From positions 131,658 through 195,657 of the forward strand of contig CAYVVD010000001.1 in assembly GCA_964454975.1 (NCBI GenBank): a stretch of DNA of 64,000 nucleotides. Direction: 5' to 3'. The notes beneath the pieces are model-generated. The model was not told the DNA's origin. It made no database searches and was given only the letters and a program-made list of their open reading frames with translations. Made by a program: the position numbers and the translations under genes. The DNA comes from an uncultured Hyphomicrobiales bacterium (GTDB lineage Bacteria > Bacteroidota > Ignavibacteria > Kapaibacteriales > UBA2268). Of this stretch, positions 1 through 64,000 are shown one piece after another (the first letter of the stretch is position 1; every line of letters begins with the position of its first letter).

Positions 1-506
1 TTGCAGCCGTTATTGGGCTATCCGGATGGGTTAACAAAATGTCAGCCTCCACAGCTACTATTGTGTTCCTTGTATATTCCGGGTTGACAGGGCTTACATT
101 TTCCGTGATTTTTCTGGCATACACCAGTACAAGTATTTTTAATACTTTCATTACTACAGCCGGCACTTTTGGTGCCCTGAGCCTTTTTGGGTTTGTCACC
201 AAGAAAGACCTTTCGGGTATCGGAAGTTTTCTTTATATGGGCTTATTCGGAATTATAATAGCCTCAGTTGTTAATTGGTTTATGGGTAGTTCAGCGTTGC
301 ATTTTGTGATATCAGCTGCCGGTGTGCTCATTTTTTCCGGTTTGACAGCATACGATACTCAGAAGATTAAGGAAATGTATGTTTTAATGCAGGAATCTGA
401 TGAAATTGCCACAAAAGGTGCAATTATCGGAGCATTAAGACTTTACCTGGACTTCATTAACCTGTTCCTGATGTTATTAAGATTTATGGGTGGAAGCAGG
501 GACTGA
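1..506 (+). CDS. Bax inhibitor-1/YccA family inner-membrane protein, 5'-partial (reading frame is open to the window start)
   Basis: Multi-TM hydrophobic protein with BI-1/YccA-like C-terminal helices. There is no stop codon upstream of the annotated Met in the same frame. Confidence 0.55.
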   Translation, partial: AAVIGLSGWVNKMSASTATIVFLVYSGLTGLTFSVIFLAYTSTSIFNTFITTAGTFGALSLFGFVTKKDLSGIGSFLYMGLFGIIIASVVNWFMGSSALHFVISAAGVLIFSGLTAYDTQKIKEMYVLMQESDEIATKGAIIGALRLYLDFINLFLMLLRFMGGSRD

Positions 507-1258
507 TGAACGATATTTCTCCACTATTTGCTATTGAAGCTGATGGACTGCTTTGTTCAGGAGAACCGGAAAAAGCTGTTGAACTTTGTAAAAACGGGCT
601 CGATTTTTACCCCGACTATAAAGCAGGTTTAATTGTCCTCGCAAGAGCTTATTTTATTACTGGTAATTTTGAAAAAGCAAAAGAGATTTTAGATGATAAT
701 TTAATCAACATTGAGCTGGAATCTTTCAAAAATGAGGCGTCTTCCTCTGATGAAATAGAATTAGAGACTGAAACTGATGAATCCCGGGATATAGAAAGCG
801 AAGCTATACCAAAAGAAAAACAGGACTATAGCATAATTCCTGACTCATCCGATAATTCTCTTATCCCCGGGCTTGACCCAATCACTTTAAGCAGTAGTAT
901 CCGGATTCCTAAAAGAAGAACATCGAGGTTTGAAGATATTAACTATCCTCATTTTGATTTAAGTGAATATGGTGTTGAAGAGAAAACTACTGACATTAAA
1001 ACACTTGTTAACAAGGCAATTTCTCAGGATATAAGGCCAGAGGAAATAAAAGATAAATTCAGTGAGCTAATTGAAGTTGAAGAATCAAAAAAGACAGAAC
1101 CTGTAAGAAGGGAGTATACCGAAACGCTCGCAAACATTCTCGAATTACAGGGAGCATTTGCAGAAGCCCTTGAAGCATATGAATACCTCCACGACACAAA
1201 TCCAACACGTTCTGATTTTTACAGGCTCAAGATACTGAGCCTGAAATCCAAGATTTAA
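506..1258 (+). CDS. TPR-like repeat protein with an acidic low-complexity central region
   Basis: TPR-like helices at the N- and C-termini (YFITGNFEKAKEIL; ALEAYEYLHDTNP) flank a D/E/S-rich linker. Confidence 0.4.
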   Translation: MNDISPLFAIEADGLLCSGEPEKAVELCKNGLDFYPDYKAGLIVLARAYFITGNFEKAKEILDDNLINIELESFKNEASSSDEIELETETDESRDIESEAIPKEKQDYSIIPDSSDNSLIPGLDPITLSSSIRIPKRRTSRFEDINYPHFDLSEYGVEEKTTDIKTLVNKAISQDIRPEEIKDKFSELIEVEESKKTEPVRREYTETLANILELQGAFAEALEAYEYLHDTNPTRSDFYRLKILSLKSKI

Positions 1259-1272
1259 AAAAGAAAATTACC

Positions 1273-2325
1273 TTAATTTGCGTGACCATTTCCTTTTTGC
1301 CAGGGATGCTCACCCCGCAGAAACATCTCACATTCAAGTACATTTTCTTTGCTGCCAATGAAAAGAGGTGTGCGTTCGTGAATTGACTTAGGTTTTTTCT
1401 CGAGAATTCTCACATTTCCGTCGGTTGCTCTGCCGCCTGCTTGTTCAACAAGGAATGCCCATGCATTAGCTTCGTAAACTAATCGTAACTTACCGTTGGG
1501 CTGTTCCTTTTTGCCGGGATATAAATAAATACCACCATAGTGCAAAGTCCTGTGAATATCTGCAACTCCTGAAGCAACATATCTTTGAGTAAATGGCCGT
1601 AACTTGTCCTCGGACGGTATTTTTATATAGTCCATGTATTGCTGGAAGTTTTTATCCCAACTATGGTAATAACCCTCATTAGTACTATAATAAGATGACT
1701 TCTTTGGCATTTGAATGTCCTCGAAGGTCAGAAGGAATTCGCCAAGAGTGGGGTCGTATGTAAATGCATTTACACCATTACCTGTAGTATAAACCAGGAG
1801 TGTGCTGCTTCCATAAAGTGCATATCCGGCAGCCTCCTGTTTATAACCCGGTTGAAGAACATCCTCCAGTGTTGCAGGGCCCTCAGCATTGGTGTCAATG
1901 CGTTTGTATAACGAGAAAATGGTCCCAATTGTAATGTTAATGTCGATATTCGACGAGCCGTCAAGAGGGTCAAATACCAGGATGTACTTCGCAGGTTTGT
2001 TCTTGGGCTGTACATGAATCAACTCATCCTCTTCCTCGGAAGCCATCACGCATATATTGCCACCCTGGCTCATAGTCCTTTTTATTGTATCATTGGCGTA
2101 TTCGTCGAGTTTCCTTACATTTTCGCCATGAATATTAATGTTTTCAGTAAGGCCAAGAATATCATTCAACCCGGCACGACGAACTTCGCGAGTTAGAATC
2201 CTGATTGCGAAAGTGAAGTTGTGAAGAATTGCAGAAAACTCACCGGTTGCCTGCGGGTGTAAATCTTCTTCCTGGTCAATATACCTTTCCAGCGTTATTA
2301 ATCGCGATGTTTTAAGAGCCGCCAT
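1273..2325 (-). CDS. fbp: fructose-1,6-bisphosphatase class I
   Basis: Full-length similarity to class I FBPase by eye (ITLERYI..., metal-binding DPLDGSSN, GYALYGSST motifs). Confidence 0.85.
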   Translation of the reverse strand: MAALKTSRLITLERYIDQEEDLHPQATGEFSAILHNFTFAIRILTREVRRAGLNDILGLTENINIHGENVRKLDEYANDTIKRTMSQGGNICVMASEEEDELIHVQPKNKPAKYILVFDPLDGSSNIDINITIGTIFSLYKRIDTNAEGPATLEDVLQPGYKQEAAGYALYGSSTLLVYTTGNGVNAFTYDPTLGEFLLTFEDIQMPKKSSYYSTNEGYYHSWDKNFQQYMDYIKIPSEDKLRPFTQRYVASGVADIHRTLHYGGIYLYPGKKEQPNGKLRLVYEANAWAFLVEQAGGRATDGNVRILEKKPKSIHERTPLFIGSKENVLECEMFLRGEHPWQKGNGHAN

Positions 2326-2345
2326 AATTTTCCTTTAGTTTAGCA

Positions 2346-2798
2346 TTACTGCATTCTGACCGACAAAACAGGGCAAGATGCCCTGCGAAGCACTTTTTCG
2401 GTTGTACTGCCAAATAGCATATGCTGGAATCCACTTCTTCCATGAGTCGCAATGCAGATTAAGTCCATGCAATATTCTTTTGCATAACCCACAATTTGGT
2501 CGGATGCTCTGCCAATCAGAATAGCTGTTTCGTATTTTACATTTTTATCAGAAATTTCATTCTCAAGTTTTTCAAGTTCAATCCGGGCATTCTTTTCCAA
2601 TTCTTTCTCGAGGTCAACCATACTAATTTGAGAAAATCCCAAGTCTGCAGGGACTACCGATGGCTCAATCGAATGGACTATGTGCAATTCACTTTTCATC
2701 ATTGAAGCCAGTTCGAGCGAATAATCAAATGCGTGTCTGAATCCTTCAGAGAAATCGGTAGGTGCCAGTATTTTCTCGAATTTTATCATTATGCCCAT
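2346..2798 (-). CDS. universal stress protein (UspA family)
   Basis: 150-aa Usp fold with the ATP-binding C-terminal motif (GSRGFQHMLFGSTTEKVLRRASCPVLSV). Confidence 0.7.
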   Translation of the reverse strand: MGIMIKFEKILAPTDFSEGFRHAFDYSLELASMMKSELHIVHSIEPSVVPADLGFSQISMVDLEKELEKNARIELEKLENEISDKNVKYETAILIGRASDQIVGYAKEYCMDLICIATHGRSGFQHMLFGSTTEKVLRRASCPVLSVRMQ

Positions 2799-2837
2799 AA
2801 CATGTTAAGATTAAAATACTTAAGCTATGCCTAAATA

Positions 2838-2866
2838 CAAAGAAAAAAGGCGGCTGAGCCGCCTTC
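2838..2866 (-). terminator. rho-independent terminator immediately downstream of the Mor-like gene (minus strand)
   Basis: GC stem aaggcggc-tga-gccgcctt followed by a T-run when read on the minus strand. Confidence 0.5.
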
Positions 2867-2867
2867 G

Positions 2868-3131
2868 TTAATTAATTTTCTTCCTGAAAGATTTCAGGAA
2901 CTGTTCGGACACTTTCAATTCCTGCGCAAGCTGTTTAATAGTTTTGTCTTTGTGCTGCTTCATGTATCGTATGATGAAAGTATCCAACCGCGATATTTTG
3001 GGTACATAGAAACTCATGCCGCTATAGTGCCTCAGAAGTTGTCTTACTGCCTCGATGCCGCAAATTGATGAAATTAACTGCAGATCCTCTGTCAGTTCGT
3101 TTTCGCTGATTGCTTCATAAATGTCTTTCAT
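2868..3131 (-). CDS. Mor-family transcriptional activator-like small protein
   Basis: 87 aa. The motif ...GIEAVRQLLRHYSGMSFYVPK... matches the Mor family hallmark (GG-x-xYIPK) with a C-terminal HTH. Confidence 0.5.
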   Translation of the reverse strand: MKDIYEAISENELTEDLQLISSICGIEAVRQLLRHYSGMSFYVPKISRLDTFIIRYMKQHKDKTIKQLAQELKVSEQFLKSFRKKIN

Positions 3132-3150
3132 GTTCTCCTCAGAATTTTGT

Positions 3151-3360
3151 TTATAAATCAGTGTGAAAATTATTATCGAGATAATCGTTGACTATGAATT
3201 TCAGGTCGTCAAGTAAATCGGTATCTAACTTTTTTGTTGACTTGATCGCTTCTATTGTTTCGTTTAGTATTGCTGTACATAGAGAAATATTCTCCAGCTC
3301 TTTGTAATCCCCTGAATTCAGCATATCCAGGGTTTCTCTGATTTTGTTCTTTCCTTCCAT
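3151..3360 (-). CDS. small hypothetical protein, co-oriented with the Mor-like gene
   Basis: 69-aa ORF. It is first in a minus-strand pair that diverges from the HTH/S24 pair. No recognisable domain. Confidence 0.3.
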   Translation of the reverse strand: MEGKNKIRETLDMLNSGDYKELENISLCTAILNETIEAIKSTKKLDTDLLDDLKFIVNDYLDNNFHTDL

Positions 3361-3498
3361 GTTAAAGCCTTTAATTTGTTTTATGTTTAATTATTGCTTA
3401 TATTAAAAGCAATAACAACTGAATATATATATATATAACGCTGCAATAATATGTAATAAATACACAAGAGGCAAAAAAAATATTGTGAAAAGATTTAA
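3361..3498. promoter_or_regulatory. AT-rich divergent promoter region containing a (TA)7 simple repeat at 3424-3437
   Basis: 138-bp intergenic region between divergently transcribed gene pairs. A perfect atatatatatatat tract is visible. Confidence 0.4.
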
Positions 3499-3888
3499 AT
3501 GATAGATAGATTAAACATAGAGATTGGGGAGCGACTTAAAGAAATCCGTGGAATAATCAACGAAGGAGGCTGGCTCTCTTCTAACCAGCTTGCATACCTT
3601 CTCGGTATTAGTGGTGATGTAATTCGAAATATCGAATCCGGCAGGACTTCTATACCTGCCAAAGTGCTTGCAGATCTTTACAGGCGAGGTATAAACCCGG
3701 TTTACATTATTTCAGGAGAGGGTTCAATTTTTGCGGATAACAGCAGGGGAAAGGAATTATACCAAATTATTACCAGCAAGGAAAAATCTGAAGAATCAAT
3801 TATTATCCGTAAAGTAGCGGAAGGTTCAGGTGGGGAAAATTACTACCGCGTGGCTGCAGGTAAATTCAGGAAAAAAGATGCAAAGTGA
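3499..3888 (+). CDS. XRE-family helix-turn-helix DNA-binding protein
   Basis: HTH_XRE signature (SSNQLAYLLGISGDVIRNIESGRTSIPAKVLADLY). Confidence 0.7.
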   Translation: MIDRLNIEIGERLKEIRGIINEGGWLSSNQLAYLLGISGDVIRNIESGRTSIPAKVLADLYRRGINPVYIISGEGSIFADNSRGKELYQIITSKEKSEESIIIRKVAEGSGGENYYRVAAGKFRKKDAK

Positions 3889-4522
3889 TTTCATAAGCAG
3901 GATTAAATCGGCTTCTAATTACGATCTTTATAAACTTGCAAAAAGCCTGTTAATCAGGGAGATGCTTGGTGAAAAACAACTAAAGGAAAGAATTGAATTA
4001 GTTTATGAAGAAAGTATCCTCCGCGATAAGGCTATATTCGGACGCGCTTTGGAAGACGCAATTAACATTTCAAACTCACTGAACTTCCCGGGTACTGAGA
4101 CGAGAATAACTCAAATCCAACCGCTTGGCTTGATTAATAGAGATGAGACAGCCTCACTCTTGTCTACACTTAGCATGAAGGATGCCGGATTGCAATATGA
4201 CGGCAATGTAGTTCCGGAAATTAACCCGGAAATTAATATTGACAGTGACGAACTCGAAGTGTGCGAGGTAAGTGGCGATTCAATGATTGGGGCAAGGATA
4301 CACGATGGCGACAAACTACTTGTAAATAAAAATCTAACACCCATTGACGGGGATATAATTGTAGCAAAAGTGGACGGTGCATTATTTGTGAAGCGTTATA
4401 AAATAATCAATGGAACAAGATGGCTATTCCCTGAAAATGAAGATTATGATGCATTAAAACTGGGGCAGGGCATTGACTATGAGTTCTATGGTGTTGTGAA
4501 GCACGTATTTTTCAGTGTGTGA
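3878..4522 (+). CDS. S24 (LexA/UmuD/CI-like) peptidase-domain protein with an N-terminal domain of unknown function
   Basis: C-terminal S24 fold with Ser (VSGDSM) and Lys (VAKVDGALFVKRY) dyad residues. The ATG at 3878 is preceded by AGGA. It overlaps the end of the HTH gene by 11 bp. The ORF-track start at 3830 is GTG. Confidence 0.65.
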   Translation: MQSDFISRIKSASNYDLYKLAKSLLIREMLGEKQLKERIELVYEESILRDKAIFGRALEDAINISNSLNFPGTETRITQIQPLGLINRDETASLLSTLSMKDAGLQYDGNVVPEINPEINIDSDELEVCEVSGDSMIGARIHDGDKLLVNKNLTPIDGDIIVAKVDGALFVKRYKIINGTRWLFPENEDYDALKLGQGIDYEFYGVVKHVFFSV

Positions 4523-4557
4523 GGAATTCTCTGTACCAGGTACTATGTAATAATATT

Positions 4558-5382
4558 CTATTGGGTTAGCAAATCATTGCTTTTGTAAATGCTCAGGGTA
4601 TTAATATCCATTGCCGAAATGCGCCTGCCTCCTATGAATCGTTTCTTGTAATATGTACTTTCAAGTGATGAAACAGTAACGCCATAGCGGGAACTTGCAT
4701 GAGCAAATAAATCATCTCCAAGAAAGATGCCTACATGAGAAGCATATTGACGGTTGTAGGTATGGAAGAATATCATATCACCAAACTGGAGGTGATCTCT
4801 TTCAATTTCGTTGCCAACTTTAATTTGTTCACGTGCAGTACGAGGGAGCATAATATTGCTGGTTTCGAGAAAAACAGCACGAACAAATGCCGAACAGTCA
4901 ATTGCTTTTTCTGTTGTGCCACCGAAGCGATATGGTGTTCCAAGCCAATCGAGGATAGTTTCCATCAACTCAGATTTCTTGAACCCGGATTCTGTAAATT
5001 CTTCATCCTCACCTTCGGAAACATATGCAAGCCAGAGCATGTTGAAGGTTTCTATGTCAACTTCAACGTCGTCTTCGGCAATTAATTCTTCAATGTCTTC
5101 TCCTGCTTCACCTTCAATTTCTTCATTGGTTGATAATTCTTCGGCTTCGGTCTGATTCATATATTGGTTTTTCAGGCTGTCGTTAAGAGACGGTTCAAGG
5201 CCGGCAATCTGGCTGACTTCCTCAGAGGAAGAGCGGATTAATTCAAGCGCTTCCTGCTTTGTTTTTTCAGGGTTATAGTAGCGTCTTTGCCGGGCATCGG
5301 CATCGAACACCTGTGTCAGGAAAATTACTGCTACTAATACCGAAATTAGTAAGTTCCCAGCGAACCTCTTTGTTTTAATCAT
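4558..5382 (-). CDS. NlpC/P60 family cell-wall peptidase (secreted or lipoprotein)
   Basis: N-terminal signal peptide and an acidic linker. The C-terminal NlpC/P60 domain carries the Cys (DCSAFV) and His (HVGIFLG) motifs. Confidence 0.7.
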   Translation of the reverse strand: MIKTKRFAGNLLISVLVAVIFLTQVFDADARQRRYYNPEKTKQEALELIRSSSEEVSQIAGLEPSLNDSLKNQYMNQTEAEELSTNEEIEGEAGEDIEELIAEDDVEVDIETFNMLWLAYVSEGEDEEFTESGFKKSELMETILDWLGTPYRFGGTTEKAIDCSAFVRAVFLETSNIMLPRTAREQIKVGNEIERDHLQFGDMIFFHTYNRQYASHVGIFLGDDLFAHASSRYGVTVSSLESTYYKKRFIGGRRISAMDINTLSIYKSNDLLTQ

Positions 5383-5596
5383 AACGCCTTGTTGATTTGT
5401 TCTTGTTTCCCAAAACCCTGCGTAAACACATAAGTATAATCTGTGTAATAATTTGCACAGATTCAGATATGCAATTAACGAAATTTTCTCAAGGAATAAA
5501 ATTAAAAATCACTTTTTCATTAATATTCATTCATTGTGGGTTTATTAATTTTAAAGTTGTAATTTATTTTATTTCATTGATTTATTATTCAGAGAA

Positions 5597-6397
5597 ATGA
5601 GTATTAGTTTATCAGTAGTACAGTTCAAACCTGGGCTTGAAAAATCTAAGGAAAATTTTGAATTTATTAATAGAAAGTCAAAGGATATTGATGCAGATAT
5701 AATTGTATTCCCGGAATTATCTACTTCCGGGTATTTATATACTTCGACCGAATCGTTGGTAAAACATGCAATGCCGTTTAATGATGAACGAATATCTGAA
5801 ATTCAATTTGTCTCCACAGAACTTAATAAGATAATTATATTTGGTTTTCCTGAAATTGAATCCGGAAAATTTTACAATTCAGCTGCGATATTGTTCCCTG
5901 AATCGTCGTTTAGCACGGTTTACAGGAAAATACATTTGTTCTACAAGGAGTCGCTTGTTTTTGAACAGGGAAATAAACCATTCAGCGTAATAAATTATAA
6001 ACCTATGGATATTAACATCGGCACAATGATTTGCTATGACTGGCGTTTCCCTGAAGCAGCCCGTTCGCTGGGTTTACAAGGAGCTGATTTGATTGTATGC
6101 CCCTCTAATCTGGTTACAAATGTATGGCATATTGCTATGCCTGCACGGGCACTGGAGAATAAGGTTTACCTTGCAGTAGCTAACAGGACTGGGGACGAAG
6201 AAAGGGGAGAAGAGAAGTTGCATTTTAACGGAAAATCCGCTATTTATGGATACAATGGAGAAGAAGTAGCGATTGCCACTGAGAGCAGCGAAGAGATAAT
6301 CACTTTTGAGATTGAACCGGAGAAAACAAGAGACAAAAGCTTTAATGAGTTTAATAATATTTTCAGGGACCGGCGTCCCGGGTTATATAATATCTAA
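5597..6397 (+). CDS. carbon-nitrogen hydrolase (nitrilase superfamily amidohydrolase)
   Basis: E-K-C triad context (FPELSTSGY; RKIHLF; GTMICYDWRFPE). Confidence 0.75.
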   Translation: MSISLSVVQFKPGLEKSKENFEFINRKSKDIDADIIVFPELSTSGYLYTSTESLVKHAMPFNDERISEIQFVSTELNKIIIFGFPEIESGKFYNSAAILFPESSFSTVYRKIHLFYKESLVFEQGNKPFSVINYKPMDINIGTMICYDWRFPEAARSLGLQGADLIVCPSNLVTNVWHIAMPARALENKVYLAVANRTGDEERGEEKLHFNGKSAIYGYNGEEVAIATESSEEIITFEIEPEKTRDKSFNEFNNIFRDRRPGLYNI

Positions 6398-6406
6398 AGG
6401 ATCGAA

Positions 6407-6799
6407 ATGAAGACATCCTCACTTACAAAATTATCAATTAAAAACGCTGAGTTTTATGCATACCATGGTGTGAAAAAAGAGGAACAAAAGCTTGGAGGTA
6501 AATATCAGGTTGATTTAGACTTGTGGTATGATGCACGTAACGCCATTGTAAAGGATGATGTGGCTCATGCGTTGAATTATGAAGAAGCAATGTATTGTAT
6601 AGCCGAAGTTATCAGCTCTGAATCGTTGCGCCTGGTTGAAACACTTGCTAATGAAATCTTAAACATGGTTATGGAACGTTTCAGGCTTTTACATAAAGCC
6701 AGGGTCAGGATTAGAAAATTAAGCGTACCTATTAAACGAATCGTTGATTGCATAGAAGTAGAGCAGACAATGGAAAGAACCGCCAGTGATGAAAACTGA
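6407..6799 (+). CDS. folB: dihydroneopterin aldolase
   Basis: FolB fold motifs (EFYAYHGV..EEQ..G..Y.VDL). Confidence 0.8.
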   Translation: MKTSSLTKLSIKNAEFYAYHGVKKEEQKLGGKYQVDLDLWYDARNAIVKDDVAHALNYEEAMYCIAEVISSESLRLVETLANEILNMVMERFRLLHKARVRIRKLSVPIKRIVDCIEVEQTMERTASDEN

Positions 6800-7304
6800 T
6801 ATCCATGAAGTTCTGCTTTCCATGGGTTCAAATATTGGGAATCGCTACAAACTTCTTAATGATGCTGTAAATGAACTGGCGAATTCGGGTGTAATAAGTG
6901 ATATAAAAATTTCATCTGTTTTTGAAACCGAGCCTTATGGTCCTAAGAATCAGCCCTGGTTTCTGAACATGGCTATAAGCGGAAAAACTGAATTTCCGCC
7001 ATTTCGGCTTATTTGCATTTTAAAAAGTCTTGAATATTTGCTGGGGAGAAGACCCAGGGCAAAATGGCATGAAAGGGAAGTGGATATAGATATTTTGTTC
7101 TTTGATGCAGATATAATTGAATCAAAATCTCTTAAAATACCACACCCTGATTTAAAAAACAGGCGTTTTGTTTTGCTCCCTGCATCCGAGATTGCCGGTA
7201 GTTGGAAAAGCCCTTTGAATGGTGAAAGCATTATTGATATGCTGGAAAACTGCGAGGATGAGACATTGATAGTAAAATCAAAACGAAAAATTGAAATAAA
7301 ATGA
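6786..7304 (+). CDS. folK: 2-amino-4-hydroxy-6-hydroxymethyldihydropteridine pyrophosphokinase
   Basis: HPPK motifs (LSMGSNIGN; ETEPYGP; DIDILFFD; RRFVLLP). Overlaps folB by 14 bp. Confidence 0.8.
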   Translation: MMKTDIHEVLLSMGSNIGNRYKLLNDAVNELANSGVISDIKISSVFETEPYGPKNQPWFLNMAISGKTEFPPFRLICILKSLEYLLGRRPRAKWHEREVDIDILFFDADIIESKSLKIPHPDLKNRRFVLLPASEIAGSWKSPLNGESIIDMLENCEDETLIVKSKRKIEIK

Positions 7305-9175
7305 TTCCGGAAGAAATAGTTGAGCAAATTAAGTCTGAATCTGACATTGTCGGGATCATAGGGGAAGACGTAAATCTTATTCAGAGAGGGAGGAATTTTG
7401 TTGGGCTCTGTCCATTCCACAATGAGAAAACTCCTTCATTTACCGTGACTCCCGAGAAGAATATTTACAAATGTTTTGGTTGTGGAAAAGCAGGAAATGC
7501 CATTACTTTCTCAATGGAATTTCGCGGCCTTACCTATCCTGAAGCATTGAGGTATGTTGCCTCCAAGTCCGGTATTCATATCCCTGAGAATTTAACAAAG
7601 GGCGAAAAACAGAAACAGGGAAAAAAAGAGCAAGCATTTGAAGCTGCTGAACTTGCCTCCGAATTCTTTCATAAGCTATTATTTGAAAAGCCAGGGAAGC
7701 ATGCACTTGATTATTTTCTTGGCAGAGGTTTTAGCAGTGAATCCATAACTAAGTTCAGGCTTGGCTTTGCACCTGATTCCTGGGATGCTACTGGTAAATA
7801 TCTTAAGAAGAAAAATATAAGCGAAGAAGCCATTAATAATGCAGGCCTGTTGGTTGAAAAAGATTCAGGTGGCTTTTATGACCGTTTTCGTGGAAGGGCA
7901 ATATTTCCGGTAAGAGACTTCTTGGGCAGGGTAATTGCATTTGGAGCAAGAATTCTTTCAGAGGAAAATAATCAACCAAAATATATTAACTCACCCCAAT
8001 GTCTTATTTATGACAAAAGCAAAGTGTTATATGGCCTGTACGAAGCTAAACAGGAAATCAGAAAACAGAACGGTGCCCTGTTGACAGAGGGCTATTCTGA
8101 TGTAATTAGCCTCCATCAGGCCGGATTTGAAAATGCAATTGCTTCAAGCGGCACTTCACTTACAAATGAGCAGCTACATCTATTATACAGATACACAAAG
8201 ACGATATTTTTGGTTTATGACAGCGACAACGCCGGTTTAAAAGCGGCTGAAAGAGCAATTGAGCTGGCACTTCCATTTGGCTTTTCGGTCAGGGTTGTAA
8301 AACTTGAAAAAGGTGAAGACCCCGATAGCATTATTAAAAAAGGGGGGAAGAGCAGCTTCGATTTTTATCTAAGAGGTGCTGGTGATTTCGTAAAGTTTGT
8401 AGTCGGAAACAGGGAAGAATCAAAGGACTTCGAAAGGCCGGAATACCGCTCAAAATTAATGTCTTACCTTGTCAGGCTTGTTAAATCTATCCCTGAACGT
8501 CTTCAGCATGATTTTTATATTGAGGCGATAAACAACAGGCTTGGATTAAATGCCAGACAAATCGAGGAAATTTACCGCGAGAAAGGCAAACCGGATAATA
8601 AATCAAGATCAAACTCAGGCAACAACGGTTCTACAATTGAATTTCATGATTTGACTGAGAGCGATACTTCTACAAAATTAAAAGAAATCAGGGAGAGAAT
8701 TGCAAACTTAGGTGGTGCTGAAAGGGAAATTTTTAAAATGGCTGTTCAAAGTCAGGCCGATTTTATGAAATTGAGGAAAGAATACAATATTGGTCCTGAA
8801 GATATGACAAGCGCCGATGGTTCACGCATTATGGGAATCATTAGCGAAATTGCTGATGAAGGAAAAGATATACTGGATGCTTCAATTACCGGAAATATGC
8901 CCGAATCATTTAAATTGATTCTTACTGAATTTGCTTTTGAAGGTGATTCACCTTCAGCAAAATGGACGGAATTCACTGGTGAGAGGGAACCTCTTGATAA
9001 AAAGCGCCTGTTTAAAGATATTGCGGGAAAGTTACGGCTTGCCCAACTTGAACGGGAAAGAAATAAATTACTTAATTTAATGAAATCCGAAAAGGGCAGT
9101 GTTAAAGAAATTCAAATGAGAATTGTACAGATTGATAATGAAAGAAACTCTATAATTGCAGACTCTGAGCGATGA
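7301..9175 (+). CDS. dnaG: DNA primase
   Basis: Zn-ribbon CPFHNEKTPSF...CFGCG, TOPRIM (EGYSDVISL...DSDNAG) and a C-terminal helicase-interaction domain. Confidence 0.9.
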   Translation: MIPEEIVEQIKSESDIVGIIGEDVNLIQRGRNFVGLCPFHNEKTPSFTVTPEKNIYKCFGCGKAGNAITFSMEFRGLTYPEALRYVASKSGIHIPENLTKGEKQKQGKKEQAFEAAELASEFFHKLLFEKPGKHALDYFLGRGFSSESITKFRLGFAPDSWDATGKYLKKKNISEEAINNAGLLVEKDSGGFYDRFRGRAIFPVRDFLGRVIAFGARILSEENNQPKYINSPQCLIYDKSKVLYGLYEAKQEIRKQNGALLTEGYSDVISLHQAGFENAIASSGTSLTNEQLHLLYRYTKTIFLVYDSDNAGLKAAERAIELALPFGFSVRVVKLEKGEDPDSIIKKGGKSSFDFYLRGAGDFVKFVVGNREESKDFERPEYRSKLMSYLVRLVKSIPERLQHDFYIEAINNRLGLNARQIEEIYREKGKPDNKSRSNSGNNGSTIEFHDLTESDTSTKLKEIRERIANLGGAEREIFKMAVQSQADFMKLRKEYNIGPEDMTSADGSRIMGIISEIADEGKDILDASITGNMPESFKLILTEFAFEGDSPSAKWTEFTGEREPLDKKRLFKDIAGKLRLAQLERERNKLLNLMKSEKGSVKEIQMRIVQIDNERNSIIADSER

Positions 9176-10143
9176 ACGTTATTATCAATGCATTAAAAAA
9201 CATTAACTTTAAAGAAATCAGCCAAAAGCTTACTTCCAAAACAGTTATTGGCTCGGTCTTGTTTGCTATTTCGCTATGGATTTATACATCGCTGAATGAT
9301 GAATATATAACAAATGTCAGGATTCCCCTTAAAGTAGAACTTCCCGAAAACAGAGCACCGGAACGCCAGCCCCCGGAGAATCTGACTGTTAAAGTACAGG
9401 GAACCGGATGGCAATTGTTTAATTTGTCGGTTTTTAATTCTGCAAAAGAATGCAGGCTAACTCTAGACGAAAGCAAATTCAACCTTGACAGTATTAATGT
9501 AACAAGGATTGAACTTCTCAACTCAATGCTTGGAATGGTAAATGTGGAGCCAAAAGATGTTTACCCTGAGCAAGTATCAATTTACACAGGGTTAATAGGC
9601 GAAAAGTATGTTAAAATCAAACTTATGGTAAATATTGAGACCAAACAGGGATTTAGAAGGGTAGGCGGATTATCCTTCAAACCTGACAGCATTTTGATTC
9701 GTGGGAATAAAAAACTGATTAAGGATATTAATTACTGGCCTACTGAGGAGTTAAGCTTTAAAAACCTTTATGAAAGTTTTGAATATGAAGTAGAATTAAA
9801 GGACTCTCTTGCTGAAATTGTTGAATTATCAGAATCTGTAGTTCTGATTAGTGGCGAAATTCAGCAAGAGGCAGAGATTACGATTCCGGATGTTAATATT
9901 TCTGTCAGGGGGACAAAACCCAGGATCAATTATACAATTAACCCGCAAAGAATTGAAATAACTTTGGTAGGCGGAATAAAACAGATTGAAAATGTGAACC
10001 CGGGAAAAATATCAGCATTTGTAAATTCGTATTCGATAGTAAATGACACAACAGGTATTATTATTCCAAATATAGTATATCCGGACAGCCTTGAATTATT
10101 CAGGATAAAACCATCATATTTATATCTATATAAAGAAGGTTAA
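9172..10143 (+). CDS. membrane-anchored YbbR-like repeat protein (putative)
   Basis: N-terminal TM helix followed by repeated beta-rich modules. The 4-bp overlap with dnaG indicates translational coupling. Confidence 0.35.
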   Translation: MNVIINALKNINFKEISQKLTSKTVIGSVLFAISLWIYTSLNDEYITNVRIPLKVELPENRAPERQPPENLTVKVQGTGWQLFNLSVFNSAKECRLTLDESKFNLDSINVTRIELLNSMLGMVNVEPKDVYPEQVSIYTGLIGEKYVKIKLMVNIETKQGFRRVGGLSFKPDSILIRGNKKLIKDINYWPTEELSFKNLYESFEYEVELKDSLAEIVELSESVVLISGEIQQEAEITIPDVNISVRGTKPRINYTINPQRIEITLVGGIKQIENVNPGKISAFVNSYSIVNDTTGIIIPNIVYPDSLELFRIKPSYLYLYKEG

Positions 10144-10928
10144 AAAGTATTTACGTATTCAATCCTAACTACTCTTATAAAGCCTTCAGAACCCCGGTAA
10201 TGCCGCGATAGATCACGAAAAACAAGCTCAAAAGTGACATTTCGAGTAACTCCCCAGCGAAGGGATGCATTAAATAACCCTTTATTGGCCATTGTAGAAC
10301 TGTTCTCATCAAGGTTTAAATTAGTTTCGAAATTGAGTGCAAGATATGAACCTAATGATTGTTCGAAACCCGCATACAAATTTGGAGACCTGTTAGATGG
10401 TTTCTGCTCAAGAGAGTAACATAAACCACCATGCAGAGCAATTTCTCCAAGGAAATATGAAAAGTTCTTGCTTACGGCTAAAAAAATACCGGGTGATAGC
10501 GTCAGAAATCTTGATTCACTCTCTATAAAGGGCCCAAAACCTTGTGTTAGAACACCTATACAGATAGCAGGCATCTCTGTCTTTTCATCTACGATCCTGT
10601 ATTTCAGGTAAGCCCCAGGAAGTTCCTGGAATACAACCTCGCCGGAACCAATTATATTAGTACCACCAAAACTAAGCCCCATATTAAAGTTTTCGAAGGG
10701 CGCTACGATTAATTCGCCGACAAGTCCGCCTGACTGGAACAGTGTGATAAACCCGGAATAGTGCGATTTTGGGATAACACCTGCAGTAGGCATATCTACA
10801 ATATAGCGTGTTTCAAAAACTGCTTTTTCACCTGCTGCCCCGTCACCAAATAAAGAAATTACAGAAATGAAGATAATAATTGGAATCAGTCTCATAGCTT
10901 TACCGAATTTATTATGCTGCAAGCACAA
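10140..10928 (-). CDS. putative outer-membrane beta-barrel protein
   Basis: Signal peptide, alternating amphipathic beta pattern, C-terminal aromatic residue (…VNTF). Confidence 0.35.
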   Translation of the reverse strand: MCLQHNKFGKAMRLIPIIIFISVISLFGDGAAGEKAVFETRYIVDMPTAGVIPKSHYSGFITLFQSGGLVGELIVAPFENFNMGLSFGGTNIIGSGEVVFQELPGAYLKYRIVDEKTEMPAICIGVLTQGFGPFIESESRFLTLSPGIFLAVSKNFSYFLGEIALHGGLCYSLEQKPSNRSPNLYAGFEQSLGSYLALNFETNLNLDENSSTMANKGLFNASLRWGVTRNVTFELVFRDLSRHYRGSEGFIRVVRIEYVNTF

Positions 10929-10954
10929 AATAACACTTTTTTAATAATCCACGA

Positions 10955-11464
10955 TTGCTTTCGTTTTTAGAAATTATGAAAAGACACGATGCATTAATAC
11001 CCCTTTCTCATGAGCACCGAGACGTACTCATGATTGCCCACCCAATGAAAATAAATGGCCCCCGGTACAAGGGCATTCCGGAAGATAATATCCAAAAAGC
11101 TGAATTTTACCTTAGGTTTTACGATGAAATCCTTTCAGGCCACGCACGTGACGAAGAACACTTGGTATTTCAAAAAGTCATGGGAATAATCCCACAAATT
11201 GATAAATGTGTAAAAGAATTGACTAACGAGCATAGGCAGATTGACAAATTGACAGAAGACCTAAGGGCAATTCCGGGCGATAAAATTATAATGGACAGAC
11301 TTGGCAGGCTTCTTGAATTACATGTAAGAAAAGAGGAGAGAGAATTATTTCCGTTAATTCAGGAGGCAGCAGACAAAACCTTACTTTCCTATATTGGAGA
11401 GAGAATTTCAAGCAATAAAGCTCACAGGCAAAATTCATGCACATTAAACAGATCTAAGGAATAA
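10955..11464 (+). CDS. hemerythrin HHE cation-binding domain protein
   Basis: H..H / H...E / HxxxEExxLFP patterns (LSHEHRDVL; HARDEEHLVF; ELHVRKEERELFPLI). Confidence 0.45.
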   Translation: MLSFLEIMKRHDALIPLSHEHRDVLMIAHPMKINGPRYKGIPEDNIQKAEFYLRFYDEILSGHARDEEHLVFQKVMGIIPQIDKCVKELTNEHRQIDKLTEDLRAIPGDKIIMDRLGRLLELHVRKEERELFPLIQEAADKTLLSYIGERISSNKAHRQNSCTLNRSKE

Positions 11465-11466
11465 TT

Positions 11467-11844
11467 TTGAAAAAGGACTCACAAACAATAAGTAATGGGA
11501 TCAGAATAAAGGTGGAGCCGCTCTATATCCCACCGGACCTGCACAACCAGGACAAGAATTTATTCTCTTATAAAGTAACAATCACAAATGAAGGCGATGA
11601 ATATGCTAAGCTCATATCAAGGCATTGGGTAATAATTGATGCAGATGGAAACAAGGATGAGGTAAAAGGCCCGGGTGTAGTTGGCCAAACTCCCGGTTTA
11701 AACCCGGGTGATTCTTTTACTTACACAAGCTATTGTCCTATTGACACTGACTGGGGGACAATGGAAGGCAGCTATAAAATGGAAAGAAGCGATGGAAGTC
11801 GGTTTGATGCAATAATAGCAAGATTCTACCTCATTAAAGAATAG
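11467..11844 (+). CDS. apaG: ApaG (DUF525) protein
   Basis: Characteristic ApaG sequence (GIRIKVEP.Y.P..S......F.Y.VTI.NEG...A.L.SRHW.I.DA.G...EV.G.GVVG.). Confidence 0.75.
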   Translation: MKKDSQTISNGIRIKVEPLYIPPDLHNQDKNLFSYKVTITNEGDEYAKLISRHWVIIDADGNKDEVKGPGVVGQTPGLNPGDSFTYTSYCPIDTDWGTMEGSYKMERSDGSRFDAIIARFYLIKE

Positions 11845-11886
11845 AAGGAAACAATTATTATCTTCCAAATTCTTGACTCGGGATAA

Positions 11887-12510
11887 TCATTTCCATTCTT
11901 TGTCAACAATTGTTAGTTTGCCCGGATAAGATATGGGACCAAATTTTGTTTCTACTGTAGGTTTCCCGAGTAGTTTCAGCCTTGCAGGAGTACCTTCAAC
12001 ACCGCCCAGTGCAAGCGCCAGGTTTATAACCCTTTCATATCCTTTATCACCAAAAAATTCGAACAGGTCAAGTTGCATAGTCAGCGGAAGGATTGCAACA
12101 TTCCCGTCGCCTGGTATTTTTACAGGATTTGAAATGTTGCCGGAAATTGTCCGAACATCATCTATAAGCAAATCCCATTCAAAACTTGTTATTGTTGCTT
12201 CAAGGCCGAGCGCACCACGTTCGCCCTCATTTGGGTTAATTACAGCTACATTGAGAACGAACGATGCAGGAAATTTATTCGAATTGAATGCATTTGCCAG
12301 TTTAAGACCGTCCCCGATAGAAATATCATTTACAGATTTTTTATGTTTTAATTCAATACCTGCAAGGTTAAAGTTCTTTACATTATCAAGTTTGAATTGC
12401 AGTTTCTTCAAATCTGCAAGTGACTTCTGAATTTTTTGCAATTGCTTACAGGATGTAAACAAGGATGCAAGCAATAATGCTACTATAACAATATGAATTG
12501 CTTTTTTCAT
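11887..12510 (-). CDS. lipoprotein, function unknown
   Basis: Signal peptide with a lipobox-like LFTSC. Confidence 0.4.
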   Translation of the reverse strand: MKKAIHIVIVALLLASLFTSCKQLQKIQKSLADLKKLQFKLDNVKNFNLAGIELKHKKSVNDISIGDGLKLANAFNSNKFPASFVLNVAVINPNEGERGALGLEATITSFEWDLLIDDVRTISGNISNPVKIPGDGNVAILPLTMQLDLFEFFGDKGYERVINLALALGGVEGTPARLKLLGKPTVETKFGPISYPGKLTIVDKEWK

Positions 12511-12566
12511 TGAGTTGCCTGAAAAATGGAAAAATCATACAGTTGATTTTTAATGGAAGCTCTTAG

Positions 12567-13049
12567 CTAAGATAAGCCGTCTTCCTGCAGAACTTTAGAA
12601 ATCTGTTCAGGGGTGATTTCGTTCTTCGAAAGCTTGTCAATCAGCCCTTCATATACTCTCGTCTTTTTGCTTTGGATATTGAGATTCGAAAGTAATTTCA
12701 CCTTTGCTATCAGCAGTTTTTCTTCGATAGGTTTGCTAAGAAAATCATCTGCTCCGGCCTCAATTGACTTTAGTTGGTTAGCAACGTCATTCAGCGCAGT
12801 TACTATGACAACAGGGATGTGATTTGTAGTTTCATTCTCTTTCAGCCTTTTGACTGTTTCGTAGCCATCCATCCTCGGCATCATAACATCAAGCACTATT
12901 GCATCAGGATGACGCACTTCCACCTTCTCAAGGCAATCAACACCATCATAGGCTTCAATAGCCTCGTATTGATTAGCTTCGAGGTATCTTCTTAATAATT
13001 TTGTTGTGATTTTATTATCGTCAACAACAAGTATGAAAGGTTTTGTCAT
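12567..13049 (-). CDS. stand-alone response-regulator receiver protein with a short C-terminal helical extension
   Basis: REC motifs (ILVVDDN; DAIVLDVMMPRMDG; VVIVTA; K in SKP). Confidence 0.8.
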   Translation of the reverse strand: MTKPFILVVDDNKITTKLLRRYLEANQYEAIEAYDGVDCLEKVEVRHPDAIVLDVMMPRMDGYETVKRLKENETTNHIPVVIVTALNDVANQLKSIEAGADDFLSKPIEEKLLIAKVKLLSNLNIQSKKTRVYEGLIDKLSKNEITPEQISKVLQEDGLS

Positions 13050-13334
13050 CTCTTCCCCGTTATTAAAGCAATTAAGCCCCGATTCAGATTCTAATTAGGC
13101 AATTTAAAAAAAATGCAGGTATTTTCAAATCTAATGGAAGTATGGTTGCTATAATTTTTCTCTTGTTTATTAATATCCTATTTCCTATATTTATTTTGAT
13201 TTGCAACGACAAAATATGACTTCTTAATTACCTCTTTTTAAATAATCGAAGCGATTCCATCGGCTAAAATCTACCGTTTGACATATTTATTGGCTTAGTT
13301 GGCTTGGAAATTGATATTTTTGCATATTCTTTAA

Positions 13335-14873
13335 TTGAGGAGGCGCATAAGATCATTATTGGTACTTAATTTTTGTAGTACCTTAAGAGTAGGTTTAATG
13401 GAAACGCTAACGCTCAATCAACTTAGCTCTCTAATCCGTGATCAAAATAAAAACGGTAAGAGCAGGACAGCATACCTCCAAAACAAACTTTTGTCGAGCC
13501 TGATACTTTTGTTGGCTGATTTAATAATGATTTTCCTTTCTTTTACCCTTGCCGGAATTATCAGGGACTCTTTTTCAGGTAGCGAAATCTCTTTTCATTA
13601 TCCCTGGTTTATGGCTATTGCAATAGCACTGGTTCCTATGATGTATTTATCAAGCGGGCTCTATCCCGGCTTTGGTGTCAATATTGTAAATGAACTTAGA
13701 ATGATAACATTCAGCACAAGTCTTGTTTTCTCAATAATCCTGTTTGCAGGATTTATGGCAAATGAATTCATGGACTACTCGCGACTGATTTTCATGGTGT
13801 CCTGGGTTTTCACAATAGTCTCAGTTCCGGTTGGCCGCTCATTTATGCGTAAAATATTTGGCAACAGGGATTGGTGGGGAATGCCTGTGATGATAATCGG
13901 GGCGGGGGAAGCAGGCAATAAGGTTCTTGAAGCTTTGCATTTAAACAAATCTACCGGATTAAAACCGGTTGTCGCACTTGACGACAATTCTGACAACTGG
14001 GGATACATGGATGGGGTTCCGGTAGTTGGGGGGCTGGAAATTCTCCCAATTATGACTGATAAGTTGAATATTAAACACGGCATTATTGCTTTGCCCGATG
14101 AAAGCATTGAAAGACAGAGAGAAATAATAAGCAGGTACTCACCATACTTTTCAGATATTACTATTATTCCGAATATTTACAAACTTTCGAGTTTGTGGCT
14201 TTCTGCTAAAGATTTAGGAGGGATGCTGGGATTTGAATTCAAAAAGAACCTGACACTTAAGTCTCTGAATTTTACTAAAAGAGTATTTGACCTTGTTTCC
14301 GCATCTATTTTATTTACTTTAACTCTCCCTTTAGCTTTGTTAATTGCAATCGTAATCAAGCTTGATTCAAGGGGTAGTATTTTTTATAAGCATGTCAGGT
14401 ACGGACAGAATGGGAAAAAATTCAGCCTGATCAAGTTCCGCTCTATGTACGAAGATGCAGACGAGCGCCTGAATGAACTCCTGAACAGAGATGAAGAGAT
14501 GAAAGAAGAGTTTATTAAGTACCATAAACTCAGAAAAGATCCCAGACTGACACGAATTGGCAAATACCTTCGAAAATTCAGCCTTGACGAAATCCCACAG
14601 TTCTGGAATGTTATTAAAGGGGAGATGAGTCTTATTGGGCCGAGGCCTATTGTAAAATGGGAAAGAGAACAGGATCAGGAATATGTTGAGCTTATTGATC
14701 GTGTAAAACCGGGTATTAGCGGTTTGTGGCAGGTAACAGACAGGGGCGAATGTGATTTCGAGCGAAGGAAAAGTATCGATTTTTACTATATAAGCAATTG
14801 GAACATATTTCTTGATCTCTACATATTCGCCAGGACAATTGGAGTAATCCTGACAGGTAAAGGCGGATACTAG
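13335..14873 (+). CDS. undecaprenyl-phosphate sugar phosphotransferase (WbaP/exopolysaccharide polyprenyl glycosylphosphotransferase family)
   Basis: N-terminal TM segments, a Rossmann-like central region, and the C-terminal bacterial sugar transferase domain (KRVFDL..S...L......IKLDS.G.IFY.Q.R.G.NG..F...KFRSM). Confidence 0.8.
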   Translation: MRRRIRSLLVLNFCSTLRVGLMETLTLNQLSSLIRDQNKNGKSRTAYLQNKLLSSLILLLADLIMIFLSFTLAGIIRDSFSGSEISFHYPWFMAIAIALVPMMYLSSGLYPGFGVNIVNELRMITFSTSLVFSIILFAGFMANEFMDYSRLIFMVSWVFTIVSVPVGRSFMRKIFGNRDWWGMPVMIIGAGEAGNKVLEALHLNKSTGLKPVVALDDNSDNWGYMDGVPVVGGLEILPIMTDKLNIKHGIIALPDESIERQREIISRYSPYFSDITIIPNIYKLSSLWLSAKDLGGMLGFEFKKNLTLKSLNFTKRVFDLVSASILFTLTLPLALLIAIVIKLDSRGSIFYKHVRYGQNGKKFSLIKFRSMYEDADERLNELLNRDEEMKEEFIKYHKLRKDPRLTRIGKYLRKFSLDEIPQFWNVIKGEMSLIGPRPIVKWEREQDQEYVELIDRVKPGISGLWQVTDRGECDFERRKSIDFYYISNWNIFLDLYIFARTIGVILTGKGGY

Positions 14874-14998
14874 AAAAGAATTTTTCTGCCATACATTTTT
14901 GAGTTTTCTTGCTAAAATGTCATATTATTGGATGTGGTTCGGTGCGCAGTCAACCTAATATTATAAAGACTTAGTTAATAAATGATGGTAAGGCAGAA

Positions 14999-15853
14999 AT
15001 GACATCAGCATTCAAGGGTTATGCTCTTTTATCCGGACTTATCCTTCTTAGCTTACTTACAACATTAAATTTATATTCCGGAGAAAACCTCCTGTTCAGG
15101 CCATTATCAGCGCACATCTTCGAGCCGAGGGCAGGCACATCTTACCAATTCGACAATAATAAGCTCCGCCTCGATATAGGAGCTTCTTTTGATTTATTAA
15201 GATCAAGCGTCACTGAAAAGGATAGTCTGAGTTTCGGAGCTGATTTTTTTACTTATTCGCTGCTCAGAAGTGAAGGCAAGTTGAAATTTCCGGTTGAAAC
15301 TGCCGATTATTTCTTTGGAATAAATGCCGGCTATATATATAAACTAAAGAATTTAGAATTACAAACACGTCTTAGAGTTTCACACATTTCCTCTCACCTT
15401 GTTGATGGTTACTCTGATAATGGTGTATTCAGGCAAGAACCCTATATATATTCACGGGAATTTATTGATTTAACTCAGGCTTTTCAAATTGATTATCTGA
15501 GGTTATACGCCGGTGCTGAAATTGTATTTTCTTCAATTCCCCGTGATGTAACTAACTTAATTCCTCATGTCGGGATTGAGTACAGCTACCCATTAACAGG
15601 AAATATTGAACTGGATTGTGGTTACGATTTTAAACAAAATGGATATGTAGAGAAACATTTCATACTAAACGAAATGACTAAAATCAAATATAAACCCATG
15701 CATTCATTTGAAGCAGGATTTATTTTAAGATTTTTCCGTCAATTTGGTCTCAAGATTTATTATCTTTATTATTCAGGGCAGAATTACCATGGAATGTTTA
15801 TTTTCAATGATAATGAATATTCCGCTGTCGGCTTTAGGATAATTTATTATTGA
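14999..15853 (+). CDS. putative outer-membrane beta-barrel protein
   Basis: Signal peptide, beta-strand-rich, C-terminal …IIYY. Confidence 0.3.
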   Translation: MTSAFKGYALLSGLILLSLLTTLNLYSGENLLFRPLSAHIFEPRAGTSYQFDNNKLRLDIGASFDLLRSSVTEKDSLSFGADFFTYSLLRSEGKLKFPVETADYFFGINAGYIYKLKNLELQTRLRVSHISSHLVDGYSDNGVFRQEPYIYSREFIDLTQAFQIDYLRLYAGAEIVFSSIPRDVTNLIPHVGIEYSYPLTGNIELDCGYDFKQNGYVEKHFILNEMTKIKYKPMHSFEAGFILRFFRQFGLKIYYLYYSGQNYHGMFIFNDNEYSAVGFRIIYY

Positions 15854-15866
15854 TTCGAGGTACAAA

Positions 15867-16313
15867 ATGGCAATAAGCGTAAACAAAGTGATACTACTTG
15901 GTAACTTGGGACAGGATCCTGATGTTCGTGCCACTCCAAGCGGAAAGCAGGTAAGCACAATAAGAATGGCAACTTCAAGAAAGTATAAAGATCAAAGTGG
16001 AGAATGGCAGGAAAATACGGAATGGCATTCTGTCGTTCTTTGGGGATGGCTGGCAGACAATGCTGCCCAGTACCTGAAAAAGGGAAGCAAGGTGTATATA
16101 GAAGGACGCTTGCAGACAAGAAATTACGAAGGCAAGGATGGCGTTACACGTTATGTTACCGAAGTTGTTGCGGACAATATGGTAATGCTGGACGGCCGAA
16201 AAAGCGATAGCGATGGGTCCTACAACCAGGGCAGCAACCGTGGCGGAAAAGTGTCTGATAATTATAGCCAGGCAAGTCCGCAGGATGATTTCGACGAAGA
16301 GGTACCTTTCTAA
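15867..16313 (+). CDS. ssb: single-stranded DNA-binding protein
   Basis: OB-fold SSB N-terminus, Gly/Asn/Ser-rich linker and acidic tail DDFDEEVPF. Confidence 0.9.
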   Translation: MAISVNKVILLGNLGQDPDVRATPSGKQVSTIRMATSRKYKDQSGEWQENTEWHSVVLWGWLADNAAQYLKKGSKVYIEGRLQTRNYEGKDGVTRYVTEVVADNMVMLDGRKSDSDGSYNQGSNRGGKVSDNYSQASPQDDFDEEVPF

Positions 16314-16315
16314 AA

Positions 16316-17023
16316 ATGAAGTATCTCTTTCTTTTTGATATAGACGGTACTCTCCTCAAATTCAGGGATAAACGTTCACGGAGGATATTTTCTTCTGTGA
16401 TAGAAGATATCTATGGTGTTGAATGTCGGTCTGAATTAATGCCTGATTTCTCGGGCATGACTGACCTGAAAATATTGCGTGACATCGCCCGTGCCCACGA
16501 ACTACCATTGGAGCCTATTAATTCTGTTATCAATGATGTTTGGGAAAAACTCCTCATCCAGTTCCGTGAAATAACAAATACCCGCGATTTGATGCTCCTG
16601 CCCGGCGTTGATGTTTTGCTTGAATCAATTGACGTGAATTCAGATATAACTAAGGGTTTATTGACAGGGAATTTTAAGCAAAATGCCTACCTGAAACTTG
16701 GCACTTATAAACTCGAAAAATACTTTACTTTCGGTGCTTTCGGCAGCGACAAAGAAAACAGGAATGACCTCCCTGAATTGGCGTTTAGGCGTGCAGAAGT
16801 AGAAACCGGAGCCAGGTTCACACCTGATAATACTATTATTATTGGCGATTCCCCACGCGATATTGAATGTGGAAGGGTGAACAACATTAAAGTGCTTAGT
16901 GTTGCCACAGGCAATTTTACAATTGATAAACTTCAGGTTCATAATCCGGATTTAATTATCGAAGACATGTCGGACTATAATTCTGTCCGCGAATCTTTCA
17001 GAAACCTCGGTGTTGATTTTTAA
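16316..17023 (+). CDS. HAD-superfamily hydrolase
   Basis: Motif I FLFDIDGTLL, and the C-terminal GDSPRDIECG motif. Confidence 0.6.
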   Translation: MKYLFLFDIDGTLLKFRDKRSRRIFSSVIEDIYGVECRSELMPDFSGMTDLKILRDIARAHELPLEPINSVINDVWEKLLIQFREITNTRDLMLLPGVDVLLESIDVNSDITKGLLTGNFKQNAYLKLGTYKLEKYFTFGAFGSDKENRNDLPELAFRRAEVETGARFTPDNTIIIGDSPRDIECGRVNNIKVLSVATGNFTIDKLQVHNPDLIIEDMSDYNSVRESFRNLGVDF

Positions 17024-17037
17024 TATAATAAAAGTAT

Positions 17038-17712
17038 ATGAATAACATAATAATTGCAATAGACGGGCCGGCCGGGTCAGGAAAATCCACAACAGCAAAG
17101 AGTGTTGCCCAAAAGTTGGGTTATATTTACATTGATACCGGAGCTATGTACCGTGCCGTAACATTAGCATGGATAAGTTCCGGTAGGGAAATGGCTGAAG
17201 ATGTTGTTTGTAATTTGATGAAAGACATTGAAATTGACATAGTTCACACTAATGAGGGACAGCTTACATTGTTGAATGGAAAAGATGTAAGTAAGGAAAT
17301 CCGCCTTCCTGAAGTTACTGCGAGGGTTAGTGAAATTAGCGCGATGGGGTGTGTTCGAGAACTACTGGTTGAACAGCAGCGTAAAATCGCAAAGGACGGT
17401 GGCGCTATTCTTGATGGAAGAGACATTGGAACTGTCGTATTTCCAAATGCTGAATTGAAGATTTTTCTGATTGCTTCGGCTGAAACTCGTGCAATCCGAA
17501 GAGCTCTCGAACTCAAAGAAAAAGGAAATGAAATACCTGTTGATGAAATAAAAAAACAGATAATTCAAAGGGATAATCACGACTCCTCCCGTTCCAATAG
17601 TCCTCTTCGCAAAGCAGAAGATGCTATTGAAATTGACACTTCGCATTTAACTATTGAAGAACAGGTTGATAAAGTAGTAAGCCTTACAAAAAAAGTAATC
17701 GGAGCAAATTAA
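17038..17712 (+). CDS. cmk: cytidylate kinase
   Basis: IAIDGPAGSGKST P-loop and YIDTGAMYR motif. Confidence 0.9.
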   Translation: MNNIIIAIDGPAGSGKSTTAKSVAQKLGYIYIDTGAMYRAVTLAWISSGREMAEDVVCNLMKDIEIDIVHTNEGQLTLLNGKDVSKEIRLPEVTARVSEISAMGCVRELLVEQQRKIAKDGGAILDGRDIGTVVFPNAELKIFLIASAETRAIRRALELKEKGNEIPVDEIKKQIIQRDNHDSSRSNSPLRKAEDAIEIDTSHLTIEEQVDKVVSLTKKVIGAN

Positions 17713-17785
17713 ACATTTAATTCATCCGTCACCTAAATAAGCCTGTTTTAATCCTATTTTAGAACAGTTTAAAAAGGAAGATTCA

Positions 17786-18685
17786 ATGCAAATAAATATA
17801 GAGAAAACCTCAGGCTTTTGCTGGGGTGTGGTAAGGACTGTTGAAATTGCCGAAGAAACTCTTGCTGAAAATACCGGCAGCAAAGTGTATGTTCTGGGGC
17901 ATATCATTCACAACCCACGTGAAATCGAGCGGCTTGAACGAGCCGGGCTCAGGACTGTTACTCACGAAGGAATTAAAGACCTGGCCGGGCAAAATGCCAA
18001 GGTTATCATTCGCGCTCATGGTGAACCACCTTCTACTTATGAAATGGCAAAAGAGCTTGGTATCGAAATAATTGATGCCACATGTCCGCTGGTTACAGGC
18101 CTTCAGAAAAAAGTTAAAAATTTTCATAAGAAAGGATACCAGGTGGTAATTTACGGGAAACCGCAGCATCCGGAGATTATTGGACTGAGGGGAGTAATTG
18201 ATGATGACTGCATAGTCATCCAGACTGTTGAAGAAGCTATTACTAAAATAGATTTCAACCGTAAAACAGTACTTCTCTCCCAAACAACAAAGGATAAAAA
18301 AACTTTCTACGATATAAAGGAAGCTATTGAAAGCCGTGTAAGCCTGTTGATAGAGGGCGGAGAGATTAAGGAAAAGTTTGAATCGCGTGATACACTTTGC
18401 AAAGAAGTATGGGGTAGGGAAGATGAACTAATAAACTTTGCAAAAAGTAATCAGATAATAGTCTTCGTTGCCGGAAGGAAATCTTCTAATGGATTGAGCC
18501 TCTACAACTTGTGCAAGCGTTACAATGAACGGACATATTTCATCGAAGACCTGAGTGAAATAGAAAATGATTGGTTCGCAAATGTAGAATCTGTAGGGAT
18601 ATCAGGTGCAACAAGCACACCACGCTGGTATCTTGAAAAAGTCAGAGATGAAATAGACAAGAGGACAGCCCTGGTTGAAGCTTAA
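17786..18685 (+). CDS. ispH: 4-hydroxy-3-methylbut-2-enyl diphosphate reductase
   Basis: IspH/LytB full-length similarity. The three conserved Cys are present (GFCWGV; ATCPLV; TLCKEV). Confidence 0.9.
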   Translation: MQINIEKTSGFCWGVVRTVEIAEETLAENTGSKVYVLGHIIHNPREIERLERAGLRTVTHEGIKDLAGQNAKVIIRAHGEPPSTYEMAKELGIEIIDATCPLVTGLQKKVKNFHKKGYQVVIYGKPQHPEIIGLRGVIDDDCIVIQTVEEAITKIDFNRKTVLLSQTTKDKKTFYDIKEAIESRVSLLIEGGEIKEKFESRDTLCKEVWGREDELINFAKSNQIIVFVAGRKSSNGLSLYNLCKRYNERTYFIEDLSEIENDWFANVESVGISGATSTPRWYLEKVRDEIDKRTALVEA

Positions 18686-18760
18686 ATTTGAATCTATTAT
18701 CAATTTTGAAAAAAACTAAGCTTTTGTCTTATAAAAAACAGGTTCACAAATTCCTAACAT

Positions 18761-19297
18761 CTATACTATTCTGTCCGGATTATCCTTAATGAACTCTTTC
18801 CAGCTTGATTTTTTTCCTTTCTGAGACAAACGTGATGAAAATTTGTGGCAAAGAGCAATAGCAATTGCATCGCTGAGGTCACTCTCCTTTTCCGTAAAGT
18901 CGAGACTGAGCAGGTTTTTCACCATGTATCGTACCTGCTCCTTTGAGGCATTCCCATTTCCGGTAACTGCTTTTTTTATTTCGCGAGGGGAATATTCAAA
19001 AACAGGAATATTATTGATTACTGCGGGTAAAATTGCGGCTGCCCTTGCGTGAGATAATTTTGCCAGCGATTGGGCATTTTTTGAATAAAAAACTGATTCT
19101 ATCGATAATGCTTCAGGTTGATATATTTTGATTATTTCCTCGATTTCCCTGAAAACAAGCCCCAGCCTTTGAGTAAATTCTTTTTCAGAAGCAGCTCTTA
19201 TTACACCGTAAGTTACGGGAAGTAGCTTTCCTGAATCGCCTTTTACTATCCCATAGCCGCAAAACCTTGAGCCGGGGTCTATTCCTAAAACTCTCAT
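18761..19297 (-). CDS. ruvC: crossover junction endodeoxyribonuclease RuvC
   Basis: MRVLGIDPGSR..GYG motif and RNase H-like fold. Confidence 0.9.
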   Translation of the reverse strand: MRVLGIDPGSRFCGYGIVKGDSGKLLPVTYGVIRAASEKEFTQRLGLVFREIEEIIKIYQPEALSIESVFYSKNAQSLAKLSHARAAAILPAVINNIPVFEYSPREIKKAVTGNGNASKEQVRYMVKNLLSLDFTEKESDLSDAIAIALCHKFSSRLSQKGKKSSWKEFIKDNPDRIV

Positions 19298-19342
19298 TTA
19301 AGGTAGAGAGAAATATGTATTGGAATTGGATTATCTGGTAAA

Positions 19343-20095
19343 TTATTCTCCAACCTGTTCCATTATTTCATCATCAATTTCAACATTGGAGAATAAGTTC
19401 TGTACGTCATCATGGTCTTCGAATGTTTCGATGAAGCGAATCACTTTTTTAGCAGCTTCGGGCGAATCAATATTCACTATATTTTGCGGCACATATTCCA
19501 ACTTGCTTTCCTCGATTTCAAATCCATTTTCTTCGATATATTTTAAACAGTTGCCAAATTCTTCCATAGGAGTAATAATCCTTGATGACTCATCATTATA
19601 TTCAAGGTCTTCAGCTCCTGATTCCAGGACAACTTCAAGCAGTTCTTCTTCGGACTTGTCGCTAGATTTAATAGTAATTACACCCTTACGTTCGAAGTTC
19701 CAAGCCACAGAATTAGTTTCACCAAGGTTACCTCCGAGCTTGCCGAACAAGCTTCGAATTTCGGCAACAGTCCTGTTTTTATTGTCGGTAACTGTTTCGA
19801 GAATTACGGCGACTCCATTGGGAGCATATCCCTCATAAGTGACTTCCTCGTAATTAACTCCTTCAATTTCTCCTGTGCCTTTTTTAATTGCACGTGTGAT
19901 ATTGTCAGACGGCATATTTACGCCCCGGGCATTCATCACTGCAAGCCTTAACCTGGGATTTGAATCAGGATCGCCACCACCTTCGCGGGAAGCAATGGTT
20001 ATTTCTTTTGCCAACCTCGTAAACATCTTGCCTCTCTTAGCATCCTGGCGTCCTTTGCGATGCTTAATATTTGCCCATTTACTGTGTCCGGACAT
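19343..20095 (-). CDS. YebC/PmpR family DNA-binding transcriptional regulator
   Basis: MSGHSKWANIKHRKG...KRGK..F..L..EI hallmark. Confidence 0.9.
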   Translation of the reverse strand: MSGHSKWANIKHRKGRQDAKRGKMFTRLAKEITIASREGGGDPDSNPRLRLAVMNARGVNMPSDNITRAIKKGTGEIEGVNYEEVTYEGYAPNGVAVILETVTDNKNRTVAEIRSLFGKLGGNLGETNSVAWNFERKGVITIKSSDKSEEELLEVVLESGAEDLEYNDESSRIITPMEEFGNCLKYIEENGFEIEESKLEYVPQNIVNIDSPEAAKKVIRFIETFEDHDDVQNLFSNVEIDDEIMEQVGE

Positions 20096-20172
20096 ACCAA
20101 TTCTTCTGTTTAATTTCTAAAATATTATTACGAACTAATTAAGCAATATATGAATTTTCTAAAAAATTGCAT

Positions 20173-23100
20173 TCAATCTAATTCATCATATTGGATATAT
20201 AGTCCTTCCGCCTTTAAATGCTGTATCAATTCCCTGAATATTCTGTTTTTTGACAATATACCCGAATTCCCGAGTATTATCAATTGCTCCCTTGCACGTG
20301 TAAGCGATACATTCAGTTTCCTGTCAATCTCCACTCCTTCAATGGTTATAGCTGATGAAATTTTGGTTAGGTCATATTCCCTGTTTACCGCAAAAGAAAT
20401 CAAAATAATATTACGTTGGCTTCCCTGGTAGCGCTCAACGGTATCAGCATTCACATATTTATATACTTCATCATCAATTAAACTGTTTATTAACGCACAT
20501 TGTGCACGGAAAGGAGATATAATTCCAACAGTTTCGCCTGTTAAAGCACCTTTTAGAGCTGTGTTGATTTTATTAATTATCGAAAGAGCTGCTTTAGCTT
20601 CACTGTGGTTTATAAATATTTCATCCTCAACAGGGCAATCAATAAATACCACCCTTTTGTTTTTATCTCCAAACAAAGATATTACATTATTCTCGGAGAT
20701 ATGTATGTCATCTTCTTCAATTGCTGATAAAGCACCTGAATAAAAGTGTTTAGATGGGAATGCAGCAATTTCCTTGTGCATCCTTCCCTGCTCTTCTAAT
20801 GTGGTAAAAGCATTGTCCCATTCGTATAACTTTGCATGTTCGATTAGTCTTTCAAAGAGCGAACTCCCAAGATTTGTTAAACCTATTGACTTTAACATCT
20901 CAGATTCTACTTCAAGGAAATCCTGGTTCTGGCTTACGATAGCGGGTAACTGGAAATGGTCTCCAATCAGGATAAATTTGTTAACCCTGCTAAGTATTCC
21001 AACCAGGTATGGCTCAAGAATTTGAGATGCTTCGTCAACAATAGCCATATCAAATTCCTTTAAGGAGAATATCTCAGGAGTTTTCAAGGCTGTTGCAACT
21101 GTACATGCTATTATCCTGCAGTTGCCTATTCTGTTCCCAAGTTTTCGCAATCCAATTGATTCTGCGAGATAAGCGGGCATATTATCTTTGAATTCAGAAG
21201 ATTCTTTGTAGCCAAGCCTTATGAAATCAATCTCAGCGCTATTGAGCGCCGAACAGAGTTCATCCACGGCCCGGTTTGTATATGCCATGACAAGGATATT
21301 GCCTGTTTTTTCGAATAAATATTCGCTAACAATGGTTTTAAAAACAAAGGATGTTTTGCCGGTTCCGGGCGGCCCCTGTATTAGATAGTAGTCTTTCGCT
21401 GCTAAGGCGTATTCTACAGCTTCATTTTGTAAATCAAAAAGTTCTTCATTATAATATGGGCCAACAATATCGAATTTGGGTTTTCTTCGGCTTAATAGTA
21501 ACTCTCTTTTCCCTTTAGAACTTGTCATAAATTCGAAAAGCGATGCAAAAAGGGTTTTACTGGTGCTATCGGATGAATCGGGTTCGAGTATCCAACTCTT
21601 GTGTTTTTCTAAGGCAGAAATTTTGAAAGACTTGTTCCTTAGGCTTATTAACACATAGTGGTTGCGGATTTCTTTTATTGAGCACTTTATCAATTCGCCA
21701 AAGTTTTCCAAATCCGATGGATATAGGATTGCAATATCACCCTTCCTGAATTTTGAACTGCTTAGTCTGGTTTCAGACTCTAACCGCAAATGGAAATTTT
21801 GAGTATCCGACTCGGTAAAATTTATAATTAAATTTGTTAGAACAGAATATTTCTTTCTTTTAGAGCCGATGCTTCCTCTCCATAGAGCAGAATAACCCAT
21901 ATTATTCAGCCCGTTCCCGGTTTTTTGTGAAAATAATTCACGCTGAATAAAAGTGACAAAGGTATTGAAATATTCTCTTTCAATATCATCAAGGGAATTG
22001 TAGATTGTCTCAAACTCACTGATATTACCATTCATATACGAAGGCCGGGCGCCAAAGCCACCTAATGAAAACGATTTGAGTACATCAGTTTCTCCCTCTG
22101 CAATCTTGTGTGCAATAGAGACAATCCAGTTTCGCAGCTCTAATGACTCTTTCTTGTTTTGGACAATGTTCGGAACATTTCTTAAAGGGTGTTCCTCAGC
22201 TCCGGAATATAGAATTGAAGAGCTGCCAGTCCTTCCGGGATATGCTGAATCTAAAAGCAAATTATAACAACTAACCTGCGAGAGGTGGTTTGGCCAGACA
22301 CCTGTGAGAATTCGCAGGTCATTCCCGCTTTCATAAGTAATATCCGGGCTTGGCGCTTTACCGGATTTAAGCTCAATAATGTCTTTTCTCCTGGCATCCT
22401 TGAATTCGAGAAGCGCATCCAGGCGCCCCTGTATCCCATAATCGGGTGATAGGAATGCCGGCTCAGCGGATACTGATTCATACTCAAGTAATTGAACGCT
22501 GTTTTGCAGATTATTGAATTGCCAATACAACTTGCTTCTTAGAAGTTCACCGATTTCAGGCTCGGAGAATAATAGGGCAATTATTTGCAATGGTCTCTTT
22601 TTAGAGGAAAATTCGAGAACATTATCAAAATTGTAATTCTTGTTTATAATTAATTCATCAAAGAATTCGTTGATTAGATTACCCATCACAAGGGGCAATT
22701 TAATGTCGGTTGAAATGAACAATTTCAGAAAATAGGCGAGGGGATTGTAGCCTTTCCCTGTGAAACATTCAGAAATATCAGTTACATCTATTAAATAGTC
22801 AGGTTCCAGTACAAACAGGGATTCATTCTTTGCCTTGTAATTTTCATTATCTACTATGTCAACATTGAAGATATTTAATTTACATCCTTTCCAGACCTGA
22901 CTTAGTATTTCACTTTGCCCACCATTAAGAGAAATTTCAATGTTACCAAGTTCATCGCTCGCACATTTCAATGTTCCACCGCTAACTTCGGAGGATTTCT
23001 TCCCAAATACTGTAAGTCCTTTTAAATAATTCGTTTTGTCATCAGCAAAATTCTCATCCTCACGGAAAGTGTATTCGAAATTAAGGTAAGGTTCGAGGAA

Positions 23101-23457
23101 ACTATCCAACTCGCCATCTGAGAGTTTTTTCAGGCAACGGGTAATCACATGGGTTGCAAATTTCAGCTCATCCCTGTTTACTGATTTCCCTTGTTCTTTG
23201 CTTACTTTATATGCAAAACGCCTGAAACTTGTTGTCTTTTTTGCTAATTGAGGTGAGAATGAATAAAGGTTGAAAATGTAAGCAGAAACTGCAAAAAAAT
23301 TACTAAAAAATTGATTTGAGGCTTTGCTTGCCTCGCTGAATATCTCTTCAACAAGTTCATAAATGCCGAGTAATTTAGTTTTTTCAGTCTCTTTATTTAA
23401 TAGTATTTTTTCAGTGCTGCGTGTATAATGATCTAACTGTGATTTGGTGAGCGGCAT
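20173..23457 (-). CDS. Dna2-like nuclease-helicase: PD-(D/E)XK (RecB/Cas4-family) nuclease domain fused to a Dna2/Upf1-like SF1 helicase
   Basis: Nuclease motifs D (EPDYLIDVTD / GRLDALLEF), ExK (IIELKSGK) and QxxxY (QVSCY) at roughly residues 230-420. Helicase motifs I GPPGTGKT, II IVDEASQ, III LIGDHFQLP, and V/VI (VERYQGSQRNIILISF; NVSLTRAREQL) at roughly residues 700-1090. Confidence 0.7.
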   Translation of the reverse strand: MPLTKSQLDHYTRSTEKILLNKETEKTKLLGIYELVEEIFSEASKASNQFFSNFFAVSAYIFNLYSFSPQLAKKTTSFRRFAYKVSKEQGKSVNRDELKFATHVITRCLKKLSDGELDSFLEPYLNFEYTFREDENFADDKTNYLKGLTVFGKKSSEVSGGTLKCASDELGNIEISLNGGQSEILSQVWKGCKLNIFNVDIVDNENYKAKNESLFVLEPDYLIDVTDISECFTGKGYNPLAYFLKLFISTDIKLPLVMGNLINEFFDELIINKNYNFDNVLEFSSKKRPLQIIALLFSEPEIGELLRSKLYWQFNNLQNSVQLLEYESVSAEPAFLSPDYGIQGRLDALLEFKDARRKDIIELKSGKAPSPDITYESGNDLRILTGVWPNHLSQVSCYNLLLDSAYPGRTGSSSILYSGAEEHPLRNVPNIVQNKKESLELRNWIVSIAHKIAEGETDVLKSFSLGGFGARPSYMNGNISEFETIYNSLDDIEREYFNTFVTFIQRELFSQKTGNGLNNMGYSALWRGSIGSKRKKYSVLTNLIINFTESDTQNFHLRLESETRLSSSKFRKGDIAILYPSDLENFGELIKCSIKEIRNHYVLISLRNKSFKISALEKHKSWILEPDSSDSTSKTLFASLFEFMTSSKGKRELLLSRRKPKFDIVGPYYNEELFDLQNEAVEYALAAKDYYLIQGPPGTGKTSFVFKTIVSEYLFEKTGNILVMAYTNRAVDELCSALNSAEIDFIRLGYKESSEFKDNMPAYLAESIGLRKLGNRIGNCRIIACTVATALKTPEIFSLKEFDMAIVDEASQILEPYLVGILSRVNKFILIGDHFQLPAIVSQNQDFLEVESEMLKSIGLTNLGSSLFERLIEHAKLYEWDNAFTTLEEQGRMHKEIAAFPSKHFYSGALSAIEEDDIHISENNVISLFGDKNKRVVFIDCPVEDEIFINHSEAKAALSIINKINTALKGALTGETVGIISPFRAQCALINSLIDDEVYKYVNADTVERYQGSQRNIILISFAVNREYDLTKISSAITIEGVEIDRKLNVSLTRAREQLIILGNSGILSKNRIFRELIQHLKAEGLYIQYDELD

Positions 23458-23478
23458 ACCCCTGAAAAACTCCCGGTT

Positions 23479-25179
23479 TTAATTTTCTGGTTTTATATCT
23501 TTAATCGAAATCTGTGGTGAACGTGAGCCGTTAAAATCGTTGGATTCGAGTGTATAAAGGAGAGAGAATTTCTTGCCGTTTGTGCAGTATTTATATTTGT
23601 TTGCGAGGTTATATCCAATTGCATCAATTACAAAATTCGACTGGAAAGCCCTGAATTTCAGGCTGTTGTTACCTACTATTTTTACTCCGTTAGCTGAAGT
23701 AACCCCCTGGGATAGAAACACCGGCTTATTATTGCTGAAACCGTGGGGAGCAAATTTGTTCAGGAAGGAAAGGAATTGTGGTGACAACTCATTAAATTTC
23801 ATTTCTGTATCAATAAGTATTTCAGGAACCATCATTTCACGGTCAATCTTAGTCTGTGCAATAGAGTCAAAAATATCCCTGAATTCAGGTATATTTTCTT
23901 CATTAAGTGAAAGCCCTGCGGCGTGTTTATGCCCGCCAAATTCATTGAGCAGATGACTGCATTTTTTTAAGGCAGAATGAATGTCAAATTCATTGATGCT
24001 TCTTGCTGAGCCTTTTGCCTGGCCGTCAATTGTAGTCATCAGCACGGTAGGTACATTAAACCTGTCCACAAGCCTCGAGGCAACAATACCAATTACACCG
24101 GCATGCCAGTGGGGTTGATGAAGTACAAGGGAACGGCGTTTTTCTTCGATAATCAAGCGCTCGGCAAGAGGTATAGATTCTTCAAATGTCTGTTGGTCAA
24201 ACACCCTGCGTTTGCGGTTCTCATCTTCGAGCTGCTGTGCTATTCTAAAGGCTGCAATTTCATCCTTTTGAATCATCATCTCTATAGAACGCATCGCATT
24301 GCCCATCCTGCCTGCAGCGTTAATGAGCGGCGCTAAGGCGTAAACTATATTAGAAGCAGTAATCTGCCCCAATTTTAGATTTGTGCAAGCAACAAGTCCT
24401 TTAAATCCCGGCCTTGGTTTTTTATTCAGGAGGTGAAGCCCGTAATAAACAAGAGTTCTGTTTTCGGCGACTAACGGAACCATATCCGCTGCTGAAGCGA
24501 TAGCAACATAGTCAAGATAATCAAGTGCTTTGTCAGGGATATTCATCCTTTCGGCAATCCCCTGGATAAATTTGAATGCAACTCCACATGCGGCTAAATG
24601 CTTAAACGGGTATTCGCACCCTGGTTGCAGTGGGTCCAGAATAGCATAAACATCGGGGATTTTCTCACCGGGTTCGTGGTGGTCGCAGATAATTACATCA
24701 AGATCAAGCCCTTTGGAATATTCAAGTGGCTCGAATGATGTAATTCCAACGTCAACTGTAATAACCAGGGTAACACCGGAGGATTTAGCAAGGTCAAGGC
24801 TCCTGTTGGACAGACCATAACCTTCATGGAAGCGGTCAGGTATATAGTATTCTACCCTCGCTCCAATATCGCGAAGAAATTGTATTAGGATAGCTGTGCT
24901 AGACGTACCGTCAACATCATAATCGCCGTGGATCCAGATTTTTTCCCCATCTCTGATTGCTTTCATCACCCTCAAGACGGCCTTCTCCATATCCTTCATC
25001 AGAAATGGGTCGTTAAGGTCGTCCATTGAAGGGTGGAAAAACTTCTCAGCCTCTTCGGGTGTACGCACTCCACGCGCTGCCAGAACGTTTACTAACGTTC
25101 TGGGTATTTTTAAATGTGTCGTAAGTTCTTGAACAGTACCATCATCAGCCCTCGGTCGAAAAGTCCACCGATACTTCAA
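23479..25179 (-). CDS. recJ: single-stranded-DNA-specific exonuclease RecJ
   Basis: DHH motifs (IHGDYDVDG; ITVDVGI; ICDHH), DHHA1 domain (GGHKHAAG) and OB-fold tail. Confidence 0.85.
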   Translation of the reverse strand: MKYRWTFRPRADDGTVQELTTHLKIPRTLVNVLAARGVRTPEEAEKFFHPSMDDLNDPFLMKDMEKAVLRVMKAIRDGEKIWIHGDYDVDGTSSTAILIQFLRDIGARVEYYIPDRFHEGYGLSNRSLDLAKSSGVTLVITVDVGITSFEPLEYSKGLDLDVIICDHHEPGEKIPDVYAILDPLQPGCEYPFKHLAACGVAFKFIQGIAERMNIPDKALDYLDYVAIASAADMVPLVAENRTLVYYGLHLLNKKPRPGFKGLVACTNLKLGQITASNIVYALAPLINAAGRMGNAMRSIEMMIQKDEIAAFRIAQQLEDENRKRRVFDQQTFEESIPLAERLIIEEKRRSLVLHQPHWHAGVIGIVASRLVDRFNVPTVLMTTIDGQAKGSARSINEFDIHSALKKCSHLLNEFGGHKHAAGLSLNEENIPEFRDIFDSIAQTKIDREMMVPEILIDTEMKFNELSPQFLSFLNKFAPHGFSNNKPVFLSQGVTSANGVKIVGNNSLKFRAFQSNFVIDAIGYNLANKYKYCTNGKKFSLLYTLESNDFNGSRSPQISIKDIKPEN

Positions 25180-25360
25180 CGTACAAAACCATATTAATTA
25201 TATATATCATTAATGCAAATTTACGAAATAAGCAAGTATGTTCAAAGCGATAGTGTGTAGGAAATTTCACACTTTTTTATTTTTTGTTAAGGAAGGAATA
25301 ATAAATAATTTTGCCTTATTATTATTAACTAGTGGAACACTTCAGAATGGCCGCTAAATA

Positions 25361-26368
25361 ATGGCAAAAAAGGACAAATTTAATTTCAAACGGGAACCTA
25401 TCCGGAAAATGATTAATGACCAGGTTCTAATAAAACCGGATGGCAAATTACCTGATGAAGCCGAGCGTGGACGAATCTACCTTACAATTGGGAGAGTCCA
25501 TCACCTTTTTAACGATGCCAATCCAGGTGAATCCTTCGAGTGTGTTATTTCCGGTACTTTAATCACTCCAAATAAAAGCAAGACTCTTGCATGCGTTGGC
25601 GACTATGCCTGGTACACGCGCGAAGGCAAAAACAATGGTAAAATTGTTAAAGTCGAACAACGCCAGACTTATATTGGCAGGAGGATGGTTGCATTGGGAG
25701 AGAGCGACCATATTATTGCCAGCAATCTTGATATTTTGCTCGTTTTCATGTCTGCCGCTGAACCATTTTACAACAGGAGACTAATAGACCGCTATCTCGT
25801 TTCGGCGGAGCTCGGTGCACTTGAGCCTGTAATTTGCATAAACAAAATGGACCTTATGCCCCATGAATTTATCAGGGAAGACCTGACTGCTTATGAAAAG
25901 CTTGGGGTGAAAGTTTACTATTTCAGCGCACTACGTGATGAGAATACAGAAGAATTAATTGAATACCTCAAAGGTAAAGAAGCAATAATGTCCGGGCCGT
26001 CAGGTACAGGGAAATCGACATTCATGAACCTTGTTATGGGGGATAAAATTCAGCATATAGCCAATGTTTCACTCAGAACCAGCAAAGGTAAGCATACAAC
26101 AACATTTACACAGATGTTTAACGTCGATGGCGGAGGCAAGCTTGTGGATTCCCCGGGGATACGTGAATTTGGACTGATTGACATTAATAAAAATGAGCTC
26201 TCAACATACTTTCCCGAGTTTATAGAGTATTCAGATACATGCAAGTTTATGCCTTGCTCTCATACTCATGAACCAGGGTGTGCTGTTAAAGAAGCAGTTG
26301 AATCCGGGGAAATTGATCCACAGCGATACGACAGCTACATTATGATGCTCGGGACTTTGGATGATTAA
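25361..26368 (+). CDS. rsgA: ribosome small-subunit-dependent GTPase A
   Basis: N-terminal OB fold, circularly permuted GTPase (NKMDL; GPSGTGKST; DSPG) and a C-terminal Zn-finger (CKF.PCSHTHEPGC). Confidence 0.85.
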   Translation: MAKKDKFNFKREPIRKMINDQVLIKPDGKLPDEAERGRIYLTIGRVHHLFNDANPGESFECVISGTLITPNKSKTLACVGDYAWYTREGKNNGKIVKVEQRQTYIGRRMVALGESDHIIASNLDILLVFMSAAEPFYNRRLIDRYLVSAELGALEPVICINKMDLMPHEFIREDLTAYEKLGVKVYYFSALRDENTEELIEYLKGKEAIMSGPSGTGKSTFMNLVMGDKIQHIANVSLRTSKGKHTTTFTQMFNVDGGGKLVDSPGIREFGLIDINKNELSTYFPEFIEYSDTCKFMPCSHTHEPGCAVKEAVESGEIDPQRYDSYIMMLGTLDD

Positions 26369-26415
26369 TCTTTTGCCATCCGGGGTGTAATTGGTATTTT
26401 TGCGATTACCCTGAT

Positions 26416-26503
<88 letters not shown>

Positions 26504-26788
26504 AAATCCATACCCTTAATCTTTATTAATAAAACATTGTACAAATTTGTTTTCTATCTGAAATCCAATTCAAGTAACATTTAAGTAACGATTTTTTGTA
26601 CGAGAAATTATCTTTGAATAATTATTTCTATAGCTATTTTAGTCACAATGATTCTTGTAATGTACAAGTTTAAATCCTTTCACACCGACAACTGCTTTTT
26701 TTAGCCTGAATTTGTAATCCATTTCTGTATGTATTTTTCACTTTTTTTTGTATTATGATTTTTTTCAGGCACTTACCTGGGTTGCCCT

Positions 26789-29700
26789 TATGAAAATCTT
26801 AGAATTTACAAAAGAGCTTAAATTCGATTGTCTATTCGAAAGCAGTCTCAACTCTATCTTATTTTTAGATGCCTATGGAAAAATTGTTGATTTAAACTCC
26901 CGGGCTGAGAAATTGTTTGGAATTAGAAGAGAGATTTGCACCGGTAAATATTACCCAAATTACCTTCCGGGTGTTGAATCCAAAACAATAGATTTAATTA
27001 ATAAGGTTGCTGAAGATGGTCCGGAAATAATAGAACACTCCTCAGGTGAAAATGGCAGCACCAGGTTCTACAGGACTGAAATAAGACCCATGCTGGACAG
27101 CAATGCTGAGTTTATTGGCGCTATTTCAATCACAAAAGATGAAACTTCAAGGCTAAGAAAACAGGAAGAAATAAAGAAGCAGAAAGATTTTACAGAATCA
27201 TTATTCCAAAACATGATATCCGGTTTTGCACTCCATGAGATTATTTCGGATGAGGAGGGCAAGCCCGTTGACTATATCTTTCTTGATATTAACAAAGCCT
27301 TTGAAGATATTACAGGACTAATAAGCGCAGATATTAAAGGTAAAAGGGTTACTGATATACTTCCGGGAACCGAAAATGACCCTGCTGATTGGATCGGGCG
27401 GTATGGAAAAATTGCCATGACCGGAAGCCGGGAAACCTTCGAAAGCTATAGCGTTAATCTGAATAAATGGTTTGTGGTGAGTGCTTATTCTCCTGAAAAA
27501 GGAAAATTTGCCACTATATTTCAGGACATTACCAAAAGGGTTGAAGCTGAAAACAAATTAAAGCGAAACGAAGAAAAATTAAGGCTTATCATAGAAAACA
27601 GTACCAATTTGTTTTACTCTCATACGGCAGAGCATGAGTTAACCTATCTGAGTCCACAGTGTATTGATTATCTCGACTGTGAACCTGAAAAGGCGATGAA
27701 ACGCTGGACGGAGTTCGCCACAGACAACCCTGTAAACAAAATTGGATTTGAAAATACTGTCCGCGCAATTGAAACCGGCGAAAGGCAGACTCCTTATGAT
27801 CTGGAATTAAATAGTGCAAAAGGCAGGAAATTCTGGGTTGAAGTAAGGGAAACCCCGGTAGTTAAGCATAACAAGACTGTTGCTATAGTAGGCTCGCTTC
27901 ATGATATTACCGAGCGAAAGAGTGCGGAGACAGCTCTAAAGCAATCTGAAGCACTTTTTAGAAAAGTTCTTGAAAATATTAGGCTTATTGGGCTGATGTT
28001 GGATGAAAACGGCAAAATTACATTTTGCAACAAATTCCTGCTTAACTTAACAGGCCATAAGTATGATGAAGTTATTGGTGAGGACTTGTTCGAAAAATTT
28101 TTACCTTTAGAAATTCAACAAGAACACAAAGAAATGTTCTTCAGTACAATCAATGATATTGAGTTGCATGTAGTACACGAAAATGAAATAACTACAAAGG
28201 ATGGTGAAAGAAAGCTAATCAAATGGTTTAATACAGAAATGCGGGATGAATCAGGAAAACTCTTTGGCATTACAAGCATAGGAGAGGATGTTACTGCAAA
28301 GAGGAAAAGCCAGGAAAGATTCAGGCTAATTACCGAAATCACAACAGATATTACTTATGAATGGGATTTAAAAACTGACAACATTTCCTGGTTTGGCGAT
28401 ATTGACGCCGCACTTGGATATTCAAAAGGAACTATTAAGCCAAACCTGGAAAGTTGGTATGATCTTATCCATCCTGATGAATTAGAATACCTGAAAAATA
28501 TATTGAACGAATTTTACAACAAAAGCAATGAGCTTTTTATCGAGTACAGGATAAGGGATAGCAAAGGCAGATGGAGGCATTGGCAGGAAAAAGGCCTGGT
28601 AATCTTGGATGAAAACGGCAAACCCGGCAAAGTACTCGGTGCCTGCCTCGATATTACTGAAAAAAGGCGAGCTGAATTAGAGCTTATCAATAGAGAAAGG
28701 CAATTCCGCTTTCTTGCAGAAAACGCATTCTCGCTAATCAGATCTTATGAGTTAGATGAAATCCTGGGATTTGCAACTAATAAATTGTTTGAAATTACTA
28801 ACGGGGAAGCATCCGTATTTGTGTGTAAATTTAATGATAATACAAACAGATGGAGTATTTTCGATATTAAATTTTCAGACGATATGGATATCCAAAGCTC
28901 TCTAAAGTTTATTGAACATGTAAAATCTATTGAAATAAGAAATAATAGGTGGATTAATGAGAAATTACTAAGTGGAAGACTTGTAGAATTTGAAGAAGAT
29001 TTAACAAAGTTAATTAAGATTTTGAAACTCCCTGAAGAACTTATTTCATCTCTCAATAATACAGATATTGAAAAAATACTCTGTTTATCCTTTACTTATA
29101 ACAATAATTTCTATGGCACAGGCTGGCTTGTTTATTCGCAAAATGTAGAAAATATAAACAAACCGTTACTTGAAGCATTTTCAGTCCAGATTTCTACTGC
29201 TCTTAACAGGGTGCACAACGAAAAACAAAGACTCGATGCAGAGACTACATTCCGCAGCCTGTTTGAATCCAGCAATGACGCAATTTTAGTGATAGATGCC
29301 GAAACATCTCTAATAGTAGATGTTAATAAAGCTGCGCTCGATTTATACGGATTCAGGCGCTCTGAGCTATTAGGGCTTAATCCCGTGATGCTGTCAGCGG
29401 AACCGGGCTCTTTCTTTTCGATTTTGGACAGCACTGATAAAATCCCACTTAACAAAGTTCGGCAGAGTATTCATATAAAAAAGAATGGCTCGAGATTTCA
29501 CGTGGAATTCAGATTCTCATTATATGAATCTTCCGGAAAGAAATATCTTGCTGTACTTGTAAGGGATATAAGTGAAAGAGAAAGATATGAAAGAGAACTA
29601 AGCCAGGCTCATAAGCAAATACAGGCTTTTGCAGAACACCTCCAGAATGCAAGAGAAGAAGACCGTAAGCTGATTTCGCAGGATTTGCATGATGAGTTAG

Positions 29701-30272
29701 GAAGTTTTCTTGCCGGTATCAACTTCAGCCTTGGATATATAATTAAAGAGGCAAAGAAAAAGATTAAAAATAATAAAATCATTGAAGAGATTGATGCTAT
29801 GAGAAAATCTGTTAAAACAGGCATGATCAAGCTGAACGACATGATTGCAAAGATCAGGCCTAATGTTCTTGAGGGACTATCTATTTCAGAGGCTGTCGAA
29901 TGGCTGGTTGAAAATTTCCGAGAGAAATCCAATGTCTCTTGCAACCTGGTTACAAATGTGGATTATATTAATTTAAGTGATAAACAAATGACTGCAATTT
30001 TCAGGATACTGCAAGAGTCCCTTACAAATGTGATTAAACACGCTAAAGCAAAAAATGTGTTGGTAAAGCTTATTCAAAAGGATGATTTCCTTATTCTGAC
30101 TGTTAAGGATAACGGGCGTGGATTTGACTCGGACAATGCTCGCAAATTCTCTTTCGGCTTAGTCGGTATAAAAGAAAGAGCGGCTTCCTGTAACGGAAAC
30201 ATCAGTATTAAATCAAAACGCGGGAAGGGTACCGAAGTAACTCTCCAGGTACCGATTGAAGAAGGTGATTAA
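26789..30272 (+). CDS. multi-PAS sensor histidine kinase with a HisKA_3-type dimerisation domain (NarX/DegS-like core)
   Basis: At least four PAS/PAC-like modules and a GAF-like region. H-box DLHDELGSFLAG is followed by HATPase_c (N, G1 DNGRGF, G2 GLVGIKER). No TM helices are seen. The ORF-track start at 26748 is TTG; the first ATG is at 26789. Confidence 0.8.
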
Positions 30273-31807
30273 CAAATATCAAGCTCGTTGATTAATGTAT
30301 GGACACCATTCTTGCGGGTTTTATCAAACAGGTTTAGCTCAAGTGCAAATATGGAACCGACTCCAACCGAACTCCGGACTGTGATATTTCCATTCATCAA
30401 TTCCATGTATTTCTTTGTTATTGTAAGACCGAGGCCTGCCCCTTCGTAGTGCCGTGCTATACCGTCGCTTCCCTGCACAAACTCTTCGAATATTTCCAGC
30501 AGTTTTTCAACAGGTATTCCGATTCCCGAGTCTTTTATCTCTACAAGGTATTTAGACTGCTCTTTGTGGTTTTTAATCCTGGTTCTGATGCTTATCTCAC
30601 CCTTATCTGTAAACTTCACTGCATTTTGAATTAAATTGGAGAAACACTTTTTGAATAGCCTTTCATCACCCAATGCAGACTTCCCTTCACATTCATTTAT
30701 TAACTTAAGCTCCAGGCCTTTATTTTCAACTTCGTATTTATAGAATTCCAATACATTATTAATTAGCTCAACCGGGTCAATTGGGCTGAGTTTTAATTTA
30801 AAAATATCAAATTCCATGTCGGATAATTCAAGAATTTTGTTTAACGTATCCATCAAACGTTTGCCGCTATTATAAATCATACTTGCCATTTCTCTGATTT
30901 CATTGCTTTTTGAATCGCTTTCTATAAGCTGTGCAAAACCAAGGATACCAACCATTGGCGTCCTTAGTTCATGGCTCATATTTGAAAAGAAGTTGCTTTT
31001 TATTCTGTTCAGGCGTTCTCTTTCTTCAAGTGTTTTTCTCTGAATTTCCAAAGTTTTAATCCTCTCGGTAATATCCATTACGATACCGGAAATAATTTCA
31101 TCATTGCCAAGTGTGATATTCGCCAGTAGACTAAGCACATCGCCGGACTTTGTTACGCAATTAATCTCTAAATTTTCGACTATTTTTTCTTCAAATATCC
31201 GTTTTAATACCTGTTCCCTTTCTATTGGGTTGGAATATGCATCAGCTATACTGAAATTCTTTGCGTCTTCCTTATTGTACCCGAACATCTTAAGCAATGC
31301 ATTATTGGCAAATATCAAATCTCCATTATAATTTGTTTTATAAACACCAATTTTTGCATTGTTTACCAGGTTTCTGAAATTATGCTCACTTTCAGAAAGC
31401 TTCTCTATAGCGTTGTCTTTTTCGAGCCTGTCAATATAGGCTTTGTATTCTCTTTGGATTACAAGAGGAAGTTTAAGGATGTTGCTTTTCAGAATTATGT
31501 CGTCAGCGCCGGCTTTCATTATCTCTACAGTCTTTTCATTGCCCAATGTACCCGTGAGTATAACAAAAGGTTTTTCCGGGCATGCTGATTTTAAATCATT
31601 TAGTGCGTCGAGGCCTGTATAACCCTGGAGCTTGTAATTTGAAAGAACCAGATCAAAGCTGTCCGTGTTCCGGAGATAATGCTTATACTCCTGCCCGGTT
31701 TTTGCCCAGAAAAGCTCGTAAATTGCATCCTCTTTTTTCAGCAGGGCTTCAACAAGCAAGTAGTCAGCCCTGCTGTCTTCGAGAAAAATTATTTTTATAT
31801 TGTACAT
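30269..31807 (-). CDS. hybrid receiver-PAS-histidine kinase; its receiver has Asn at the phospho-acceptor position
   Basis: N-terminal REC (FDLVLSNYKLQGYTG), PAS, HisKA (NMSHELRTPMVGILGF), HATPase_c (GAGLGLTI). Confidence 0.8.
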   Translation of the reverse strand: MYNIKIIFLEDSRADYLLVEALLKKEDAIYELFWAKTGQEYKHYLRNTDSFDLVLSNYKLQGYTGLDALNDLKSACPEKPFVILTGTLGNEKTVEIMKAGADDIILKSNILKLPLVIQREYKAYIDRLEKDNAIEKLSESEHNFRNLVNNAKIGVYKTNYNGDLIFANNALLKMFGYNKEDAKNFSIADAYSNPIEREQVLKRIFEEKIVENLEINCVTKSGDVLSLLANITLGNDEIISGIVMDITERIKTLEIQRKTLEERERLNRIKSNFFSNMSHELRTPMVGILGFAQLIESDSKSNEIREMASMIYNSGKRLMDTLNKILELSDMEFDIFKLKLSPIDPVELINNVLEFYKYEVENKGLELKLINECEGKSALGDERLFKKCFSNLIQNAVKFTDKGEISIRTRIKNHKEQSKYLVEIKDSGIGIPVEKLLEIFEEFVQGSDGIARHYEGAGLGLTITKKYMELMNGNITVRSSVGVGSIFALELNLFDKTRKNGVHTLINELDIC

Positions 31808-31955
31808 TTATTTGCGTTTATAATTATTCAAATCTTTCAAATGCAATTTAGTCCAGGCAGGGATATTAAAAAGTAGGTAAAGTTATGATTAGTATGTAGA
31901 GAAAATTACTACAAGTAATGGGCAGATAATCTATTGATTTTAGTTGATTTATATC

Positions 31956-32591
31956 TCAAATAGCAATGAGTTTATTGCGGAGTGCATAAAAAACAATCTC
32001 GAAGTTGGAATGTAAGTTCATTTTTTCGAAAACACGTTGTTTGTATGTATTGACAGTACTCTGACTGATTGACAAATCTTCGGAAATTTCCCTGATTGTT
32101 TTGCCCGAGGCGATCATCAGGAAAATCTGGTATTCACGTTCAGATAATAATTCATGTTGTTTTTTCCGAGAATCTGCCCCGATTTTATCGGCGATGATTG
32201 CTGCGAATCCTGGAGTGATATATTTTTTCCCCGATGCTACCTGGTAAATGGCAAATATTACATCTTCCGGGTTGGATTCCTTTGTAATATAGCCCCAGGC
32301 ACCGAGTTTGAAAGCACGCTCAGCGTATATACGTTCCGGGTGCATCGTCAGAAAAACTATTTTACAATTCAATCCGGCTGCTTTAATGTCTTTAAGCAAC
32401 TCAAGTCCATCTCTGTCAGGAAGGCTTATATCAAGAAGTGCTACATCGCAAGCGCTTTTTTTTACCCCGTCAAATACTTCGCCTCCGCTCCCTGCCTCGC
32501 CAACTACCTCTATGTCAAGCTCTGATTCTATTACCTTACGGAGCCCTTCGCGGACAAAGAAATGATCATCAGCTATAAATACTTTAATCAT
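31956..32591 (-). CDS. NarL/LuxR-family response regulator
   Basis: REC (IADDH; DVALLDISLPDRDG) plus a C-terminal LuxR HTH (LSEREYQIFLMIASGKTIREISEDLSISQSTVNTYKQRVFEK). It is the likely partner of the HisKA_3 kinase. Confidence 0.85.
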   Translation of the reverse strand: MIKVFIADDHFFVREGLRKVIESELDIEVVGEAGSGGEVFDGVKKSACDVALLDISLPDRDGLELLKDIKAAGLNCKIVFLTMHPERIYAERAFKLGAWGYITKESNPEDVIFAIYQVASGKKYITPGFAAIIADKIGADSRKKQHELLSEREYQIFLMIASGKTIREISEDLSISQSTVNTYKQRVFEKMNLHSNFEIVFYALRNKLIAI

Positions 32592-32835
32592 ATCCCGTCT
32601 CCGAAATCTTGTATAAGAACATACACAATATATTCATGTTTCACAAGAGGAAAATGAATAATGATTAATATTAAAGAAAAATCAAACATATTGATCGTGG
32701 CATTTTTTATGACATAATTATCATAAGATGTGCTATTTATATATAATTTCAAATACAATAAATTCCAATTACTAATGTAGCATAATACATGCAATAGAGT
32801 TAATAACTACTTCATTATAAAGACAGGGTCATACA

Positions 32836-35085
32836 ATGCAAAAAGTTGAATTCGAGCTTGATGAACAAGAATTGAACAATTGGCTTGAAAATCAATATAT
32901 TGATTCTAAAAGGAGTAAAAATTCAATTCTCGGCGACCTGCTCAAAGCCAGGGATATCATAAAAAAACAACAGGAAGATCTGCAAAAAACAAATAAAGAC
33001 CTTCTTGCATTGACTGTTGAACTGGAAAAGGAACTTGAGAAAAGGAAAAGTACTGAAAAGAAATTATTTGCGCACAATGAGCGCCTTGAGTTGCTGGTTG
33101 ATAAAAGGACAGCTTCATTAAAACAGTTAAACAGTGCTCTGCTTAGGCAAATTGAAGATAAAAGAGAAATTGAAAAAGACTTAATTGAAAACGAGCGCAA
33201 ATTCCGTACACTCTATGATAATTCACCTGATATGTATGTATCTGTTTCTCCCGATGACGCTTCTATTAAGCTATGCAACAAGACACTACTGAAATACACA
33301 GGCTACGAAGCTAAAGAGCTTATCGGGGAATCGGTTTTTTTTATGTATCATGAGTCATGCCTGGACGATGCAAAGGAAGCTTTCAATGAGTTTATTACTA
33401 CAGGAAAAGTAAGAGACAAAGAGCTTAAGCTAAAAAGAAAGGATGGAAGTATTATTGATGTCAGCCTGAATGTTGACTCCGTAAAAGACGAAAACGGGAA
33501 GATACTCTATTCCATGTCTTCCTGGAGGGATATTACAGAGAGATTAAAATCCGAAAAAATAATCAGGGACAATGAGAAAATATTCAAAGCAATTTTTAAA
33601 AATTCACCTTTAGGAATGGCGATTTTGGATACGTCCGGGAAACTATTGTTTGTTAATCCTGCTCTTGTAAATTTTACAGGTTACAGCGATGAGGAACTGA
33701 AATCAATGATATTTACCGAATTTACTCATCCTGAAGACATTAATAAAGATTTGGATAAGTATTTAGAATTGGTTCAAGGTAAAATAAAAAGCTACAAGAT
33801 GGAAAAAAGGTACATTAATAAGAATGGTGAGATTGTCTGGGGGAATTTGAACGTAACCGGTATAAGGGATGATAACGATGATCTGGAGTTTGTCCTGGGG
33901 ATGGCAGAGGATATTACTGAAGTAAAAGAACTTGAAGAAAGCAGAGAATCACTTCTGCATGACTTAAGGGAAAGAAACAAAGAACTGAATTGTTTGTACC
34001 AACTATCAAGGTTGACTTCAGATAGTAAGTTAGGGATTATAGAGGTTCTTAAGAAAACAACTGAAATTATTCCTCCGGCATGGAAATACCCGGAAATAAC
34101 AGAAGTAAAAATCACTTTTGAAGATGTTGAATATAAAACACCGGGATTCCGGGAAAGCAAATGGAAACTTGACAAATCATTTGCAGTAGGCTCAGAAAAC
34201 GAGATTAACATCAAGGTTGTGTACCTAAAAGAAATGCCGGCAATGTATTATGGCCCATTTTTGAAAGAAGAACAAGAACTGATATTGGCACTTGCGAGAA
34301 ACCTGTCACATTATATAGAGAGGAAAAAATACGAGGATAAAGTTCTCAGGCAAAAAGAAATACTCGAGGATTTGGTAGCGAAGCGCACATCTGAATTAAT
34401 TAGAGCAAACAAAGACCTCGAAGAATTCAGCTATTCGGTATCTCATGACCTTCGTGCCCCATTGCGTCACCTAAGCGCTTTTTCGCAAATGCTTGTAGAA
34501 AAGATCTCGGGAATTGCAGACAAGAAAGCACTCCACTATCTGGATATTATTAATAAATCTGCAACAAAGATGGACAGCTTGATTACTGCTATTCTGAATT
34601 TCTCTCGAACAGGCAGAGTAACAATAAATAAATCCCGAATAGACATGAATTCATTAATTAATGAAATAATCCGTGACTTCCAGTTAGACCTAACCGAAAG
34701 GAAAGTAAACTGGATAATCGGTGAACTGCCTGAAATTAATGGAGATACATTGCTGATAAAGCAAGCATTTGTTAACGTAATATCAAACGCAATTAAATAT
34801 ACTTCACTTGAAGAAGTTGCCGAAATAACAATTATAGGAAACTCAAACGGAGATAAAGCGACTATTTCAATTATTGACAATGGTGTAGGCTTTGCTTCCG
34901 AAAACGCAGACAATATTTTTGGAGTTTTTCAAAGGCTGCATGCAGAGGAAGAATTCAATGGGATTGGCATTGGCCTGGCCAATGTTAAGAAAATAATCAC
35001 CAGGCATGGTGGAGATATAACAGGCAAAGGCTCCCCGGGTGAGGGAGCAGAATTCACAATTACATTACCAAATGGAGAAGCTTGA
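32836..35085 (+). CDS. cytoplasmic coiled-coil/PAS sensor histidine kinase (phytochrome-type HisKA)
   Basis: N-terminal coiled coil, two PAS domains and a GAF-like region. HisKA SVSHDLRAPLRHL, HATPase_c (DNGVGF; GIGIGLANVKK). First gene of a six-gene overlapping operon. Confidence 0.8.
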   Translation: MQKVEFELDEQELNNWLENQYIDSKRSKNSILGDLLKARDIIKKQQEDLQKTNKDLLALTVELEKELEKRKSTEKKLFAHNERLELLVDKRTASLKQLNSALLRQIEDKREIEKDLIENERKFRTLYDNSPDMYVSVSPDDASIKLCNKTLLKYTGYEAKELIGESVFFMYHESCLDDAKEAFNEFITTGKVRDKELKLKRKDGSIIDVSLNVDSVKDENGKILYSMSSWRDITERLKSEKIIRDNEKIFKAIFKNSPLGMAILDTSGKLLFVNPALVNFTGYSDEELKSMIFTEFTHPEDINKDLDKYLELVQGKIKSYKMEKRYINKNGEIVWGNLNVTGIRDDNDDLEFVLGMAEDITEVKELEESRESLLHDLRERNKELNCLYQLSRLTSDSKLGIIEVLKKTTEIIPPAWKYPEITEVKITFEDVEYKTPGFRESKWKLDKSFAVGSENEINIKVVYLKEMPAMYYGPFLKEEQELILALARNLSHYIERKKYEDKVLRQKEILEDLVAKRTSELIRANKDLEEFSYSVSHDLRAPLRHLSAFSQMLVEKISGIADKKALHYLDIINKSATKMDSLITAILNFSRTGRVTINKSRIDMNSLINEIIRDFQLDLTERKVNWIIGELPEINGDTLLIKQAFVNVISNAIKYTSLEEVAEITIIGNSNGDKATISIIDNGVGFASENADNIFGVFQRLHAEEEFNGIGIGLANVKKIITRHGGDITGKGSPGEGAEFTITLPNGEA

Positions 35086-35516
35086 TGAAAGAAGATTCCT
35101 GCGTTTTGCTGGTGGATGACGATCCCGGCGATTTGGAACTGATTAAGGAGGTAATAATTGATTACTACCCGGGCGAGGATGTTTTGGCTTTCGAAGATCC
35201 CGAAGAAGCCTTCGAATACTTGCAAAACAAATGGCAAAGGAAAAACAAGAAATGGTTCCTGCTTTGTGATCTTAATATGCCGAAACTAAGCGGTGTGGAC
35301 TTAATCAAAAGACTTCGTAAGGAAGAAAAATTCAATGGAATACCTATTGTAGTGTTCAGTTCTTCGTTCGAAGAACAAGACAAAGAAGAATGCTATAATG
35401 CAGGGGCAAATTCCTATGTTGTAAAGCCCGGAATATTCCCCGATTTTAAAGAAAAGATAAAAAGTATTGGCCAATATTGGGGAGAAATTAACGAACCCCT
35501 TAAAACGGAGATATAG
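35082..35516 (+). CDS. single-domain response regulator (Rcp1-like receiver)
   Basis: REC motifs VLLVDDD; LCDLNMPKLSG; K in VVKP. 4-bp overlap with the upstream kinase. Confidence 0.8.
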   Translation: MMKEDSCVLLVDDDPGDLELIKEVIIDYYPGEDVLAFEDPEEAFEYLQNKWQRKNKKWFLLCDLNMPKLSGVDLIKRLRKEEKFNGIPIVVFSSSFEEQDKEECYNAGANSYVVKPGIFPDFKEKIKSIGQYWGEINEPLKTEI

Positions 35517-35518
35517 TA

Positions 35519-38413
35519 ATGGAAACCCAGGAAATTCCGGATAAATTACGAATCTTAAATCTTGAGGACAGCCCTGCAGACACCGAATTAATAAAGCATG
35601 CTATTGACAGCATGAGCATGGATTACGAATTAATCCGGGTTGATTCAAAGGTAAAATACATTGAGAAATGTAAGGCAGCGGAATTTGATTTAATACTTTC
35701 TGATCACAAGCTGCCGGGGTTTAATGGTATTGAAGCTCTCAAAATTGCCTTAGACCTATGCCCCGGGATACCGTTTATATTTGTATCGGGCACAATCGGA
35801 GAAGAGATTGCTATTGAGGCAATGAAACACGGCGCCACCGATTATATTCTAAAGAAAAATCTTAATAAAATACCGATTGCGATAAAAAGGGCGCTTAAGG
35901 AACTTAAAGAGAATAAAAAAAGAATATTTGCAGAAATGCAACTCGTCCACATTAATAATGTTCTAAATTCAATCAGGAATGTTAACCAGTTAATTGTAAA
36001 AGCGAAAGATAAAATTCAACTTCTTAACGAAGCCGTTAATCTGATAACTGAATACAAAGGCTATAAGCATGCTATTATTGGTTTACTTGGTGAAAATAAT
36101 GAAGTAGTCCATTATAGTTTTTCGGGGTTGGATGAGTATGTCGAAGATTTTAAAAGGGGTAGTGATATTGGACTGTCTTTGTGCTGGGAAAATACCGGAA
36201 AGTATAAAAATAGTGATATCTATTTGCCCGGCAATGAATGTGAATCATGTTGCCTCCACAGTTATTCAAATTCGGGTTACCGTTCGATATCCTCAAGACT
36301 GGAACATGAAGGCAATAACTACGGCTTTATTACAATATCCGTACCAGAAGAATTCATTGATGATGAACAGGAGCTCAGCCTTTTCAGGGAAATGAGAGGA
36401 GATATTGCCTTTGCCATTTATTCGCTTAACCTGAAGGAAGAGCAGGAAAAAGCCTTTTTAATGCTCGAAGAAAGCGAAGAGAAATACCGCAGGTTGGTCG
36501 AAAACATGATGGAGGGAGTAACTGTTGTAGATGTAAACGAGAAAATACTTTTTATTAACGAGACGGCACTGGAGATATTCGGTCATTCACGGGAAAAAAT
36601 GCTCGGCAAGCCTTTAACAGAGTTTACGCCTGAATCTGAGCACAAAATATTACAACAATCAACTAAGGAAAAATTGGAAGGCCAAACCTCGTCCTATTTG
36701 CTCAAGATTAAAAAGAAAAACGATGAAGAAAGGTATCTTAGAGTCAATTCTTCGCCTCTTTTCGAAAAAAACGGTTCTTATTACGGCTCCCTTGGTGTTT
36801 ACCACGATATAACAGAGCCCATTGAATTCCGTGCGAAACTCGAACGTAGTGAGCAAAGATTTAGGAAAATTTTTGAAGATTCTCCTAACGGAATACTAAT
36901 ATTCGATGAAGATGGCAGTTTGATTGACGTAAACAAGGAGTTTTATAACATATTGGGTATTTCACCGGACGAACCGAACGATTTTAATTCTTACAACATT
37001 TTCAATGACACAAATATCGAAGATTTGGAATTGTCCGAATTAAAGCAGGGTGAGAGTATTGTCTTCCAGTTGCATTGCAGCCCTGAATTTGACAGAAATT
37101 GTTTCAACTTAAGTAATTCGGTAAGAAACTTATACCTAAGTGTAAAAGTCACACCACTTGATATTCTCGGTGAAGGCAGGGTAGAAGCATACATGATGAT
37201 AGTGGATGATATTTCAAAACTAAAAGAAACCGAGGTTGATCTAATCCACTCCAAAGAAAGAGCAGAGCGCCTGAACCGCCTTAAATCTATTTTTCTTGCG
37301 AACATGAGCCACGAGATGCGCACGCCTATGGTTGGCATTCTCGGCTTTTCGGAAATATTGCTCAAAGAGGCACAACCGGAGGAAACCAGGGAAATCGCTG
37401 AGATAATCTACAACAGCGGCAAAAGGTTGATGGATACTCTTAATCTTGTGTTGGATTTGACAAAGATAGAATCAGACAAGCAAGAAATGAATATCGAGAT
37501 TGTTAATCCGATGTTTGTAATCATGGATGCAATCAGGCTATATGACAAATTTGCTTTAGAAAAAGGAATTGAACTTACAGCCGAAATTCAGGATGATTCA
37601 CTCCGGTGTGAACTTGATGAGAATATAATATATAAGATAGTTTATAATCTTATTAACAATGCCATTAAATTCACAGACAACGGATATGTTAAGGTTATAC
37701 TTGACAAGGAACTGCAAGGTGATGAATTATGGATGGTAATAAAAGTCGAGGATAGCGGGGTAGGCATAGATGAGGAATATATTGGTGTGATCTTTGATGA
37801 ATTCAGGCAAGTTAGTGAAGGTATAAATCGTTCATATGAAGGAACAGGCCTTGGGCTTACAATTACTAAACACCTCGTTGAAATATTGGGCGGCAATATT
37901 TCGGTTACAAGCAGGCTGGGCAAAGGCTCCACGTTTACAGTAAAATTTAAAGCTATCAACAAAGCAGAGATTAATGAACCAAAAGGTCCTGAACAAAAAG
38001 TAAAAACTAAAATCAATCTTTTGTACAAAGAGGAATCAAGATCGGATTTAAGTATCATGCTTGCTGAAGACGACGAGGTGAACAAAAAACTGATGAATAG
38101 ATACCTGGAAGAATTTGGTGATGTTACTCATGTCTATAATGGAGAGGATGCTTTGAGCCTTACTTCCGCTAATAAATACGATCTCATTATACTCGATATT
38201 AATCTTGGCAAAGGTATTGATGGCGTAGAAACTATGCTGCAAATTAAGAAACAGGGGAATAATCCGAACGCCAGGTATCTTGCTTTGACAGCATATGCGA
38301 TGAAAGGCGACAGTGAGGAATTCCTCGAAGCAGGATTTGATTATTATATTTCCAAGCCATTTTCCAGAAATGATTTTTTAGAATTGGTGAATAAACTCGC
38401 AGAGAAATCATGA
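35519..38413 (+). CDS. hybrid sensor kinase: REC-GAF-PAS-PAS-HisKA-HATPase-REC
   Basis: N-terminal REC (DLILSDHKLPGFNG), HisKA NMSHEMRTPMVGILGF, HATPase (GTGLGLTI) and C-terminal REC (DLIILDINLGKGIDG). Confidence 0.8.
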   Translation: METQEIPDKLRILNLEDSPADTELIKHAIDSMSMDYELIRVDSKVKYIEKCKAAEFDLILSDHKLPGFNGIEALKIALDLCPGIPFIFVSGTIGEEIAIEAMKHGATDYILKKNLNKIPIAIKRALKELKENKKRIFAEMQLVHINNVLNSIRNVNQLIVKAKDKIQLLNEAVNLITEYKGYKHAIIGLLGENNEVVHYSFSGLDEYVEDFKRGSDIGLSLCWENTGKYKNSDIYLPGNECESCCLHSYSNSGYRSISSRLEHEGNNYGFITISVPEEFIDDEQELSLFREMRGDIAFAIYSLNLKEEQEKAFLMLEESEEKYRRLVENMMEGVTVVDVNEKILFINETALEIFGHSREKMLGKPLTEFTPESEHKILQQSTKEKLEGQTSSYLLKIKKKNDEERYLRVNSSPLFEKNGSYYGSLGVYHDITEPIEFRAKLERSEQRFRKIFEDSPNGILIFDEDGSLIDVNKEFYNILGISPDEPNDFNSYNIFNDTNIEDLELSELKQGESIVFQLHCSPEFDRNCFNLSNSVRNLYLSVKVTPLDILGEGRVEAYMMIVDDISKLKETEVDLIHSKERAERLNRLKSIFLANMSHEMRTPMVGILGFSEILLKEAQPEETREIAEIIYNSGKRLMDTLNLVLDLTKIESDKQEMNIEIVNPMFVIMDAIRLYDKFALEKGIELTAEIQDDSLRCELDENIIYKIVYNLINNAIKFTDNGYVKVILDKELQGDELWMVIKVEDSGVGIDEEYIGVIFDEFRQVSEGINRSYEGTGLGLTITKHLVEILGGNISVTSRLGKGSTFTVKFKAINKAEINEPKGPEQKVKTKINLLYKEESRSDLSIMLAEDDEVNKKLMNRYLEEFGDVTHVYNGEDALSLTSANKYDLIILDINLGKGIDGVETMLQIKKQGNNPNARYLALTAYAMKGDSEEFLEAGFDYYISKPFSRNDFLELVNKLAEKS

Positions 38414-40017
38414 GTGAAAAATTGAAAGTATTAATTGTTGACGACCAGGAATATAACCTGCAACTATATTCTCGTATTCTTAAAGCAGAAGGATATGAAA
38501 CTGAAAAAACCACAAATGGTCTCGACGCCATTAAAATACTTGAGGCCGACAGCAGCTTTTCGATTATATTGATGGACATACAGATGTCCGGAATGGACGG
38601 TTTCGAAACAGTTGAAAGGATAAAAAAAATCCCAAAAGCCTGCGATATACCCACTATATTTATAACAGGTATTTTTGAAACAGAAGAATTCAAATTACGC
38701 GGCTTCGATATAGGAGCTTATGATTACTTAATAAAGCCGTTTGAATCAAATGTCCTTATTCGAAAGATAAAGCTTTTTACAACTCTCTATCATCAGAAAC
38801 TTGAACTCGAAAAATACGGGAATGAACTCCGGGCAAGGAATGAAGAACTTGATATTACACTGAAGTCTCTTTCAGAAGGTGTGCTCAGAACAGACCGGGA
38901 GTTTAACGTATTGATGATGAACAGCGCTGCCAAAAATATTTTCGGGATTTTGGAGAGCAAGGACAGCGGCTTTAACTTGATAAGTCTGTTTGAACAACAT
39001 CTTGAGGAGAGATCGATCGTAAAACTGAAAGAATTTATTAATAAAAATGAAACTGAGCAATTAAAGCACCTGAAATTCAACTTGTCAATTAACAACGAAA
39101 AATCAAAAATTATATCTATTAATATTAATATAATCAACACCGAAAATGAAAAAAAATCAGGTTATGTATTTATTATTAGTGATATAACCGGAAAAATTCA
39201 AATCGAGAACCAGCTTGCATTGTCCCAGAAGATGGAATCCGTAGGGCAATTAGCTGCCGGCATAGCTCATGAAATCAATACTCCGATGCAGTTTATCGGC
39301 GACAACACTTACTTCCTTAACGAAGCCTTTGAATCTATAAATAATTATTCAAATTCATTAAGAGATAGCATTAACAAGGAAAGCGACATAGAAAAAATCC
39401 GCTCTGCTGAAGCTGATCTCTGGGAAGAAAATGATATTGAATTTCTTATTGAAGAAGTACCTACTGCAATTGACAGGACGATGAAAGGGGTAGAGCGGGT
39501 ACGCGATATTGTTATGGCTATGAAAAATTTTGCACATCCTTCGGGAAAGAAGAAAATGCCTTCGAATATTAATAAGGGTATCGAAGTTACAGCTACAATA
39601 TCAAAAAATGAATGGAAATATGTTGCAGACCTTGAAACAGAGTTTGATGAAAACATGCCTGCTGTTTATTGTTCGCTCGATGAAATAAACCAGGTCGTAT
39701 TAAATATGATTATTAATGCGGTTCATGCCATTGAAGAGAAGAACGGAAAAGGCGAAAAAGGAAAAATTTCAATCAGGACAAGCCATGTAGAAAAAAGTGC
39801 TTATATTGAAATATCTGACTCCGGCAATGGAATTCAGCCGGATAAGTTATATAGAATTTTTGACCCTTTCTTTACGACAAAGGAAGTCGGAAAGGGTACA
39901 GGCCAGGGTCTTGCAATAGCTCACGATATTATAGTTAATAAGCATAGCGGCAAAATAAGGGTTGATTCTGAAGTCGGGAAAGGCACAAAATTTATAATTG
40001 AGCTTCCGGTTATTTAA
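38410..40017 (+). CDS. receiver-PAS-histidine kinase hybrid
   Basis: REC (ILMDIQMSGMDG), PAS, H-box GIAHEINTPMQFI, HATPase (G1 DSGNGI; G2 GTGQGLAIAHD). Confidence 0.75.
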   Translation: MSEKLKVLIVDDQEYNLQLYSRILKAEGYETEKTTNGLDAIKILEADSSFSIILMDIQMSGMDGFETVERIKKIPKACDIPTIFITGIFETEEFKLRGFDIGAYDYLIKPFESNVLIRKIKLFTTLYHQKLELEKYGNELRARNEELDITLKSLSEGVLRTDREFNVLMMNSAAKNIFGILESKDSGFNLISLFEQHLEERSIVKLKEFINKNETEQLKHLKFNLSINNEKSKIISININIINTENEKKSGYVFIISDITGKIQIENQLALSQKMESVGQLAAGIAHEINTPMQFIGDNTYFLNEAFESINNYSNSLRDSINKESDIEKIRSAEADLWEENDIEFLIEEVPTAIDRTMKGVERVRDIVMAMKNFAHPSGKKKMPSNINKGIEVTATISKNEWKYVADLETEFDENMPAVYCSLDEINQVVLNMIINAVHAIEEKNGKGEKGKISIRTSHVEKSAYIEISDSGNGIQPDKLYRIFDPFFTTKEVGKGTGQGLAIAHDIIVNKHSGKIRVDSEVGKGTKFIIELPVI

Positions 40018-41228
40018 TGAGCGATAAATTAAAAATACTGTTTGTTGATGACGAGAAAGATGTGCTTGACGGTTATATGCGAATGCTTTTTTCCATGCGC
40101 AAAGAATGGGATATGGAATTTGTCCTGAGTGGAAAAGAGGCATTGGAATACCTTGCTAAGCAGGAAACCGATGTTGTAGTTTCTGATATGAAAATGCCCG
40201 AAATGGACGGTACTGAACTGCTCTCGAAAATCAAAGAACATTATCCTAACATAATTAGGTTAATTCTATCAGGCCACCAGGACTTAATCAGGATTGTCAG
40301 CTCTACCAACCTTGCTCACAGGTTTTTATCCAAGCCCTGCAGTACAGAAGTATTGAAGCAAAATATCAGCAATTCCTTTCGTGTAAGAGAGTTGATTAAC
40401 AACCCTCGTCTGGTAAGGCTTATAAACGGAATCGGCGAACTCCCTGTAATCCCCGAAAACTACTTAAAGCTGGACGAACTGCTCAACAGCGAGGATATAT
40501 CTATCGCTGTTATTGCAGATTTTATTTCGGGTGACCCTGCATTAACGGCAAAAATATTACAAACCGTAAACTCCGGCTTTTTTGGACTTCCGCGAAGAAT
40601 TACAGAACTACAGGAGGCTATTGGATTTCTCGGTACTCATATTATCAAATCTCTGGTGCTCTATCTTCAGGCATTTGCTGTTAAGGACTTAGATTATGAG
40701 CAACGCAAGTTTCTACTTAAAATTGGTATGCATTCCCTGCGAGTAGCACAGATTGCCCGCTCGATTTCGCAGTCACAAAAGCTCAATAAGCAGGATTGCA
40801 ATGATGCTTTCACAGCAGGCATTCTGCATGATATAGGCAATTTAATACTATTGCGGGTTTCCGGTTACCTGGATAAAAGAGACAAAATGCTATCTGAAGG
40901 AATCCATATTCTCGATATAGAAGAACGGATAATCGGTGTTACTCACGAATCTGCCGGAGCATACCTGCTGGGAATCTGGGGTATTCCCCAGACGATAGTC
41001 GAGGCGGTTGCTTTCCACCACAAGCCGGAAAAAATTGAAGCAAAAGGATTTAATATTCTCACCGCATTGCACATTGCTAACGCTCTTGCAAATTACACTG
41101 ATGAAGAATATGATATTGAAAAGCTAAATGTTAACTGGGCTTTCTTGCGAAGGCAGGATCTTGAGAAAAATTTACAAGTGTGGTTTGAAAAGTCGCGTAA
41201 ATATTTGAAAGAAGAATCCATGTTTTAG
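40017..41228 (+). CDS. response regulator with an HDOD output domain
   Basis: REC (VVVSDMKMPEMDG) plus HDOD hallmark (AKILQTVNSGFFGLPRRI..L..AI..LG...I..LVL; GILHDIG). Confidence 0.8.
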   Translation: MSDKLKILFVDDEKDVLDGYMRMLFSMRKEWDMEFVLSGKEALEYLAKQETDVVVSDMKMPEMDGTELLSKIKEHYPNIIRLILSGHQDLIRIVSSTNLAHRFLSKPCSTEVLKQNISNSFRVRELINNPRLVRLINGIGELPVIPENYLKLDELLNSEDISIAVIADFISGDPALTAKILQTVNSGFFGLPRRITELQEAIGFLGTHIIKSLVLYLQAFAVKDLDYEQRKFLLKIGMHSLRVAQIARSISQSQKLNKQDCNDAFTAGILHDIGNLILLRVSGYLDKRDKMLSEGIHILDIEERIIGVTHESAGAYLLGIWGIPQTIVEAVAFHHKPEKIEAKGFNILTALHIANALANYTDEEYDIEKLNVNWAFLRRQDLEKNLQVWFEKSRKYLKEESMF

Positions 41229-42379
41229 TGGAATTATCAGTTATGGAAAATGTACTATTTGTTGATGATGAATACGAAGTGCTTTCTGCATTCCAGAGAA
41301 ACCTCCGAAAGCATTATAAAGTAAGCATAGCTACGAGCGGCAAAGAAGGCCTTGAACTAATGACGGAATCCAGAAAGATTGCTGTTGTTGTCTCAGACTT
41401 CAATATGCCTGAAATGAGCGGAGTTGAGTTTCTTACACTCGTGAAAGAGGCCTCTCCGGAAACAGTACGAATGCTTCTCACAGGTTTTGCAGACCTTGAC
41501 ACGGCTATGAATGCAGTAAACAAGGGGAATATTTTCCGGTTCATGACTAAACCTATATCAACAAATGATATAATACCGATTATTGATGCTGGAATTGAGC
41601 AGTACAATTTAATTAAATCAGAAAAGGAACTACTAAACAATACTCTAAAAGGAAGTATAAAAGTCCTGATTGATATTTTATCAACCACAAATCCTACAGC
41701 ATTCAGCAAATCAACCAGGATTAGGAATATTGCAAAAGGTATTGCATTAAATTTGAAAATTGAAAAGCTTTGGGAAGTCGAAATTGCTGCATTGCTTTCC
41801 CAGATTGGATGTATTGCAATTCCTGAATTTATCCTGGAAAAAGTTTACAATGGTGAATCACTTACTTCTGAGGAAAAGAACCTATATGACAAGCATCCAA
41901 ACTTAGGCCATGAACTGCTGAAAAATATACCGCGTCTTGAAGCAGTATCTGAAGCCATTGGAAAACAGAATCTTGATCCGGGAACCTATAGTTCGGAAAA
42001 TGTCCCCGGCAAAGAGATTCCTTTGCTATCCAAGATCCTGCGTGTAGCTAATGATTTTGACACTTACCTCCAAAAAGGAGATTCTGAAGTGCTTGCATTC
42101 AAGAAACTACTTTTGAACCAGGAGAAATATGAAGCCGGCTTAATCAGGGCATTGGAAAAGGACTTAACCGGGCTTGGCACTGAAAGGATGGAAGTGAAGG
42201 CAATTCCCTTCAGAAATATAAGGGTGAACATGACCTTAGCAGACAATATTACTGATTCGAAAGGTGTTATACTTCTGACAAAAGGAAACGAGATAACAGA
42301 TGTGAATTTGATGAGGCTGATTACCGCTTCTCGCGTTCGTAAAATAAACGAACCGATTAAGGTATGGGTGAAGAAATAA
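41228..42379 (+). CDS. response regulator fused to a degenerate (predicted non-catalytic) HD-GYP-like domain
   Basis: REC (VVVSDFNMPEMSG). The HD-GYP-like region has substituted catalytic positions: LLSQIG in place of LLHDIG, GKQ in place of HHE, and DPGTYS in place of DGSGYP. Confidence 0.65.
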   Translation: MELSVMENVLFVDDEYEVLSAFQRNLRKHYKVSIATSGKEGLELMTESRKIAVVVSDFNMPEMSGVEFLTLVKEASPETVRMLLTGFADLDTAMNAVNKGNIFRFMTKPISTNDIIPIIDAGIEQYNLIKSEKELLNNTLKGSIKVLIDILSTTNPTAFSKSTRIRNIAKGIALNLKIEKLWEVEIAALLSQIGCIAIPEFILEKVYNGESLTSEEKNLYDKHPNLGHELLKNIPRLEAVSEAIGKQNLDPGTYSSENVPGKEIPLLSKILRVANDFDTYLQKGDSEVLAFKKLLLNQEKYEAGLIRALEKDLTGLGTERMEVKAIPFRNIRVNMTLADNITDSKGVILLTKGNEITDVNLMRLITASRVRKINEPIKVWVKK

Positions 42380-42404
42380 TAACGAGAAAATTCAGAATAA
42401 ATTA

Positions 42405-42432
42405 AAAAGAGCGTAGTTCACGCTCTTTTTTG
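42405..42432 (+). terminator. rho-independent terminator closing the six-gene signalling operon
   Basis: aagagcgt-agttc-acgctctt stem-loop followed by TTTTT. Confidence 0.55.
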
Positions 42433-42520
42433 TCAATAACGGTACATATTTATTGTTGACAATAATTAGCGAAGTTGTAAATGGATGATATTATTAGAGT
42501 TGTAAATAGAATCAGCACGG

Positions 42521-42553
42521 ATGCCGGGTAATTGATTCCTACCCTCTCCGCAA
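42521..42553 (+). repeat. degenerate direct repeat of the tRNA-Ser 3' end (candidate attR of an old tRNA-targeted island)
   Basis: A perfect 13-mer, accctctccgcaa, is shared with 26490-26504. The extended alignment is about 20/24 identical (gattcctaccctctccgcaatt vs gaatcccaccctctccgcaaat). Confidence 0.55.
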
Positions 42554-42623
42554 TTATTTTTAGCCACAAAAATTATCATTTAAAAATACGGGTAAAATTT
42601 ATTAATTTATCAAGCTTAAACAA

Positions 42624-42707
42624 GCCCGGATGGCGGAATTGGTAGACGCGCTACATTCAGGGTGTAGTGTCCTTAAGGGCGTGGAGGTTCGAATCCTCTT
42701 CCGGGCA
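42624..42707 (+). tRNA. tRNA-Leu (anticodon CAG)
   Basis: Acceptor stem gcccgga/tccgggc, anticodon loop ttCAGgg, long variable arm, T-arm ggttcgaatcc. Confidence 0.85.
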
Positions 42708-42744
42708 CAGCCTGCAAAAGTTTGTTCAGTATTTAACTGCTTTT

Positions 42745-43725
42745 CTACCTGTCCAGAAGGATATAATTTTTAAATTCTCCCAGTTTTTTCCCAAAGAGCA
42801 ATTTCTTCTCAATAAACGTTATCAGCTTGTACTTGAACCTGTCATGCTTATGCTTCTTGCGGTTCGGGTTTGTTTCTTTTTTGGAGTAGTTCAGCCTGCC
42901 GGCCCAGTCGAACTTTTTTATTCGTTTTTGCATTACTTCCGGGTGAGCCTCCCGGAACCTTTTAACATTGCCAAGCGGACCATAGTCGAATTCAGGAGTC
43001 CTCTTTTTGTATTCTTCTTCTACCATTCTTCCATGGTGAATAGTATCAAGTGATTTTGATTTTTTCTGCATGTATTCCGGTGGGCGTACCCATCCATAAT
43101 GATAAACATAAGCTCCGCTGTCAATTACTTTAAGCTTATGAGTCCCTTTCTGCTGGCGATAGTTTTTGCCGTCAAACCCCGGAATTCTCCTGAATGACTG
43201 CGCCGATTCCCAAGAATGTATCTCGGGGTTATTGCGGATTATCCTTATTTCATTGCTGTACCAGCTGTGTCCGTCCTGGTGATGCCCGTAATCTCCCCAG
43301 AAATGCACATAACTGAATAGCATGCCTTCCACCTCTTTGTCATCGAGGTATTTCTCGCAGTTATCCCTGATTACAGGAAGGTACTTCTCATGAATAACCT
43401 CATCCGCCTGGAGGTAGAAAAGCCAGTCTCCGGTGCAGTTATCCTTTGCAATGTCTGTTTGGTGTGCGTTTTCAGTTCCCTTAGGGTATTTATCCAGGTC
43501 CCATTTCGTATGAATAATTTTGATTTTTTCTGAGTTTATGCTTAGAATTTCTTCCCCGGTGCTGTCGTCTTCATCGCAATCTCCGAGCGCCACTACAAAT
43601 TCATCCACGATAGGAAGTATGGAAAGGATAGATTCTTTTATGGGGTAGTAAAGCTTGACTGCATTTTTCACCATCGTTAAACCGCTTATCTTCATAGCCT
43701 GCAAGTATGACTGAAAAAAAAACAA
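42745..43725 (-). CDS. glycosyltransferase family 2-like protein
   Basis: N-terminal Rossmann-like GT-A region with a DxD-like YLQADEV. Basic C-terminal tail. Weak family assignment. Confidence 0.45.
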   Translation of the reverse strand: MFFFQSYLQAMKISGLTMVKNAVKLYYPIKESILSILPIVDEFVVALGDCDEDDSTGEEILSINSEKIKIIHTKWDLDKYPKGTENAHQTDIAKDNCTGDWLFYLQADEVIHEKYLPVIRDNCEKYLDDKEVEGMLFSYVHFWGDYGHHQDGHSWYSNEIRIIRNNPEIHSWESAQSFRRIPGFDGKNYRQQKGTHKLKVIDSGAYVYHYGWVRPPEYMQKKSKSLDTIHHGRMVEEEYKKRTPEFDYGPLGNVKRFREAHPEVMQKRIKKFDWAGRLNYSKKETNPNRKKHKHDRFKYKLITFIEKKLLFGKKLGEFKNYILLDR

Positions 43726-43809
43726 ATTATGAAATAAAGGGGAGAATGTAAGAGTTTGAAAATTACATTAATAAAGGTAGGGGCGAAAAATCATTCGCCC
43801 CAAAGTATA

Positions 43810-44502
43810 TTATGCCTTTACTATCTTAATATTAAAATTGGGATTCTGCAATGAACCAAAGAGCCTTAACCACAAAGGCAGGTACATTTCCGTAGCTCGT
43901 GCATTTGTGATATCTCCCAAATCAATAACACTTTTCCAGCCGAACCAATCTTTTAGGAGGGTATCAGTTACCCACTGCTTAGCTTCTGTGTCATTCCCGG
44001 CGATGATTGCATCATGCTTCTCAGGAAGCATTCCGGGATTTATCATAATATTAGCACTTACCGTATTCAATGCCTTTACAACCTTAGAATCAGGAAATGC
44101 AACCTGTATGCGTTCACCAAGCGATTCGGTATTGCAGAAAGCGAGGCTTGGGGGAAAACCCTGCGAGAAATCAAGCGGATTGGAAATATCAACAAGAATC
44201 TTTCCTCTTAGATTTGATGCCCCGGCGGAAGATAGTGCTTCAACTGAGGCTAAACCAAAAGTACAGTTCAAGATTACTTCTCCAAATGCTCCCGCTTCAG
44301 CAAAACTACCTGCAGAAGCCTTATGCCCGTTAGATTCCATCTCAGCCTTCCACTGGTTTGCTGATGGTACGGTTCCCCAGTCGCCCCGATCTTTTACTGC
44401 ATCAGGATTGCGCGAGCTGATGCAAATATTATGGCCAAGTTCCAGGAGTTTCTTCCCAACGGTTTGCGCTACCTGGCTCGAACCTATTATTCCTAATTTC
44501 AT
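43810..44502 (-). CDS. NADP-binding dinucleotide oxidoreductase (F420-dependent NADP reductase / ProC-like N-terminal fold)
   Basis: MKLGIIGSSQVAQTVGKKLLELGH Rossmann motif. Confidence 0.5.
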   Translation of the reverse strand: MKLGIIGSSQVAQTVGKKLLELGHNICISSRNPDAVKDRGDWGTVPSANQWKAEMESNGHKASAGSFAEAGAFGEVILNCTFGLASVEALSSAGASNLRGKILVDISNPLDFSQGFPPSLAFCNTESLGERIQVAFPDSKVVKALNTVSANIMINPGMLPEKHDAIIAGNDTEAKQWVTDTLLKDWFGWKSVIDLGDITNARATEMYLPLWLRLFGSLQNPNFNIKIVKA

Positions 44503-44673
44503 TTATTTCTCCGGTTGATGAAAGTTTGTTCATTATTAACGGAGAAGGGAATAAGAGAGTCTATTTCTAAAAATAAATGTTGAAAATTAGCTCTTGCATT
44601 TGATAAGTTTTTTAACTAAATCTTAAAATTATTTAGTTATAATTGCCTTGAAATAAAGGTTGGCTGGAGTAAA

Positions 44674-45333
44674 ATGAGAAGAAGGCAAAAACCGGAACCA
44701 ATTGAAAATCTTACTTTTGGACAAGCACTCAGGCGGTATTTCATTTCCGGAATCGCAGTATTGCTCCCCCTTTTTATTACTTTTTACATCTTGGCATTTG
44801 TTGTTCAGTTTGCAGAGGATGTAATCGGGAAATACTTTAATCAATTCCTGTTCAATAATTTTGGTTTTAAGATTCCGGGACTCGGAATAATATTAATTCT
44901 GTTAGCAATTTTTGGTGCCGGCTATTCATCGCGGTTTCTCATCGGAAGAAAAGTTTTGCCGGCAATAGACTGGATATTACGCCAGGTACCTGTTCTGTCC
45001 CAGATTTACAAACCATCAAAGCAATTCACAGACCTCGTTTTTGCCTCAGAAGGGAAAAAGCATTTTAACAGGGTTGTTATTGTTCCATACCCAAACCCTG
45101 AAATTTATACTATCGGGTTTGTCACAAATGAAGAGATAAAAAAGCTTGATGAACACGTAGATAAAGAACTTATTTCAGTATTGGTTCCTTATGTACCCAC
45201 TCCGTTTACAGGTATATTGCTCTATTATCCAAAAGAGAAAGTAATCGAATGTGATATCCCCGTTGATATTGCGATTAAAACTGTATTATCCGGTGGTGTA
45301 ATTTCACCATATGGTGATGAAAAAGGGCAGTAG
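44674..45333 (+). CDS. DUF502-family membrane protein
   Basis: Two N-terminal TM helices and a conserved DUF502-like core (RQVPVLSQIYKPSKQF...VVIVPYP). Confidence 0.55.
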   Translation: MRRRQKPEPIENLTFGQALRRYFISGIAVLLPLFITFYILAFVVQFAEDVIGKYFNQFLFNNFGFKIPGLGIILILLAIFGAGYSSRFLIGRKVLPAIDWILRQVPVLSQIYKPSKQFTDLVFASEGKKHFNRVVIVPYPNPEIYTIGFVTNEEIKKLDEHVDKELISVLVPYVPTPFTGILLYYPKEKVIECDIPVDIAIKTVLSGGVISPYGDEKGQ

Positions 45334-45348
45334 AACTGCCCTGCAAAA

Positions 45349-45807
45349 TCACCTGTTTCTTCCACGTCCTTGCCGTTTGCCGTCGCCTCCCGACCAAGCC
45401 GGTTTGTAATTCTCATCTCTAAGTGTATAAGTCTCATCTTCATAAATTATTTCACGGGCTATATACTGATCCTCAGGTAACTCATTAGTTCTGAAGGCAT
45501 CAAACTTAATTTCCTTACCTTTTTGAAGCTCACCAACTAATGAATTGATTGCTCTCGTGGGTCCGAGATGAACATTAAGCGATTTACCATTGCTTGTTTT
45601 AATAATAACATGTGTTCCGCTGAGGGACCTGCCCGTTGTAAGTTTGCATTCGCCTACTTTGAAATCTGTGATATTGCCGGACAATTCAACAGGTTCTACA
45701 TTAACTCCTGCTCTTACAATACCTTCCTTATTGCCAACACCTCTTTGTGCCGGGCAAACAGTACTGAAAATTATGAATAATACCAAAAGAGAGATTTGCC
45801 TTTTCAT
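45349..45807 (-). CDS. secreted hypothetical protein
   Basis: Signal peptide MKRQISLLVLFIIFSTVCPAQ. No recognisable domain. Confidence 0.35.
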   Translation of the reverse strand: MKRQISLLVLFIIFSTVCPAQRGVGNKEGIVRAGVNVEPVELSGNITDFKVGECKLTTGRSLSGTHVIIKTSNGKSLNVHLGPTRAINSLVGELQKGKEIKFDAFRTNELPEDQYIAREIIYEDETYTLRDENYKPAWSGGDGKRQGRGRNR

Positions 45808-45873
45808 AACTACCTCGAATAATTAAAACACGTTTGTATATGTTTAGACAGGGTTGGATGCTAATAGGTTTAA

Positions 45874-47115
45874 TCAATTGGATAGCAATGTATCGCGGTA
45901 AATGTTATACCATTCGGGAACCTTTTCCTCCATGCCGTTTGCTTTTATATAAGCGAGGTTGGCCTTCAGGGTGTCAATTTTGAATTCTTTACCGTTCAGG
46001 CCCTCAAATGCATTTGCAAGATGGACGGCAAAGAGCATTGTAAACCCTTCCTGGGTTATAAGAGATGTATTGTGATGAAAGGCGGCGGTTTCAACGATAT
46101 GCTGAGGAATGCCCCAAAGTCCAAGCAGGTATGCGCCGGCAGCTTCGTGTGTTACTCCCGCAGCTTCTAATTCTGCATCTTGTTCAGTGGCGCCTTTAGA
46201 GAGGAGTTCTTTTCTCAAGTGAATAAAACCAGGTACCTTCATTAATACAAGCAAACCAATGTCATGAAGAATGCCGGCAGTGAAAGCATCGTTGGTAATT
46301 ACTTTTTCAAGCTTTTCTTTCTGGCACAAGTTTTTGGCAAGATGCGCTACCTTCAGGCTATGCTGGCTTAACTTCTGGATGTGTTGCCTTTGTTCCCCGG
46401 TAGCGCCTTGAAGCGCAAAAGTATGCAGGTATAGCACGAGTGATTTTATAATATGCGTCCCAAGCAATCCTATGGCTGTATTTAGCTCAGTAATTGTACG
46501 AGGCAGACCAAAAAAGCCTGAGTTTACTGTTTGAAGGATTTTCGCAGTCAGCGAGGGATCGTTTGAAATAAAATCACTTAACGTATCAACTGTAGTTTTC
46601 TCGTCTTCAAGAAGTTTTTCAATATCTAGATAAGTTTCCGGGACAGAAGGCAGCTCGCCAATGCCATTAATCAGTTCAATGAGCTGCTTGTTGTCAATCA
46701 TATCATTAAGTGTCATGGCATTCAATATGTTATTCTTTAAGTCCTCTCCTTTGCAAGGCTTCGCAAGAAATCTGTGTGCCAGATTTGAAGAACGGATTAC
46801 TCTCAGCTTTTCCCTGCTTTCTGAAACCAATACCCTTACAAGATTCGGATGTTTTTCTTTAACCTGCTTCAGCAACTCCGTACCATTCATATGAGGCATT
46901 TTCAAGTCAGCTACAATAACATCAACTTTTTTGATGAGTAATGCACGGAGGGCATCTTCGCCTGCCTGGGTAAAATAGAGTTTCCAGTCAGGAGCTACTG
47001 CATTTATTTCGCGTTTATATGTTGCAAGCGATGCATATTCATCATCTACAAAAAGTATTGCCACATCCTTTTTCATAATTGTCAGGTTAATGATAATCCT
47101 TGAGTTTAACTTCAT
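45874..47115 (-). CDS. response regulator with HDOD output domain (paralog of 40017-41228)
   Basis: REC (VIVADLKMPHMNG) plus HDOD. Long identical blocks are shared with the island copy (AKILQTVNSGFFGLPR.ITEL; LGTHIIKSLVLYL; DAFTAGILHDIG). Confidence 0.8.
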   Translation of the reverse strand: MKLNSRIIINLTIMKKDVAILFVDDEYASLATYKREINAVAPDWKLYFTQAGEDALRALLIKKVDVIVADLKMPHMNGTELLKQVKEKHPNLVRVLVSESREKLRVIRSSNLAHRFLAKPCKGEDLKNNILNAMTLNDMIDNKQLIELINGIGELPSVPETYLDIEKLLEDEKTTVDTLSDFISNDPSLTAKILQTVNSGFFGLPRTITELNTAIGLLGTHIIKSLVLYLHTFALQGATGEQRQHIQKLSQHSLKVAHLAKNLCQKEKLEKVITNDAFTAGILHDIGLLVLMKVPGFIHLRKELLSKGATEQDAELEAAGVTHEAAGAYLLGLWGIPQHIVETAAFHHNTSLITQEGFTMLFAVHLANAFEGLNGKEFKIDTLKANLAYIKANGMEEKVPEWYNIYRDTLLSN

Positions 47116-47225
47116 CTAAAGTTACAACTTTGGAGTTTCTATTCCAATTGAAATAATGCTTTAAAAAAAGTAAAGCCGGTATGAAACTAATTCAACCCGG
47201 CTTTATAAAATCATTGATAAAATTG

Positions 47226-48404
47226 CTAACAACCGCCGGACACTTTAATAACATTCTTCTTAGGTTTTACAACCTTTTCTGAGTTTTTTCGCACTTCTTC
47301 AAGCTTCATGGCTGCGTCTCTGAGGAAGCGATTCTTAAATTCACCCTGAATACCAGCAATATTGTATGATTCAGGGCTAAGAATCTCTTCCCTGAATTTA
47401 GCTAACCCACCTTCAAGAACTATGTTAATCCCAGTCCCGATTTCACCGGCAAGGATTGCAGCTTTCCTGGCATCTTTTTCCTTCTCCGAGTAAAATATTA
47501 TTTCCTTTGTGTTCTTTTCAAAGAATTCACGCCATTCTCTGTTTAAAATGCTGTCCAAAGGTATGTTAACGGAAGTTGGGATGTTGTATTCATTGTATTT
47601 CAGGGACTCTCTTACATCAACGACAGTTAGGTTTTTATCATATTTAATCAACCTGTAAGTTAATGCAACGGGGGTTACCGTTTTAATCTCAGCAGTAGAA
47701 ACTAATTTTGCAGCATCAGCATACATTTTTTCCTCCCTGCCAGGAGTGAATAAAAAATACAACCCAAGAATAACTACAATGCCTGCTGCAGCATAGTGCA
47801 TATTGGATATTTTGTAAACATTGTATCCTTTATTTACCCTTCGCTCTATGCCTGATGTTACAAAAAATGCTGCCAGAGCCACGCCTATCAGTATGAATGC
47901 GAACATATCCTGTGTGATACCGAGCGTTTCGAATACTTTAACATCTCCCATATCATAACCGGAATAAATAGGTTCGACAATGGGATATATCTCGCCAAAA
48001 ATCAATACACCAATAAATAAGCCACCGATAAAAAACATTGCATCAATCTTGCCTATAGCAGCGCCACAAATACTTGTGCCCGGGCAATATCCTCCAAGTA
48101 TGAAACCAAGTCCCATAATAAGCCCGCCAACTATAGCTGACCACACAAACGTAGGATTGATATATATTATCTCTGCATCAAGAAATCCGAATTGTGAAAG
48201 GAACATAATTCCGAGCATCGCTGTTACTGCAGCGCTAAAGAATACTCTTAATACAGTAAAATCATTTCCGTAGAATAGCCCTGCGAGCTTTCTCGAAGAT
48301 GAAAAACCTGCCTGCTCAAGCACAAAACCGAATGCTATTCCTATCAATATTGCCAGTACAAGGCTTAACTCGTTGCTTATCATATCAGGAACAAACGGTC
48401 CCAT
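47226..48404 (-). CDS. YeeE/YedE-family sulfur-compound transporter half fused to a C-terminal rhodanese-like domain
   Basis: N-terminal ~200 aa is polytopic (Gly-rich TM helices GLGFILGGYCPGTS). The C-terminal rhodanese fold is VVDVRE...NIP. Position of the catalytic Cys reads ...IIFYSEKEKDARK.... Confidence 0.6.
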   Translation of the reverse strand: MGPFVPDMISNELSLVLAILIGIAFGFVLEQAGFSSSRKLAGLFYGNDFTVLRVFFSAAVTAMLGIMFLSQFGFLDAEIIYINPTFVWSAIVGGLIMGLGFILGGYCPGTSICGAAIGKIDAMFFIGGLFIGVLIFGEIYPIVEPIYSGYDMGDVKVFETLGITQDMFAFILIGVALAAFFVTSGIERRVNKGYNVYKISNMHYAAAGIVVILGLYFLFTPGREEKMYADAAKLVSTAEIKTVTPVALTYRLIKYDKNLTVVDVRESLKYNEYNIPTSVNIPLDSILNREWREFFEKNTKEIIFYSEKEKDARKAAILAGEIGTGINIVLEGGLAKFREEILSPESYNIAGIQGEFKNRFLRDAAMKLEEVRKNSEKVVKPKKNVIKVSGGC

Positions 48405-48419
48405 AATTTCACCTGCCTG

Positions 48420-48953
48420 TTATATCCATAATCTTCTGAAAAAATATGCAAACATGTATCCCGCACCGAAAATGAACATCATTGAAATGAAGCCTGCGAG
48501 AGATAGCACAGCCATGCCGCTCAAGGCACTTCCGCTTGTGCAACCACGTCCGAATTGAGCTCCAACTCCAAACAATATTCCTCCGATTACTGCGGCAACA
48601 AGCCGGATGTTAGGTCTTGTATTTGGCCCGTGCTCAATTTTAAAGTTAATCCTGTTGCTGATTATGCCGGAAATAAATCCACCAATCAGGACGCCAAATA
48701 TTTCAAATACAAGCCAGCTTTTAAGCGGATTGCCTTCGTGTGACTCGGAATAGGATTTGTAATATTCCGAATTTTCAGCATGATCCGGTGCAATGATTTC
48801 TACTGATGCAACTGCAAAACTTTTTGCTGCACCGCTTGCACCAAGGCCCCTACCCGTTATGAATATTGCCGCGAGCAGCGTCAGGCCCAACAGAAATCCC
48901 GCCAGGTACGGGTTCATGTATGGTTTTGGGCTTGTTATTTGTGGGTGTTCCAT
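48420..48953 (-). CDS. YeeE/YedE-family membrane protein (sulfur transport, half-size)
   Basis: Four TM segments with GxGxxG-rich helices (GRGLGASGAA; GRGCTSGSALSG). Confidence 0.6.
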   Translation of the reverse strand: MEHPQITSPKPYMNPYLAGFLLGLTLLAAIFITGRGLGASGAAKSFAVASVEIIAPDHAENSEYYKSYSESHEGNPLKSWLVFEIFGVLIGGFISGIISNRINFKIEHGPNTRPNIRLVAAVIGGILFGVGAQFGRGCTSGSALSGMAVLSLAGFISMMFIFGAGYMFAYFFRRLWI

Positions 48954-49578
48954 TTTTTACTCCAATTTTATCTTCTTCTTCAAGTTCTTCGTAACCTGTA
49001 ATCATTGCCTTTAAATTTGACGTTACGGTATGCCCTGTAGTCATCAGATATATGTGCGCAATAAGGAAGGCTACAAGCATAAATGCACCTGCAGTATGCA
49101 GCCATGCTATCCATTCAAGAGTTTCAATGTTCAGCGACTGTATTCCTTCTTTTTGCGGGTAGCGGTAATAAATATAAAGCAATCCGGATATTACCATCAC
49201 AGGGATCCCAAATATTTTCAAACCGACATAAGTTAGCTTTTGTAGTGGGTTCAACTTGCTCAGGATAGATTTTTTAGTCGGATGAGGAGCTTTCTTAAAT
49301 ATACCAAACAGGTAATAATTCAAATACGCTTTAAGATTTTTAAGCGTTGGGATATATTGCTTGTACTCCCCGGTTGTCAGATGCCAGAATATGGCAAACA
49401 CAATGAGAACGATAAAAACCCAGGCCGCAAAATTATGATATGCAACTGCGTTACGGAAACCGAAGAAATTAAATGAACCGTGAATTTCGAATCCTGTGAA
49501 TGCAAGAAACATTACAAGCGCTGCCTGCATCCAGTGCCAGAATCGTTCAAATCCTTTATATATATATACTTGTTTCAT
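48850..49578 (-). CDS. membrane b-type cytochrome (formate dehydrogenase gamma / Ni-Fe hydrogenase cytochrome b family)
   Basis: RFWHWMQA...HNFAAW... His-bearing TM helices typical of di-haem cytochrome b. Its 3' end overlaps the downstream YeeE start by about 100 bp. Confidence 0.5.
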   Translation of the reverse strand: MKQVYIYKGFERFWHWMQAALVMFLAFTGFEIHGSFNFFGFRNAVAYHNFAAWVFIVLIVFAIFWHLTTGEYKQYIPTLKNLKAYLNYYLFGIFKKAPHPTKKSILSKLNPLQKLTYVGLKIFGIPVMVISGLLYIYYRYPQKEGIQSLNIETLEWIAWLHTAGAFMLVAFLIAHIYLMTTGHTVTSNLKAMITGYEELEEEDKIGVKNGTPTNNKPKTIHEPVPGGISVGPDAARGNIHNG

Positions 49579-51137
49579 TTATTTTTCCTCCTTGAGGAGA
49601 TTATTCTGATTGTCGCGTGTGTCATTATTGCTAACATAGTTACAATTAATAGGGATTTACCCGCCAGGTCTATGCCTGCGTTAAAATCCCTTCCGGGCAT
49701 ATAAAAATCCTTGAGATTAGCCAGCCTGCTGTCTTCACGGGTGTGGCATTCTTCACATTTGACTGTTTCCTCAACAGGGGAAACCATGTGGTTGAGCGGC
49801 CAGTACATCTCAGACTCCACAAATTTGTATTCACCGCTATAAGGCAATCCCAAATAATCCATTCCAGCTTTGGCTGATGAATCCCAGTTGAAATCCAGCC
49901 AGAAGCCGCACTGCCCTTTATCCTCGGCATAGAGCTTAGGCTGGATAAGCATTTTTGTATTTGGATCATAAATCTGCTTGCCACGGTGTATTTTTACCGG
50001 CATTATCTTGGAGTTTTTGTCTTTATAATCGCCTTTCAGGCTGTTTAATTTAACAGGTTTGTCTGTATCAACCTTGTCTCCTGCGATGTAGTGGTCAGCA
50101 GTACCATTGAACCATATATACTCAGGTTTCAGGTTTTTACCCCAGGTGAATGTTCCTTTTGTGGACTTATAAGTGACATTTCCATCATTATCCTCTTCCT
50201 CGTAAGGCATTCCGTTTTTTAGTTTTCCTGCAGTTGACCAGTCCCAGGTCATTTTTGTCGCATTGACTTTTGCATACATAGGTATATGGCACGCCTGACA
50301 GCTTACTTTTATCGTATGTTCGTTAATCAGTTCATCCTTGTGTGGATTTGTAGTATGGCAGGATTCGCAATCAGCCCTGTCTTTGTTCTCTGAGGATACC
50401 GAGTAAAGCTGTCCTTTCATATTGTGATTGTCGGCAGTATGGCAAGCTACGCAATCAATATTGCCGCCTTCGGCTGACATGTGAACATCCACTTCGCGGC
50501 TACAAGTATAAAGTGCTTCTTCAAGATCGCCGTGTTTTACATTGTTTCCGCCACCTCCATAAAAATGGCAGCTGCCGCAATTATCCATCTGTGGCTTGCC
50601 AACACTTGTTGCAGCTACTTTAAGGTCAACACCGGGTGCCGGCATTCCTGCCATAGCCTTTCCTTTTATATATGTACCGCTATTATCGTGGCAGGCAAGA
50701 CAGTCAACTTTCAGAGTATCACTGAAATCGAATGATTTGTCTTCCCACCCATAGCCTATGTGGCATGAATTACAGGACTTTTCGCTCCCGCCTATTCCGA
50801 TGCAATAATTGTTAATTACATTTTTCTTGCCGATGAAAACAACACCTCTCCCTTCGATGTACTCTTCCCTCTCCCAGTTCCAGTGTGCCGATTGCATCAC
50901 TTCTTTGTGGCGTCCATTGTGACAAGTGATACAAGCTGCAGTTACCTCTTCGGGTGAGTAGAATTCCTTGTTGAGCTCTTCGAATAGGCTGTGGTCAACA
51001 GCTTTTTTGGGGCCATCTGCAATTTTTTCTTTAAGCAAGGCAATTTTGTCAGGGTCAGGTTGGTCTTCAACCAGGGTGTTTGCTGCCCAGACTGACACTA
51101 AGGCAAGTATTGCAAAAGTAATGACTATCTTTCTCAT
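49575..51137 (-). CDS. octahaem c-type cytochrome (tetrathionate-reductase/OTR-like family)
   Basis: Signal peptide plus eight CxxCH motifs (CITCH, CNSCH, CLACH, CGSCH, CVACH, CESCH, CQACH, CEECH). C-terminal hydrophobic segment. Confidence 0.75.
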   Translation of the reverse strand: MRKIVITFAILALVSVWAANTLVEDQPDPDKIALLKEKIADGPKKAVDHSLFEELNKEFYSPEEVTAACITCHNGRHKEVMQSAHWNWEREEYIEGRGVVFIGKKNVINNYCIGIGGSEKSCNSCHIGYGWEDKSFDFSDTLKVDCLACHDNSGTYIKGKAMAGMPAPGVDLKVAATSVGKPQMDNCGSCHFYGGGGNNVKHGDLEEALYTCSREVDVHMSAEGGNIDCVACHTADNHNMKGQLYSVSSENKDRADCESCHTTNPHKDELINEHTIKVSCQACHIPMYAKVNATKMTWDWSTAGKLKNGMPYEEEDNDGNVTYKSTKGTFTWGKNLKPEYIWFNGTADHYIAGDKVDTDKPVKLNSLKGDYKDKNSKIMPVKIHRGKQIYDPNTKMLIQPKLYAEDKGQCGFWLDFNWDSSAKAGMDYLGLPYSGEYKFVESEMYWPLNHMVSPVEETVKCEECHTREDSRLANLKDFYMPGRDFNAGIDLAGKSLLIVTMLAIMTHATIRIISSRRKNK

Positions 51138-51441
51138 CGCTATATTCCTAAACAGCTATATTGCTATACGGCAATGTAGCTGATATATTTTTGATAGAAA
51201 GGGGAAAGTGAATTTTGTATCTGAGGTGTGGTTAATAATATGTCAAGTTAATCATTATCTTGAATTGCTAATTACTCATATCCTTCGGCGGGACACGTCA
51301 TTCAGTGTGCCACTCTTAAACTAATAATAAGAATTCTATATTCCAACGCCTCCCTGGTAATAACCGTTTAATTGCAGGACGCTTTCCGGAGAGAAAATAA
51401 ATAATCTTCATTACGTAGGGATTTCAACCCGGTTACAATAA

Positions 51442-53565
51442 TTATGTTTTCAGGTGTGTTGTGATTTCCACTTCGGTGTCGGGAGGAAGTTCGGTATAGC
51501 TGATTACATTCACCATCGGGAATGTATTGTGTACCATTCTGTATAAGTATGGCCGTATCTGTGCTGAACAAATCACAATTGGCAGATGCCCTGCGAGGGT
51601 TGCCTCATCAATTGCACCAGATAATCCTTTTAATATCGAATTAATTCTCTCCGGTGCGAGTCCAAGTGAAGGCGCTGTTGATGACTGGTTGTTTTTTTGA
51701 AGTGCCTGTGTCATTTCTTCTTCGATTTGCGGGTCAACGGATATGGCATGTATTGTGCCATTATTGTCCTGGTAGAGCTGCTGGATTGTTTCTGACATAT
51801 TATGGCGTACGTATTCTGTAAGCACATCTATGTTCTTAGTTACCTTGTAGTATTCGAGCAGTGATTCCAGTATGAGGCTCAAATCACGAACCGGGATTCC
51901 TTCTTTCAACAAATTCTGAAGTACCTTTTGCAACACGGAAATTGGCAATGACTCGGGCTTGACTTCTTCCACAAGTGTAGGATAATCTTCCTTGAGATTT
52001 TCGAGGAGATGATTCACATCCTGCCTGGTGAGCAATTTGTCGGAATTTCGTCTTAGAAGTTCTGTGAGATGTGTAGTAAGTACAGTAGCAGATTCAACGA
52101 CTGTAAATCCCTTGATCTCGGCATCTTCACGTTCACGGTGATTAATCCAGGTAGCCGGCAGTCCGAAAACCGGCTCAGTTACTTTAATACCGCTCAATTC
52201 TCCTTCCGCATTTCCGGGATTCATTGCGAGAAGCATATTCGGGTATAGTTTGTTCCGGGCTATTTCATTTGCACGGATTCTGAATACATATTCCTCAGGG
52301 TCGAGTTGCAAGTTATCTCTTACTCTTACAGGTGGGAGGATAATTCCCAGCTCAGTTGCAAGCTGGCGTCGCACATTAGTTATTCTTTTAAATACATCGC
52401 CACCCTGTGATTCATCCACAAGCGCAATCAGTGTGTAACCAAGCTCAATTTCCACGGGGTCAACCTTAAGTAATTCTTCAACCGGACGTTCCTCAGGTTT
52501 TCGGGCTTTTTCTGCCTTATCCATTTCATCGCGCAGTTCACGGTCGGATTCCTCCTTTATATGCTTAATGCGAAAATACCCGATGGCTCCTGTTACTCCT
52601 GCAAGCAAAATAAAAGGTAACATTGGAAATCCAGGCAGGAGAGAAATAAGCACAAGTGTTCCGGAGGCAACAAAAAGAGGTTTTGGTTTAGTACCAAATT
52701 GCTTGCCAAGCTGTAAATCCAGGTCGCCGGACGAAGCTGAACGCGTTACAACCAAACCGCCGGATACGGAAATCAATAGAGATGGTATTTGCGAGACAAG
52801 TCCGTCGCCGATTGTCAGGATTGTATATATTGATAGTGCCTCGCTCAATTCCATGTCGCGCTGAAGCATACCAATTAAAAATCCGCCAAGGATATTTACT
52901 CCTGTAATTACAAGGCCGGCTATTGCATCACCACGGATAAACTTTGCAGCTCCATCCATAGCGCCGTAAAAATCAGATTCCTTAGTAAGCTCTTCACGAC
53001 GCTGACGGGCTGTTTGTTCATCAATGTAGCCGGCGTTAAGGTCGGCATCTATACTCATCTGCTTGCCGGGAAGGGCATCAAGAGTAAACCTTGCAGCTAC
53101 TTCCGCTATACGAGTTGAACCCTTGATTACTACTAAGAAGTTGATTATCAGCAGGATCAGGAATATGATAATACCGACTACAAAATTGCCTTTGATAACG
53201 AATGTTCCGAAAGCATTGATAATATCTCCTGCATTTGCTTCACCAAGTATCAGACGTGTAGAGGCAACGTTGAGTCCCAGCCGGAAAAGTGTTGTAATTA
53301 GTAATATCGTTGGAAATGAGGAAAATTCAAGCGGGGAAGTCAGGTAAACAGCAACAAGAATTATTAATACTGATATAGCAATATTGACAGTAAGGAAAAA
53401 ATCCAGCATGAATGTCGGGAGAGGTATTAGTAGGAGCCCCAGAATAAGCAATACTCCCGCCGCAAGAATTAGATCCTTATTCTTATTTAACTGCGGGCCG
53501 AGATATTCACCAACTCTTGCAAGCGGCCCTGAATTCAATGCTGTTATTTGTTGATTTTTAGCCAT
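51442..53565 (-). CDS. flhA: flagellar/type III export apparatus protein FlhA
   Basis: Eight N-terminal TM helices, the conserved FlhA cytoplasmic loop (FHxxxGD-like region RGDAIAGL) and a C-terminal cytoplasmic domain. Confidence 0.8.
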   Translation of the reverse strand: MAKNQQITALNSGPLARVGEYLGPQLNKNKDLILAAGVLLILGLLLIPLPTFMLDFFLTVNIAISVLIILVAVYLTSPLEFSSFPTILLITTLFRLGLNVASTRLILGEANAGDIINAFGTFVIKGNFVVGIIIFLILLIINFLVVIKGSTRIAEVAARFTLDALPGKQMSIDADLNAGYIDEQTARQRREELTKESDFYGAMDGAAKFIRGDAIAGLVITGVNILGGFLIGMLQRDMELSEALSIYTILTIGDGLVSQIPSLLISVSGGLVVTRSASSGDLDLQLGKQFGTKPKPLFVASGTLVLISLLPGFPMLPFILLAGVTGAIGYFRIKHIKEESDRELRDEMDKAEKARKPEERPVEELLKVDPVEIELGYTLIALVDESQGGDVFKRITNVRRQLATELGIILPPVRVRDNLQLDPEEYVFRIRANEIARNKLYPNMLLAMNPGNAEGELSGIKVTEPVFGLPATWINHREREDAEIKGFTVVESATVLTTHLTELLRRNSDKLLTRQDVNHLLENLKEDYPTLVEEVKPESLPISVLQKVLQNLLKEGIPVRDLSLILESLLEYYKVTKNIDVLTEYVRHNMSETIQQLYQDNNGTIHAISVDPQIEEEMTQALQKNNQSSTAPSLGLAPERINSILKGLSGAIDEATLAGHLPIVICSAQIRPYLYRMVHNTFPMVNVISYTELPPDTEVEITTHLKT

Positions 53566-53779
53566 CAGCGCACACTATTAGCCTTGTTGCCGGATTCCGT
53601 TATCCAGCTTATCTCCTGTACCATAGATTGTATGCGGCTCTCGTGAAGTCCGCGATAATAAACCAAACCCATTTCAATAGCAGGGGGCAATTTATTTGCC
53701 AAAAAAAAAGGCAAATAAAGCATGTACGGAATCGTTTTACCTTAATTAATCTTTATTATCTAAACAGGTTTGCCAAGAG

Positions 53780-55699
53780 ATGATTATAACATTGCCGGAT
53801 GGCTCGCAGAGGGAGTATAACAAGGGTGTTACTGGAATGGAGATTGCTGAGTCCGTTTCACCGGGGCTTGCGAGAGTTGCGCTCGGAATTTTTGTAAATG
53901 GTGTTAAATTTGACCTTTCACGCCCGATTTACGAGGATGCGGAAGTAAGGATTGTTACGTTTAATGATGAAGAAGGCAAGGAGATTTTCTGGCATTCTTC
54001 AGCCCACCTTATGGCAGAAGCAATTCAGGCAATTTTCCCGGGAACAAAATTCGGCATTGGTCCGCCAATCGAATATGGATTCTATTACGATGTTGATCTT
54101 CCCGGGGGCAGACGCATTAATGACGAAGACCTGCCGGCAATTGAAGCTAAAATGAAAGAGCTTGCTAAGAAAAAATCCGAATACCAAAGGATTGAGATTA
54201 GCTGGGATGACGCTATTAAGCACTTCAAAGAAGTCGGTGATGAGTACAAAATAGAACTGCTCGAAGATTTGCAAGAAAGCGAAATTACTTTTTACAAGCA
54301 GGGCGAATTCCTCGATTTATGCCGTGGAACTCATGTTCCTGATACAGGCCATATCAAAGCAATTAAGCTGCTTTCCGTAGCAGGAGCCTATTGGCGCGGC
54401 GATTCAGACCGCCAGATGATGACACGCATTTATGGAATCACATTCCCAAAGAAAAATATGCTCGATGAATTTCTCCATCTTCGTGAGGAAGCTGAAAAAC
54501 GAGACCACAGAAAGCTCGGCAAGGAACTTGAACTTTACATGATTACCCCAAAGATTGGGGGAGGGCTGCCGGTGTGGCTGCCAAAAGGCGCATTTATCCG
54601 CAGGAAACTGGAGGATTTTATTAAAGGTGAGCTTATCAAGCGCGGCTATGTCGAGGTAATTACACCTCACATCGGGAATCTTGAATTATACAAGACTTCC
54701 GGCCATTACCCGTATTACGCCGATTCTCAATTCTCGCCGATTGAAGTGGAAAACGAGCAATACATCCTAAAGCCGATGAACTGCCCTCACCATCACCAGA
54801 TTTATTCATCCAAGCCTCGCTCTTACCGTGATTTGCCTGTGCGCCTTGCAGAATTTGGAACAGTATATCGTTACGAGCAATCAGGCGAGCTTAACGGGCT
54901 ATCGCGTGTGCGTGGCTTTACCCAGGATGATGCACATATCTATTGCACTCACGAACAACTGAAGGATGAGCTCAAAAACAACATTGACCTTACTCAGCTT
55001 GTGTTCAAAACGTTTAACATGGAAGTAACGACACGCCTTTCCTTTAGGGATGATGAGCAAGGCAAATATGCGGGCGACCTTGAAGTCTGGGAACAGGCAG
55101 AGAAAGAATTGCAGGAAGTTGCAGATGAAATCGGACTTGACTATTTCATAGGAAAGGGTGAGGCTTCTTTCTACGGACCGAAGATTGACTTTATCGTGCG
55201 AGATGCGCTTGGCCGCAAATGGCAGCTTGGCACCGTGCAGGTGGACTATGTAATGCCGGAGCGTTTCGACCTCGAATACACCGGTTCGGACAATGCAAAG
55301 CACCGCCCGGTAATAATCCACCGCGCGCCTTTCGGTTCTATGGAACGCTTTATGTCCATACTGATTGAGCATTATGCAGGGAACTTCCCGTTCTGGCTGG
55401 CGCCCGAGCAGGTAAGCATATTGCCTATAAGCGATGCTTACATTCCGTATTGCGAGAAAGTGAAGGAAAGGCTGGTAGAAGAAGGTTTCCGAGTGAAGAT
55501 AGACACACGTAGTGAAAAAATAGGGCGAAAGATCGCCGAATCAGAGCAAATGAAAATACCATTCGCCCTGATAATTGGACAGAAAGAAGAGGAGGCAGGA
55601 ACAGCATCCGTTCGCGAGCACACGGTAGGAGACTCAGGCGCAAAATCTATAGATGAAATCGTCGCTATGTTCAAAGAGCTGGATCAACCGGGGAAATAA
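53780..55699 (+). CDS. thrS: threonine--tRNA ligase
   Basis: TGS domain, second additional domain, class II core motifs (RLAEFG; FTQDDAHI; GPKIDF) and anticodon-binding domain. Confidence 0.9.
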   Translation: MIITLPDGSQREYNKGVTGMEIAESVSPGLARVALGIFVNGVKFDLSRPIYEDAEVRIVTFNDEEGKEIFWHSSAHLMAEAIQAIFPGTKFGIGPPIEYGFYYDVDLPGGRRINDEDLPAIEAKMKELAKKKSEYQRIEISWDDAIKHFKEVGDEYKIELLEDLQESEITFYKQGEFLDLCRGTHVPDTGHIKAIKLLSVAGAYWRGDSDRQMMTRIYGITFPKKNMLDEFLHLREEAEKRDHRKLGKELELYMITPKIGGGLPVWLPKGAFIRRKLEDFIKGELIKRGYVEVITPHIGNLELYKTSGHYPYYADSQFSPIEVENEQYILKPMNCPHHHQIYSSKPRSYRDLPVRLAEFGTVYRYEQSGELNGLSRVRGFTQDDAHIYCTHEQLKDELKNNIDLTQLVFKTFNMEVTTRLSFRDDEQGKYAGDLEVWEQAEKELQEVADEIGLDYFIGKGEASFYGPKIDFIVRDALGRKWQLGTVQVDYVMPERFDLEYTGSDNAKHRPVIIHRAPFGSMERFMSILIEHYAGNFPFWLAPEQVSILPISDAYIPYCEKVKERLVEEGFRVKIDTRSEKIGRKIAESEQMKIPFALIIGQKEEEAGTASVREHTVGDSGAKSIDEIVAMFKELDQPGK

Positions 55700-55881
55700 A
55701 AAGTAGATGAATTATTAAAGGGGCTTGGTGTGTCCTGTAAGCATTAAATATCGCGCTGAACGTCATTCTGACCCCGCCGTTGGCGGAGGAGGAATCAACT
55801 ATTCATCAGCTACCTGGTTTCCTAACTACTTTTAAAATAACACCCAGAACTTACATTTGCACATTATGGCAGCCTTCAAGT

Positions 55882-56157
55882 TTACTCGCACTCGATTTCG
55901 CCGAAGAAGGCGTGGAGCTTGCTGCCCTTCTCTCCATTACTAAAGAACACCATAATCTCGTCGTGAGTATAAGCCGCGTACTCTACCAAATAGATATATG
56001 AGATTACTATATCATTCCGGTAGCATGACTGTTCCGGTTCGTCATCAGGACCACCGAAACCGCCTGACATTAGGATAGCATAATTCTTTGAATTCAAGCA
56101 GCACACTGACAACAAAATAAAAACTACAATAAAAATTAAATATTTTGAAACTATCAT
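55882..56157 (-). pseudogene. truncated fragment of a secreted protein (possible peptidase N-terminus)
   Basis: Signal peptide followed by ~60 aa that stop without a domain. There is no continuing minus-strand ORF. Confidence 0.2.
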
Positions 56158-56173
56158 TCCTACCTCAGTTAAC

Positions 56174-56644
56174 TTATTTTAACTGTATTATTTTTTGGGC
56201 AATAACACTCTCTACGTTTCTTAGTCTTACAAAGTAAACTCCAACCGATAATTCACTCCCATCAGAAACCACCTCATGCACACCAGGTTCTTTATATCCG
56301 TCTTCAACTAATACCGCCAATTCTCTGCCATATAAGTCAGTTATGTTAAGTTTTACATTACAATGTTTATTTATTTCAAATTCTATTAAAGTGAAGTTTG
56401 CAAATGGATTGGGTCGCACATCAAGGGCAGAAGTTTCATCAAAATAACTGTCAATGTGCAATGGTTTAATCTGAAGTAGTGTTTGAATACCAACAAGCGA
56501 GTCGCTAAGCAGGAGATTGTTACAATCTTGCTGTGAATATAGATTAATATTAATCAAGAATAAAGTAAAAATTACCACTGGCGACAGACCGGTTCTGTTC
56601 ATTTTTTCACCCAAATAAAAGCTGCAAAAATTATTGTTAATCAA
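56174..56644 (-). CDS. small secreted protein carrying a T9SS (Por) C-terminal sorting domain
   Basis: N-terminal signal peptide. The C-terminal ~80 aa has the T9SS CTD pattern (…GVYFVRL…KIIQLK). Confidence 0.5.
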   Translation of the reverse strand: MINNNFCSFYLGEKMNRTGLSPVVIFTLFLININLYSQQDCNNLLLSDSLVGIQTLLQIKPLHIDSYFDETSALDVRPNPFANFTLIEFEINKHCNVKLNITDLYGRELAVLVEDGYKEPGVHEVVSDGSELSVGVYFVRLRNVESVIAQKIIQLK

Positions 56645-56951
56645 TTATGGGCTAAATAATACTTCTAATTCGATTGTCTTTTTATCTTGCTGTTTCTGGT
56701 AAAATTGCAGCATTGTGTTATGTTTCTAATATGGTAATCTAATTGTGGGATTTTCTGCAATTTAAAAACTCAACTTAAATAACTGTTCATAAAATCCAAA
56801 TTAAACATTCCAATACATCCATTTATATCAATCTACGTTGCAAATATATTAGACTAAGTTAAATTAATGATAAAATATAATTTATTGTTGCTGACTATAT
56901 TCATCTGATGCCTTCAAATCATAGAATGAATTAATCATGCGAATCCCTTCC

Positions 56952-59009
56952 TCACGCTGTTTTAATACTCTCCACCGGCGGATGAGCTTTAATCTTCCTG
57001 ATGAATTCTTTCAGGTGTGAGATGTCCTTTACCTCAAGTTCGAAAAGGATGCTGACGATGTTTTCGCCAACGTTGCGGGTGCTTGAGTTGGATATGGTGA
57101 TTTTGTCAGAAGTTGCCTGCTCTACAACAGCTTTAAGTATGTCGTTGTAATTCTCGCCAAACACCTTGATTTTTGTCTTTTGCGCTGATTCTGTCATCAC
57201 CCAGTTTGCAGTTTTCAGCCGCTCCGTGTCGAACTGCTGCGACAGGATATAACGGCAATCGGCAGAGTGGATTTTCAGTTCGCTCATCCGTGTAATGTAT
57301 GCAATTATTTCTTCGCCTTTTATTGGGTTGCAACAACCTGCCAGCGTAGTCTTTATGCCCTTCAATCCTTCAACTTCAACCTGCGGCGAACGGTCGGCAG
57401 AATGAGGCTTCTCGACACGGTGCTTTCTCTTTGATTCTTCGCCGCGGAACGCATCAGGGTATAATCGCCTGAGCAATGGCAGCTTTGGCTTCAAAGACTT
57501 GATTGCAATAGCCGAATAAAAATCATCTGCCGTTTTGAACCCAACATTGAGCAGGTTCTTCTTGAAGCTCTGTTCCTCGTCAATATTCTCCAGCTTTGAC
57601 TTGAACCGCTTTTTGAATTTTTCCCACAAACGCTTGCCTTCTGCAATTATCTGTTCCTGCTCATTCTTTTTGAGCCAGAGCAGGATTTTGGACCTCGCCT
57701 TGCTTGTTTTTACAAACTCCAGCCAGTCCCGGGAAGGATTTGGCTTCTTGGATGTAATAATATCCACCACATCACCGGAGTGCAATTCAGTCTTGAGCTT
57801 GGCGAACTTGCCGTTTATTCTTGCTCCGGTAGTCTTGTTACCAACCTCTGAATGAATTGCGTAAGAAAAATCAATCGGAGTCGAGCCGTGAGGAAGGGTT
57901 ATTATGTCGCCTTTTGGAGTGAGTATATGAATATAATCGCGTTTTAGGTCGGCTTTAAGGAAGTTGTGGAGCTCGTAAGGATTGTTGAAATATTCATCAT
58001 TTTCGAGAAATTCTTTAAGGCGGGGGATCCAGTTAGATTTAGCGTTTACGTTTTCCTTGTAAGCCCAATGAGCCGCTGAACCATACTCAGCCTCGCGGTG
58101 CATCTCCTCTGTTCGTATTTGTATCTCGAATTTATCGCCGCTGCGTGTAAGGATTGTAGTTTGTATCGAACGGTATCCGTTTGGCTTGGGAAATGTAATC
58201 CAGTCCTTGAATCGGCCCTCAATTGGCAGCCACTTGCTGTGAATCATTCCGAGCGTCTGGTAACAATTTTCTACTTTATTAGTAACAATGCGAAGCGCCA
58301 TCAGGTCATAAACCTGGTTGAGTGTTACGCCCTTGTTTTCGAGCTTCAGGTAAATGCTGTATAGTCTTTTTACTCGCTTCTGAATTTGCGCCCGGATATT
58401 GTTTTTTTCCAGCAACTCAGAGATATTGTTGCCCATTATGGTCAGTTTGCGCTCGAAGTCTGCCCGCCGCTTCTCAATAATTTTGCTTAGGCGCCTGAAT
58501 TCATCCGGGTGCAACACTTTAAATGAAATGTCATCCATTTCTGTGTATATTCTCCTGATACCCAGCCTGTGGGCAATTGGTGAATAGAGATAGAGACATT
58601 CTTCGGCAATTTTTTTAAGTTCCGGGCTGCTATCTTCTTCTGCTTTTCTAAGAGTAATTAATCGTTCCGATAGCTTGATGAATATTGAGGACAAATCTGT
58701 TGTCAATTCAATAAAAAGCTGTCGAAGGCCGGAAATTTTTTTCTTTGTCTCGGGAAAATTAATATTGCTGATCCGCGAAAGCAGCTCTACTCTCTTTAGT
58801 ATATCAGTCCCAAATGTGTCAAGAATTAAATTGCAGACTTCCGGGTTGGATGTGTCGACAAGTGAAAAATATGAAGTAATAAGAGTATTCTTATCAAGGT
58901 TCAGGCTCTCTGTGAAATCGAGAAGCCTGAAGGCAAGCTCCTGCTGTTCCGGAGTGTAAATCTTTTGCCCGGTTGAGGGTAACACAGACTTTATGTCATT
59001 ATCAGGCAT
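56952..59009 (-). CDS. RelA/SpoT-family (p)ppGpp synthetase; the hydrolase HD motif is not conserved
   Basis: Synthetase motifs (YRSIQTTI; EIQIRTEEMH), TGS (GDIITLP.GSTP.DFAY.IH) and ACT. The N-terminal HD region lacks the His/Asp pair (…SYFSLVDTS…). Confidence 0.8.
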   Translation of the reverse strand: MPDNDIKSVLPSTGQKIYTPEQQELAFRLLDFTESLNLDKNTLITSYFSLVDTSNPEVCNLILDTFGTDILKRVELLSRISNINFPETKKKISGLRQLFIELTTDLSSIFIKLSERLITLRKAEEDSSPELKKIAEECLYLYSPIAHRLGIRRIYTEMDDISFKVLHPDEFRRLSKIIEKRRADFERKLTIMGNNISELLEKNNIRAQIQKRVKRLYSIYLKLENKGVTLNQVYDLMALRIVTNKVENCYQTLGMIHSKWLPIEGRFKDWITFPKPNGYRSIQTTILTRSGDKFEIQIRTEEMHREAEYGSAAHWAYKENVNAKSNWIPRLKEFLENDEYFNNPYELHNFLKADLKRDYIHILTPKGDIITLPHGSTPIDFSYAIHSEVGNKTTGARINGKFAKLKTELHSGDVVDIITSKKPNPSRDWLEFVKTSKARSKILLWLKKNEQEQIIAEGKRLWEKFKKRFKSKLENIDEEQSFKKNLLNVGFKTADDFYSAIAIKSLKPKLPLLRRLYPDAFRGEESKRKHRVEKPHSADRSPQVEVEGLKGIKTTLAGCCNPIKGEEIIAYITRMSELKIHSADCRYILSQQFDTERLKTANWVMTESAQKTKIKVFGENYNDILKAVVEQATSDKITISNSSTRNVGENIVSILFELEVKDISHLKEFIRKIKAHPPVESIKTA

Positions 59010-59014
59010 TCAAA

Positions 59015-60301
59015 TCAGGATTCTGGTTCGATTAAAAACAGGGACCAATCATCCGGGTTAAAATATTTATCAGCTGTCTGATGTATTGTTTCGAGAGAGA
59101 TAGATTCAATTTTTCTGATAATATCGCCAATTTCCTCATACCCACCCAGGTAAAACTCGCTTTTAGCAATTGACTGCATCCTTACTGAGAGATCCTCCAA
59201 TTCCATAATAATTCCAGACTTAAGCTGTTCTTTCGCTCTCATTATTTCCCTGACTGATACTGGCCTTGTGAACATTTTCGATATTTCTTCCCTTAGCAGG
59301 TTCAGCGACTTTCGTTGGGCTGTTTCTTCGCATGCAGCATAAACAGTGAACGTACCACAATCAGTATATGGCGTATAGGAAGAATACACTGAATATGCAA
59401 GCCCGTTTCTTTCCCGCAGCCTGTGATAGAGCCGGGAGCTCATTCCATCACCAAGCATTACACTAATCAATGCAAGCGGGTAGCGGTCATCACTTCCGAT
59501 TCCGGGTACGCTCCTTCCAAGGACTATATGGGATTGCTGGACAGTTTTTTTTAATGTGAATTCTCCATTTTCAATGATATGTGGAGTTTTCCTTATTCTC
59601 GGAATGTTATTTAGCGAGTAATCTTCAAGCGCTGAATTAATAGCATTCAGAGCCTTGTCATGATGCAAAGAACCTGCAAGTGTAATTATAATCTCATCCG
59701 AAGTATAATTGTTTTCATGAAATTCTTCAATAAGGGAAGCACTAATCTTCTCAACAGTTTTCACGTACCCGGTTATAGGCTGGCCCATTGGAGTATCGCC
59801 AAACAATCCCCTGTCGGTATAATCAAAAATCATCTCTTCCGGGTCATCCTCGTAAGAGCGGATTTCCTCAAGAATCACCTTCTTCTCTTTTGCAATGTCT
59901 TTGTCGGTGAATTTTGGTGAAAGGGATAGTTCAAGCAAAAGCCTGAGAGACTTTAGGAAGTGTTCGTTCAATGCGCGCACGTAAAAGCAGGTTGTTTCCT
60001 TTGTGGTAAATGCATTTGTATATGCACCCATCGCCTCGAATTTAGAAGCTATCTGCCTGGATGTCTTTTTTCTTGTCTGCCGATAAACAGCATGTTCGAG
60101 GAAATGCGCCATCCCTGCGAGCTCAACAGGTTCATCCCTTGATCCTGCATTCACACATACTCCAAGGGCAAAGGATTCCATTCCCGGTAATTCTTCGCTA
60201 ATTAGCCGGATACCACCGGGAAGTGTAGTATGGGAATAAACAACATTGTCAGGCTTGTGCCTGTTTAGCCTGTATTTTCCTCTTTTGCTCGCTGAAGGCA
60301 T
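59015..60301 (-). CDS. M16-family zinc peptidase (pitrilysin-like)
   Basis: Inverted zincin motif HFLEH…E at the N-terminus. Confidence 0.8.
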   Translation of the reverse strand: MPSASKRGKYRLNRHKPDNVVYSHTTLPGGIRLISEELPGMESFALGVCVNAGSRDEPVELAGMAHFLEHAVYRQTRKKTSRQIASKFEAMGAYTNAFTTKETTCFYVRALNEHFLKSLRLLLELSLSPKFTDKDIAKEKKVILEEIRSYEDDPEEMIFDYTDRGLFGDTPMGQPITGYVKTVEKISASLIEEFHENNYTSDEIIITLAGSLHHDKALNAINSALEDYSLNNIPRIRKTPHIIENGEFTLKKTVQQSHIVLGRSVPGIGSDDRYPLALISVMLGDGMSSRLYHRLRERNGLAYSVYSSYTPYTDCGTFTVYAACEETAQRKSLNLLREEISKMFTRPVSVREIMRAKEQLKSGIIMELEDLSVRMQSIAKSEFYLGGYEEIGDIIRKIESISLETIHQTADKYFNPDDWSLFLIEPES

Positions 60302-60302
60302 A

Positions 60303-61592
60303 CTATTCTTTTATTTCCCAGTAAAGTTCTTCCCGAAGTTCACCCAGCCACCGCTGGTAAAGCTTTTGGCGCTTGTTTAATTGCGCAAGCTGCTCCAACT
60401 TATCATAGTCAGATTCAAGATCAGGAGTGTGCTCAGGGATAATTCTTTTCTTATAAACGATGTGGTAAGCAGATTTAGAAGGATCAGCCGAGTAAGGCTT
60501 TGGTTCGCTTATTTCACCCTCTTCAAGTTTTTCGATTATCTGACGAAACTCAATCGGTAATTTATTCAATTCAAATTTCCCGATAAAACCTCCAAATCCT
60601 TTTGTTTCTTTATCTTCTGAATATTTCTTTGCATATTCATCGAAGCTTGCTCCCTCTTCAATTTCATTTTTTAATTCAGAGAGAAATTCACGTGTGTTTT
60701 CTTTGTCTTCTTCGCTTTGACCGATTTTAAGGAGGATATGCCTTGTAAGCACTTCATCCTTTTTTTTGTCGAGAGTTTCAATAATGTGAAAACCGAATGG
60801 TGTTTCCACCGGTTCGGATATTTCACCAACCTGGAGGTTGAAAGCACTCTCTTCATATTCAGGAAGCAATTGTCCTTTTTTGAACCAGCCTAACTCTCCT
60901 CCGTCTTCTGCTGAGCCGGGGTCGTCGCTGTAACGTTTGGCAAATTCAGCAAAATCCCCACCGGAAATAATCGAGTCCCTGATCCTTTTTGCCAGTTCGA
61001 ACTTGTCATCTTTCGATTTGGTATTAACCTGCACATATCTTACAATATGAAACAGCTCAACCTGTGCAGGTAATGTTCCGAGAGAGTCTTTATAATCCTT
61101 ATAAAACTCCTCAACTTCTTTTGGAGAAACTTTAAGGCTGCCAAATTTCTGCTGTGTGATTTTTTCAGAAAGGATATTATTCCTGATTTCACTCCTGTAC
61201 TGGTATTTTAATCTGCTCAAAGTCATACCGTAAACATCTTCAATGCGCTTTTCCGAGCCGAATTGCCTGACAAGGTTCTGAATCAGTGCATCCCATCGAA
61301 GGTTAATTTCTTCGTCTGTTGCTGTGAGTGAATCTTCGAGCGCTTTTGTAATAATCAACTTTTCGTCAATCGCTGCATTTAGCACAGTTTCGTAGAGGTC
61401 ATCGCCACTCGGAGTAGTAGATATTCCCTGCTGCTTAAGCATTTCAATTCTTGCCATAATGTCAGAAAGCATAATTATTTCTTTACCGACAACTGCAACT
61501 ATTTTATCAAGTGACTGACCGGATTCTACCTGCGGGAACGCTTTAGTAAATGCTGTAAGAAGCAAGAAAATTATTAAAAGAAAATACTTCAT
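60303..61592 (-). CDS. SurA-like periplasmic chaperone / parvulin-type peptidyl-prolyl isomerase
   Basis: Signal peptide, SurA N-terminal chaperone region and a parvulin domain (GGELGWF…FGFHII). Confidence 0.7.
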   Translation of the reverse strand: MKYFLLIIFLLLTAFTKAFPQVESGQSLDKIVAVVGKEIIMLSDIMARIEMLKQQGISTTPSGDDLYETVLNAAIDEKLIITKALEDSLTATDEEINLRWDALIQNLVRQFGSEKRIEDVYGMTLSRLKYQYRSEIRNNILSEKITQQKFGSLKVSPKEVEEFYKDYKDSLGTLPAQVELFHIVRYVQVNTKSKDDKFELAKRIRDSIISGGDFAEFAKRYSDDPGSAEDGGELGWFKKGQLLPEYEESAFNLQVGEISEPVETPFGFHIIETLDKKKDEVLTRHILLKIGQSEEDKENTREFLSELKNEIEEGASFDEYAKKYSEDKETKGFGGFIGKFELNKLPIEFRQIIEKLEEGEISEPKPYSADPSKSAYHIVYKKRIIPEHTPDLESDYDKLEQLAQLNKRQKLYQRWLGELREELYWEIKE

Positions 61593-63622
61593 TATTTTTC
61601 CAGTATTTTATCAATCCTATCAGTATATATGGTAACAGGGAACTTTTCCCTTACACCCTTGAGCCATTCATCAGTGAGTTTCTTCTGAAGCATGTCCTGG
61701 TATTCACCGGCAAAATCCGGAATGGCTTCTTCAAATGTTTTTACGCGTGGCTCACGGATATCGTTCACTTTGATAATTGATTGGCCCTTGCCACTTTTGA
61801 CCGGTCCGATAATATAGTCGGGTTTCGCATGGGATTCATGTGCTATCTTTGCAAGATCATTCTTAGCCGGATCCAGGAAGCCATACCTGCCGGCCTTTTC
61901 CCTCATCCCATCTCGCATTGTATGCTCAGTTGCAAGAAACTCGAAGTCTTCACCACTGTCGATTTGCTCCCTGATTGCCTTTGCAAGACTATCTTTGAAT
62001 AGAAATATCTCAGATATATCATATACCTTGTTGGTCATGTATTGGTTTTTTCTTGGTTCCCAGTATTGTCTGGCTAAAGTAGTATCGAACTTCAGCTTTT
62101 CCCAGACCTCCATTCCTTCAACTCTAAAAAGCAAAATACCATCACGGAATTCATTCATTAATTCAGCAAACTCGGAATTTGTCTTTTCAAGGTTTTGAGT
62201 AGCGCGTGCGAAAACTATCGGCCTTACAATTCTTTTGATTCCTTCTTCAATGCCCTCTTTATTCAAAGCTAACCCTTTTAATTCACGGTTTGTTTTAACT
62301 TCTTCGATAAAATCCTTAACCGTGAATTTTTCTTTCAACACACCAAACAATTGTTTCTCATACAAATTTTTATGAATATTTTTTGTCCATGCAGAATCCA
62401 ATGTAGTAGCATTTGTATCGAGTGATTCAACAAATTGCCCGAAAACATCGTCTTTTATATTAAATCCATAATTATAAGCAAAATCGTCGAGAAGAGTATT
62501 TTTATCTTTTTTGAAGTAGAGCCTTTTATAAAGTTTTTCCATTTCGTCACGTTCTGTTTCTGAATCAACAGTCTGGGTTGAGTCCCGTTTTATAATATGA
62601 AATCCATAATCCGTTTTAATAATACCCGAATACTCACCGTCCTTCAGCTCGAACAGGGCTTTCTCAAATTCAGGAACCAACGGTCCGCCTGTTTGTTCAA
62701 GACCGGTAGAACGAATGTAATATGAACCAAGGTATCCACCTTTGATTGCACTTGACGGGTCTTCCGAATTATCTTCAGCGAGGCGTTCAAAACTTGCACC
62801 TCTTTTTAAAAGTGTAATAAGGCTGTCTGTCATTTTGTATGCCTGTAATGAGTCTCTTTCTTCGCCCTGTGTTTTGATTAGAATGTGGCTGGGTTTTACT
62901 TTAATCCGCTTTGCATCATCAATTAACTTTACTATAAAGAAAGAATTCGCTGTTTCAATCACATATGGATAAACTTCGCCTTCCTCAAGTGAATATATTG
63001 GTTCTTCGATCTCGCGTGTAATCCTGCCTGCAGTAATGTAACTGTCAATTATTCCACCCTTGTCCTTTGTATGCGTATCATTAGAGTATTGTGCTGCAAC
63101 ATCGCTAAATTCTACCCCATTTTGAATTTGAGCGAGGGCGTTTTTTGCATATTCATACTTCTGATTATTAATGCTGTCAGATGCAGGATCCTTAGAAATA
63201 ACAATAATTGCTATCTTTTTCTCTGATTTGCGCCTTTCGACCAGTCTTTCGACATTTGGTTTTACAAGTTCTTCATCAAAGAAGAATGACTCGGCAAGGA
63301 TTTTCCTGTTCAGTTTGGTGTCGGCGATAACAGTTGAATCATCCTGGAAACCGCGATCAAGAGCATCATTTACTTTAAGGCGGTATTTTAAATATAGATC
63401 AAGGAATTCCATAAGACTGTCCTTAGGAACATCTGCAAGATTAAGCCCCTGCCTGTTCAGGTTTTTCTTAAAAGCTTTGTTTAAAGTTTTATAGGTGATT
63501 TCTTCGCTTCCAACCTTGGCAAGAACAGTATTATCAAGGTTTTCATCTGCGAATACCATGGAATTCACCATAATAATTAAAGCAAGAATTAAATAGATTG
63601 TCTTTTTCATTGTACTTCCCAT
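61592..63622 (-). CDS. large SurA/PpiD-like parvulin PPIase with two rotamase domains
   Basis: Signal peptide and two parvulin-like domains (GGIIDSYI…; GGYLGSY…YGFHIIK). Confidence 0.7.
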   Translation of the reverse strand: MGSTMKKTIYLILALIIMVNSMVFADENLDNTVLAKVGSEEITYKTLNKAFKKNLNRQGLNLADVPKDSLMEFLDLYLKYRLKVNDALDRGFQDDSTVIADTKLNRKILAESFFFDEELVKPNVERLVERRKSEKKIAIIVISKDPASDSINNQKYEYAKNALAQIQNGVEFSDVAAQYSNDTHTKDKGGIIDSYITAGRITREIEEPIYSLEEGEVYPYVIETANSFFIVKLIDDAKRIKVKPSHILIKTQGEERDSLQAYKMTDSLITLLKRGASFERLAEDNSEDPSSAIKGGYLGSYYIRSTGLEQTGGPLVPEFEKALFELKDGEYSGIIKTDYGFHIIKRDSTQTVDSETERDEMEKLYKRLYFKKDKNTLLDDFAYNYGFNIKDDVFGQFVESLDTNATTLDSAWTKNIHKNLYEKQLFGVLKEKFTVKDFIEEVKTNRELKGLALNKEGIEEGIKRIVRPIVFARATQNLEKTNSEFAELMNEFRDGILLFRVEGMEVWEKLKFDTTLARQYWEPRKNQYMTNKVYDISEIFLFKDSLAKAIREQIDSGEDFEFLATEHTMRDGMREKAGRYGFLDPAKNDLAKIAHESHAKPDYIIGPVKSGKGQSIIKVNDIREPRVKTFEEAIPDFAGEYQDMLQKKLTDEWLKGVREKFPVTIYTDRIDKILEK

Positions 63623-64000
63623 TACTTTATTTGATTATCCTGTATTGCAATGTCATGTGCAAAGTCACAGATATTACCTGCCCCGAGGGTTATGATAATA
63701 TCATTTTCCAACTGATTTTGTTTCACTATTTCCAAAATATTATCAAAACTATCGGCGTAATAGACGTTTTTATGTCCGAATTTAATAGCAGCGTCGCTGA
63801 TTAATTTTGCAGAAACTCCATCAATGGGTTTTTCGCGTGCCGGGTAAATGTCAGTAATTATCAAAACATCAGCATCATCGAACGAACGCCCGAAATCGTC
63901 GTAAAAATCACGGGTACGAGTAAAAGTATGTGGTTGAAAAATTGCAATGACTCTCCTGTTCCAGCCTTTCCGGGCTGCTGCAAGCGTTGCCCTGACTTCC
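63622..64000 (-). CDS. Mur ligase family protein (MurC/Mpl-like), 3' end only; the gene continues beyond the window
   Basis: Mur ligase C-terminal signature …DADVLIITDIYPAREKPIDGVSAKLI…IITLGAGNI. The reading frame stays open to position 64000. The ORF-track start at 63864 is TTG inside the gene. Confidence 0.55.
   Translation of the reverse strand, partial: EVRATLAAARKGWNRRVIAIFQPHTFTRTRDFYDDFGRSFDDADVLIITDIYPAREKPIDGVSAKLISDAAIKFGHKNVYYADSFDNILEIVKQNQLENDIIITLGAGNICDFAHDIAIQDNQIK

Follow-up and report, generated by a model that had tools for sequence, protein, structure and literature searches.

We describe here a bacterial gene that, by domain architecture and catalytic residues, encodes an intact Dna2-type enzyme. 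It occupies positions 20173..23457, stop codon included, on the minus strand of a 64,000-nucleotide stretch of DNA (hereafter the window), as one uninterrupted open reading frame that starts with ATG and specifies 1094 amino acids. Dna2 is regarded as a eukaryotic and archaeal enzyme and, to our knowledge, the sole characterised bacterial relative is Bad, possibly part of a restriction system. By analogy with these relatives, the window enzyme probably processes 5' strands alongside RecJ, the product of the gene directly upstream.

Architecture of the Dna2-like protein

The start codon is backed by homologs, whose alignments open at query residues 1-11, and every nuclease and helicase motif that the earlier note had listed for a 1094-aa protein can be located in this single translation. 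On the nuclease side these are D347, E362-L-K364 and Q394xxxY398, which form the catalytic core (residues 347-398; 22264..22419, minus strand); on the helicase side, GPPGTGKT (695-702), DEAS (808-811), LIGDHFQLP (830-838), QGSQ (1011-1014) and TRAR (1053-1056). Pfam assigns AAA_11/AAA_12, of the Upf1-type SF1B helicases, to residues 675-1065, and recognises the Dna2 family PF08696 at residues 201-297 (26.9 bits versus a cutoff of 22.4). Across 38 diverse family members, D347, E362, K364, Q394 and Y398 are unchanged in all 38, and the helicase residues G695-T702 (Walker A), D808/E809, G832/D833/Q836, Q1011/G1012 and R1054 are equally invariant. Given this invariance and the existence of at least 343 full-length homologs, the motif set stands well beyond chance. 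The five nuclease residues are shared with mouse Dna2, where they align with D278, E299, K301, Q314 and Y318; D347 is the counterpart of the position altered in the nuclease-dead mutant D278A (PMC4716839).

The resemblance to Dna2 runs through both halves of the chain. A RecB-family nuclease ahead of an SF1B helicase, in the order of Dna2, had been proposed from motifs, and both a full-length collinear profile alignment and the predicted fold bear this out. Against mouse DNA2, the family profile yields a single-stretch match with E 2.8e-77 (profile 161-1107 to chain 65-1043), and the runner-up, Sen1, is matched in the helicase only (E 1.9e-52). Likewise, the AlphaFold (AF2) model (pLDDT 88.1, pTM 0.88) finds mouse Dna2 (5ean_A) as its best Foldseek match (E 1.2e-47, TM 0.64/0.66, 1127 columns), followed by Upf1 and Ighmbp2 (~1e-28), and phmmer ranks mouse DNA2 first among PDB sequences (1.3e-37 across residues 637-1088). 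With a nuclease-only profile, mouse DNA2 is again the best and the sole significant PDB match (E 1.3e-4), AdnAB-type chains coming next without significance (E 0.03-0.16). The Dna2 profile matches and the catalytic residues identify the catalytic domain on the N-terminal side as a nuclease, not a different fold. Identity to mouse Dna2 is nevertheless only ~20%.

The order of domains is that of mouse Dna2 (PDB 5EAN/5EAW/5EAX): OB fold, PD-(D/E)XK nuclease, stalk and β-barrel, SF1B helicase 1A/2A. The main departure lies at the N terminus, where residues 1-126 (23080..23457; this and the following segments on the minus strand) form a family-specific five-helix bundle in place of the short RPA-binding α1 helix of Dna2, the bacterial host of the window protein having no RPA. 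The helices (5-20, 25-47, 54-64, 69-87 and 95-112) are predicted with pLDDT mostly 85-98 in the AlphaFold models, and the bundle carries a conserved motif around F51, invariant across family members. The profile alignment with mouse Dna2 does not reach the bundle, beginning only at profile position 161. Only the first ~130 residues are family-specific. An OB-fold β-barrel follows at residues 143-218 (22804..23031), at the place of the Dna2 OB domain: five strands appear in two independent models, and the profile alignments make the region collinear with mouse Dna2 ~61-130. Its Foldseek matches are weak (HIN, RPA, POT1 and LysRS OB folds, E 3e-4 to 5e-2); those of the model of residues 1-222 are all OB-fold proteins, over ~100 aligned columns for which residue ranges are not given. 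The PD-(D/E)XK nuclease of the RecB family spans residues 219-513 (21919..22803), including N- and C-terminal helical extensions, the latter at residues ~430-513. Stalk helices and a β-barrel (residues 514-660; 21478..21918) link it to the helicase; the barrel strands lie at 540-626 with helices on either side in the AF2 model, and this segment has its aligned counterpart in the stalk and barrel of mouse Dna2, an architecture common to Upf1-type helicases (PMC4716839). The SF1B helicase of Upf1/Dna2 type, whose domains 1A and 2A retain every motif intact, occupies residues 661-1094 (20173..21477). Thus the N-terminal ~220 residues and the ~300-residue linker between nuclease and helicase, earlier described as devoid of recognisable motifs, hold instead an OB fold, a helical extension, a stalk and a β-barrel. 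The spacing from the nuclease Asp to the Walker A Lys (354 aa, D347 to K701) is similar to that of Dna2.

The missing iron-sulfur cluster and related enzymes

A four-cysteine Fe-S staple marks the nucleases of Dna2, Bad, AddB and Cas4; the earlier note had left open whether the window protein carries the Dna2-type ligands, and all four are absent. Only two cysteines, C231 and C397, occur in residues 200-520, where no CX2CX5C motif was found. C231 is the one conserved N-terminal cysteine, three residues before the mouse ligand position (residue 137, counted on the aligned chain). The family as a whole follows this pattern: its alignment holds no conserved cysteine column after the nuclease core, and in 207 of 209 members the stretch from ExK to Walker A, 320-360 aa long in 205 of the 209, is free of a C..C/C...C-C motif. 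The nuclease tunnel of Dna2 is closed by a crossover loop for which the cluster serves as anchor (PMC4716839); without the cluster, threading geometry in the window protein may differ.

Bad, from Geobacillus stearothermophilus, is, like the window protein, a bacterial protein of one chain in which a RecB-family nuclease precedes an SF1B helicase (PMC7430649). Its activities, namely ssDNA-dependent ATPase, 5'-3' translocase and helicase, and ssDNA endonuclease with a preference for 5' flaps (PMC7430649), would be the best biochemical proxy for the window protein. Yet the two differ in several respects. Bad has a four-Cys Fe-S cluster, and was found through a search with the Fe-S signature (PMC7430649); by the published description, this sets it apart from the window family. 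By the same description, its D150 and K815 are 665 aa apart, compared with 354 aa in the window protein, and between its nuclease and helicase lies a large conserved further domain whose function is unknown; the window protein has the Dna2-type stalk and barrel instead. In addition, Bad is rare, sporadic and found next to a Type III-like methyltransferase (PMC7430649), whereas the window family is large, extends across the FCB superphylum and lies among housekeeping genes, with no methyltransferase among its 25 most frequent neighbour Pfam families.

Among other relatives, AddB, Cas4 and AdnAB, 'iron-staple' nucleases of the RecB family, share the PD-(D/E)XK core and the QxxxY motif. The window protein lacks their Fe-S cysteines, no significant match between their nucleases and the window protein was found at the sequence level, and in AddB and AdnA/B the nuclease follows a helicase of SF1A type. 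Upf1, Ighmbp2 and Sen1/Senataxin share helicase 1A/2A, stalk and β-barrel, but the Upf1-subfamily helicases, mainly RNA helicases, have no nuclease, and their match is limited to the last ~55% of the window protein. MkoA, the PLuB helicase-like protein and Nhi have in common with it an Upf1-like helicase core; the nuclease half is unmatched, and their partner genes and defence context are absent.

Distribution and gene neighbourhood

Relatives of the gene are present in at least 572 species genomes, ranging over Ignavibacteria, Chlorobiota, Bacteroidota (including Bacteroides) and Cloacimonadales. With the N-terminal 640 aa as query, 1026, 813 and 479 clusters (50% identity) were retrieved at E≤1e-3, 1e-10 and 1e-30, respectively, and the best 150 clusters listed are mostly ~1100 aa long. 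A neighbor-joining tree of the family broadly agrees with taxonomy. Annotation pipelines label some members 'Dna2' (JGI), or 'DNA2/NAM7 family helicase' and 'AAA domain-containing protein' (NCBI); since the homology is already recognised by such labels, what is new is the set of variant features and the biology.

In the window, the gene is one of four co-directional genes on the minus strand, between recJ and the pair yebC and ruvC, as the earlier note had it; Pfam confirms all three neighbours. Directly upstream, recJ (23479..25179) encodes a 5'-3' ssDNA exonuclease with DHH, DHHA1 and RecJ_OB domains; downstream lie yebC (19343..20095; TACO1/YebC family) and, last in the run, ruvC (18761..19297), the Holliday-junction resolvase gene (Pfam RuvC, E 3.7e-49). 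The gaps are 21 bp between recJ and the Dna2-like gene, 77 bp between the latter and yebC, and 45 bp between yebC and ruvC, with no terminator-like sites between these genes on the minus strand of the window.

The linkage to recJ is recurrent within one clade. Of 80 related loci, ten have recJ as the co-directional gene immediately before the Dna2-like one (position -1), all ten within the window's clade, and recJ takes this place in 11 of the 16 assessable members of this clade (Chloroherpeton, Kapabacteria, Ignavibacteria); the distance from the recJ stop to the Dna2-like start is -17 to +39 nt in nine of the ten related loci, and +21 in the window. The Dna2-like proteins of this recJ-linked clade share only ~35-40% identity. 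The linkage could partly reflect inherited gene order. Outside the clade, none of ~58 assessable loci has it, and the loci of Bacteroidota and Cloacimonadales show no repair gene next to the Dna2-like one. The downstream pair recurs less often: ruvC lies downstream in the window and two other loci (L003 and L012), and yebC directly downstream in the window and one other (L003). As yebC-ruvC is a long-established pair on its own, seen here in few other loci, its presence beside the window gene may be coincidental. Of the conserved ruvC-yebC-X-recJ neighbourhood envisaged earlier, the recJ side thus holds in the Ignavibacteria/Kapabacteria/Chlorobiota clade and the ruvC/yebC side is rare. The argument from context for a role in repair fares similarly, standing on recJ adjacency in this one clade and lacking repair-gene neighbours elsewhere; borne out only in part, it leaves repair as a reasonable inference.

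Two translation-related neighbours, RsgA, encoded divergently upstream in the window and four other loci, and YebC, downstream in two, could instead point to an Upf1-like RNA helicase-nuclease engaged in RNA surveillance or decay, the more so as the closest helicases past Dna2 are the RNA helicases Upf1, Ighmbp2 and Sen1. Indeed, the ability of Upf1-type helicases to act on RNA makes the DNA specificity of the window protein an assumption. Yet RsgA, encoded on the other strand, has its link with recJ and not with the Dna2-like gene in particular, the RecJ_OB domain marks the conserved partner as a bona fide RecJ, and the best full-length sequence and fold match is a DNA enzyme, Dna2; we regard an RNA role as highly improbable.

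Defence is the other setting suggested by known relatives: the protein might be an anti-phage or anti-plasmid effector, Nhi-like, comparable to Bad with its methyltransferase, or of the Upf1-like Mokosh/PLuB type. Partial matches to Mokosh MkoA (212 bits, residues 780-1081 only) and PLuB_AAA (NCBIfam NF040671; 251.5 bits, residues 533-1081 only), the Type III-like methyltransferase adjoining Bad and the WYL regulators upstream in three Saprospiraceae loci speak in its favour. However, these matches span the helicase, or barrel and helicase, only; PLuB_AAA stays far below its curated cutoff of 999 and ProA reaches 40 bits against 1500. Neither PLuB_AAA nor MkoA gives a full-length match. Other PADLOC defence matches are confined to the helicase, and a PADLOC model search at E≤0.1 returned no match under the name Nhi, the library's inclusion of an Nhi model being unconfirmed. 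The 135 immediate neighbours of family genes match 185 Pfam families, none of them in more than four neighbours, and display no enrichment in defence genes; methyltransferase families are absent from the 25 most frequent of the 185, and none lies beside the window gene. Rather than in defence islands without repair genes, a placement that would have spoken against repair, the orthologs lie among housekeeping genes, and the gene sits in core chromosome, with DnaG, Cmk, IspH, RsgA and ThrRS nearby. No phage record matches the family, and the three matching plasmid records, all from Bacteroidales, each carry core genes or are chromosome-sized. Together with the uniform ~1100-aa architecture and a tree that broadly follows taxonomy, this makes a defence function improbable.

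The distribution of the gene, like that of a core gene and with unrelated housekeeping genes around it in Bacteroidota, would also suit a role in replication instead of recombination, either the removal of long 5' flaps or primers in Okazaki-fragment maturation or more general lagging-strand housekeeping. The processing of long flaps is a known role of Dna2, whose OB-containing architecture the protein resembles, and Bad favours 5' flaps. Against this, bacteria usually clear primers by the Pol I 5'-nuclease/FEN and RNase H (PMC7430649), no replication gene recurs beside family members, and the only recurrent partner is recJ, accompanied by ruvC in three genomes (the window counted). A replication role thus seems unlikely.

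Proposed function and significance

The reading that we favour, with somewhat better than even confidence and by analogy with Dna2 and Bad, is that of an active Dna2-type enzyme removing 5' strands or flaps with RecJ in recombinational repair or fork processing. For the window protein, we infer threading, polarity, DNA substrate, cooperation with RecJ and cellular role as follows. In this lineage, the Dna2-like gene probably shares a transcript with recJ, and translation of the two may be coupled; yebC-ruvC lies downstream. A free 5' ssDNA end would thread through the tunnel of the nuclease domain to the helicase, as in mouse Dna2, for which tunnel and threading have been described (PMC4716839), and by analogy with Bad. 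The SF1B motor would move 5'-to-3' along the threaded strand and the nuclease would fragment it on the way, with the N- and C-terminal extensions of the nuclease presumably held by protein packing instead of a 4Fe-4S 'iron staple'. The job of the enzyme might thus be to strip 5' strands or long 5' flaps, with RecJ, during repair or at stalled and reversed forks.

Such an enzyme would provide an accessory route and not replace AddAB. In Bacteroides fragilis AddAB is functional and required after DNA damage (PMC2887965), and the Dna2-like family is present in the same genus; the family is therefore not simply a missing double-strand-break resection machine. More tentatively, the family may constitute a vertically inherited, housekeeping Dna2 lineage of the FCB superphylum that extends to Bacteroides of the human gut, preserves the whole Dna2 architecture, dispenses with the Fe-S cluster and forms with RecJ a two-nuclease 5'-resection module acting at breaks, gaps or reversed forks, a possibility to which we give clearly less than even weight.

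Compared with the description of Bad, the family is widespread in one superphylum, sits among core genes and retains the full set of Dna2 domains without the cysteine cluster. If activity is confirmed, it would be a natural system in which to test whether a threading tunnel requires the Fe-S 'staple', would add a Dna2/RecJ-type 5'-strand route beside AddAB in Bacteroidota, Ignavibacteria and Chlorobi, and would supply tractable bacterial models, gut Bacteroides included, for a medically important enzyme. Should the tentative view of an FCB-wide lineage also prove true, these bacteria would harbour a counterpart of the eukaryotic Dna2 pathway missed by Fe-S-based searches, possibly informative on the origin of eukaryotic Dna2.

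Domain layout and active sites

The gene at 20173-23457 (-) consists of one ORF of 1094 codons that begins with ATG, and its translation contains every motif quoted in the earlier note: GPPGTGKT (residues 695-702), DEAS (808-811), LIGDHFQLP (830-838), QGSQ (1011-1014) and TRAR (1053-1056) for the helicase, and D347, E362-L-K364 and Q394xxxY398 for the nuclease. An exact-sequence lookup of the protein returned no record of an identical sequence. Pfam assigns AAA_11/AAA_12 (Upf1-type SF1B helicase) to residues 675-1065, and PF08696 'Dna2' matches above its cutoff (26.9 vs. 22.4 bits). Searched as a single sequence against the PDB, the protein matches mouse DNA2 best (E 1.3e-37, residues 637-1088), with Upf1 at about 1e-24; alongside this helicase match the nuclease core gives a weak collinear alignment to mouse DNA2. 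With a profile of 38 diverse family members, 31-41% identical to the window protein, the match to mouse DNA2 reaches E 2.8e-77 and runs without a break (profile 161-1107, chain 65-1043), the next PDB match being Sen1 (1.9e-52), helicase only. The AlphaFold2 model built from the same alignment is confident (pLDDT 88.1, pTM 0.88); Foldseek against the PDB places three mouse Dna2 structures on top (E 1.2e-47, TM 0.64/0.66, 1127 aligned columns), followed by Upf1 and Ighmbp2 (about 1e-28), which cover the helicase half only. Residues 140-520 as a single sequence have no phmmer match in the PDB even at E<=10, Dna2 being detected there by the family profile only: for the profile of this region mouse Dna2 is the best and only significant PDB match (E 1.3e-4), and mycobacterial AdnAB-type nucleases rank next with a non-significant E.

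Mouse Dna2 consists of an OB fold, a nuclease of ~310 residues, a stalk-held β-barrel and helicase domains 1A and 2A (PMC4716839), and the window protein has the same layout. Behind a five-helix bundle seen in the AlphaFold models (residues 5-112) lies a five-stranded β-barrel (143-218, models), with weak OB-fold matches to HIN, RPA, POT1 and LysRS (E 3e-4 to 5e-2). There follow the nuclease domain, extended by helices at both its N- and its C-terminal side (~219-513; Pfam, AlphaFold2 model and nuclease-region profile), two stalk helices with a β-barrel (~514-660; AlphaFold2 model and profile alignment to mouse DNA2), and helicase domains 1A and 2A (661-1094; Pfam, sequence match to mouse DNA2 and invariant motifs). 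Because this layout is that of mouse Dna2, the two regions described earlier as motif-less are for the most part accounted for. What remains family specific is the first ~130 residues, where a conserved motif surrounds the invariant F51. The domain set is also nearer to eukaryotic Dna2 than is that of Bad, the Fe-S-containing DNA2-like helicase-nuclease of Geobacillus stearothermophilus: the nuclease Asp and the Walker-A Lys are 354 aa apart in the window protein but 665 aa apart in Bad (PMC7430649), whose extra central domain is absent here.

Across the 38 family sequences, E332, D347, E362, K364, Q394 and Y398 of the nuclease are invariant, as are G695-T702, D808/E809/Q812, G832/D833/Q836, Q1011/G1012 and R1054 of the helicase. 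In the sequence alignment D347 corresponds to mouse D278, E362/K364 to E299/K301 and Q394/Y398 to Q314/Y318; D278A is the nuclease-dead mutant of Zhou et al. (PMC4716839). With the catalytic residues invariant and aligned with those of mouse Dna2, both active sites therefore look functional, as far as sequence can tell. We consider it very probable that the window protein is a Dna2-type nuclease-helicase and, by analogy, it would work like Dna2. An activity directed toward RNA instead is extremely unlikely, given that the best full-length matches are to a DNA enzyme, Dna2, and that the conserved partner of the gene is a bona fide RecJ.

The iron-sulfur site

In Dna2, AddB, Cas4 and Bad, a 4Fe-4S cluster is held by four cysteines, one ahead of the nuclease core and CX2CX5C behind it; the cluster ties the N-terminal extension to the C-terminal one and gives support to the crossover loop, by which the DNA tunnel is closed (PMC4716839; PMC7430649). 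These Dna2-type ligands, a point raised in the earlier note, are missing from the window protein, which has two cysteines in residues 200-520. Within this interval the family alignment conserves only C231 (nt 22765-22767; 35/38 sequences) and C397 (nt 22267-22269; 23/38), the latter inside the QxxxY motif. In both profile alignments C231 lies three residues ahead of the mouse N-terminal Fe-S ligand (residue 137, counted along the aligned chain). Of the 209 full-length members in which the anchors could be recognised, 207 lack any C-x2/3-C...C motif in the stretch from ExK to Walker A. The two exceptions, P0020 and P0022, have C-x3-C-x12-C within the helical extension behind the nuclease core, in registers four residues apart, where the window protein has residues ~481-505 (nt ~21943-22017), and they also have the N-terminal cysteine; their cysteines could be the remnant of a metal staple or one invented anew. 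Since the four-cysteine cluster, a defining feature of Dna2, Bad and AddB/Cas4, is absent, the window protein is a Dna2-type variant rather than a plain member. Bacterial DNA2-like proteins, Bad included, were found by a search for the cysteine signature (PMC7430649), and such a search would have missed the present family.

Gene neighborhood and proposed role

RuvC (18761-19297), YebC (19343-20095) and RecJ (23479-25179; DHH, DHHA1 and RecJ_OB domains) flank the Dna2-like gene as the earlier note had it, all on the minus strand; the gaps measure 45 bp between RuvC and YebC, 77 bp between YebC and the Dna2-like gene and 21 bp between the latter and RecJ. A promoter and terminator scan of 18400-25600 gave counts at or below the shuffled expectation and so tells only that the intergenic gaps hold no minus-strand terminator. 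We surveyed 80 related loci by calling ORFs, clustering the flanking proteins and searching them with the window's own neighbors. RecJ is the only recurrent neighbor, at position -1 and on the same strand in 10 of these best 80 loci, all ten within the clade of Ignavibacteria, Kapabacteria and Chlorobiota to which the window belongs; with the window included, 11 of the 16 assessable members of that clade show the linkage. The distance from the recJ stop to the Dna2-like start (-17 to +39 nt in nine of the ten loci, 21 nt in the window) suggests that the two genes are co-transcribed and possibly coupled. RuvC lies downstream in two of the 80 loci (L003 and L012), YebC in L003 only, and RsgA stands divergently upstream of recJ in four. 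The other 135 immediate neighbors represent 185 different Pfam families, each in at most four, in a scan that left out the RecJ proteins.

Drawing on Dna2 (PMC4716839) and Bad (PMC7430649), a free 5' single-stranded end would reach the helicase by threading through the nuclease domain, the SF1B motor would travel 5'-to-3', and the nuclease would cut the tracked strand. At breaks, gaps or reversed forks, upstream of RuvC-type resolution, the enzyme may work with RecJ to clear long flaps or 5' strands. The repair role argued earlier from gene placement thus keeps part of its footing, in the recJ linkage within one deep clade and in ruvC in three genomes including the window, and loses part, as recJ linkage is found nowhere else among the assessable loci surveyed. 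For this physiological role we see the balance as even; molecular identification and role, taken as one statement, are somewhat to be favored. Flap processing in replication is unlikely, as no replication gene recurs among the neighbors and bacteria already have Pol I/FEN and RNase H. Bacteroides fragilis possesses a working AddAB, which it needs once its DNA has been damaged (PMC2887965), and the Dna2-like family occurs in the same genus; an accessory route is therefore more likely for this enzyme than the part of main break-resection machine.

The earlier note also pointed to anti-phage and anti-plasmid effectors of similar architecture. A defense function is highly improbable, considering genomic context, family distribution and profile matches that stay below threshold and cover the helicase only. 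Membership of PLuB_AAA (251 bits where the cutoff is 999, helicase or barrel part only) and of MkoA (match likewise confined to the helicase or barrel part) was rejected; no relevant paper on 'PLuB' turned up in the literature searched. Against the 135 neighbors PADLOC reported only three WYL regulators and generic OmpA/MotB-type matches, and the phage records searched held no match to the family. The window itself is ordinary chromosome, encoding DnaG, Cmk, IspH, RsgA, a sugar transferase, FlhA, ThrRS, RelA/SpoT, many histidine kinases of the PAS type and two tRNAs. A defense-island reading is therefore unsupported. WYL+WCX-domain regulators stand divergently, directly upstream of the Dna2-like gene, in three Bacteroidota loci (L016:607-1860, L018:6240-7238 and L073:3692-4765; two labelled Saprospiraceae, one 'uncultured Bacteroidetes') and may hint at nucleic-acid- or damage-responsive regulation. 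Elsewhere in the window, signaling genes are dense at 26748-42379, 30269-31807 and 45874-47115, with four large PAS histidine/hybrid kinases, one more response-regulator/HATPase_c protein and response regulators with HDOD or HD outputs; a 326-aa ORF beside tRNA-Leu (42745-43725, -) has no Pfam match at E<=1e-6.

Family distribution

A database search returned at least 343 homologs of the window protein, nearly all about 1100 aa and at best 41% identical. The N-terminal 640 residues match 1026, 813 and 479 clusters (50% identity, among 1.84 billion representatives) at E<=1e-3, 1e-10 and 1e-30, with most of the best 150 being collinear and close to 1100 aa long. A scan with one genome per species gave at least 572 relatives, the best 80 of which comprise Ignavibacteria, Kapabacteria and Chlorobiota (Chloroherpeton included), many Bacteroidota (Saprospiraceae, Chitinophagales, Cytophagales, Dysgonomonas and Myroides) and Cloacimonadales; tblastn added Bacteroides, Phocaeicola and Prevotella. 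The copy in Bacteroides finegoldii shares 31% identity over residues 182-1078, keeps the D/ExK/QxxxY motifs and sits behind tatA-tatC, near dxs and murF. Its record (L081; NZ_OY725925.1, the 177-kb 'plasmid 23') holds the core genes dxs, murF/alr, tatA and tatC alongside the homolog, WP_306561234.1, whose sole annotation is 'AAA domain-containing protein', and is probably a chromosomal fragment in PLSDB.

A neighbor-joining (NJ) tree of 79 members broadly follows taxonomy. A few Ignavibacteria copies (L017, L021 from an Ignavibacterium album MAG, and L062), with no recJ neighbor, instead join Chitinophaga and Cloacimonadales in a second, mixed clade, a placement that could reflect paralogy, transfer or an NJ artefact. 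Six loci titled 'uncultured Hyphomicrobiales bacterium' (L001-L004, L006 and L009) are the closest Dna2-like relatives among the matches listed, four of them with a RecJ 63-67% identical to that of the window; as the tree puts these MAGs with Ignavibacteria and Kapabacteria, their Hyphomicrobiales label looks wrong. Flagellar genes are present in cultured Ignavibacteria. The window encodes FlhA of the flagellar export apparatus (51442-53565, -; FHIPEP E 2.6e-264), which would fit an Ignavibacteria-like host.

The open-access papers searched contain no description of a Dna2-like family in Bacteroidota or the FCB group. JGI labels some members 'Dna2', and NCBI uses 'DNA2/NAM7 family helicase' or 'AAA domain-containing protein'. 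With some members already auto-annotated as Dna2, the family is not categorically new; it is, rather, a large and uncharacterised one that counts gut Bacteroides among its hosts.

Follow-up and report, generated by a model that had tools for sequence, protein, structure and literature searches.

Organization of the operon

The window analyzed here, a 64,000-nucleotide stretch of DNA from an uncultured Hyphomicrobiales bacterium, contains a run of six signaling genes, G1 to G6 (Table 1), whose number, plus-strand orientation and coordinates, as proposed in a first-pass annotation made from the sequence alone, were borne out by ORF calls. Overlaps of 1-4 bp had been claimed throughout and are present at four junctions, whereas G2 and G3 are separated by a 2-nt gap (TAG-TA-ATG). 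The G1/G2 junction (TTGATGA) accommodates either a 4-nt overlap with a TTG start at 35082 or a 1-nt overlap with an ATG start at 35085, while G3/G4 overlap by 4 nt (ATGA), G4/G5 by 1 nt (TAATG) and G5/G6 by 1 nt (TAGTG), the last with a GTG start that gives G6 a length of 383 aa. In the database form of G6 (P0001), the start is instead the ATG at 41243, 14 nt downstream, for a protein of 378 aa. The operon is closed by the sequence AAAAAGAGCGT-AGTTC-ACGCTCTTTTTT, and the terminator scan returned no further plus-strand terminator-like site inside the operon, in agreement with the single clean terminator originally described. TM helices were not detected in any of the six proteins, for which the 19-residue Kyte-Doolittle mean is at most 1.67 and the hydropathy peaks correspond to REC or HD core elements; with the PAS domains matched in Pfam, this upholds the description of a cytoplasmic, PAS-based multi-kinase operon.

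Table 1. Genes and other features of the operon and its surroundings, with positions counted in the window.
Feature	Position	Strand	Domains (aa) and details	Basis
HisKA_3 kinase, 1174 aa	26748-30272		adjacent	
REC-PAS-HK	30269-31807		next after the NarL-type regulator	
REC-GerE (NarL/LuxR-type) regulator	31956-32591	-	divergent, 244 bp upstream of the operon	
G1, soluble sensor histidine kinase, 749 aa	32836-35085	+	coiled-coil N-terminus; PAS 154-213, 250-362; HisKA 528-591 (His537); HATPase 636-746	ORF call, Pfam
G2, single-domain receiver, 144 aa	35082-35516	+	REC (phospho-acceptor Asp63)	ORF call, Pfam
G3, hybrid kinase, 964 aa	35519-38413	+	REC 9-125 (Asp62); GAF-like 167-300; PAS 321-433, 446-560; HisKA 589-652 (His598); HATPase 700-811; REC 846-957 (Asp893)	ORF call, Pfam
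G4, cassette kinase, 535 aa	38410-40017	+	REC 7-120 (Asp56); weak PAS 151-259; AtoS/NtrB-like kinase core 267-534 (His287)	ORF call, Pfam
G5, REC-HDOD response regulator, 403 aa	40017-41228	+	REC 7-117 (Asp57); HDOD 142-337	ORF call, Pfam
G6, REC + dead HD-GYP-like + C-terminal beta/alpha domain	41228-42379	+	REC 9-118 (Asp57); HD_5 145-283; beta/alpha domain 321-382	ORF call, Pfam
Palindromic intrinsic terminator	42404-42432	.	11-bp stem, 5-nt loop, A-run before, T-run after	terminator scan, junction sequence
tRNA-Leu	42624-42708		3' of the operon terminator	

Kinases and receivers

Pfam annotation supports the REC, PAS, kinase, HDOD and HD_5 assignments across the operon, and the phospho-accepting His of G1, G3 and G4 and Asp of all six receivers are intact. 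G1 has the Pfam order PAS-PAS-HisKA-HATPase, with a stretch of approximately 145 aa (aa 370-515) that Pfam leaves unassigned at E<=10; its kinase and that of G3 are both of the HisKA type. The GAF domain earlier assigned to G3 is not sustained, as the GAF-like region, which contains Cys222, 241, 244 and 245, spans the whole GAF_2 profile but does so below threshold (E 0.036; 14.7 bits, cutoff 28.6). G4 reads REC-(weak PAS)-HATPase in Pfam, with an H-box, and its best NCBIfam matches are AtoS, T2SS_HK and ZraS. The resemblance of the G4 kinase core to AtoS/ZraS, and of the G5 and G6 receivers to NtrC1, HupR and DctD, places these proteins in NtrB/NtrC-related classes. Both output receivers belong to one NtrC/HupR-like subtype and are mutual best matches within the operon (84 bits), all other within-operon pairs scoring 48 bits or less.

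A serial or branched phosphorelay had been suggested for the operon. However, no Hpt domain (PF01627) was found in the six proteins (E<=0.01) or among the remaining ORFs that were scanned in the window, and a classical His-Asp-His-Asp phosphorelay was rejected for this reason. The Hpt protein that a hybrid kinase such as G3 normally needs may be encoded elsewhere, and it could feed any of the receivers. Chemosensory (Che-like) and phytochrome systems were likewise rejected, there being no Pfam matches to CheW, MCPsignal, Hpt/P2 or PHY in the six proteins and thus neither CheA/CheW/MCP modules nor a PAS-GAF-PHY core, with the sole GAF-like region falling below threshold. A tiered arrangement of soluble hybrid kinase/receiver proteins that lacks Hpt is also found in receiver-gated kinase systems such as that of Leptospira, where LvrA signals to LvrB. 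In NCBIfam, G3 and G4 match LvrB in part, as G1 and G3 do LvrA, although these scores lie far below the cutoffs (e.g., 207 against 1200 for LvrA), and the Lvr system, unlike this operon, has no link to HDOD or HD-GYP outputs.

The HD-superfamily regulators G5 and G6

The HDOD domain of G5 (PF08668) scores 155.5 bits, above the cutoff of 22.9, and covers profile positions 1-196 of 196, alongside a Pfam HD match of 40 bits. Its best PDB match is 3HC1 (E 3e-21), a Geobacter protein in which five His and one Asp coordinate two iron ions (PMC12075610). The HS, HD, SH and HH motifs of 3HC1 are matched in the alignment by H239, H271, D272, H310, H334 and H335 of G5, and across 45 aligned sequences (G5 and 44 cassette partners) conservation of the six ligands is 87-98%; by sequence, G5 can be placed in the metal-binding HDOD subgroup typified by 3HC1. 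The same REC-HDOD architecture occurs in DVU0330 (D. vulgaris), GsmR (Xanthomonas campestris) and MmoQ (Methylococcus; PDB 3LJX, 3P3Q). Like DVU0330 and 3HC1, G5 has an intact HD dyad together with the remaining His ligands, whereas GsmR, which affects flagellar gene expression, is without the active-site His. A biochemical function has been established for no HDOD domain, and DVU0330, the one HD-retaining REC-HDOD protein tested, showed weak activity on bis-pNPP and none on c-di-GMP (PMC4114195). For DVU0330, GsmR, MmoQ and 3HC1, no report was found of pairing with a dead HD-GYP regulator.

In G6, Pfam matches to Response_reg (65.8 bits) and HD_5 (98 bits) indicate a receiver followed by a domain of the HD-GYP fold, and, at E<=1e-30, the output family extends to 397 clusters formed at 50% identity, mostly of about 380 aa. 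At the HD dyad G6 reads S191-Q192, at HHE G245-K246-Q247, and K161 occupies the place of the motif-I His, losses that run through the family: among 120 aligned members, the dyad carries S in 120 and Q in 105, and the last HHE position is Q in 119. The GYP motif is also lost, the aligned loop (PGTYSS) being variable across the family and low in pLDDT. In the same alignment, D13, D14, D57 and K108 of the receiver are invariant and T85 is either T or S. AlphaFold models of G6 (pLDDT 88 and 90.7) have the GYP loop as their sole low-confidence part, and their best Foldseek matches are DvhD, PgpH, Bd1817 and PmGH, with PA4781 also among the top HD-GYP structures. From sequence and models, G6 is clearly dead as an enzyme, with the HD-GYP fold retained; assignment to the RpfG family of HD-GYP c-di-GMP phosphodiesterases was rejected, as HD, HHE, motif-I His and GYP are all lost. 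The earlier claim that both outputs are non-catalytic therefore holds for G6, but "non-enzymatic" is unproven for G5 because its HDOD domain retains a complete predicted binuclear metal site.

A receiver joined to a dead HD-GYP domain is also the arrangement of HnoD (Shewanella oneidensis SO_2541), which inhibits the EAL regulator HnoB (bioRxiv 10.1101/2021.11.05.467447), and of NosR (Burkholderia pseudomallei), which is phosphorylated by NosK (PMC12570481). Both are phosphorylated by a co-encoded kinase and are thought to act by protein-protein regulation, and it is to these that G6 can be likened from its sequence. However, where HnoD reads SE/QLE and NosR HG/GTP, G6 reads SQ/GKQ and has lost GYP. 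G6 further differs in an additional, conserved C-terminal beta/alpha domain, and its partner is a REC-HDOD protein and not, as in the HnoD system, an EAL protein. Membership of G6 in the NosR/HnoD type as such was rejected, since its 240.3 bits fall short of the NosR family cutoff of 400 (NCBIfam NF053512), and no HNOB or FIST domain of the H-NOX and NosP sensors is encoded in the six genes or the other window ORFs scanned.

Conservation of the G4-G5-G6 cassette

The HDOD gene lies immediately 5' of the G6 homologue at 43 of the 52 loci with sufficient upstream sequence, and a G4-type kinase core is immediately 5' of the HDOD gene at 22 of 32, with the cassette junctions falling within 30 nt at 36/49 and 22/28 loci. 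The window carries the same arrangement, namely adjacent kinase, REC-HDOD and REC-SQ-HD5 genes on one strand with 1-nt overlaps. Cassette loci include Kapabacteria, Chlorobiota, Sumerlaeota and Desulfobacterota, and named homologues include Ignavibacteria, Bacteroidota, Rhodothermaceae, Spirochaetota and Firmicutes. At locus L081, the protein most closely related to G6 (55% identity) belongs to a three-gene cassette without G1-G3. A second genome (L167) has a four-gene version with overlapping junctions (hybrid HK, REC-HK, REC-HDOD, REC-HD5), in which the hybrid kinase preceding the cassette is 33% identical to G3 over 525 aa and the G4 orthologue 53% identical to G4, while the order at L164 is [HK-REC]x2, REC-HK, REC-HD5. 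A receiver was detected on only 3 of 22 cassette kinases, and the cascade layer is thus not a general property. In most genomes, the cassette kinase bears variable sensor domains of its own; here it bears a receiver and a weak PAS domain.

From these comparisons, the conserved evolutionary unit is G4-G5-G6 and not the six-gene set, with G1-G3 as a variable input layer. The gene order that recurs across many phyla is that of G4-G5-G6. In the literature, no paper was found that describes either the six-gene set or a kinase/REC-HDOD/REC-dead-HD-GYP cassette, and no assignment to a known pathway emerged, in keeping with the view of an undescribed pathway; however, homologous G4-G6 clusters are common, so that the first half of the refuting condition set in the first-pass annotation applies and the second, prior assignment to a pathway, does not.

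A model for signaling through the operon

The model that we consider probable, if far from secure, is that of a two-tier cytoplasmic two-component network built around the conserved cassette, with a receiver-gated G4 and a non-transcriptional output through G5 and G6. The conservation of the cassette suggests that the AtoS/NtrB-like kinase G4 phosphorylates both G5 and G6. Because the input of G4 consists here of a receiver and a weak PAS domain in place of its own sensor domains, G1, G2 and G3 most likely constitute an upper layer, which may set G4 activity by phosphorylating or binding the G4 receiver. This would amount to a kinase cascade through a receiver-gated kinase, and not a His-Asp-His-Asp relay, in which G2 and the two G3 receivers could serve as sinks, connectors or feedback elements. 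At the output, G6, which would be unable to hydrolyze nucleotides, is predicted to bind other proteins as a regulator switched by phosphorylation, as HnoD and NosR do. Its partner would most likely be G5, almost always co-encoded and translationally coupled with it, although the HDOD partner is missing at 6 of the 52 loci (e.g., L085), so that G5 cannot be an obligate target. The metal-bound HDOD domain of G5 may then be the actual effector, either as an enzyme or as a metal/redox-dependent binding module. More tentatively, the cassette could be a widespread module in which a G6-type pseudo-enzyme controls, in a phosphorylation-dependent manner, the metal-dependent activity of a G5-type HDOD protein, placed here under a receiver-gated cascade; if true, HDOD, a domain without an established role, would thereby gain its first mechanistic function.

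A competing and rather doubtful explanation is that G6 is a metal-free cyclic-dinucleotide receptor that integrates phosphorylation with c-di-GMP (or cGAMP or pGpG), which would make the operon a c-di-GMP-sensing pathway. Its precedent is DvhD of Desulfovibrio vulgaris (PDB 9RBZ, 9RC0), the closest match of the G6 output domain by PDB sequence (E 6e-7) and by fold (Foldseek E 1.5e-6, TM 0.57-0.67), which has the identical SQ replacement of HD and binds c-di-GMP without metal or hydrolysis, at an affinity in the sub-micromolar range (PMC13090378); a maintained pocket is suggested by the S, Q, C and Q of the one-time active site, which the G6 family strongly conserves. However, when the DvhD contacts Y523, L577, K582, Y621, M646, R650, Y652, R653 and E668 were tested in the G6 family, only L577 (L212 in G6, 118/120) and a hydrophobic residue at M646 were found to be kept from the canonical site, with K582, Y621, R650 (phosphate-binding) and Y652/R653 (base clamp) giving way to variable residues, Gly or a gap, and G6 was rejected as a DvhD-like receptor on this basis. 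The GYP Tyr and the R-x-Y-R motif with which DvhD binds c-di-GMP are both absent from the G6 family, the GYP loop is the part of the model in which confidence is low, and no GGDEF, EAL or PilZ gene is present among the window ORFs scanned. DvhD, moreover, is no response regulator but an inner-membrane receptor (dCache-TM-PAS-HD-GYP) belonging to a Lap-like adhesin system. With most of its c-di-GMP contacts missing, c-di-GMP sensing by G6 is unlikely and protein-protein regulation more likely, and by analogy with HnoD and NosR, interaction with other proteins is the most plausible mode of action of the dead HD-GYP domain.

It is also possible, though unlikely, that the operon bundles independent two-component systems, co-transcribed but sharing nothing beyond the timing of expression: G1 with G2, G3 by itself or together with a remote Hpt and regulator, and G4 with G5 and G6, with no cascade between the tiers. 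This would agree with the restriction of the conserved unit to G4-G5-G6, the cassette of L081 that is without G1-G3, the standard cognate arrangement of a kinase followed by a single receiver in G1-G2, and the finding that each of the six proteins is a singleton at 90% identity clustering. However, the only recognizable inputs of G4 are its weak PAS domain and a receiver with Asp56 intact, so some kinase must feed it. In addition, a G3 homologue directly precedes the G4 orthologue, with overlapping junctions, in the independent L167 genome, kinase/single-receiver pairs precede the REC-HK4 gene in L164, and the G4 receiver most resembles, within the operon, the C-terminal receiver of G3. The two-tier network with a non-transcriptional output must finally be set against a very improbable alternative, in which G1 or G3 phosphorylates the divergent NarL/LuxR-type regulator and G5 and G6 are modulators or phosphate sinks. 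The claim that the output is protein interaction or c-di-GMP sensing rather than transcription is supported insofar as the outputs are of the HD superfamily and non-DNA-binding; it is weakened for c-di-GMP sensing by the DvhD contacts, and the position of the NarL-type gene leaves room for a transcriptional branch. The receiver of the REC-PAS-HK next to that gene is the closest relative of the G3 N-terminal receiver (82 bits), so that the neighboring loci are related. However, NarL-type regulators normally pair with HisKA_3 kinases, and the adjacent HisKA_3 kinase would be a more natural partner than the HisKA-type G1 and G3. In other genomes, the cassette is found without a NarL-type neighbor.

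A recurrent three-gene cassette

The last three genes of the six-gene signaling operon (G1-G6) encode a kinase (G4), a REC-HDOD regulator (G5) and a REC regulator with a degenerate HD-GYP-like output of the HD_5 type (G6), and this trio recurs in other genomes and metagenomes. Loci carrying a G6 homolog were collected, and their ORFs were annotated in phmmer searches that used domains of the window proteins as queries; a single-protein query against genome contigs yielded five true homolog loci and approximately 75 receiver-only matches, and the metagenome loci came from a scan with alignment A1 as the query. A same-strand HDOD or REC-HDOD gene lies directly upstream of the G6 homolog in 43 of the 52 loci having at least 1.3 kb upstream, and three more of the 52 have an HDOD gene elsewhere in the locus. 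Where there was room further upstream, a G4-type kinase core directly precedes the HDOD gene (22/32 loci), and most of the remaining loci have a kinase that either separates the two regulators or adjoins them. The junctions are tight, at ≤30 nt between HDOD and HD_5 genes in 36/49 loci and between kinase and HDOD genes in 22/28. In L081, the locus with the closest G6 relative (55% identity), the three genes (REC-PAS-HK, REC-HDOD and REC-HD_5) stand alone, and the sensor part of the cassette kinases varies from about 290 to 1,600 aa, with a receiver detected in only 3/22. From these counts and junctions, together with L081 and the variable sensor, we infer that G4-G5-G6 is the evolutionary module and that G1-G3 are an add-on.

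Similar add-ons occur elsewhere. Locus L167 encodes, in this order and with overlapping junctions, a hybrid PAS-GAF-PAS-HK-REC kinase (33% identity to G3 over 525 aa), a G4 ortholog (53% identical), REC-HDOD and REC-HD_5, and in L164 two kinase/single-receiver pairs are followed by genes for a REC-kinase of the G4 type and a REC-HD_5 protein. The cassette also has variable accessories, namely a short REC-HisKA-HATPase protein (~350-370 aa) between REC-HDOD and REC-HD_5 in Kapabacteria/Chlorobiota loci and L168, with the same REC-kinase layout as LvrB, and a 180-220-aa receiver protein after the HD_5 gene in L083, L088, L093-L095, L106 and L117. Among cultured organisms, Desulfosoma caldarium carries the REC-HDOD and REC-HD_5 pair.

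None of the domains involved is new, nor is the concept of a dead HD-GYP regulator, and the components are from familiar families. To our knowledge, only a few degenerate HD-GYP regulators have been recognized, these being HnoD, NosR and, as a receptor, DvhD. In the literature on degenerate HD-GYP and HDOD proteins, no paper on the three-gene cassette was found, in line with the first-pass annotation, which had considered the operon not to be a described pathway; nor was a description found of the SQ-type REC-HD-GYP-like family or of its pairing with a metal-site-intact REC-HDOD. In dozens of loci, which come from several phyla, comparative genomics finds a REC-HDOD with an intact metal site encoded together with a strictly dead REC-HD-GYP, the two tightly coupled under a single type of kinase. 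The main interest of the cassette is as a defined handle on HDOD function, offering a testable pairing in which one may ask whether a pseudo-enzyme regulates an HDOD protein and what role the HDOD metal site plays.

G6, a putative pseudo-enzyme

In G6, SQ stands in place of HD, GKQ in place of HHE and lysine in place of the motif-I histidine, and GYP is gone; judged by these motifs, the protein is clearly catalytically dead, and the loss of every metal ligand rules out a catalytic HD-GYP phosphodiesterase. G6 is a member of a large, uniform family, with >2,300 homologs at E≤1e-10 in a word-indexed search (identity 43-55%), the named sources of which include Ignavibacteria, Kapabacteria, Bacteroidota, Rhodothermaceae, Spirochaetota, Desulfobacterota and Firmicutes. 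The output part alone retrieved 397 clusters (50% identity) at E≤1e-30, and most of the matches listed are ~380 aa long with the domain at residues 131-377. Among 120 aligned members of the family, the substitutes are conserved too (S in 120, Q in 105 and C in 93), the last HHE position is Q in 119, and the receiver has invariant D13, D14, D57 and K108, with T or S at T85. This conservation argues for a maintained, phosphorylatable pseudo-enzyme and not a decaying gene.

AlphaFold models of G6 (pLDDT 88 and 90.7) predict a REC domain, a 40-residue helix, a helical HD-type domain and a 60-residue beta/alpha C-terminal domain. The HD-type domain ranks structurally closest to DvhD (PDB 9RBZ), followed by PgpH, Bd1817, PmGH and PA4781, with HDOD structures much further away. 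The small C-terminal domain, modeled as four strands and one helix (pLDDT >90), is kept across the family (consensus GMxLAxDI...G..L..KG.EIT...EPIKV) and had no matches in Pfam or the PDB; by description only, its strand and helix content recalls DUF3391 of HD-GYP proteins (PMC12943098).

The structural ranking raises the possibility that G6 is a nucleotide receptor like DvhD, in which SQ also replaces HD and which binds c-di-GMP without metal at sub-micromolar affinity (PMC13090378). The fold and the SQ replacement are common to both proteins. However, when the DvhD contact residues were mapped onto the G6 family by HMMER pairwise alignment, only L577 and a hydrophobic residue at M646 were kept, whereas K582, Y621, R650, Y652, R653, E668 and Y523 were not conserved. 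Because most contacts are lost, binding of c-di-GMP in the known mode, as the sensing output initially proposed would imply, appears unlikely. The other output proposed at that stage, protein interaction, agrees with published precedents for dead HD-GYP regulators.

G5, a REC-HDOD regulator with a conserved metal site

HDOD is a common bacterial signaling output domain without an established biochemical role (PMC6543031). The HDOD domain of G5 aligns with the Geobacter structure 3HC1 (E 3e-21), in which two iron ions are coordinated by five histidines and one aspartate (PMC12075610). G5 keeps H239, H271, D272, H310, H334 and H335, and among 45 aligned sequences (G5 and 44 cassette partners) the metal ligands are kept in 87-98%. 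DVU0330, a REC-HDOD protein with the same residues, showed weak Mn-dependent hydrolysis of bis-pNPP and none of c-di-GMP (PMC4114195). The first-pass view that both outputs are non-catalytic therefore stands for G6 but is unproven for G5.

A 50%-identity G5 paralog, with the HD motif also present, ends a run of minus-strand genes that encodes cytochromes and Sulf_transp proteins, and genes for Cytochrome_cB, cytochrome b and rhodanese likewise occur <8 kb from the L081 cassette. The HDOD regulators may be linked to sulfur-compound respiration, or this may be mere shared synteny of related genomes.

Operon organization

Annotation confirmed six ORFs with exactly the boundaries first assigned, and strong Pfam matches identify all six products as genuine two-component proteins. 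ThrRS encoded in the window is about 76% identical to proteins from MAGs of Kapabacteria and Ignavibacteria, which places the host among the uncultured members of this group. The start/stop overlaps described for the gene junctions are present except at G2/G3, where there is a 2-nt gap, and for G6 the database entry P0001 (378 aa) uses the start codon ATG 41243 instead of GTG 41228. As first described, one palindromic terminator closes the operon, and a plus-strand scan inside it gave no further terminator-like site. No promoter is claimed, because promoter-like sites were no more frequent than by chance (40 versus 35.8 expected). The six proteins also lack TM-like segments, as previously noted (maximum 19-residue hydropathy 1.67, within globular domain cores), which rules out a membrane sensor; a chemosensory or phytochrome system is ruled out by the absence of the defining domains.

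The GAF domain initially assigned to G3 amounts to a sub-threshold, full-length GAF_2 match (E 0.036). The C-terminal end of this region aligns just past the GAF_2 domain of the L167 hybrid kinase, and a word search with the region found no homologs. It contains a cysteine cluster, a possible metal or Fe-S site or redox sensor. The ~145 residues between the second PAS and HisKA of G1 are a sensor or linker domain without assignment, for which Pfam gave no hit at thresholds up to E≤10.

Features of the operon, its surroundings and related loci (window positions unless a locus is named)
Feature	Position	Strand	Content	Remark
G1	32836-35085	+	PAS-PAS-HisKA-HATPase (Pfam)	G1/G2 junction TTGATGA
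G1 aa 370-515	33943-34380	+	Sensor or linker	ELNCLYQLS motif
G2	35082-35516	+	REC (Pfam)	G2/G3 junction TAG-TA-ATG
G3	35519-38413	+	REC ... PAS-PAS-HisKA-HATPase-REC (Pfam)	G3/G4 junction ATGA
G3 aa 167-300	36017-36418	+	GAF-like	C222, C241, C244, C245 (C-x18-C-x2-C-C)
G4	38410-40017	+	REC, weak PAS, H-box, HATPase (Pfam)	G4/G5 junction TAATG
G5	40017-41228	+	REC-HDOD (Pfam, 155 bits)	G5/G6 junction TAGTG
G6	41228-42379	+	REC-HD_5 (Pfam, 98 bits)	
G6 aa 321-382	42188-42373	+	Predicted beta/alpha C-terminal domain	
Terminator	42404-42432	+	Palindromic	
G5 paralog	45874-47115	-	REC-HDOD	
Rest of minus-strand run	47226-51137	-	Multiheme Cytochrome_cB, cytochrome b561, Sulf_transp, Sulf_transp+rhodanese	
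NarL/LuxR-type regulator	31956-32591	-		Divergent from operon across 244-bp intergenic region
Kinase	30269-31807	-	REC-PAS-HisKA	
Kinase	26748-30272	+	Multi-PAS HisKA_3	1174 aa
Hemerythrin-domain protein	10955-11464	+	Stand-alone	~20 kb upstream of operon
Receiver	12567-13049	-	Single-domain	~20 kb upstream of operon
Short insert, L001-L004	about 8880-9990		REC-HisKA-HATPase	
Short insert, L168	about 6929-7987		REC-HisKA-HATPase	

A model of signal flow

All phospho-accepting histidines (3/3) and receiver aspartates (6/6) are present in the operon proteins. The phosphorelay first suggested is not borne out in the classical sense, as neither the six proteins nor the other scanned ORFs of the window have an Hpt domain. 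Within the operon, the G5 and G6 receivers are mutual best matches (84 bits, every other pair ≤48), a likeness compatible with one common kinase; they resemble those of NtrC1, HupR and DctD, and the kinase core of G4 resembles AtoS and ZraS, so that by similarity kinase and receivers match at the level of class. The G4 receiver is closest to the C-terminal receiver of G3 and to hybrid-kinase receivers such as BarA and RcsC. Based on these similarities, the model proposes that G1 and G3, with G2 as connector or sink, would act on the G4 receiver, and that the G4 kinase would then act on both G5 and G6. Phosphorylated G6, like HnoD and NosR, would most likely act by binding a protein, for which G5, near-obligate and tightly coupled, is the evident candidate, its putative metal-bound HDOD serving as effector. 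The six-gene version would exemplify a kinase with a receiver as its input module, useful for the study of multi-kinase networks.

An alternate scenario, in which independent systems merely share one operon, is in keeping with a core of three genes, but the input of G4 is itself a receiver, and the synteny in L167 and L164 also argues against it. Output could instead pass through a transcriptional branch formed by the divergent NarL-type regulator; however, the adjacent HisKA_3 kinase is a more natural partner for that protein than the operon kinases.

Neighboring signaling genes

The region at 26748-32591, directly upstream of the operon, has three further two-component genes and is a signaling supercluster; the receiver of its REC-PAS-HisKA kinase is the best match of the G3 N-terminal receiver (82 bits). 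The window has a hemerythrin gene about 20 kb upstream of the operon, and in Desulfosoma (L083) one is found close to the cassette.

Follow-up and report, generated by a model that had tools for sequence, protein, structure and literature searches.

The window, the whole 64-kb stretch of DNA analysed here, carries a run of plus-strand signalling genes whose last member encodes a response regulator with a receiver (REC), a degenerate domain of the HD-GYP type and a small beta-rich domain. We call it the SQ regulator, after the Ser-Gln pair found where HD-GYP domains have the His-Asp metal ligands that give them their name. The genes and features at the locus are as follows:

32836..38413, plus strand: upstream genes of the operon, with overlapping stops and starts, namely the next three entries
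32836-35085, plus strand: PAS-PAS-HK
35082-35516, plus strand: single-domain REC
35519-38413, plus strand: PAS hybrid HK-REC
38410..40017, plus strand: REC-PAS-histidine kinase, 535 aa (Pfam REC, PAS and HATPase_c)
40017..41228, plus strand: REC-HDOD response regulator, 403 aa (Pfam HDOD 155.5 bits, REC 70.9 bits)
41228..42379, plus strand: SQ regulator (REC / SQ-type HD-GYP / small beta domain), 383 codons from GTG 41228
41252..41581, plus strand: receiver domain, residues 9-118 (Pfam Response_reg, 65.8 bits)
41561..41689, plus strand: long linker or stalk helix from REC to the HD-GYP-like domain (AF2 model and alignment)
41660..42172, plus strand: degenerate HD-GYP-type domain, residues 145-315 (Pfam, phmmer and AF2)
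41798..41803, plus strand: S191-Q192, at the eponymous His-Asp metal ligands (both alignments)
41954..41995, plus strand: AIGKQNLDPGTYSS, remnant of the HHExxDGxGYP loop (alignments; loop pLDDT <50 in the AF2 model)
42188..42376, plus strand: small beta-rich domain, residues 321-383, 63 residues (alignment and AF2)
42404..42430, no strand assigned: palindromic hairpin of 12 pairs with A and T runs at its flanks (sequence)

The stop codon of the REC-HDOD gene overlaps the GTG start of the SQ regulator, and the hairpin downstream, judging by its sequence, is likely a bidirectional terminator that closes the operon. Neighbours scanned with Pfam (26.7-45.3 kb) comprise PAS kinases, receivers, a LuxR-type regulator and the HDOD protein, with no H-NOX or FIST (NosP) domain among them, and a motif scan of all ORFs in the 64-kb window returned no GGDEF, EAL-like or canonical HHE-GYP motif that would mark an obvious partner gene.

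Residues are numbered here in the 383-codon frame from GTG 41228, while both the N-termini of related proteins and the database gene call point to ATG 41243 as the likely true start, which would give a protein of 378 aa. The layout is that of the RpfG type, an N-terminal phospho-acceptor receiver joined to an HD-GYP-type domain. The receiver pocket consists of the acidic pair D13-D14, the phospho-acceptor D57 (codon 41396-41398), T85 and K108, each kept in 120/120 homologues (T85 as T or S), and the receiver string quoted in the preliminary description, VVVSDFNMPEMSG, lies at 41384-41422. This domain is 42-43% identical to the receiver of PDB 3KCN and has the FRFLTKP signature of the subtype found in canonical RpfG-family proteins. 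The AF2 model continues from it as one uninterrupted helix (model residues 107-149, block pLDDT 83-92) that carries the family motif E(K/R)ELL(D/E/N)(K/R)TL(K/R)GS, whose L, E, T, L and G positions are invariant in the family alignment, and then folds into an all-helical bundle with pLDDT >90 over most of the HD-GYP-like region.

Homology of this bundle to the HD-GYP domain is established both by Pfam, where HD_5 (PF13487) matches residues 145-283 at 98 bits (cut-off 27.2), and by alignment to its best solved relatives, DvhD (9RBZ/9RC0, E 8.8e-7) and PmGH (4MCW). When the full-length model was compared with the PDB by Foldseek, the top 50 matches were all to receiver domains, leaving the HD-GYP relatives unranked structurally. 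The preliminary description had reported that the HD, HHE and GYP signatures are all replaced and had named a profile alignment to PF13487 as a check. Two independent alignments, one made with phmmer against PmGH 4MCW and DvhD 9RBZ and the other with MAFFT including 20 canonical REC-HD-GYP proteins (GHSRRV / LHDIGK / KHP / HHERFDGxGYP / ANDYD), agree on the substitutions at the places it had given.

Residue by residue, the alignments put S191-Q192, within LSQIGC at 41795-41812, at the His-Asp pair (Ser in 120/120 homologues, Gln in 105/120) and K161 at the first His, in the HxxR helix. The first His of HHE is Q247 (Gln in 119/120), and the position of the second falls inside a two-residue deletion that no aligned sequence other than the window protein, with its database copy P0001, carries; the earlier reading of GKQ was right that HHE is replaced, but the residue aligned with the first His is Q247, not K246, and the deletion follows it. 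GYP is gone as well, with PGTYSS aligned to GxGYPx and a Ser (S255) at the Tyr position. Two metal ligands persist, H223 (the third His, PmGH H250; His in 100/120 homologues, Tyr or Gln in 16) and D276 (the last Asp, PmGH D305; Asp in 119/120), so that the statement that the metal ligands and GYP are lost applies to HD, the first His, HHE and GYP but not to these two residues, whose retention was already implied by the HPxxG and DxFD listed in the same description. In total, the domain has lost five of its seven or eight metal ligands. Further losses went unlisted: besides K161, the Lys of HDIGK is replaced by C195 (Cys in 93/120 homologues), KPG by K205-VYNG (K-x3-G) with loss of its Pro, and the whole RxY[K/R] motif is absent, G284 standing at the Arg position (Gly in 109/120). 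With D13, D14, D57, T85 and K108 present and five metal ligands gone, the characterization of the protein as an intact receiver fused to a pseudo-enzyme HD-GYP domain is supported.

The protein had been treated as a one-off, yet it is one member of a large family that spans many phyla and is marked by invariant motifs, an extra domain and a conserved neighbourhood. Members occur in Ignavibacteriota, Bacteroidota, Spirochaetota, Bacillota, Desulfobacterota, Acidobacteriota, Planctomycetota, Chloroflexota and Nitrospirota and share the motifs SQIGC, NIPR, Q247 and YDP; the window protein scores 203 bits with the profile of its own family vs 77 with that of canonical HD-GYP domains. Among the 120 closest homologues (43-55% identical), the set used for all counts of homologues given here, S191, G194, P199, P235 and Y301 are invariant (120/120). 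On the sequence comparison, near-invariant replacements at an overall identity of 43-55% form a pattern that is far beyond chance, and because these five residues are kept in 120/120 and Q247 and D276 in 119/120 across phyla, the pattern is not one of decay. Within its family the window protein is an outlier, with LDP for FDG, YEA for YDP and the two-residue deletion, and it lacks the FDGSGxP that many members keep, so conclusions drawn for the family may apply to it less closely.

The C-terminal beta domain, modelled at pLDDT 90 and with the consensus LRxGMILAxDIxDxxGxxLxxKGxEITDV..RL.N....I.EPIKV, has no Pfam match even at E 10 and no sequence match in the PDB by profile search. Kinship with the RNA polymerase beta/beta' hybrid barrel or with a decarboxylase C-terminus was considered and rejected on weak Foldseek matches (E >=0.1, TM <=0.54). 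A profile of the domain matched 3105 cluster representatives, and one canonical HD-GYP enzyme (P0230) carries three tandem N-terminal copies of it.

Gene order is conserved along with the protein. A REC-HDOD gene lies directly upstream of the SQ regulator at 18 of 24 assessable genomic loci, and at 16 loci the kinase core in turn directly precedes the HDOD gene, giving the order HK, REC-HDOD, SQ regulator that also occurs in Rosettibacter firmus and Desulfosoma caldarium; in the nearest relative (55% identity) both architecture and operon are unchanged. The receivers of the SQ regulator and the HDOD protein share 41% identity, whereas identity to the kinase's own receiver is 22%. At one Desulfovibrio locus (L018) a canonical REC-HD-GYP gene stands immediately 3' of the SQ gene.

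Inactive HD-GYP regulators are already known, and the remark that such proteins are rarely documented goes too far in view of the descriptions of HnoD, PA2572, NosR and DvhD. Canonical RpfG-family proteins (TM0186, PA4781 and L030-L081) share with the window family the receiver subtype, the REC / helix / HD-GYP layout and the fold family, whereas the window family lacks five metal ligands, GYP and RxY[K/R] and has gained the C-terminal beta domain. In Shewanella oneidensis, HnoD (SO_2541) is part of the H-NOX NO network. Its HD has become SE and its HHE has become QLE; it does not hydrolyse c-di-GMP and inhibits another regulator, HnoB. Like the window protein it joins REC to an inactive HD-GYP domain with Ser for the HD His and Gln for the first HHE His. 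Proteins of the HnoD type, however, keep the HDIGK Lys where the window protein has C195, and an HnoD-like protein (L070; FSELGK, EQYERFNGSGEP, 445 aa) falls into the other profile group (108 bits with the canonical profile, 63 with that of the window family). Given this grouping and a locus with no H-NOX/NosP sensor or EAL regulator nearby, we rejected membership of the HnoD type.

DvhD of Desulfovibrio vulgaris (PDB 9RBZ/9RC0), whose role as a metal-free receptor was shown in 2026, binds c-di-GMP with a Kd of ~99 nM without metal and does not hydrolyse it with any ion tested; its stalk helix is a dimerisation element. It resembles the window protein in having SQ for HD, in having lost the His-His pair and in the stalk helix that precedes the domain, but DvhD is a membrane receptor of dCache-TM-PAS build rather than a response regulator, and for c-di-GMP it keeps GYP (Y621), RxYR (R650, Y652 and R653) and K582, features that are absent or variable in the window family. 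The equivalents of R650, Y652, R653 and Y621 in the window protein are G284, a gap or Ser, and S255; at the K582 position it has K217, a Lys shared by only 10/120 of its family. DvhD scores 132 bits with the canonical HD-GYP profile vs 55 with the window-family profile, so the shared SQ is not evidence for shared function, and membership of the DvhD type was rejected on these scores and on the missing canonical-site contacts.

The other two are response regulators as well. PA2572 of Pseudomonas aeruginosa (REC / YN-GYP) has no detectable PDE activity, and its regulatory effects are attributed to its output domain and to protein interactions; like the window protein it has a non-canonical HD-GYP domain, but by its description it keeps GYP, differs only by YN for HD and has an orphan chemoreceptor-like protein, not an HDOD regulator, as its partner. 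NosR of Burkholderia pseudomallei combines REC with HG-GTP, is phosphorylated by a kinase encoded in its operon and has other c-di-GMP enzymes as its proposed targets. Its model NF053512 is the best NCBIfam match of the window protein, but at 240.3 bits against a cut-off of 400 we rejected membership, and NosR operons carry a NosP (FIST) sensor that the window locus does not.

We favour, with moderate confidence, the reading that the SQ regulator is a phosphorylation-controlled, non-catalytic adaptor with a catalytically dead HD-GYP output, encoded by the last gene of a conserved module. Control by phosphorylation and a non-catalytic output are proposed because the receiver is intact and five metal ligands are gone. 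The REC-PAS kinase encoded upstream would phosphorylate D57 and would probably also act on the paralogous receiver of the HDOD protein, making the pathway a branched one. Phosphorylation may then shift the conserved stalk helix and set the pseudo-HD-GYP and C-terminal domains into a new dimer geometry, and the output would pass by protein-protein contact, not by c-di-GMP hydrolysis, as reported for HnoD and PA2572. Precedents for interaction-based, non-catalytic output are found in HnoD, PA2572 and NosR, and the conserved gene order, the closeness of the two receivers and the canonical REC-HD-GYP neighbour at the Desulfovibrio locus also speak for this reading. Of the two roles that the preliminary description had offered, c-di-GMP receptor or adaptor, the adaptor is thus favoured and the receptor weakened, with RxY[K/R], the GYP Tyr and the HDIGK Lys all missing.

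A c-di-GMP receptor like DvhD is the main rival to an adaptor. In its broader form the pocket would bind a cyclic dinucleotide (c-di-GMP, cGAMP or pGpG) without metal, and the protein would respond to phosphorylation and messenger level in coincidence, a possibility that we regard as rather doubtful. Several observations speak for it: the conserved polar pocket of S191, Q192, H223, Q247 and D276, in which S191, Q247 and D276 vary hardly or not at all, exceeds what a pure adaptor would need and, at the former metal site, resembles a ligand site; L212, P199 and K205, which match c-di-GMP contact positions of DvhD (L577, P567 and the KPG Lys), are conserved; FDGSGxP persists in many family members, if not in the window protein; and DvhD, the closest solved relative, with the same SQ, binds c-di-GMP at about 100 nM without metal. 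Against a receptor stand the canonical contacts. RxY[K/R], to which Galperin and Chou ascribe most of the specificity for c-di-GMP and whose need is shown by mutagenesis of DvhD (R650A and Y652A/R653A impair the c-di-GMP response), is absent family-wide; the GYP Tyr, which hydrogen-bonds the ribose-phosphate ring, is not conserved in the family; and the HDIGK Lys is mostly Cys.

Departing further from an adaptor, the domain might be an enzyme with other chemistry, using either S191-H223-D276 as a metal-independent triad or a residual mononuclear site on another phosphoester, which we consider improbable. In the phmmer alignment to PmGH, S191, H223 and D276 fall at metal-ligand positions; in the ligand scheme of the PmGH structure, the positions of S191 and D276 ligate the same metal and that of H223 is the neighbouring ligand, so the three should sit close in space. 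Isolated HD and HDOD domains of D. vulgaris have bis-pNPP activity even when inactive on c-di-GMP. H223, however, is too variable among the 120 homologues for a catalytic His, a variability on which we judged the Ser-His-Asp triad unlikely; no oxyanion-hole or nucleophile-elbow features are evident; DvhD, of the SQ type, lacks hydrolysis with any ion tested; and S-E proteins of the HnoD type are inactive. That the gene is instead a relic, a decaying phosphodiesterase whose output domain has no selected function, is highly improbable: the window copy does bear lesions beyond those of its family (the two-residue deletion after Q247, LDP and YEA), but its reading frame is intact and full length, its start overlaps the upstream stop in a sign of translational coupling, its nearest relative keeps architecture and operon, and its replacement residues and its C-terminal domain of 63 residues are both kept from phylum to phylum.

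Whichever of these roles the SQ regulators serve, as far as sequences can tell the family is large, conserved, unstudied and labelled in databases as an enzyme, its public annotations being 'RpfG family c-di-GMP phosphodiesterase' or 'HD domain-containing phosphohydrolase'. Its members, which number in the hundreds to thousands, are thereby named for an activity whose required residues they lack, so that genome-based counts of c-di-GMP turnover enzymes are inflated in many environmental phyla. After HnoD and DvhD, it is also a third, apparently separately diverged His-to-Ser remodelling of the HD-GYP metal site, which suggests that the change from enzyme to regulator follows a preferred path. 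More speculatively, and as an idea that we think unlikely to hold in all its parts, the kinase, REC-HDOD and REC-SQ-HD-GYP proteins could form a widespread, undescribed device in which one kinase serves two HD-superfamily pseudo-enzymes, the metal-free SQ pocket binds a small ligand (a cyclic dinucleotide or another nucleotide) by contacts that differ from those in PmGH and DvhD, the regulator detects the coincidence of phosphorylation and ligand, and the beta domain, which genuine HD-GYP enzymes have as well, docks on c-di-GMP enzymes. Through its tight pairing with REC-HDOD, the family provides a concrete genetic entry point to the widespread HDOD output domain.

The ORF at 41228-42379 (+) is intact, comprising 383 codons from a GTG at 41228 that shares one base with the upstream gene's stop codon (TAG). 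Both the gene call in the database and the way all homologues begin favour a start at ATG 41243 (378 aa); residues are numbered here from the GTG. The protein and its downstream flank carry the following features:

Residues 9-118: receiver, Pfam Response_reg, 65.8 bits
Residues 145-283: HD_5/PF13487, Pfam, 98 bits (cut-off 27.2, E 6.6e-28)
42404-42430: palindromic hairpin, perfect 12 pairs (AAAAAGAGCGT..ACGCTCTTTTT), A and T runs on both sides

A confident AlphaFold2 model (mean pLDDT 86.7, 38-sequence alignment) lays out the receiver, an unbroken helix of ~43 residues, a helical HD-type bundle and a C-terminal beta-rich domain, with a low-confidence loop that coincides exactly with the GYP remnant. 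The linker helix carries a motif, E(K/R)ELLxxTL(K/R)GS, that is almost invariant in the family alignment; the equivalent stalk of DvhD, a metal-free HD-GYP protein of D. vulgaris, is a dimerization and signal-transmitting element (PMC13090378). The receiver and the first part of this helix (41252-41660) are also 42-43% identical to PDB 3KCN (Rhodopirellula baltica, 151 aa), whose deposited name, 'adenylate cyclase homolog', looks misleading, since the entry may represent the N-terminal half of a related response regulator.

Two independent alignments, by phmmer and MAFFT, agree on the substitutions in the HD-GYP domain. Against the active enzyme PmGH (4MCW), phmmer sets 'AAPMHDIGKVGIPDRVLLK' opposite 'IAALLSQIGCIAIPEFILEK' and 'AIEHHERWDGTGYP' opposite 'AIGKQNLDPGTYSS'. 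In the MAFFT alignment, 20 canonical REC-HD-GYP proteins among the genome-scan matches listed read GHSRRV / LHDIGK / KHPxxG / HHERFDGxGYP / ANDYD, where the window protein and its relatives read AFS(K/R/Q)xxR / LSQIGC / (H)Pxx / xYQxxxFDGSGxP (or worse) / LDFD. Canonical elements correspond to the window protein as follows:

First His: K161
HD: S191-Q192
Lys of HDIGK: C195
First His of HHE: Q247, then a two-residue deletion
GxGYP: PGTYS
KPG: K205-VYNG
Third His and last Asp: retained (H223, D276)

Among the sequences aligned, the deletion is confined to the window protein and to P0001, its copy in the database. RxY[K/R], largely responsible for c-di-GMP specificity according to Galperin and Chou, is absent from the window protein, with G284 at the Arg position in the alignment comparison, and the canonical nucleotide-binding elements are lost along with the catalytic signatures. 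The preliminary description had reported all catalytic signatures replaced: its quoted strings translate exactly where it placed them, and both alignments confirm the substance, 'all' being slightly too strong in view of H223 and D276. Its equation of GKQ with HHE named a site that is indeed replaced, in a register off by one.

The degeneration marks a conserved family and is not decay. A whole-protein search returned full-length proteins of ~380 aa, 43-55% identical to the window protein, from Ignavibacteriota/Kapabacteria, Bacteroidota, Spirochaetota, Bacillota and Desulfobacterota, to which the genome scan added, among the matches listed, Acidobacteriota, Planctomycetota, Chloroflexota, Nitrospirota, Actinomycetes and Chromatiales; the output half by itself likewise retrieved only REC + HD_5 proteins of the same length (98-100% coverage). 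Among the 120 closest homologues, conservation of the replacement residues exceeds that of the whole protein (S191, G194, P199, P235 and Y301, 120/120; Q247 and D276, 119/120; L190 and L212, 118/120; R236, 117/120; G284, 109/120; Q192, 105/120; H223, 100/120; C195, 93/120). All 120 keep receiver residues D13, D14, D57 and K108, with T or S at position 85. Variation concentrates in the GYP region, where FDGSG(I/L/V/F/Y)P survives in many members; the window copy stands apart as an outlier, reading LDPGTYSS there and YEA where the family has YDP. The family is named 'RpfG family c-di-GMP phosphodiesterase' or 'HD domain-containing phosphohydrolase' in databases, neither of which its sequence supports. 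We recognize here a large, mis-annotated, multi-phylum 'SQ' family, after the Ser-Gln at the HD dyad, with an invariant motif set. One member, P0319 (407 aa), has DN instead of DD in the receiver acidic pocket and an insertion ahead of the C-terminal domain, and may be a pseudo-receiver variant.

Inactive HD-GYP domains are less rarely documented than the preliminary description held. HnoD of S. oneidensis (HD to SE, HHE to QLE) shows no hydrolysis and acts as an inhibitor of the EAL regulator HnoB, and ECA3548 has HT for HD and ANE for HHE (both bioRxiv 10.1101/2021.11.05.467447); NosR of B. pseudomallei, an HG-GTP protein, is phosphorylated by NosK (PMC12570481); PA2572 (YN-GYP) is without PDE activity, its output domain being active in vivo (PMC3411652); L. 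interrogans has several degenerate HD-GYPs (PMC12943098); and DvhD, the most relevant case here, with SQ in place of HD and MN at the His pair, binds c-di-GMP metal-free (Kd ~99 nM) without hydrolysis (PMC13090378, PDB 9RBZ/9RC0). Membership of the window protein in NosR was rejected, its score with the NCBIfam NosR model (240 bits) falling below the cut-off of 400. Scored with profiles of 20 canonical HD-GYP domains and of the SQ family, DvhD gives 132 and 55 bits, an HnoD-like protein (FSELGK...EQYERFNGSGEP; L070 6968-8305, Rheinheimera texasensis) 108 and 63, and the window protein 77 and 203. The HnoD-like protein and the SQ family have two substitutions in common, Ser for the His of HD and Gln for the first His of HHE, although their profile groups differ. 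The scores separate the lineages; a Ser in place of the HD His, and a Gln at or beside the HHE site, therefore recur in separately diverged lineages, of which the SQ family is the most remodelled.

Six + strand genes whose stops and starts overlap, ending with the window gene, form an operon that holds three kinases and three receiver proteins:

Gene 1 (+): PAS-PAS-HK
Gene 2 (+): single-domain REC
Gene 3 (+): PAS hybrid HK-REC
Gene 4 (+): REC-PAS-HK, 535 aa
Gene 5 (+): REC-HDOD, 403 aa
Gene 6 (+): window gene, SQ regulator

The surrounding dense signalling island (26748-42379) opens with a 1174-aa multi-PAS HisKA_3 kinase (+), followed by a REC-PAS-HK and a LuxR-type regulator, both (-), ahead of the operon. 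The hairpin at 42404-42430 likely closes the transcription unit, as a bidirectional terminator between the operon and a convergent 326-aa ORF (42745-43725, -) with no Pfam match at E up to 1e-3.

REC-PAS-HK, REC-HDOD and SQ regulator form a conserved cassette, present in the nearest relative (55% identity). At the 24 SQ-type loci with enough upstream sequence among the genome-scan matches listed, kinase, REC-HDOD and SQ regulator are contiguous on one strand in 16; REC-HDOD lies directly upstream with the kinase elsewhere in two, an HDOD gene lies within 2 kb on the other strand in one, the kinase is directly upstream without HDOD in two, and three have neither. Pfam-annotated contigs carry HK, REC-HDOD, SQ in Rosettibacter firmus, REC-HDOD, SQ, REC in Desulfosoma caldarium and HK + SQ only in a Spirochaetota MAG; a Syntrophomonadaceae MAG (L086 333-3906) has HK, REC-HDOD and two tandem SQ paralogs (394 and 385 aa), the first with an even more eroded GYP region (ASQFASVNKNNMPD). 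This tight pairing of the SQ family with a REC-HDOD gene is new. In a Desulfovibrio MAG (L018 6902-9150), REC-HDOD and the SQ regulator are directly followed by a canonical REC-HD-GYP (VHDIGK, HHERIDGTGYP, HRPYR), a pseudo-enzyme paired with an apparently active paralog, reminiscent of HnoD and HnoB. At many other loci (L049, L055, L058, L076 and others), REC-HDOD follows the same kinase core and the fetched locus gives no match to the SQ domain, its downstream flank being short in some (for example, L055); the SQ regulator may therefore be an addition to a more basic kinase/HDOD unit. The receivers of the window SQ and REC-HDOD regulators are 41% identical, versus 22% to the kinase's own receiver, which fits, and does not prove, a shared phosphodonor.

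The analysis shows a competent receiver, a dead metal site and loss of the canonical c-di-GMP contacts, with a new pocket and stalk under strong constraint, an added beta domain and the conserved cassette. We lean towards a scheme in which the 535-aa kinase would phosphorylate D57, and probably the HDOD regulator too, the signal would pass through the stalk helix to a dimeric pseudo-HD-GYP and beta-domain unit, and the output would be a protein–protein interaction, as for HnoD and PA2572. The main rival is a nucleotide receptor that, like DvhD, works without metal; among solved structures, DvhD is the best relative of the output domain (phmmer E 8.8e-7). With DvhD numbering re-derived from the alignment, its binding residues L577 and P567 map to conserved L212 and invariant P199, and K582 to K217 (a position that is Lys in only 10/120 family members); Y621 of GYP (S255), R650 (G284) and Y652/R653 (gap or Ser) are lost. 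In DvhD itself, the response to c-di-GMP is impaired by R650A and by Y652A/R653A (PMC13090378). The invariant polar pocket and the DvhD precedent speak for such a receptor, but with the RxYR, GYP and Lys contacts missing we regard it as rather doubtful. The preliminary description is right at its core, a phosphorylation-controlled pseudo-enzyme, and gave the receptor option too much credit. An enzyme with alternative chemistry is very unlikely, and a functionless relic is scarcely credible.

The C-terminal beta domain (residues 321-383, 63 residues) folds confidently when modelled alone (pLDDT 90), and matched no Pfam model, no PDB sequence and no convincing solved fold (best Foldseek E 0.1). 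Searched against 1.84 billion proteins, its profile found 3105 cluster representatives (E up to 1e-3), most of them SQ family members that carry it C-terminally. An unmodelled C-terminal domain common to the SQ family and genuine HD-GYP enzymes is new, and it deserves a family model of its own. In P0230 (539 aa), three tandem copies lie N-terminal to a fully canonical HD-GYP (LLHDIGK, HHERIDGSGYP), and a stand-alone protein, P0205 (156 aa), carries two copies; the small beta domain is therefore a mobile, HD-GYP-associated module and not a family-specific tail.
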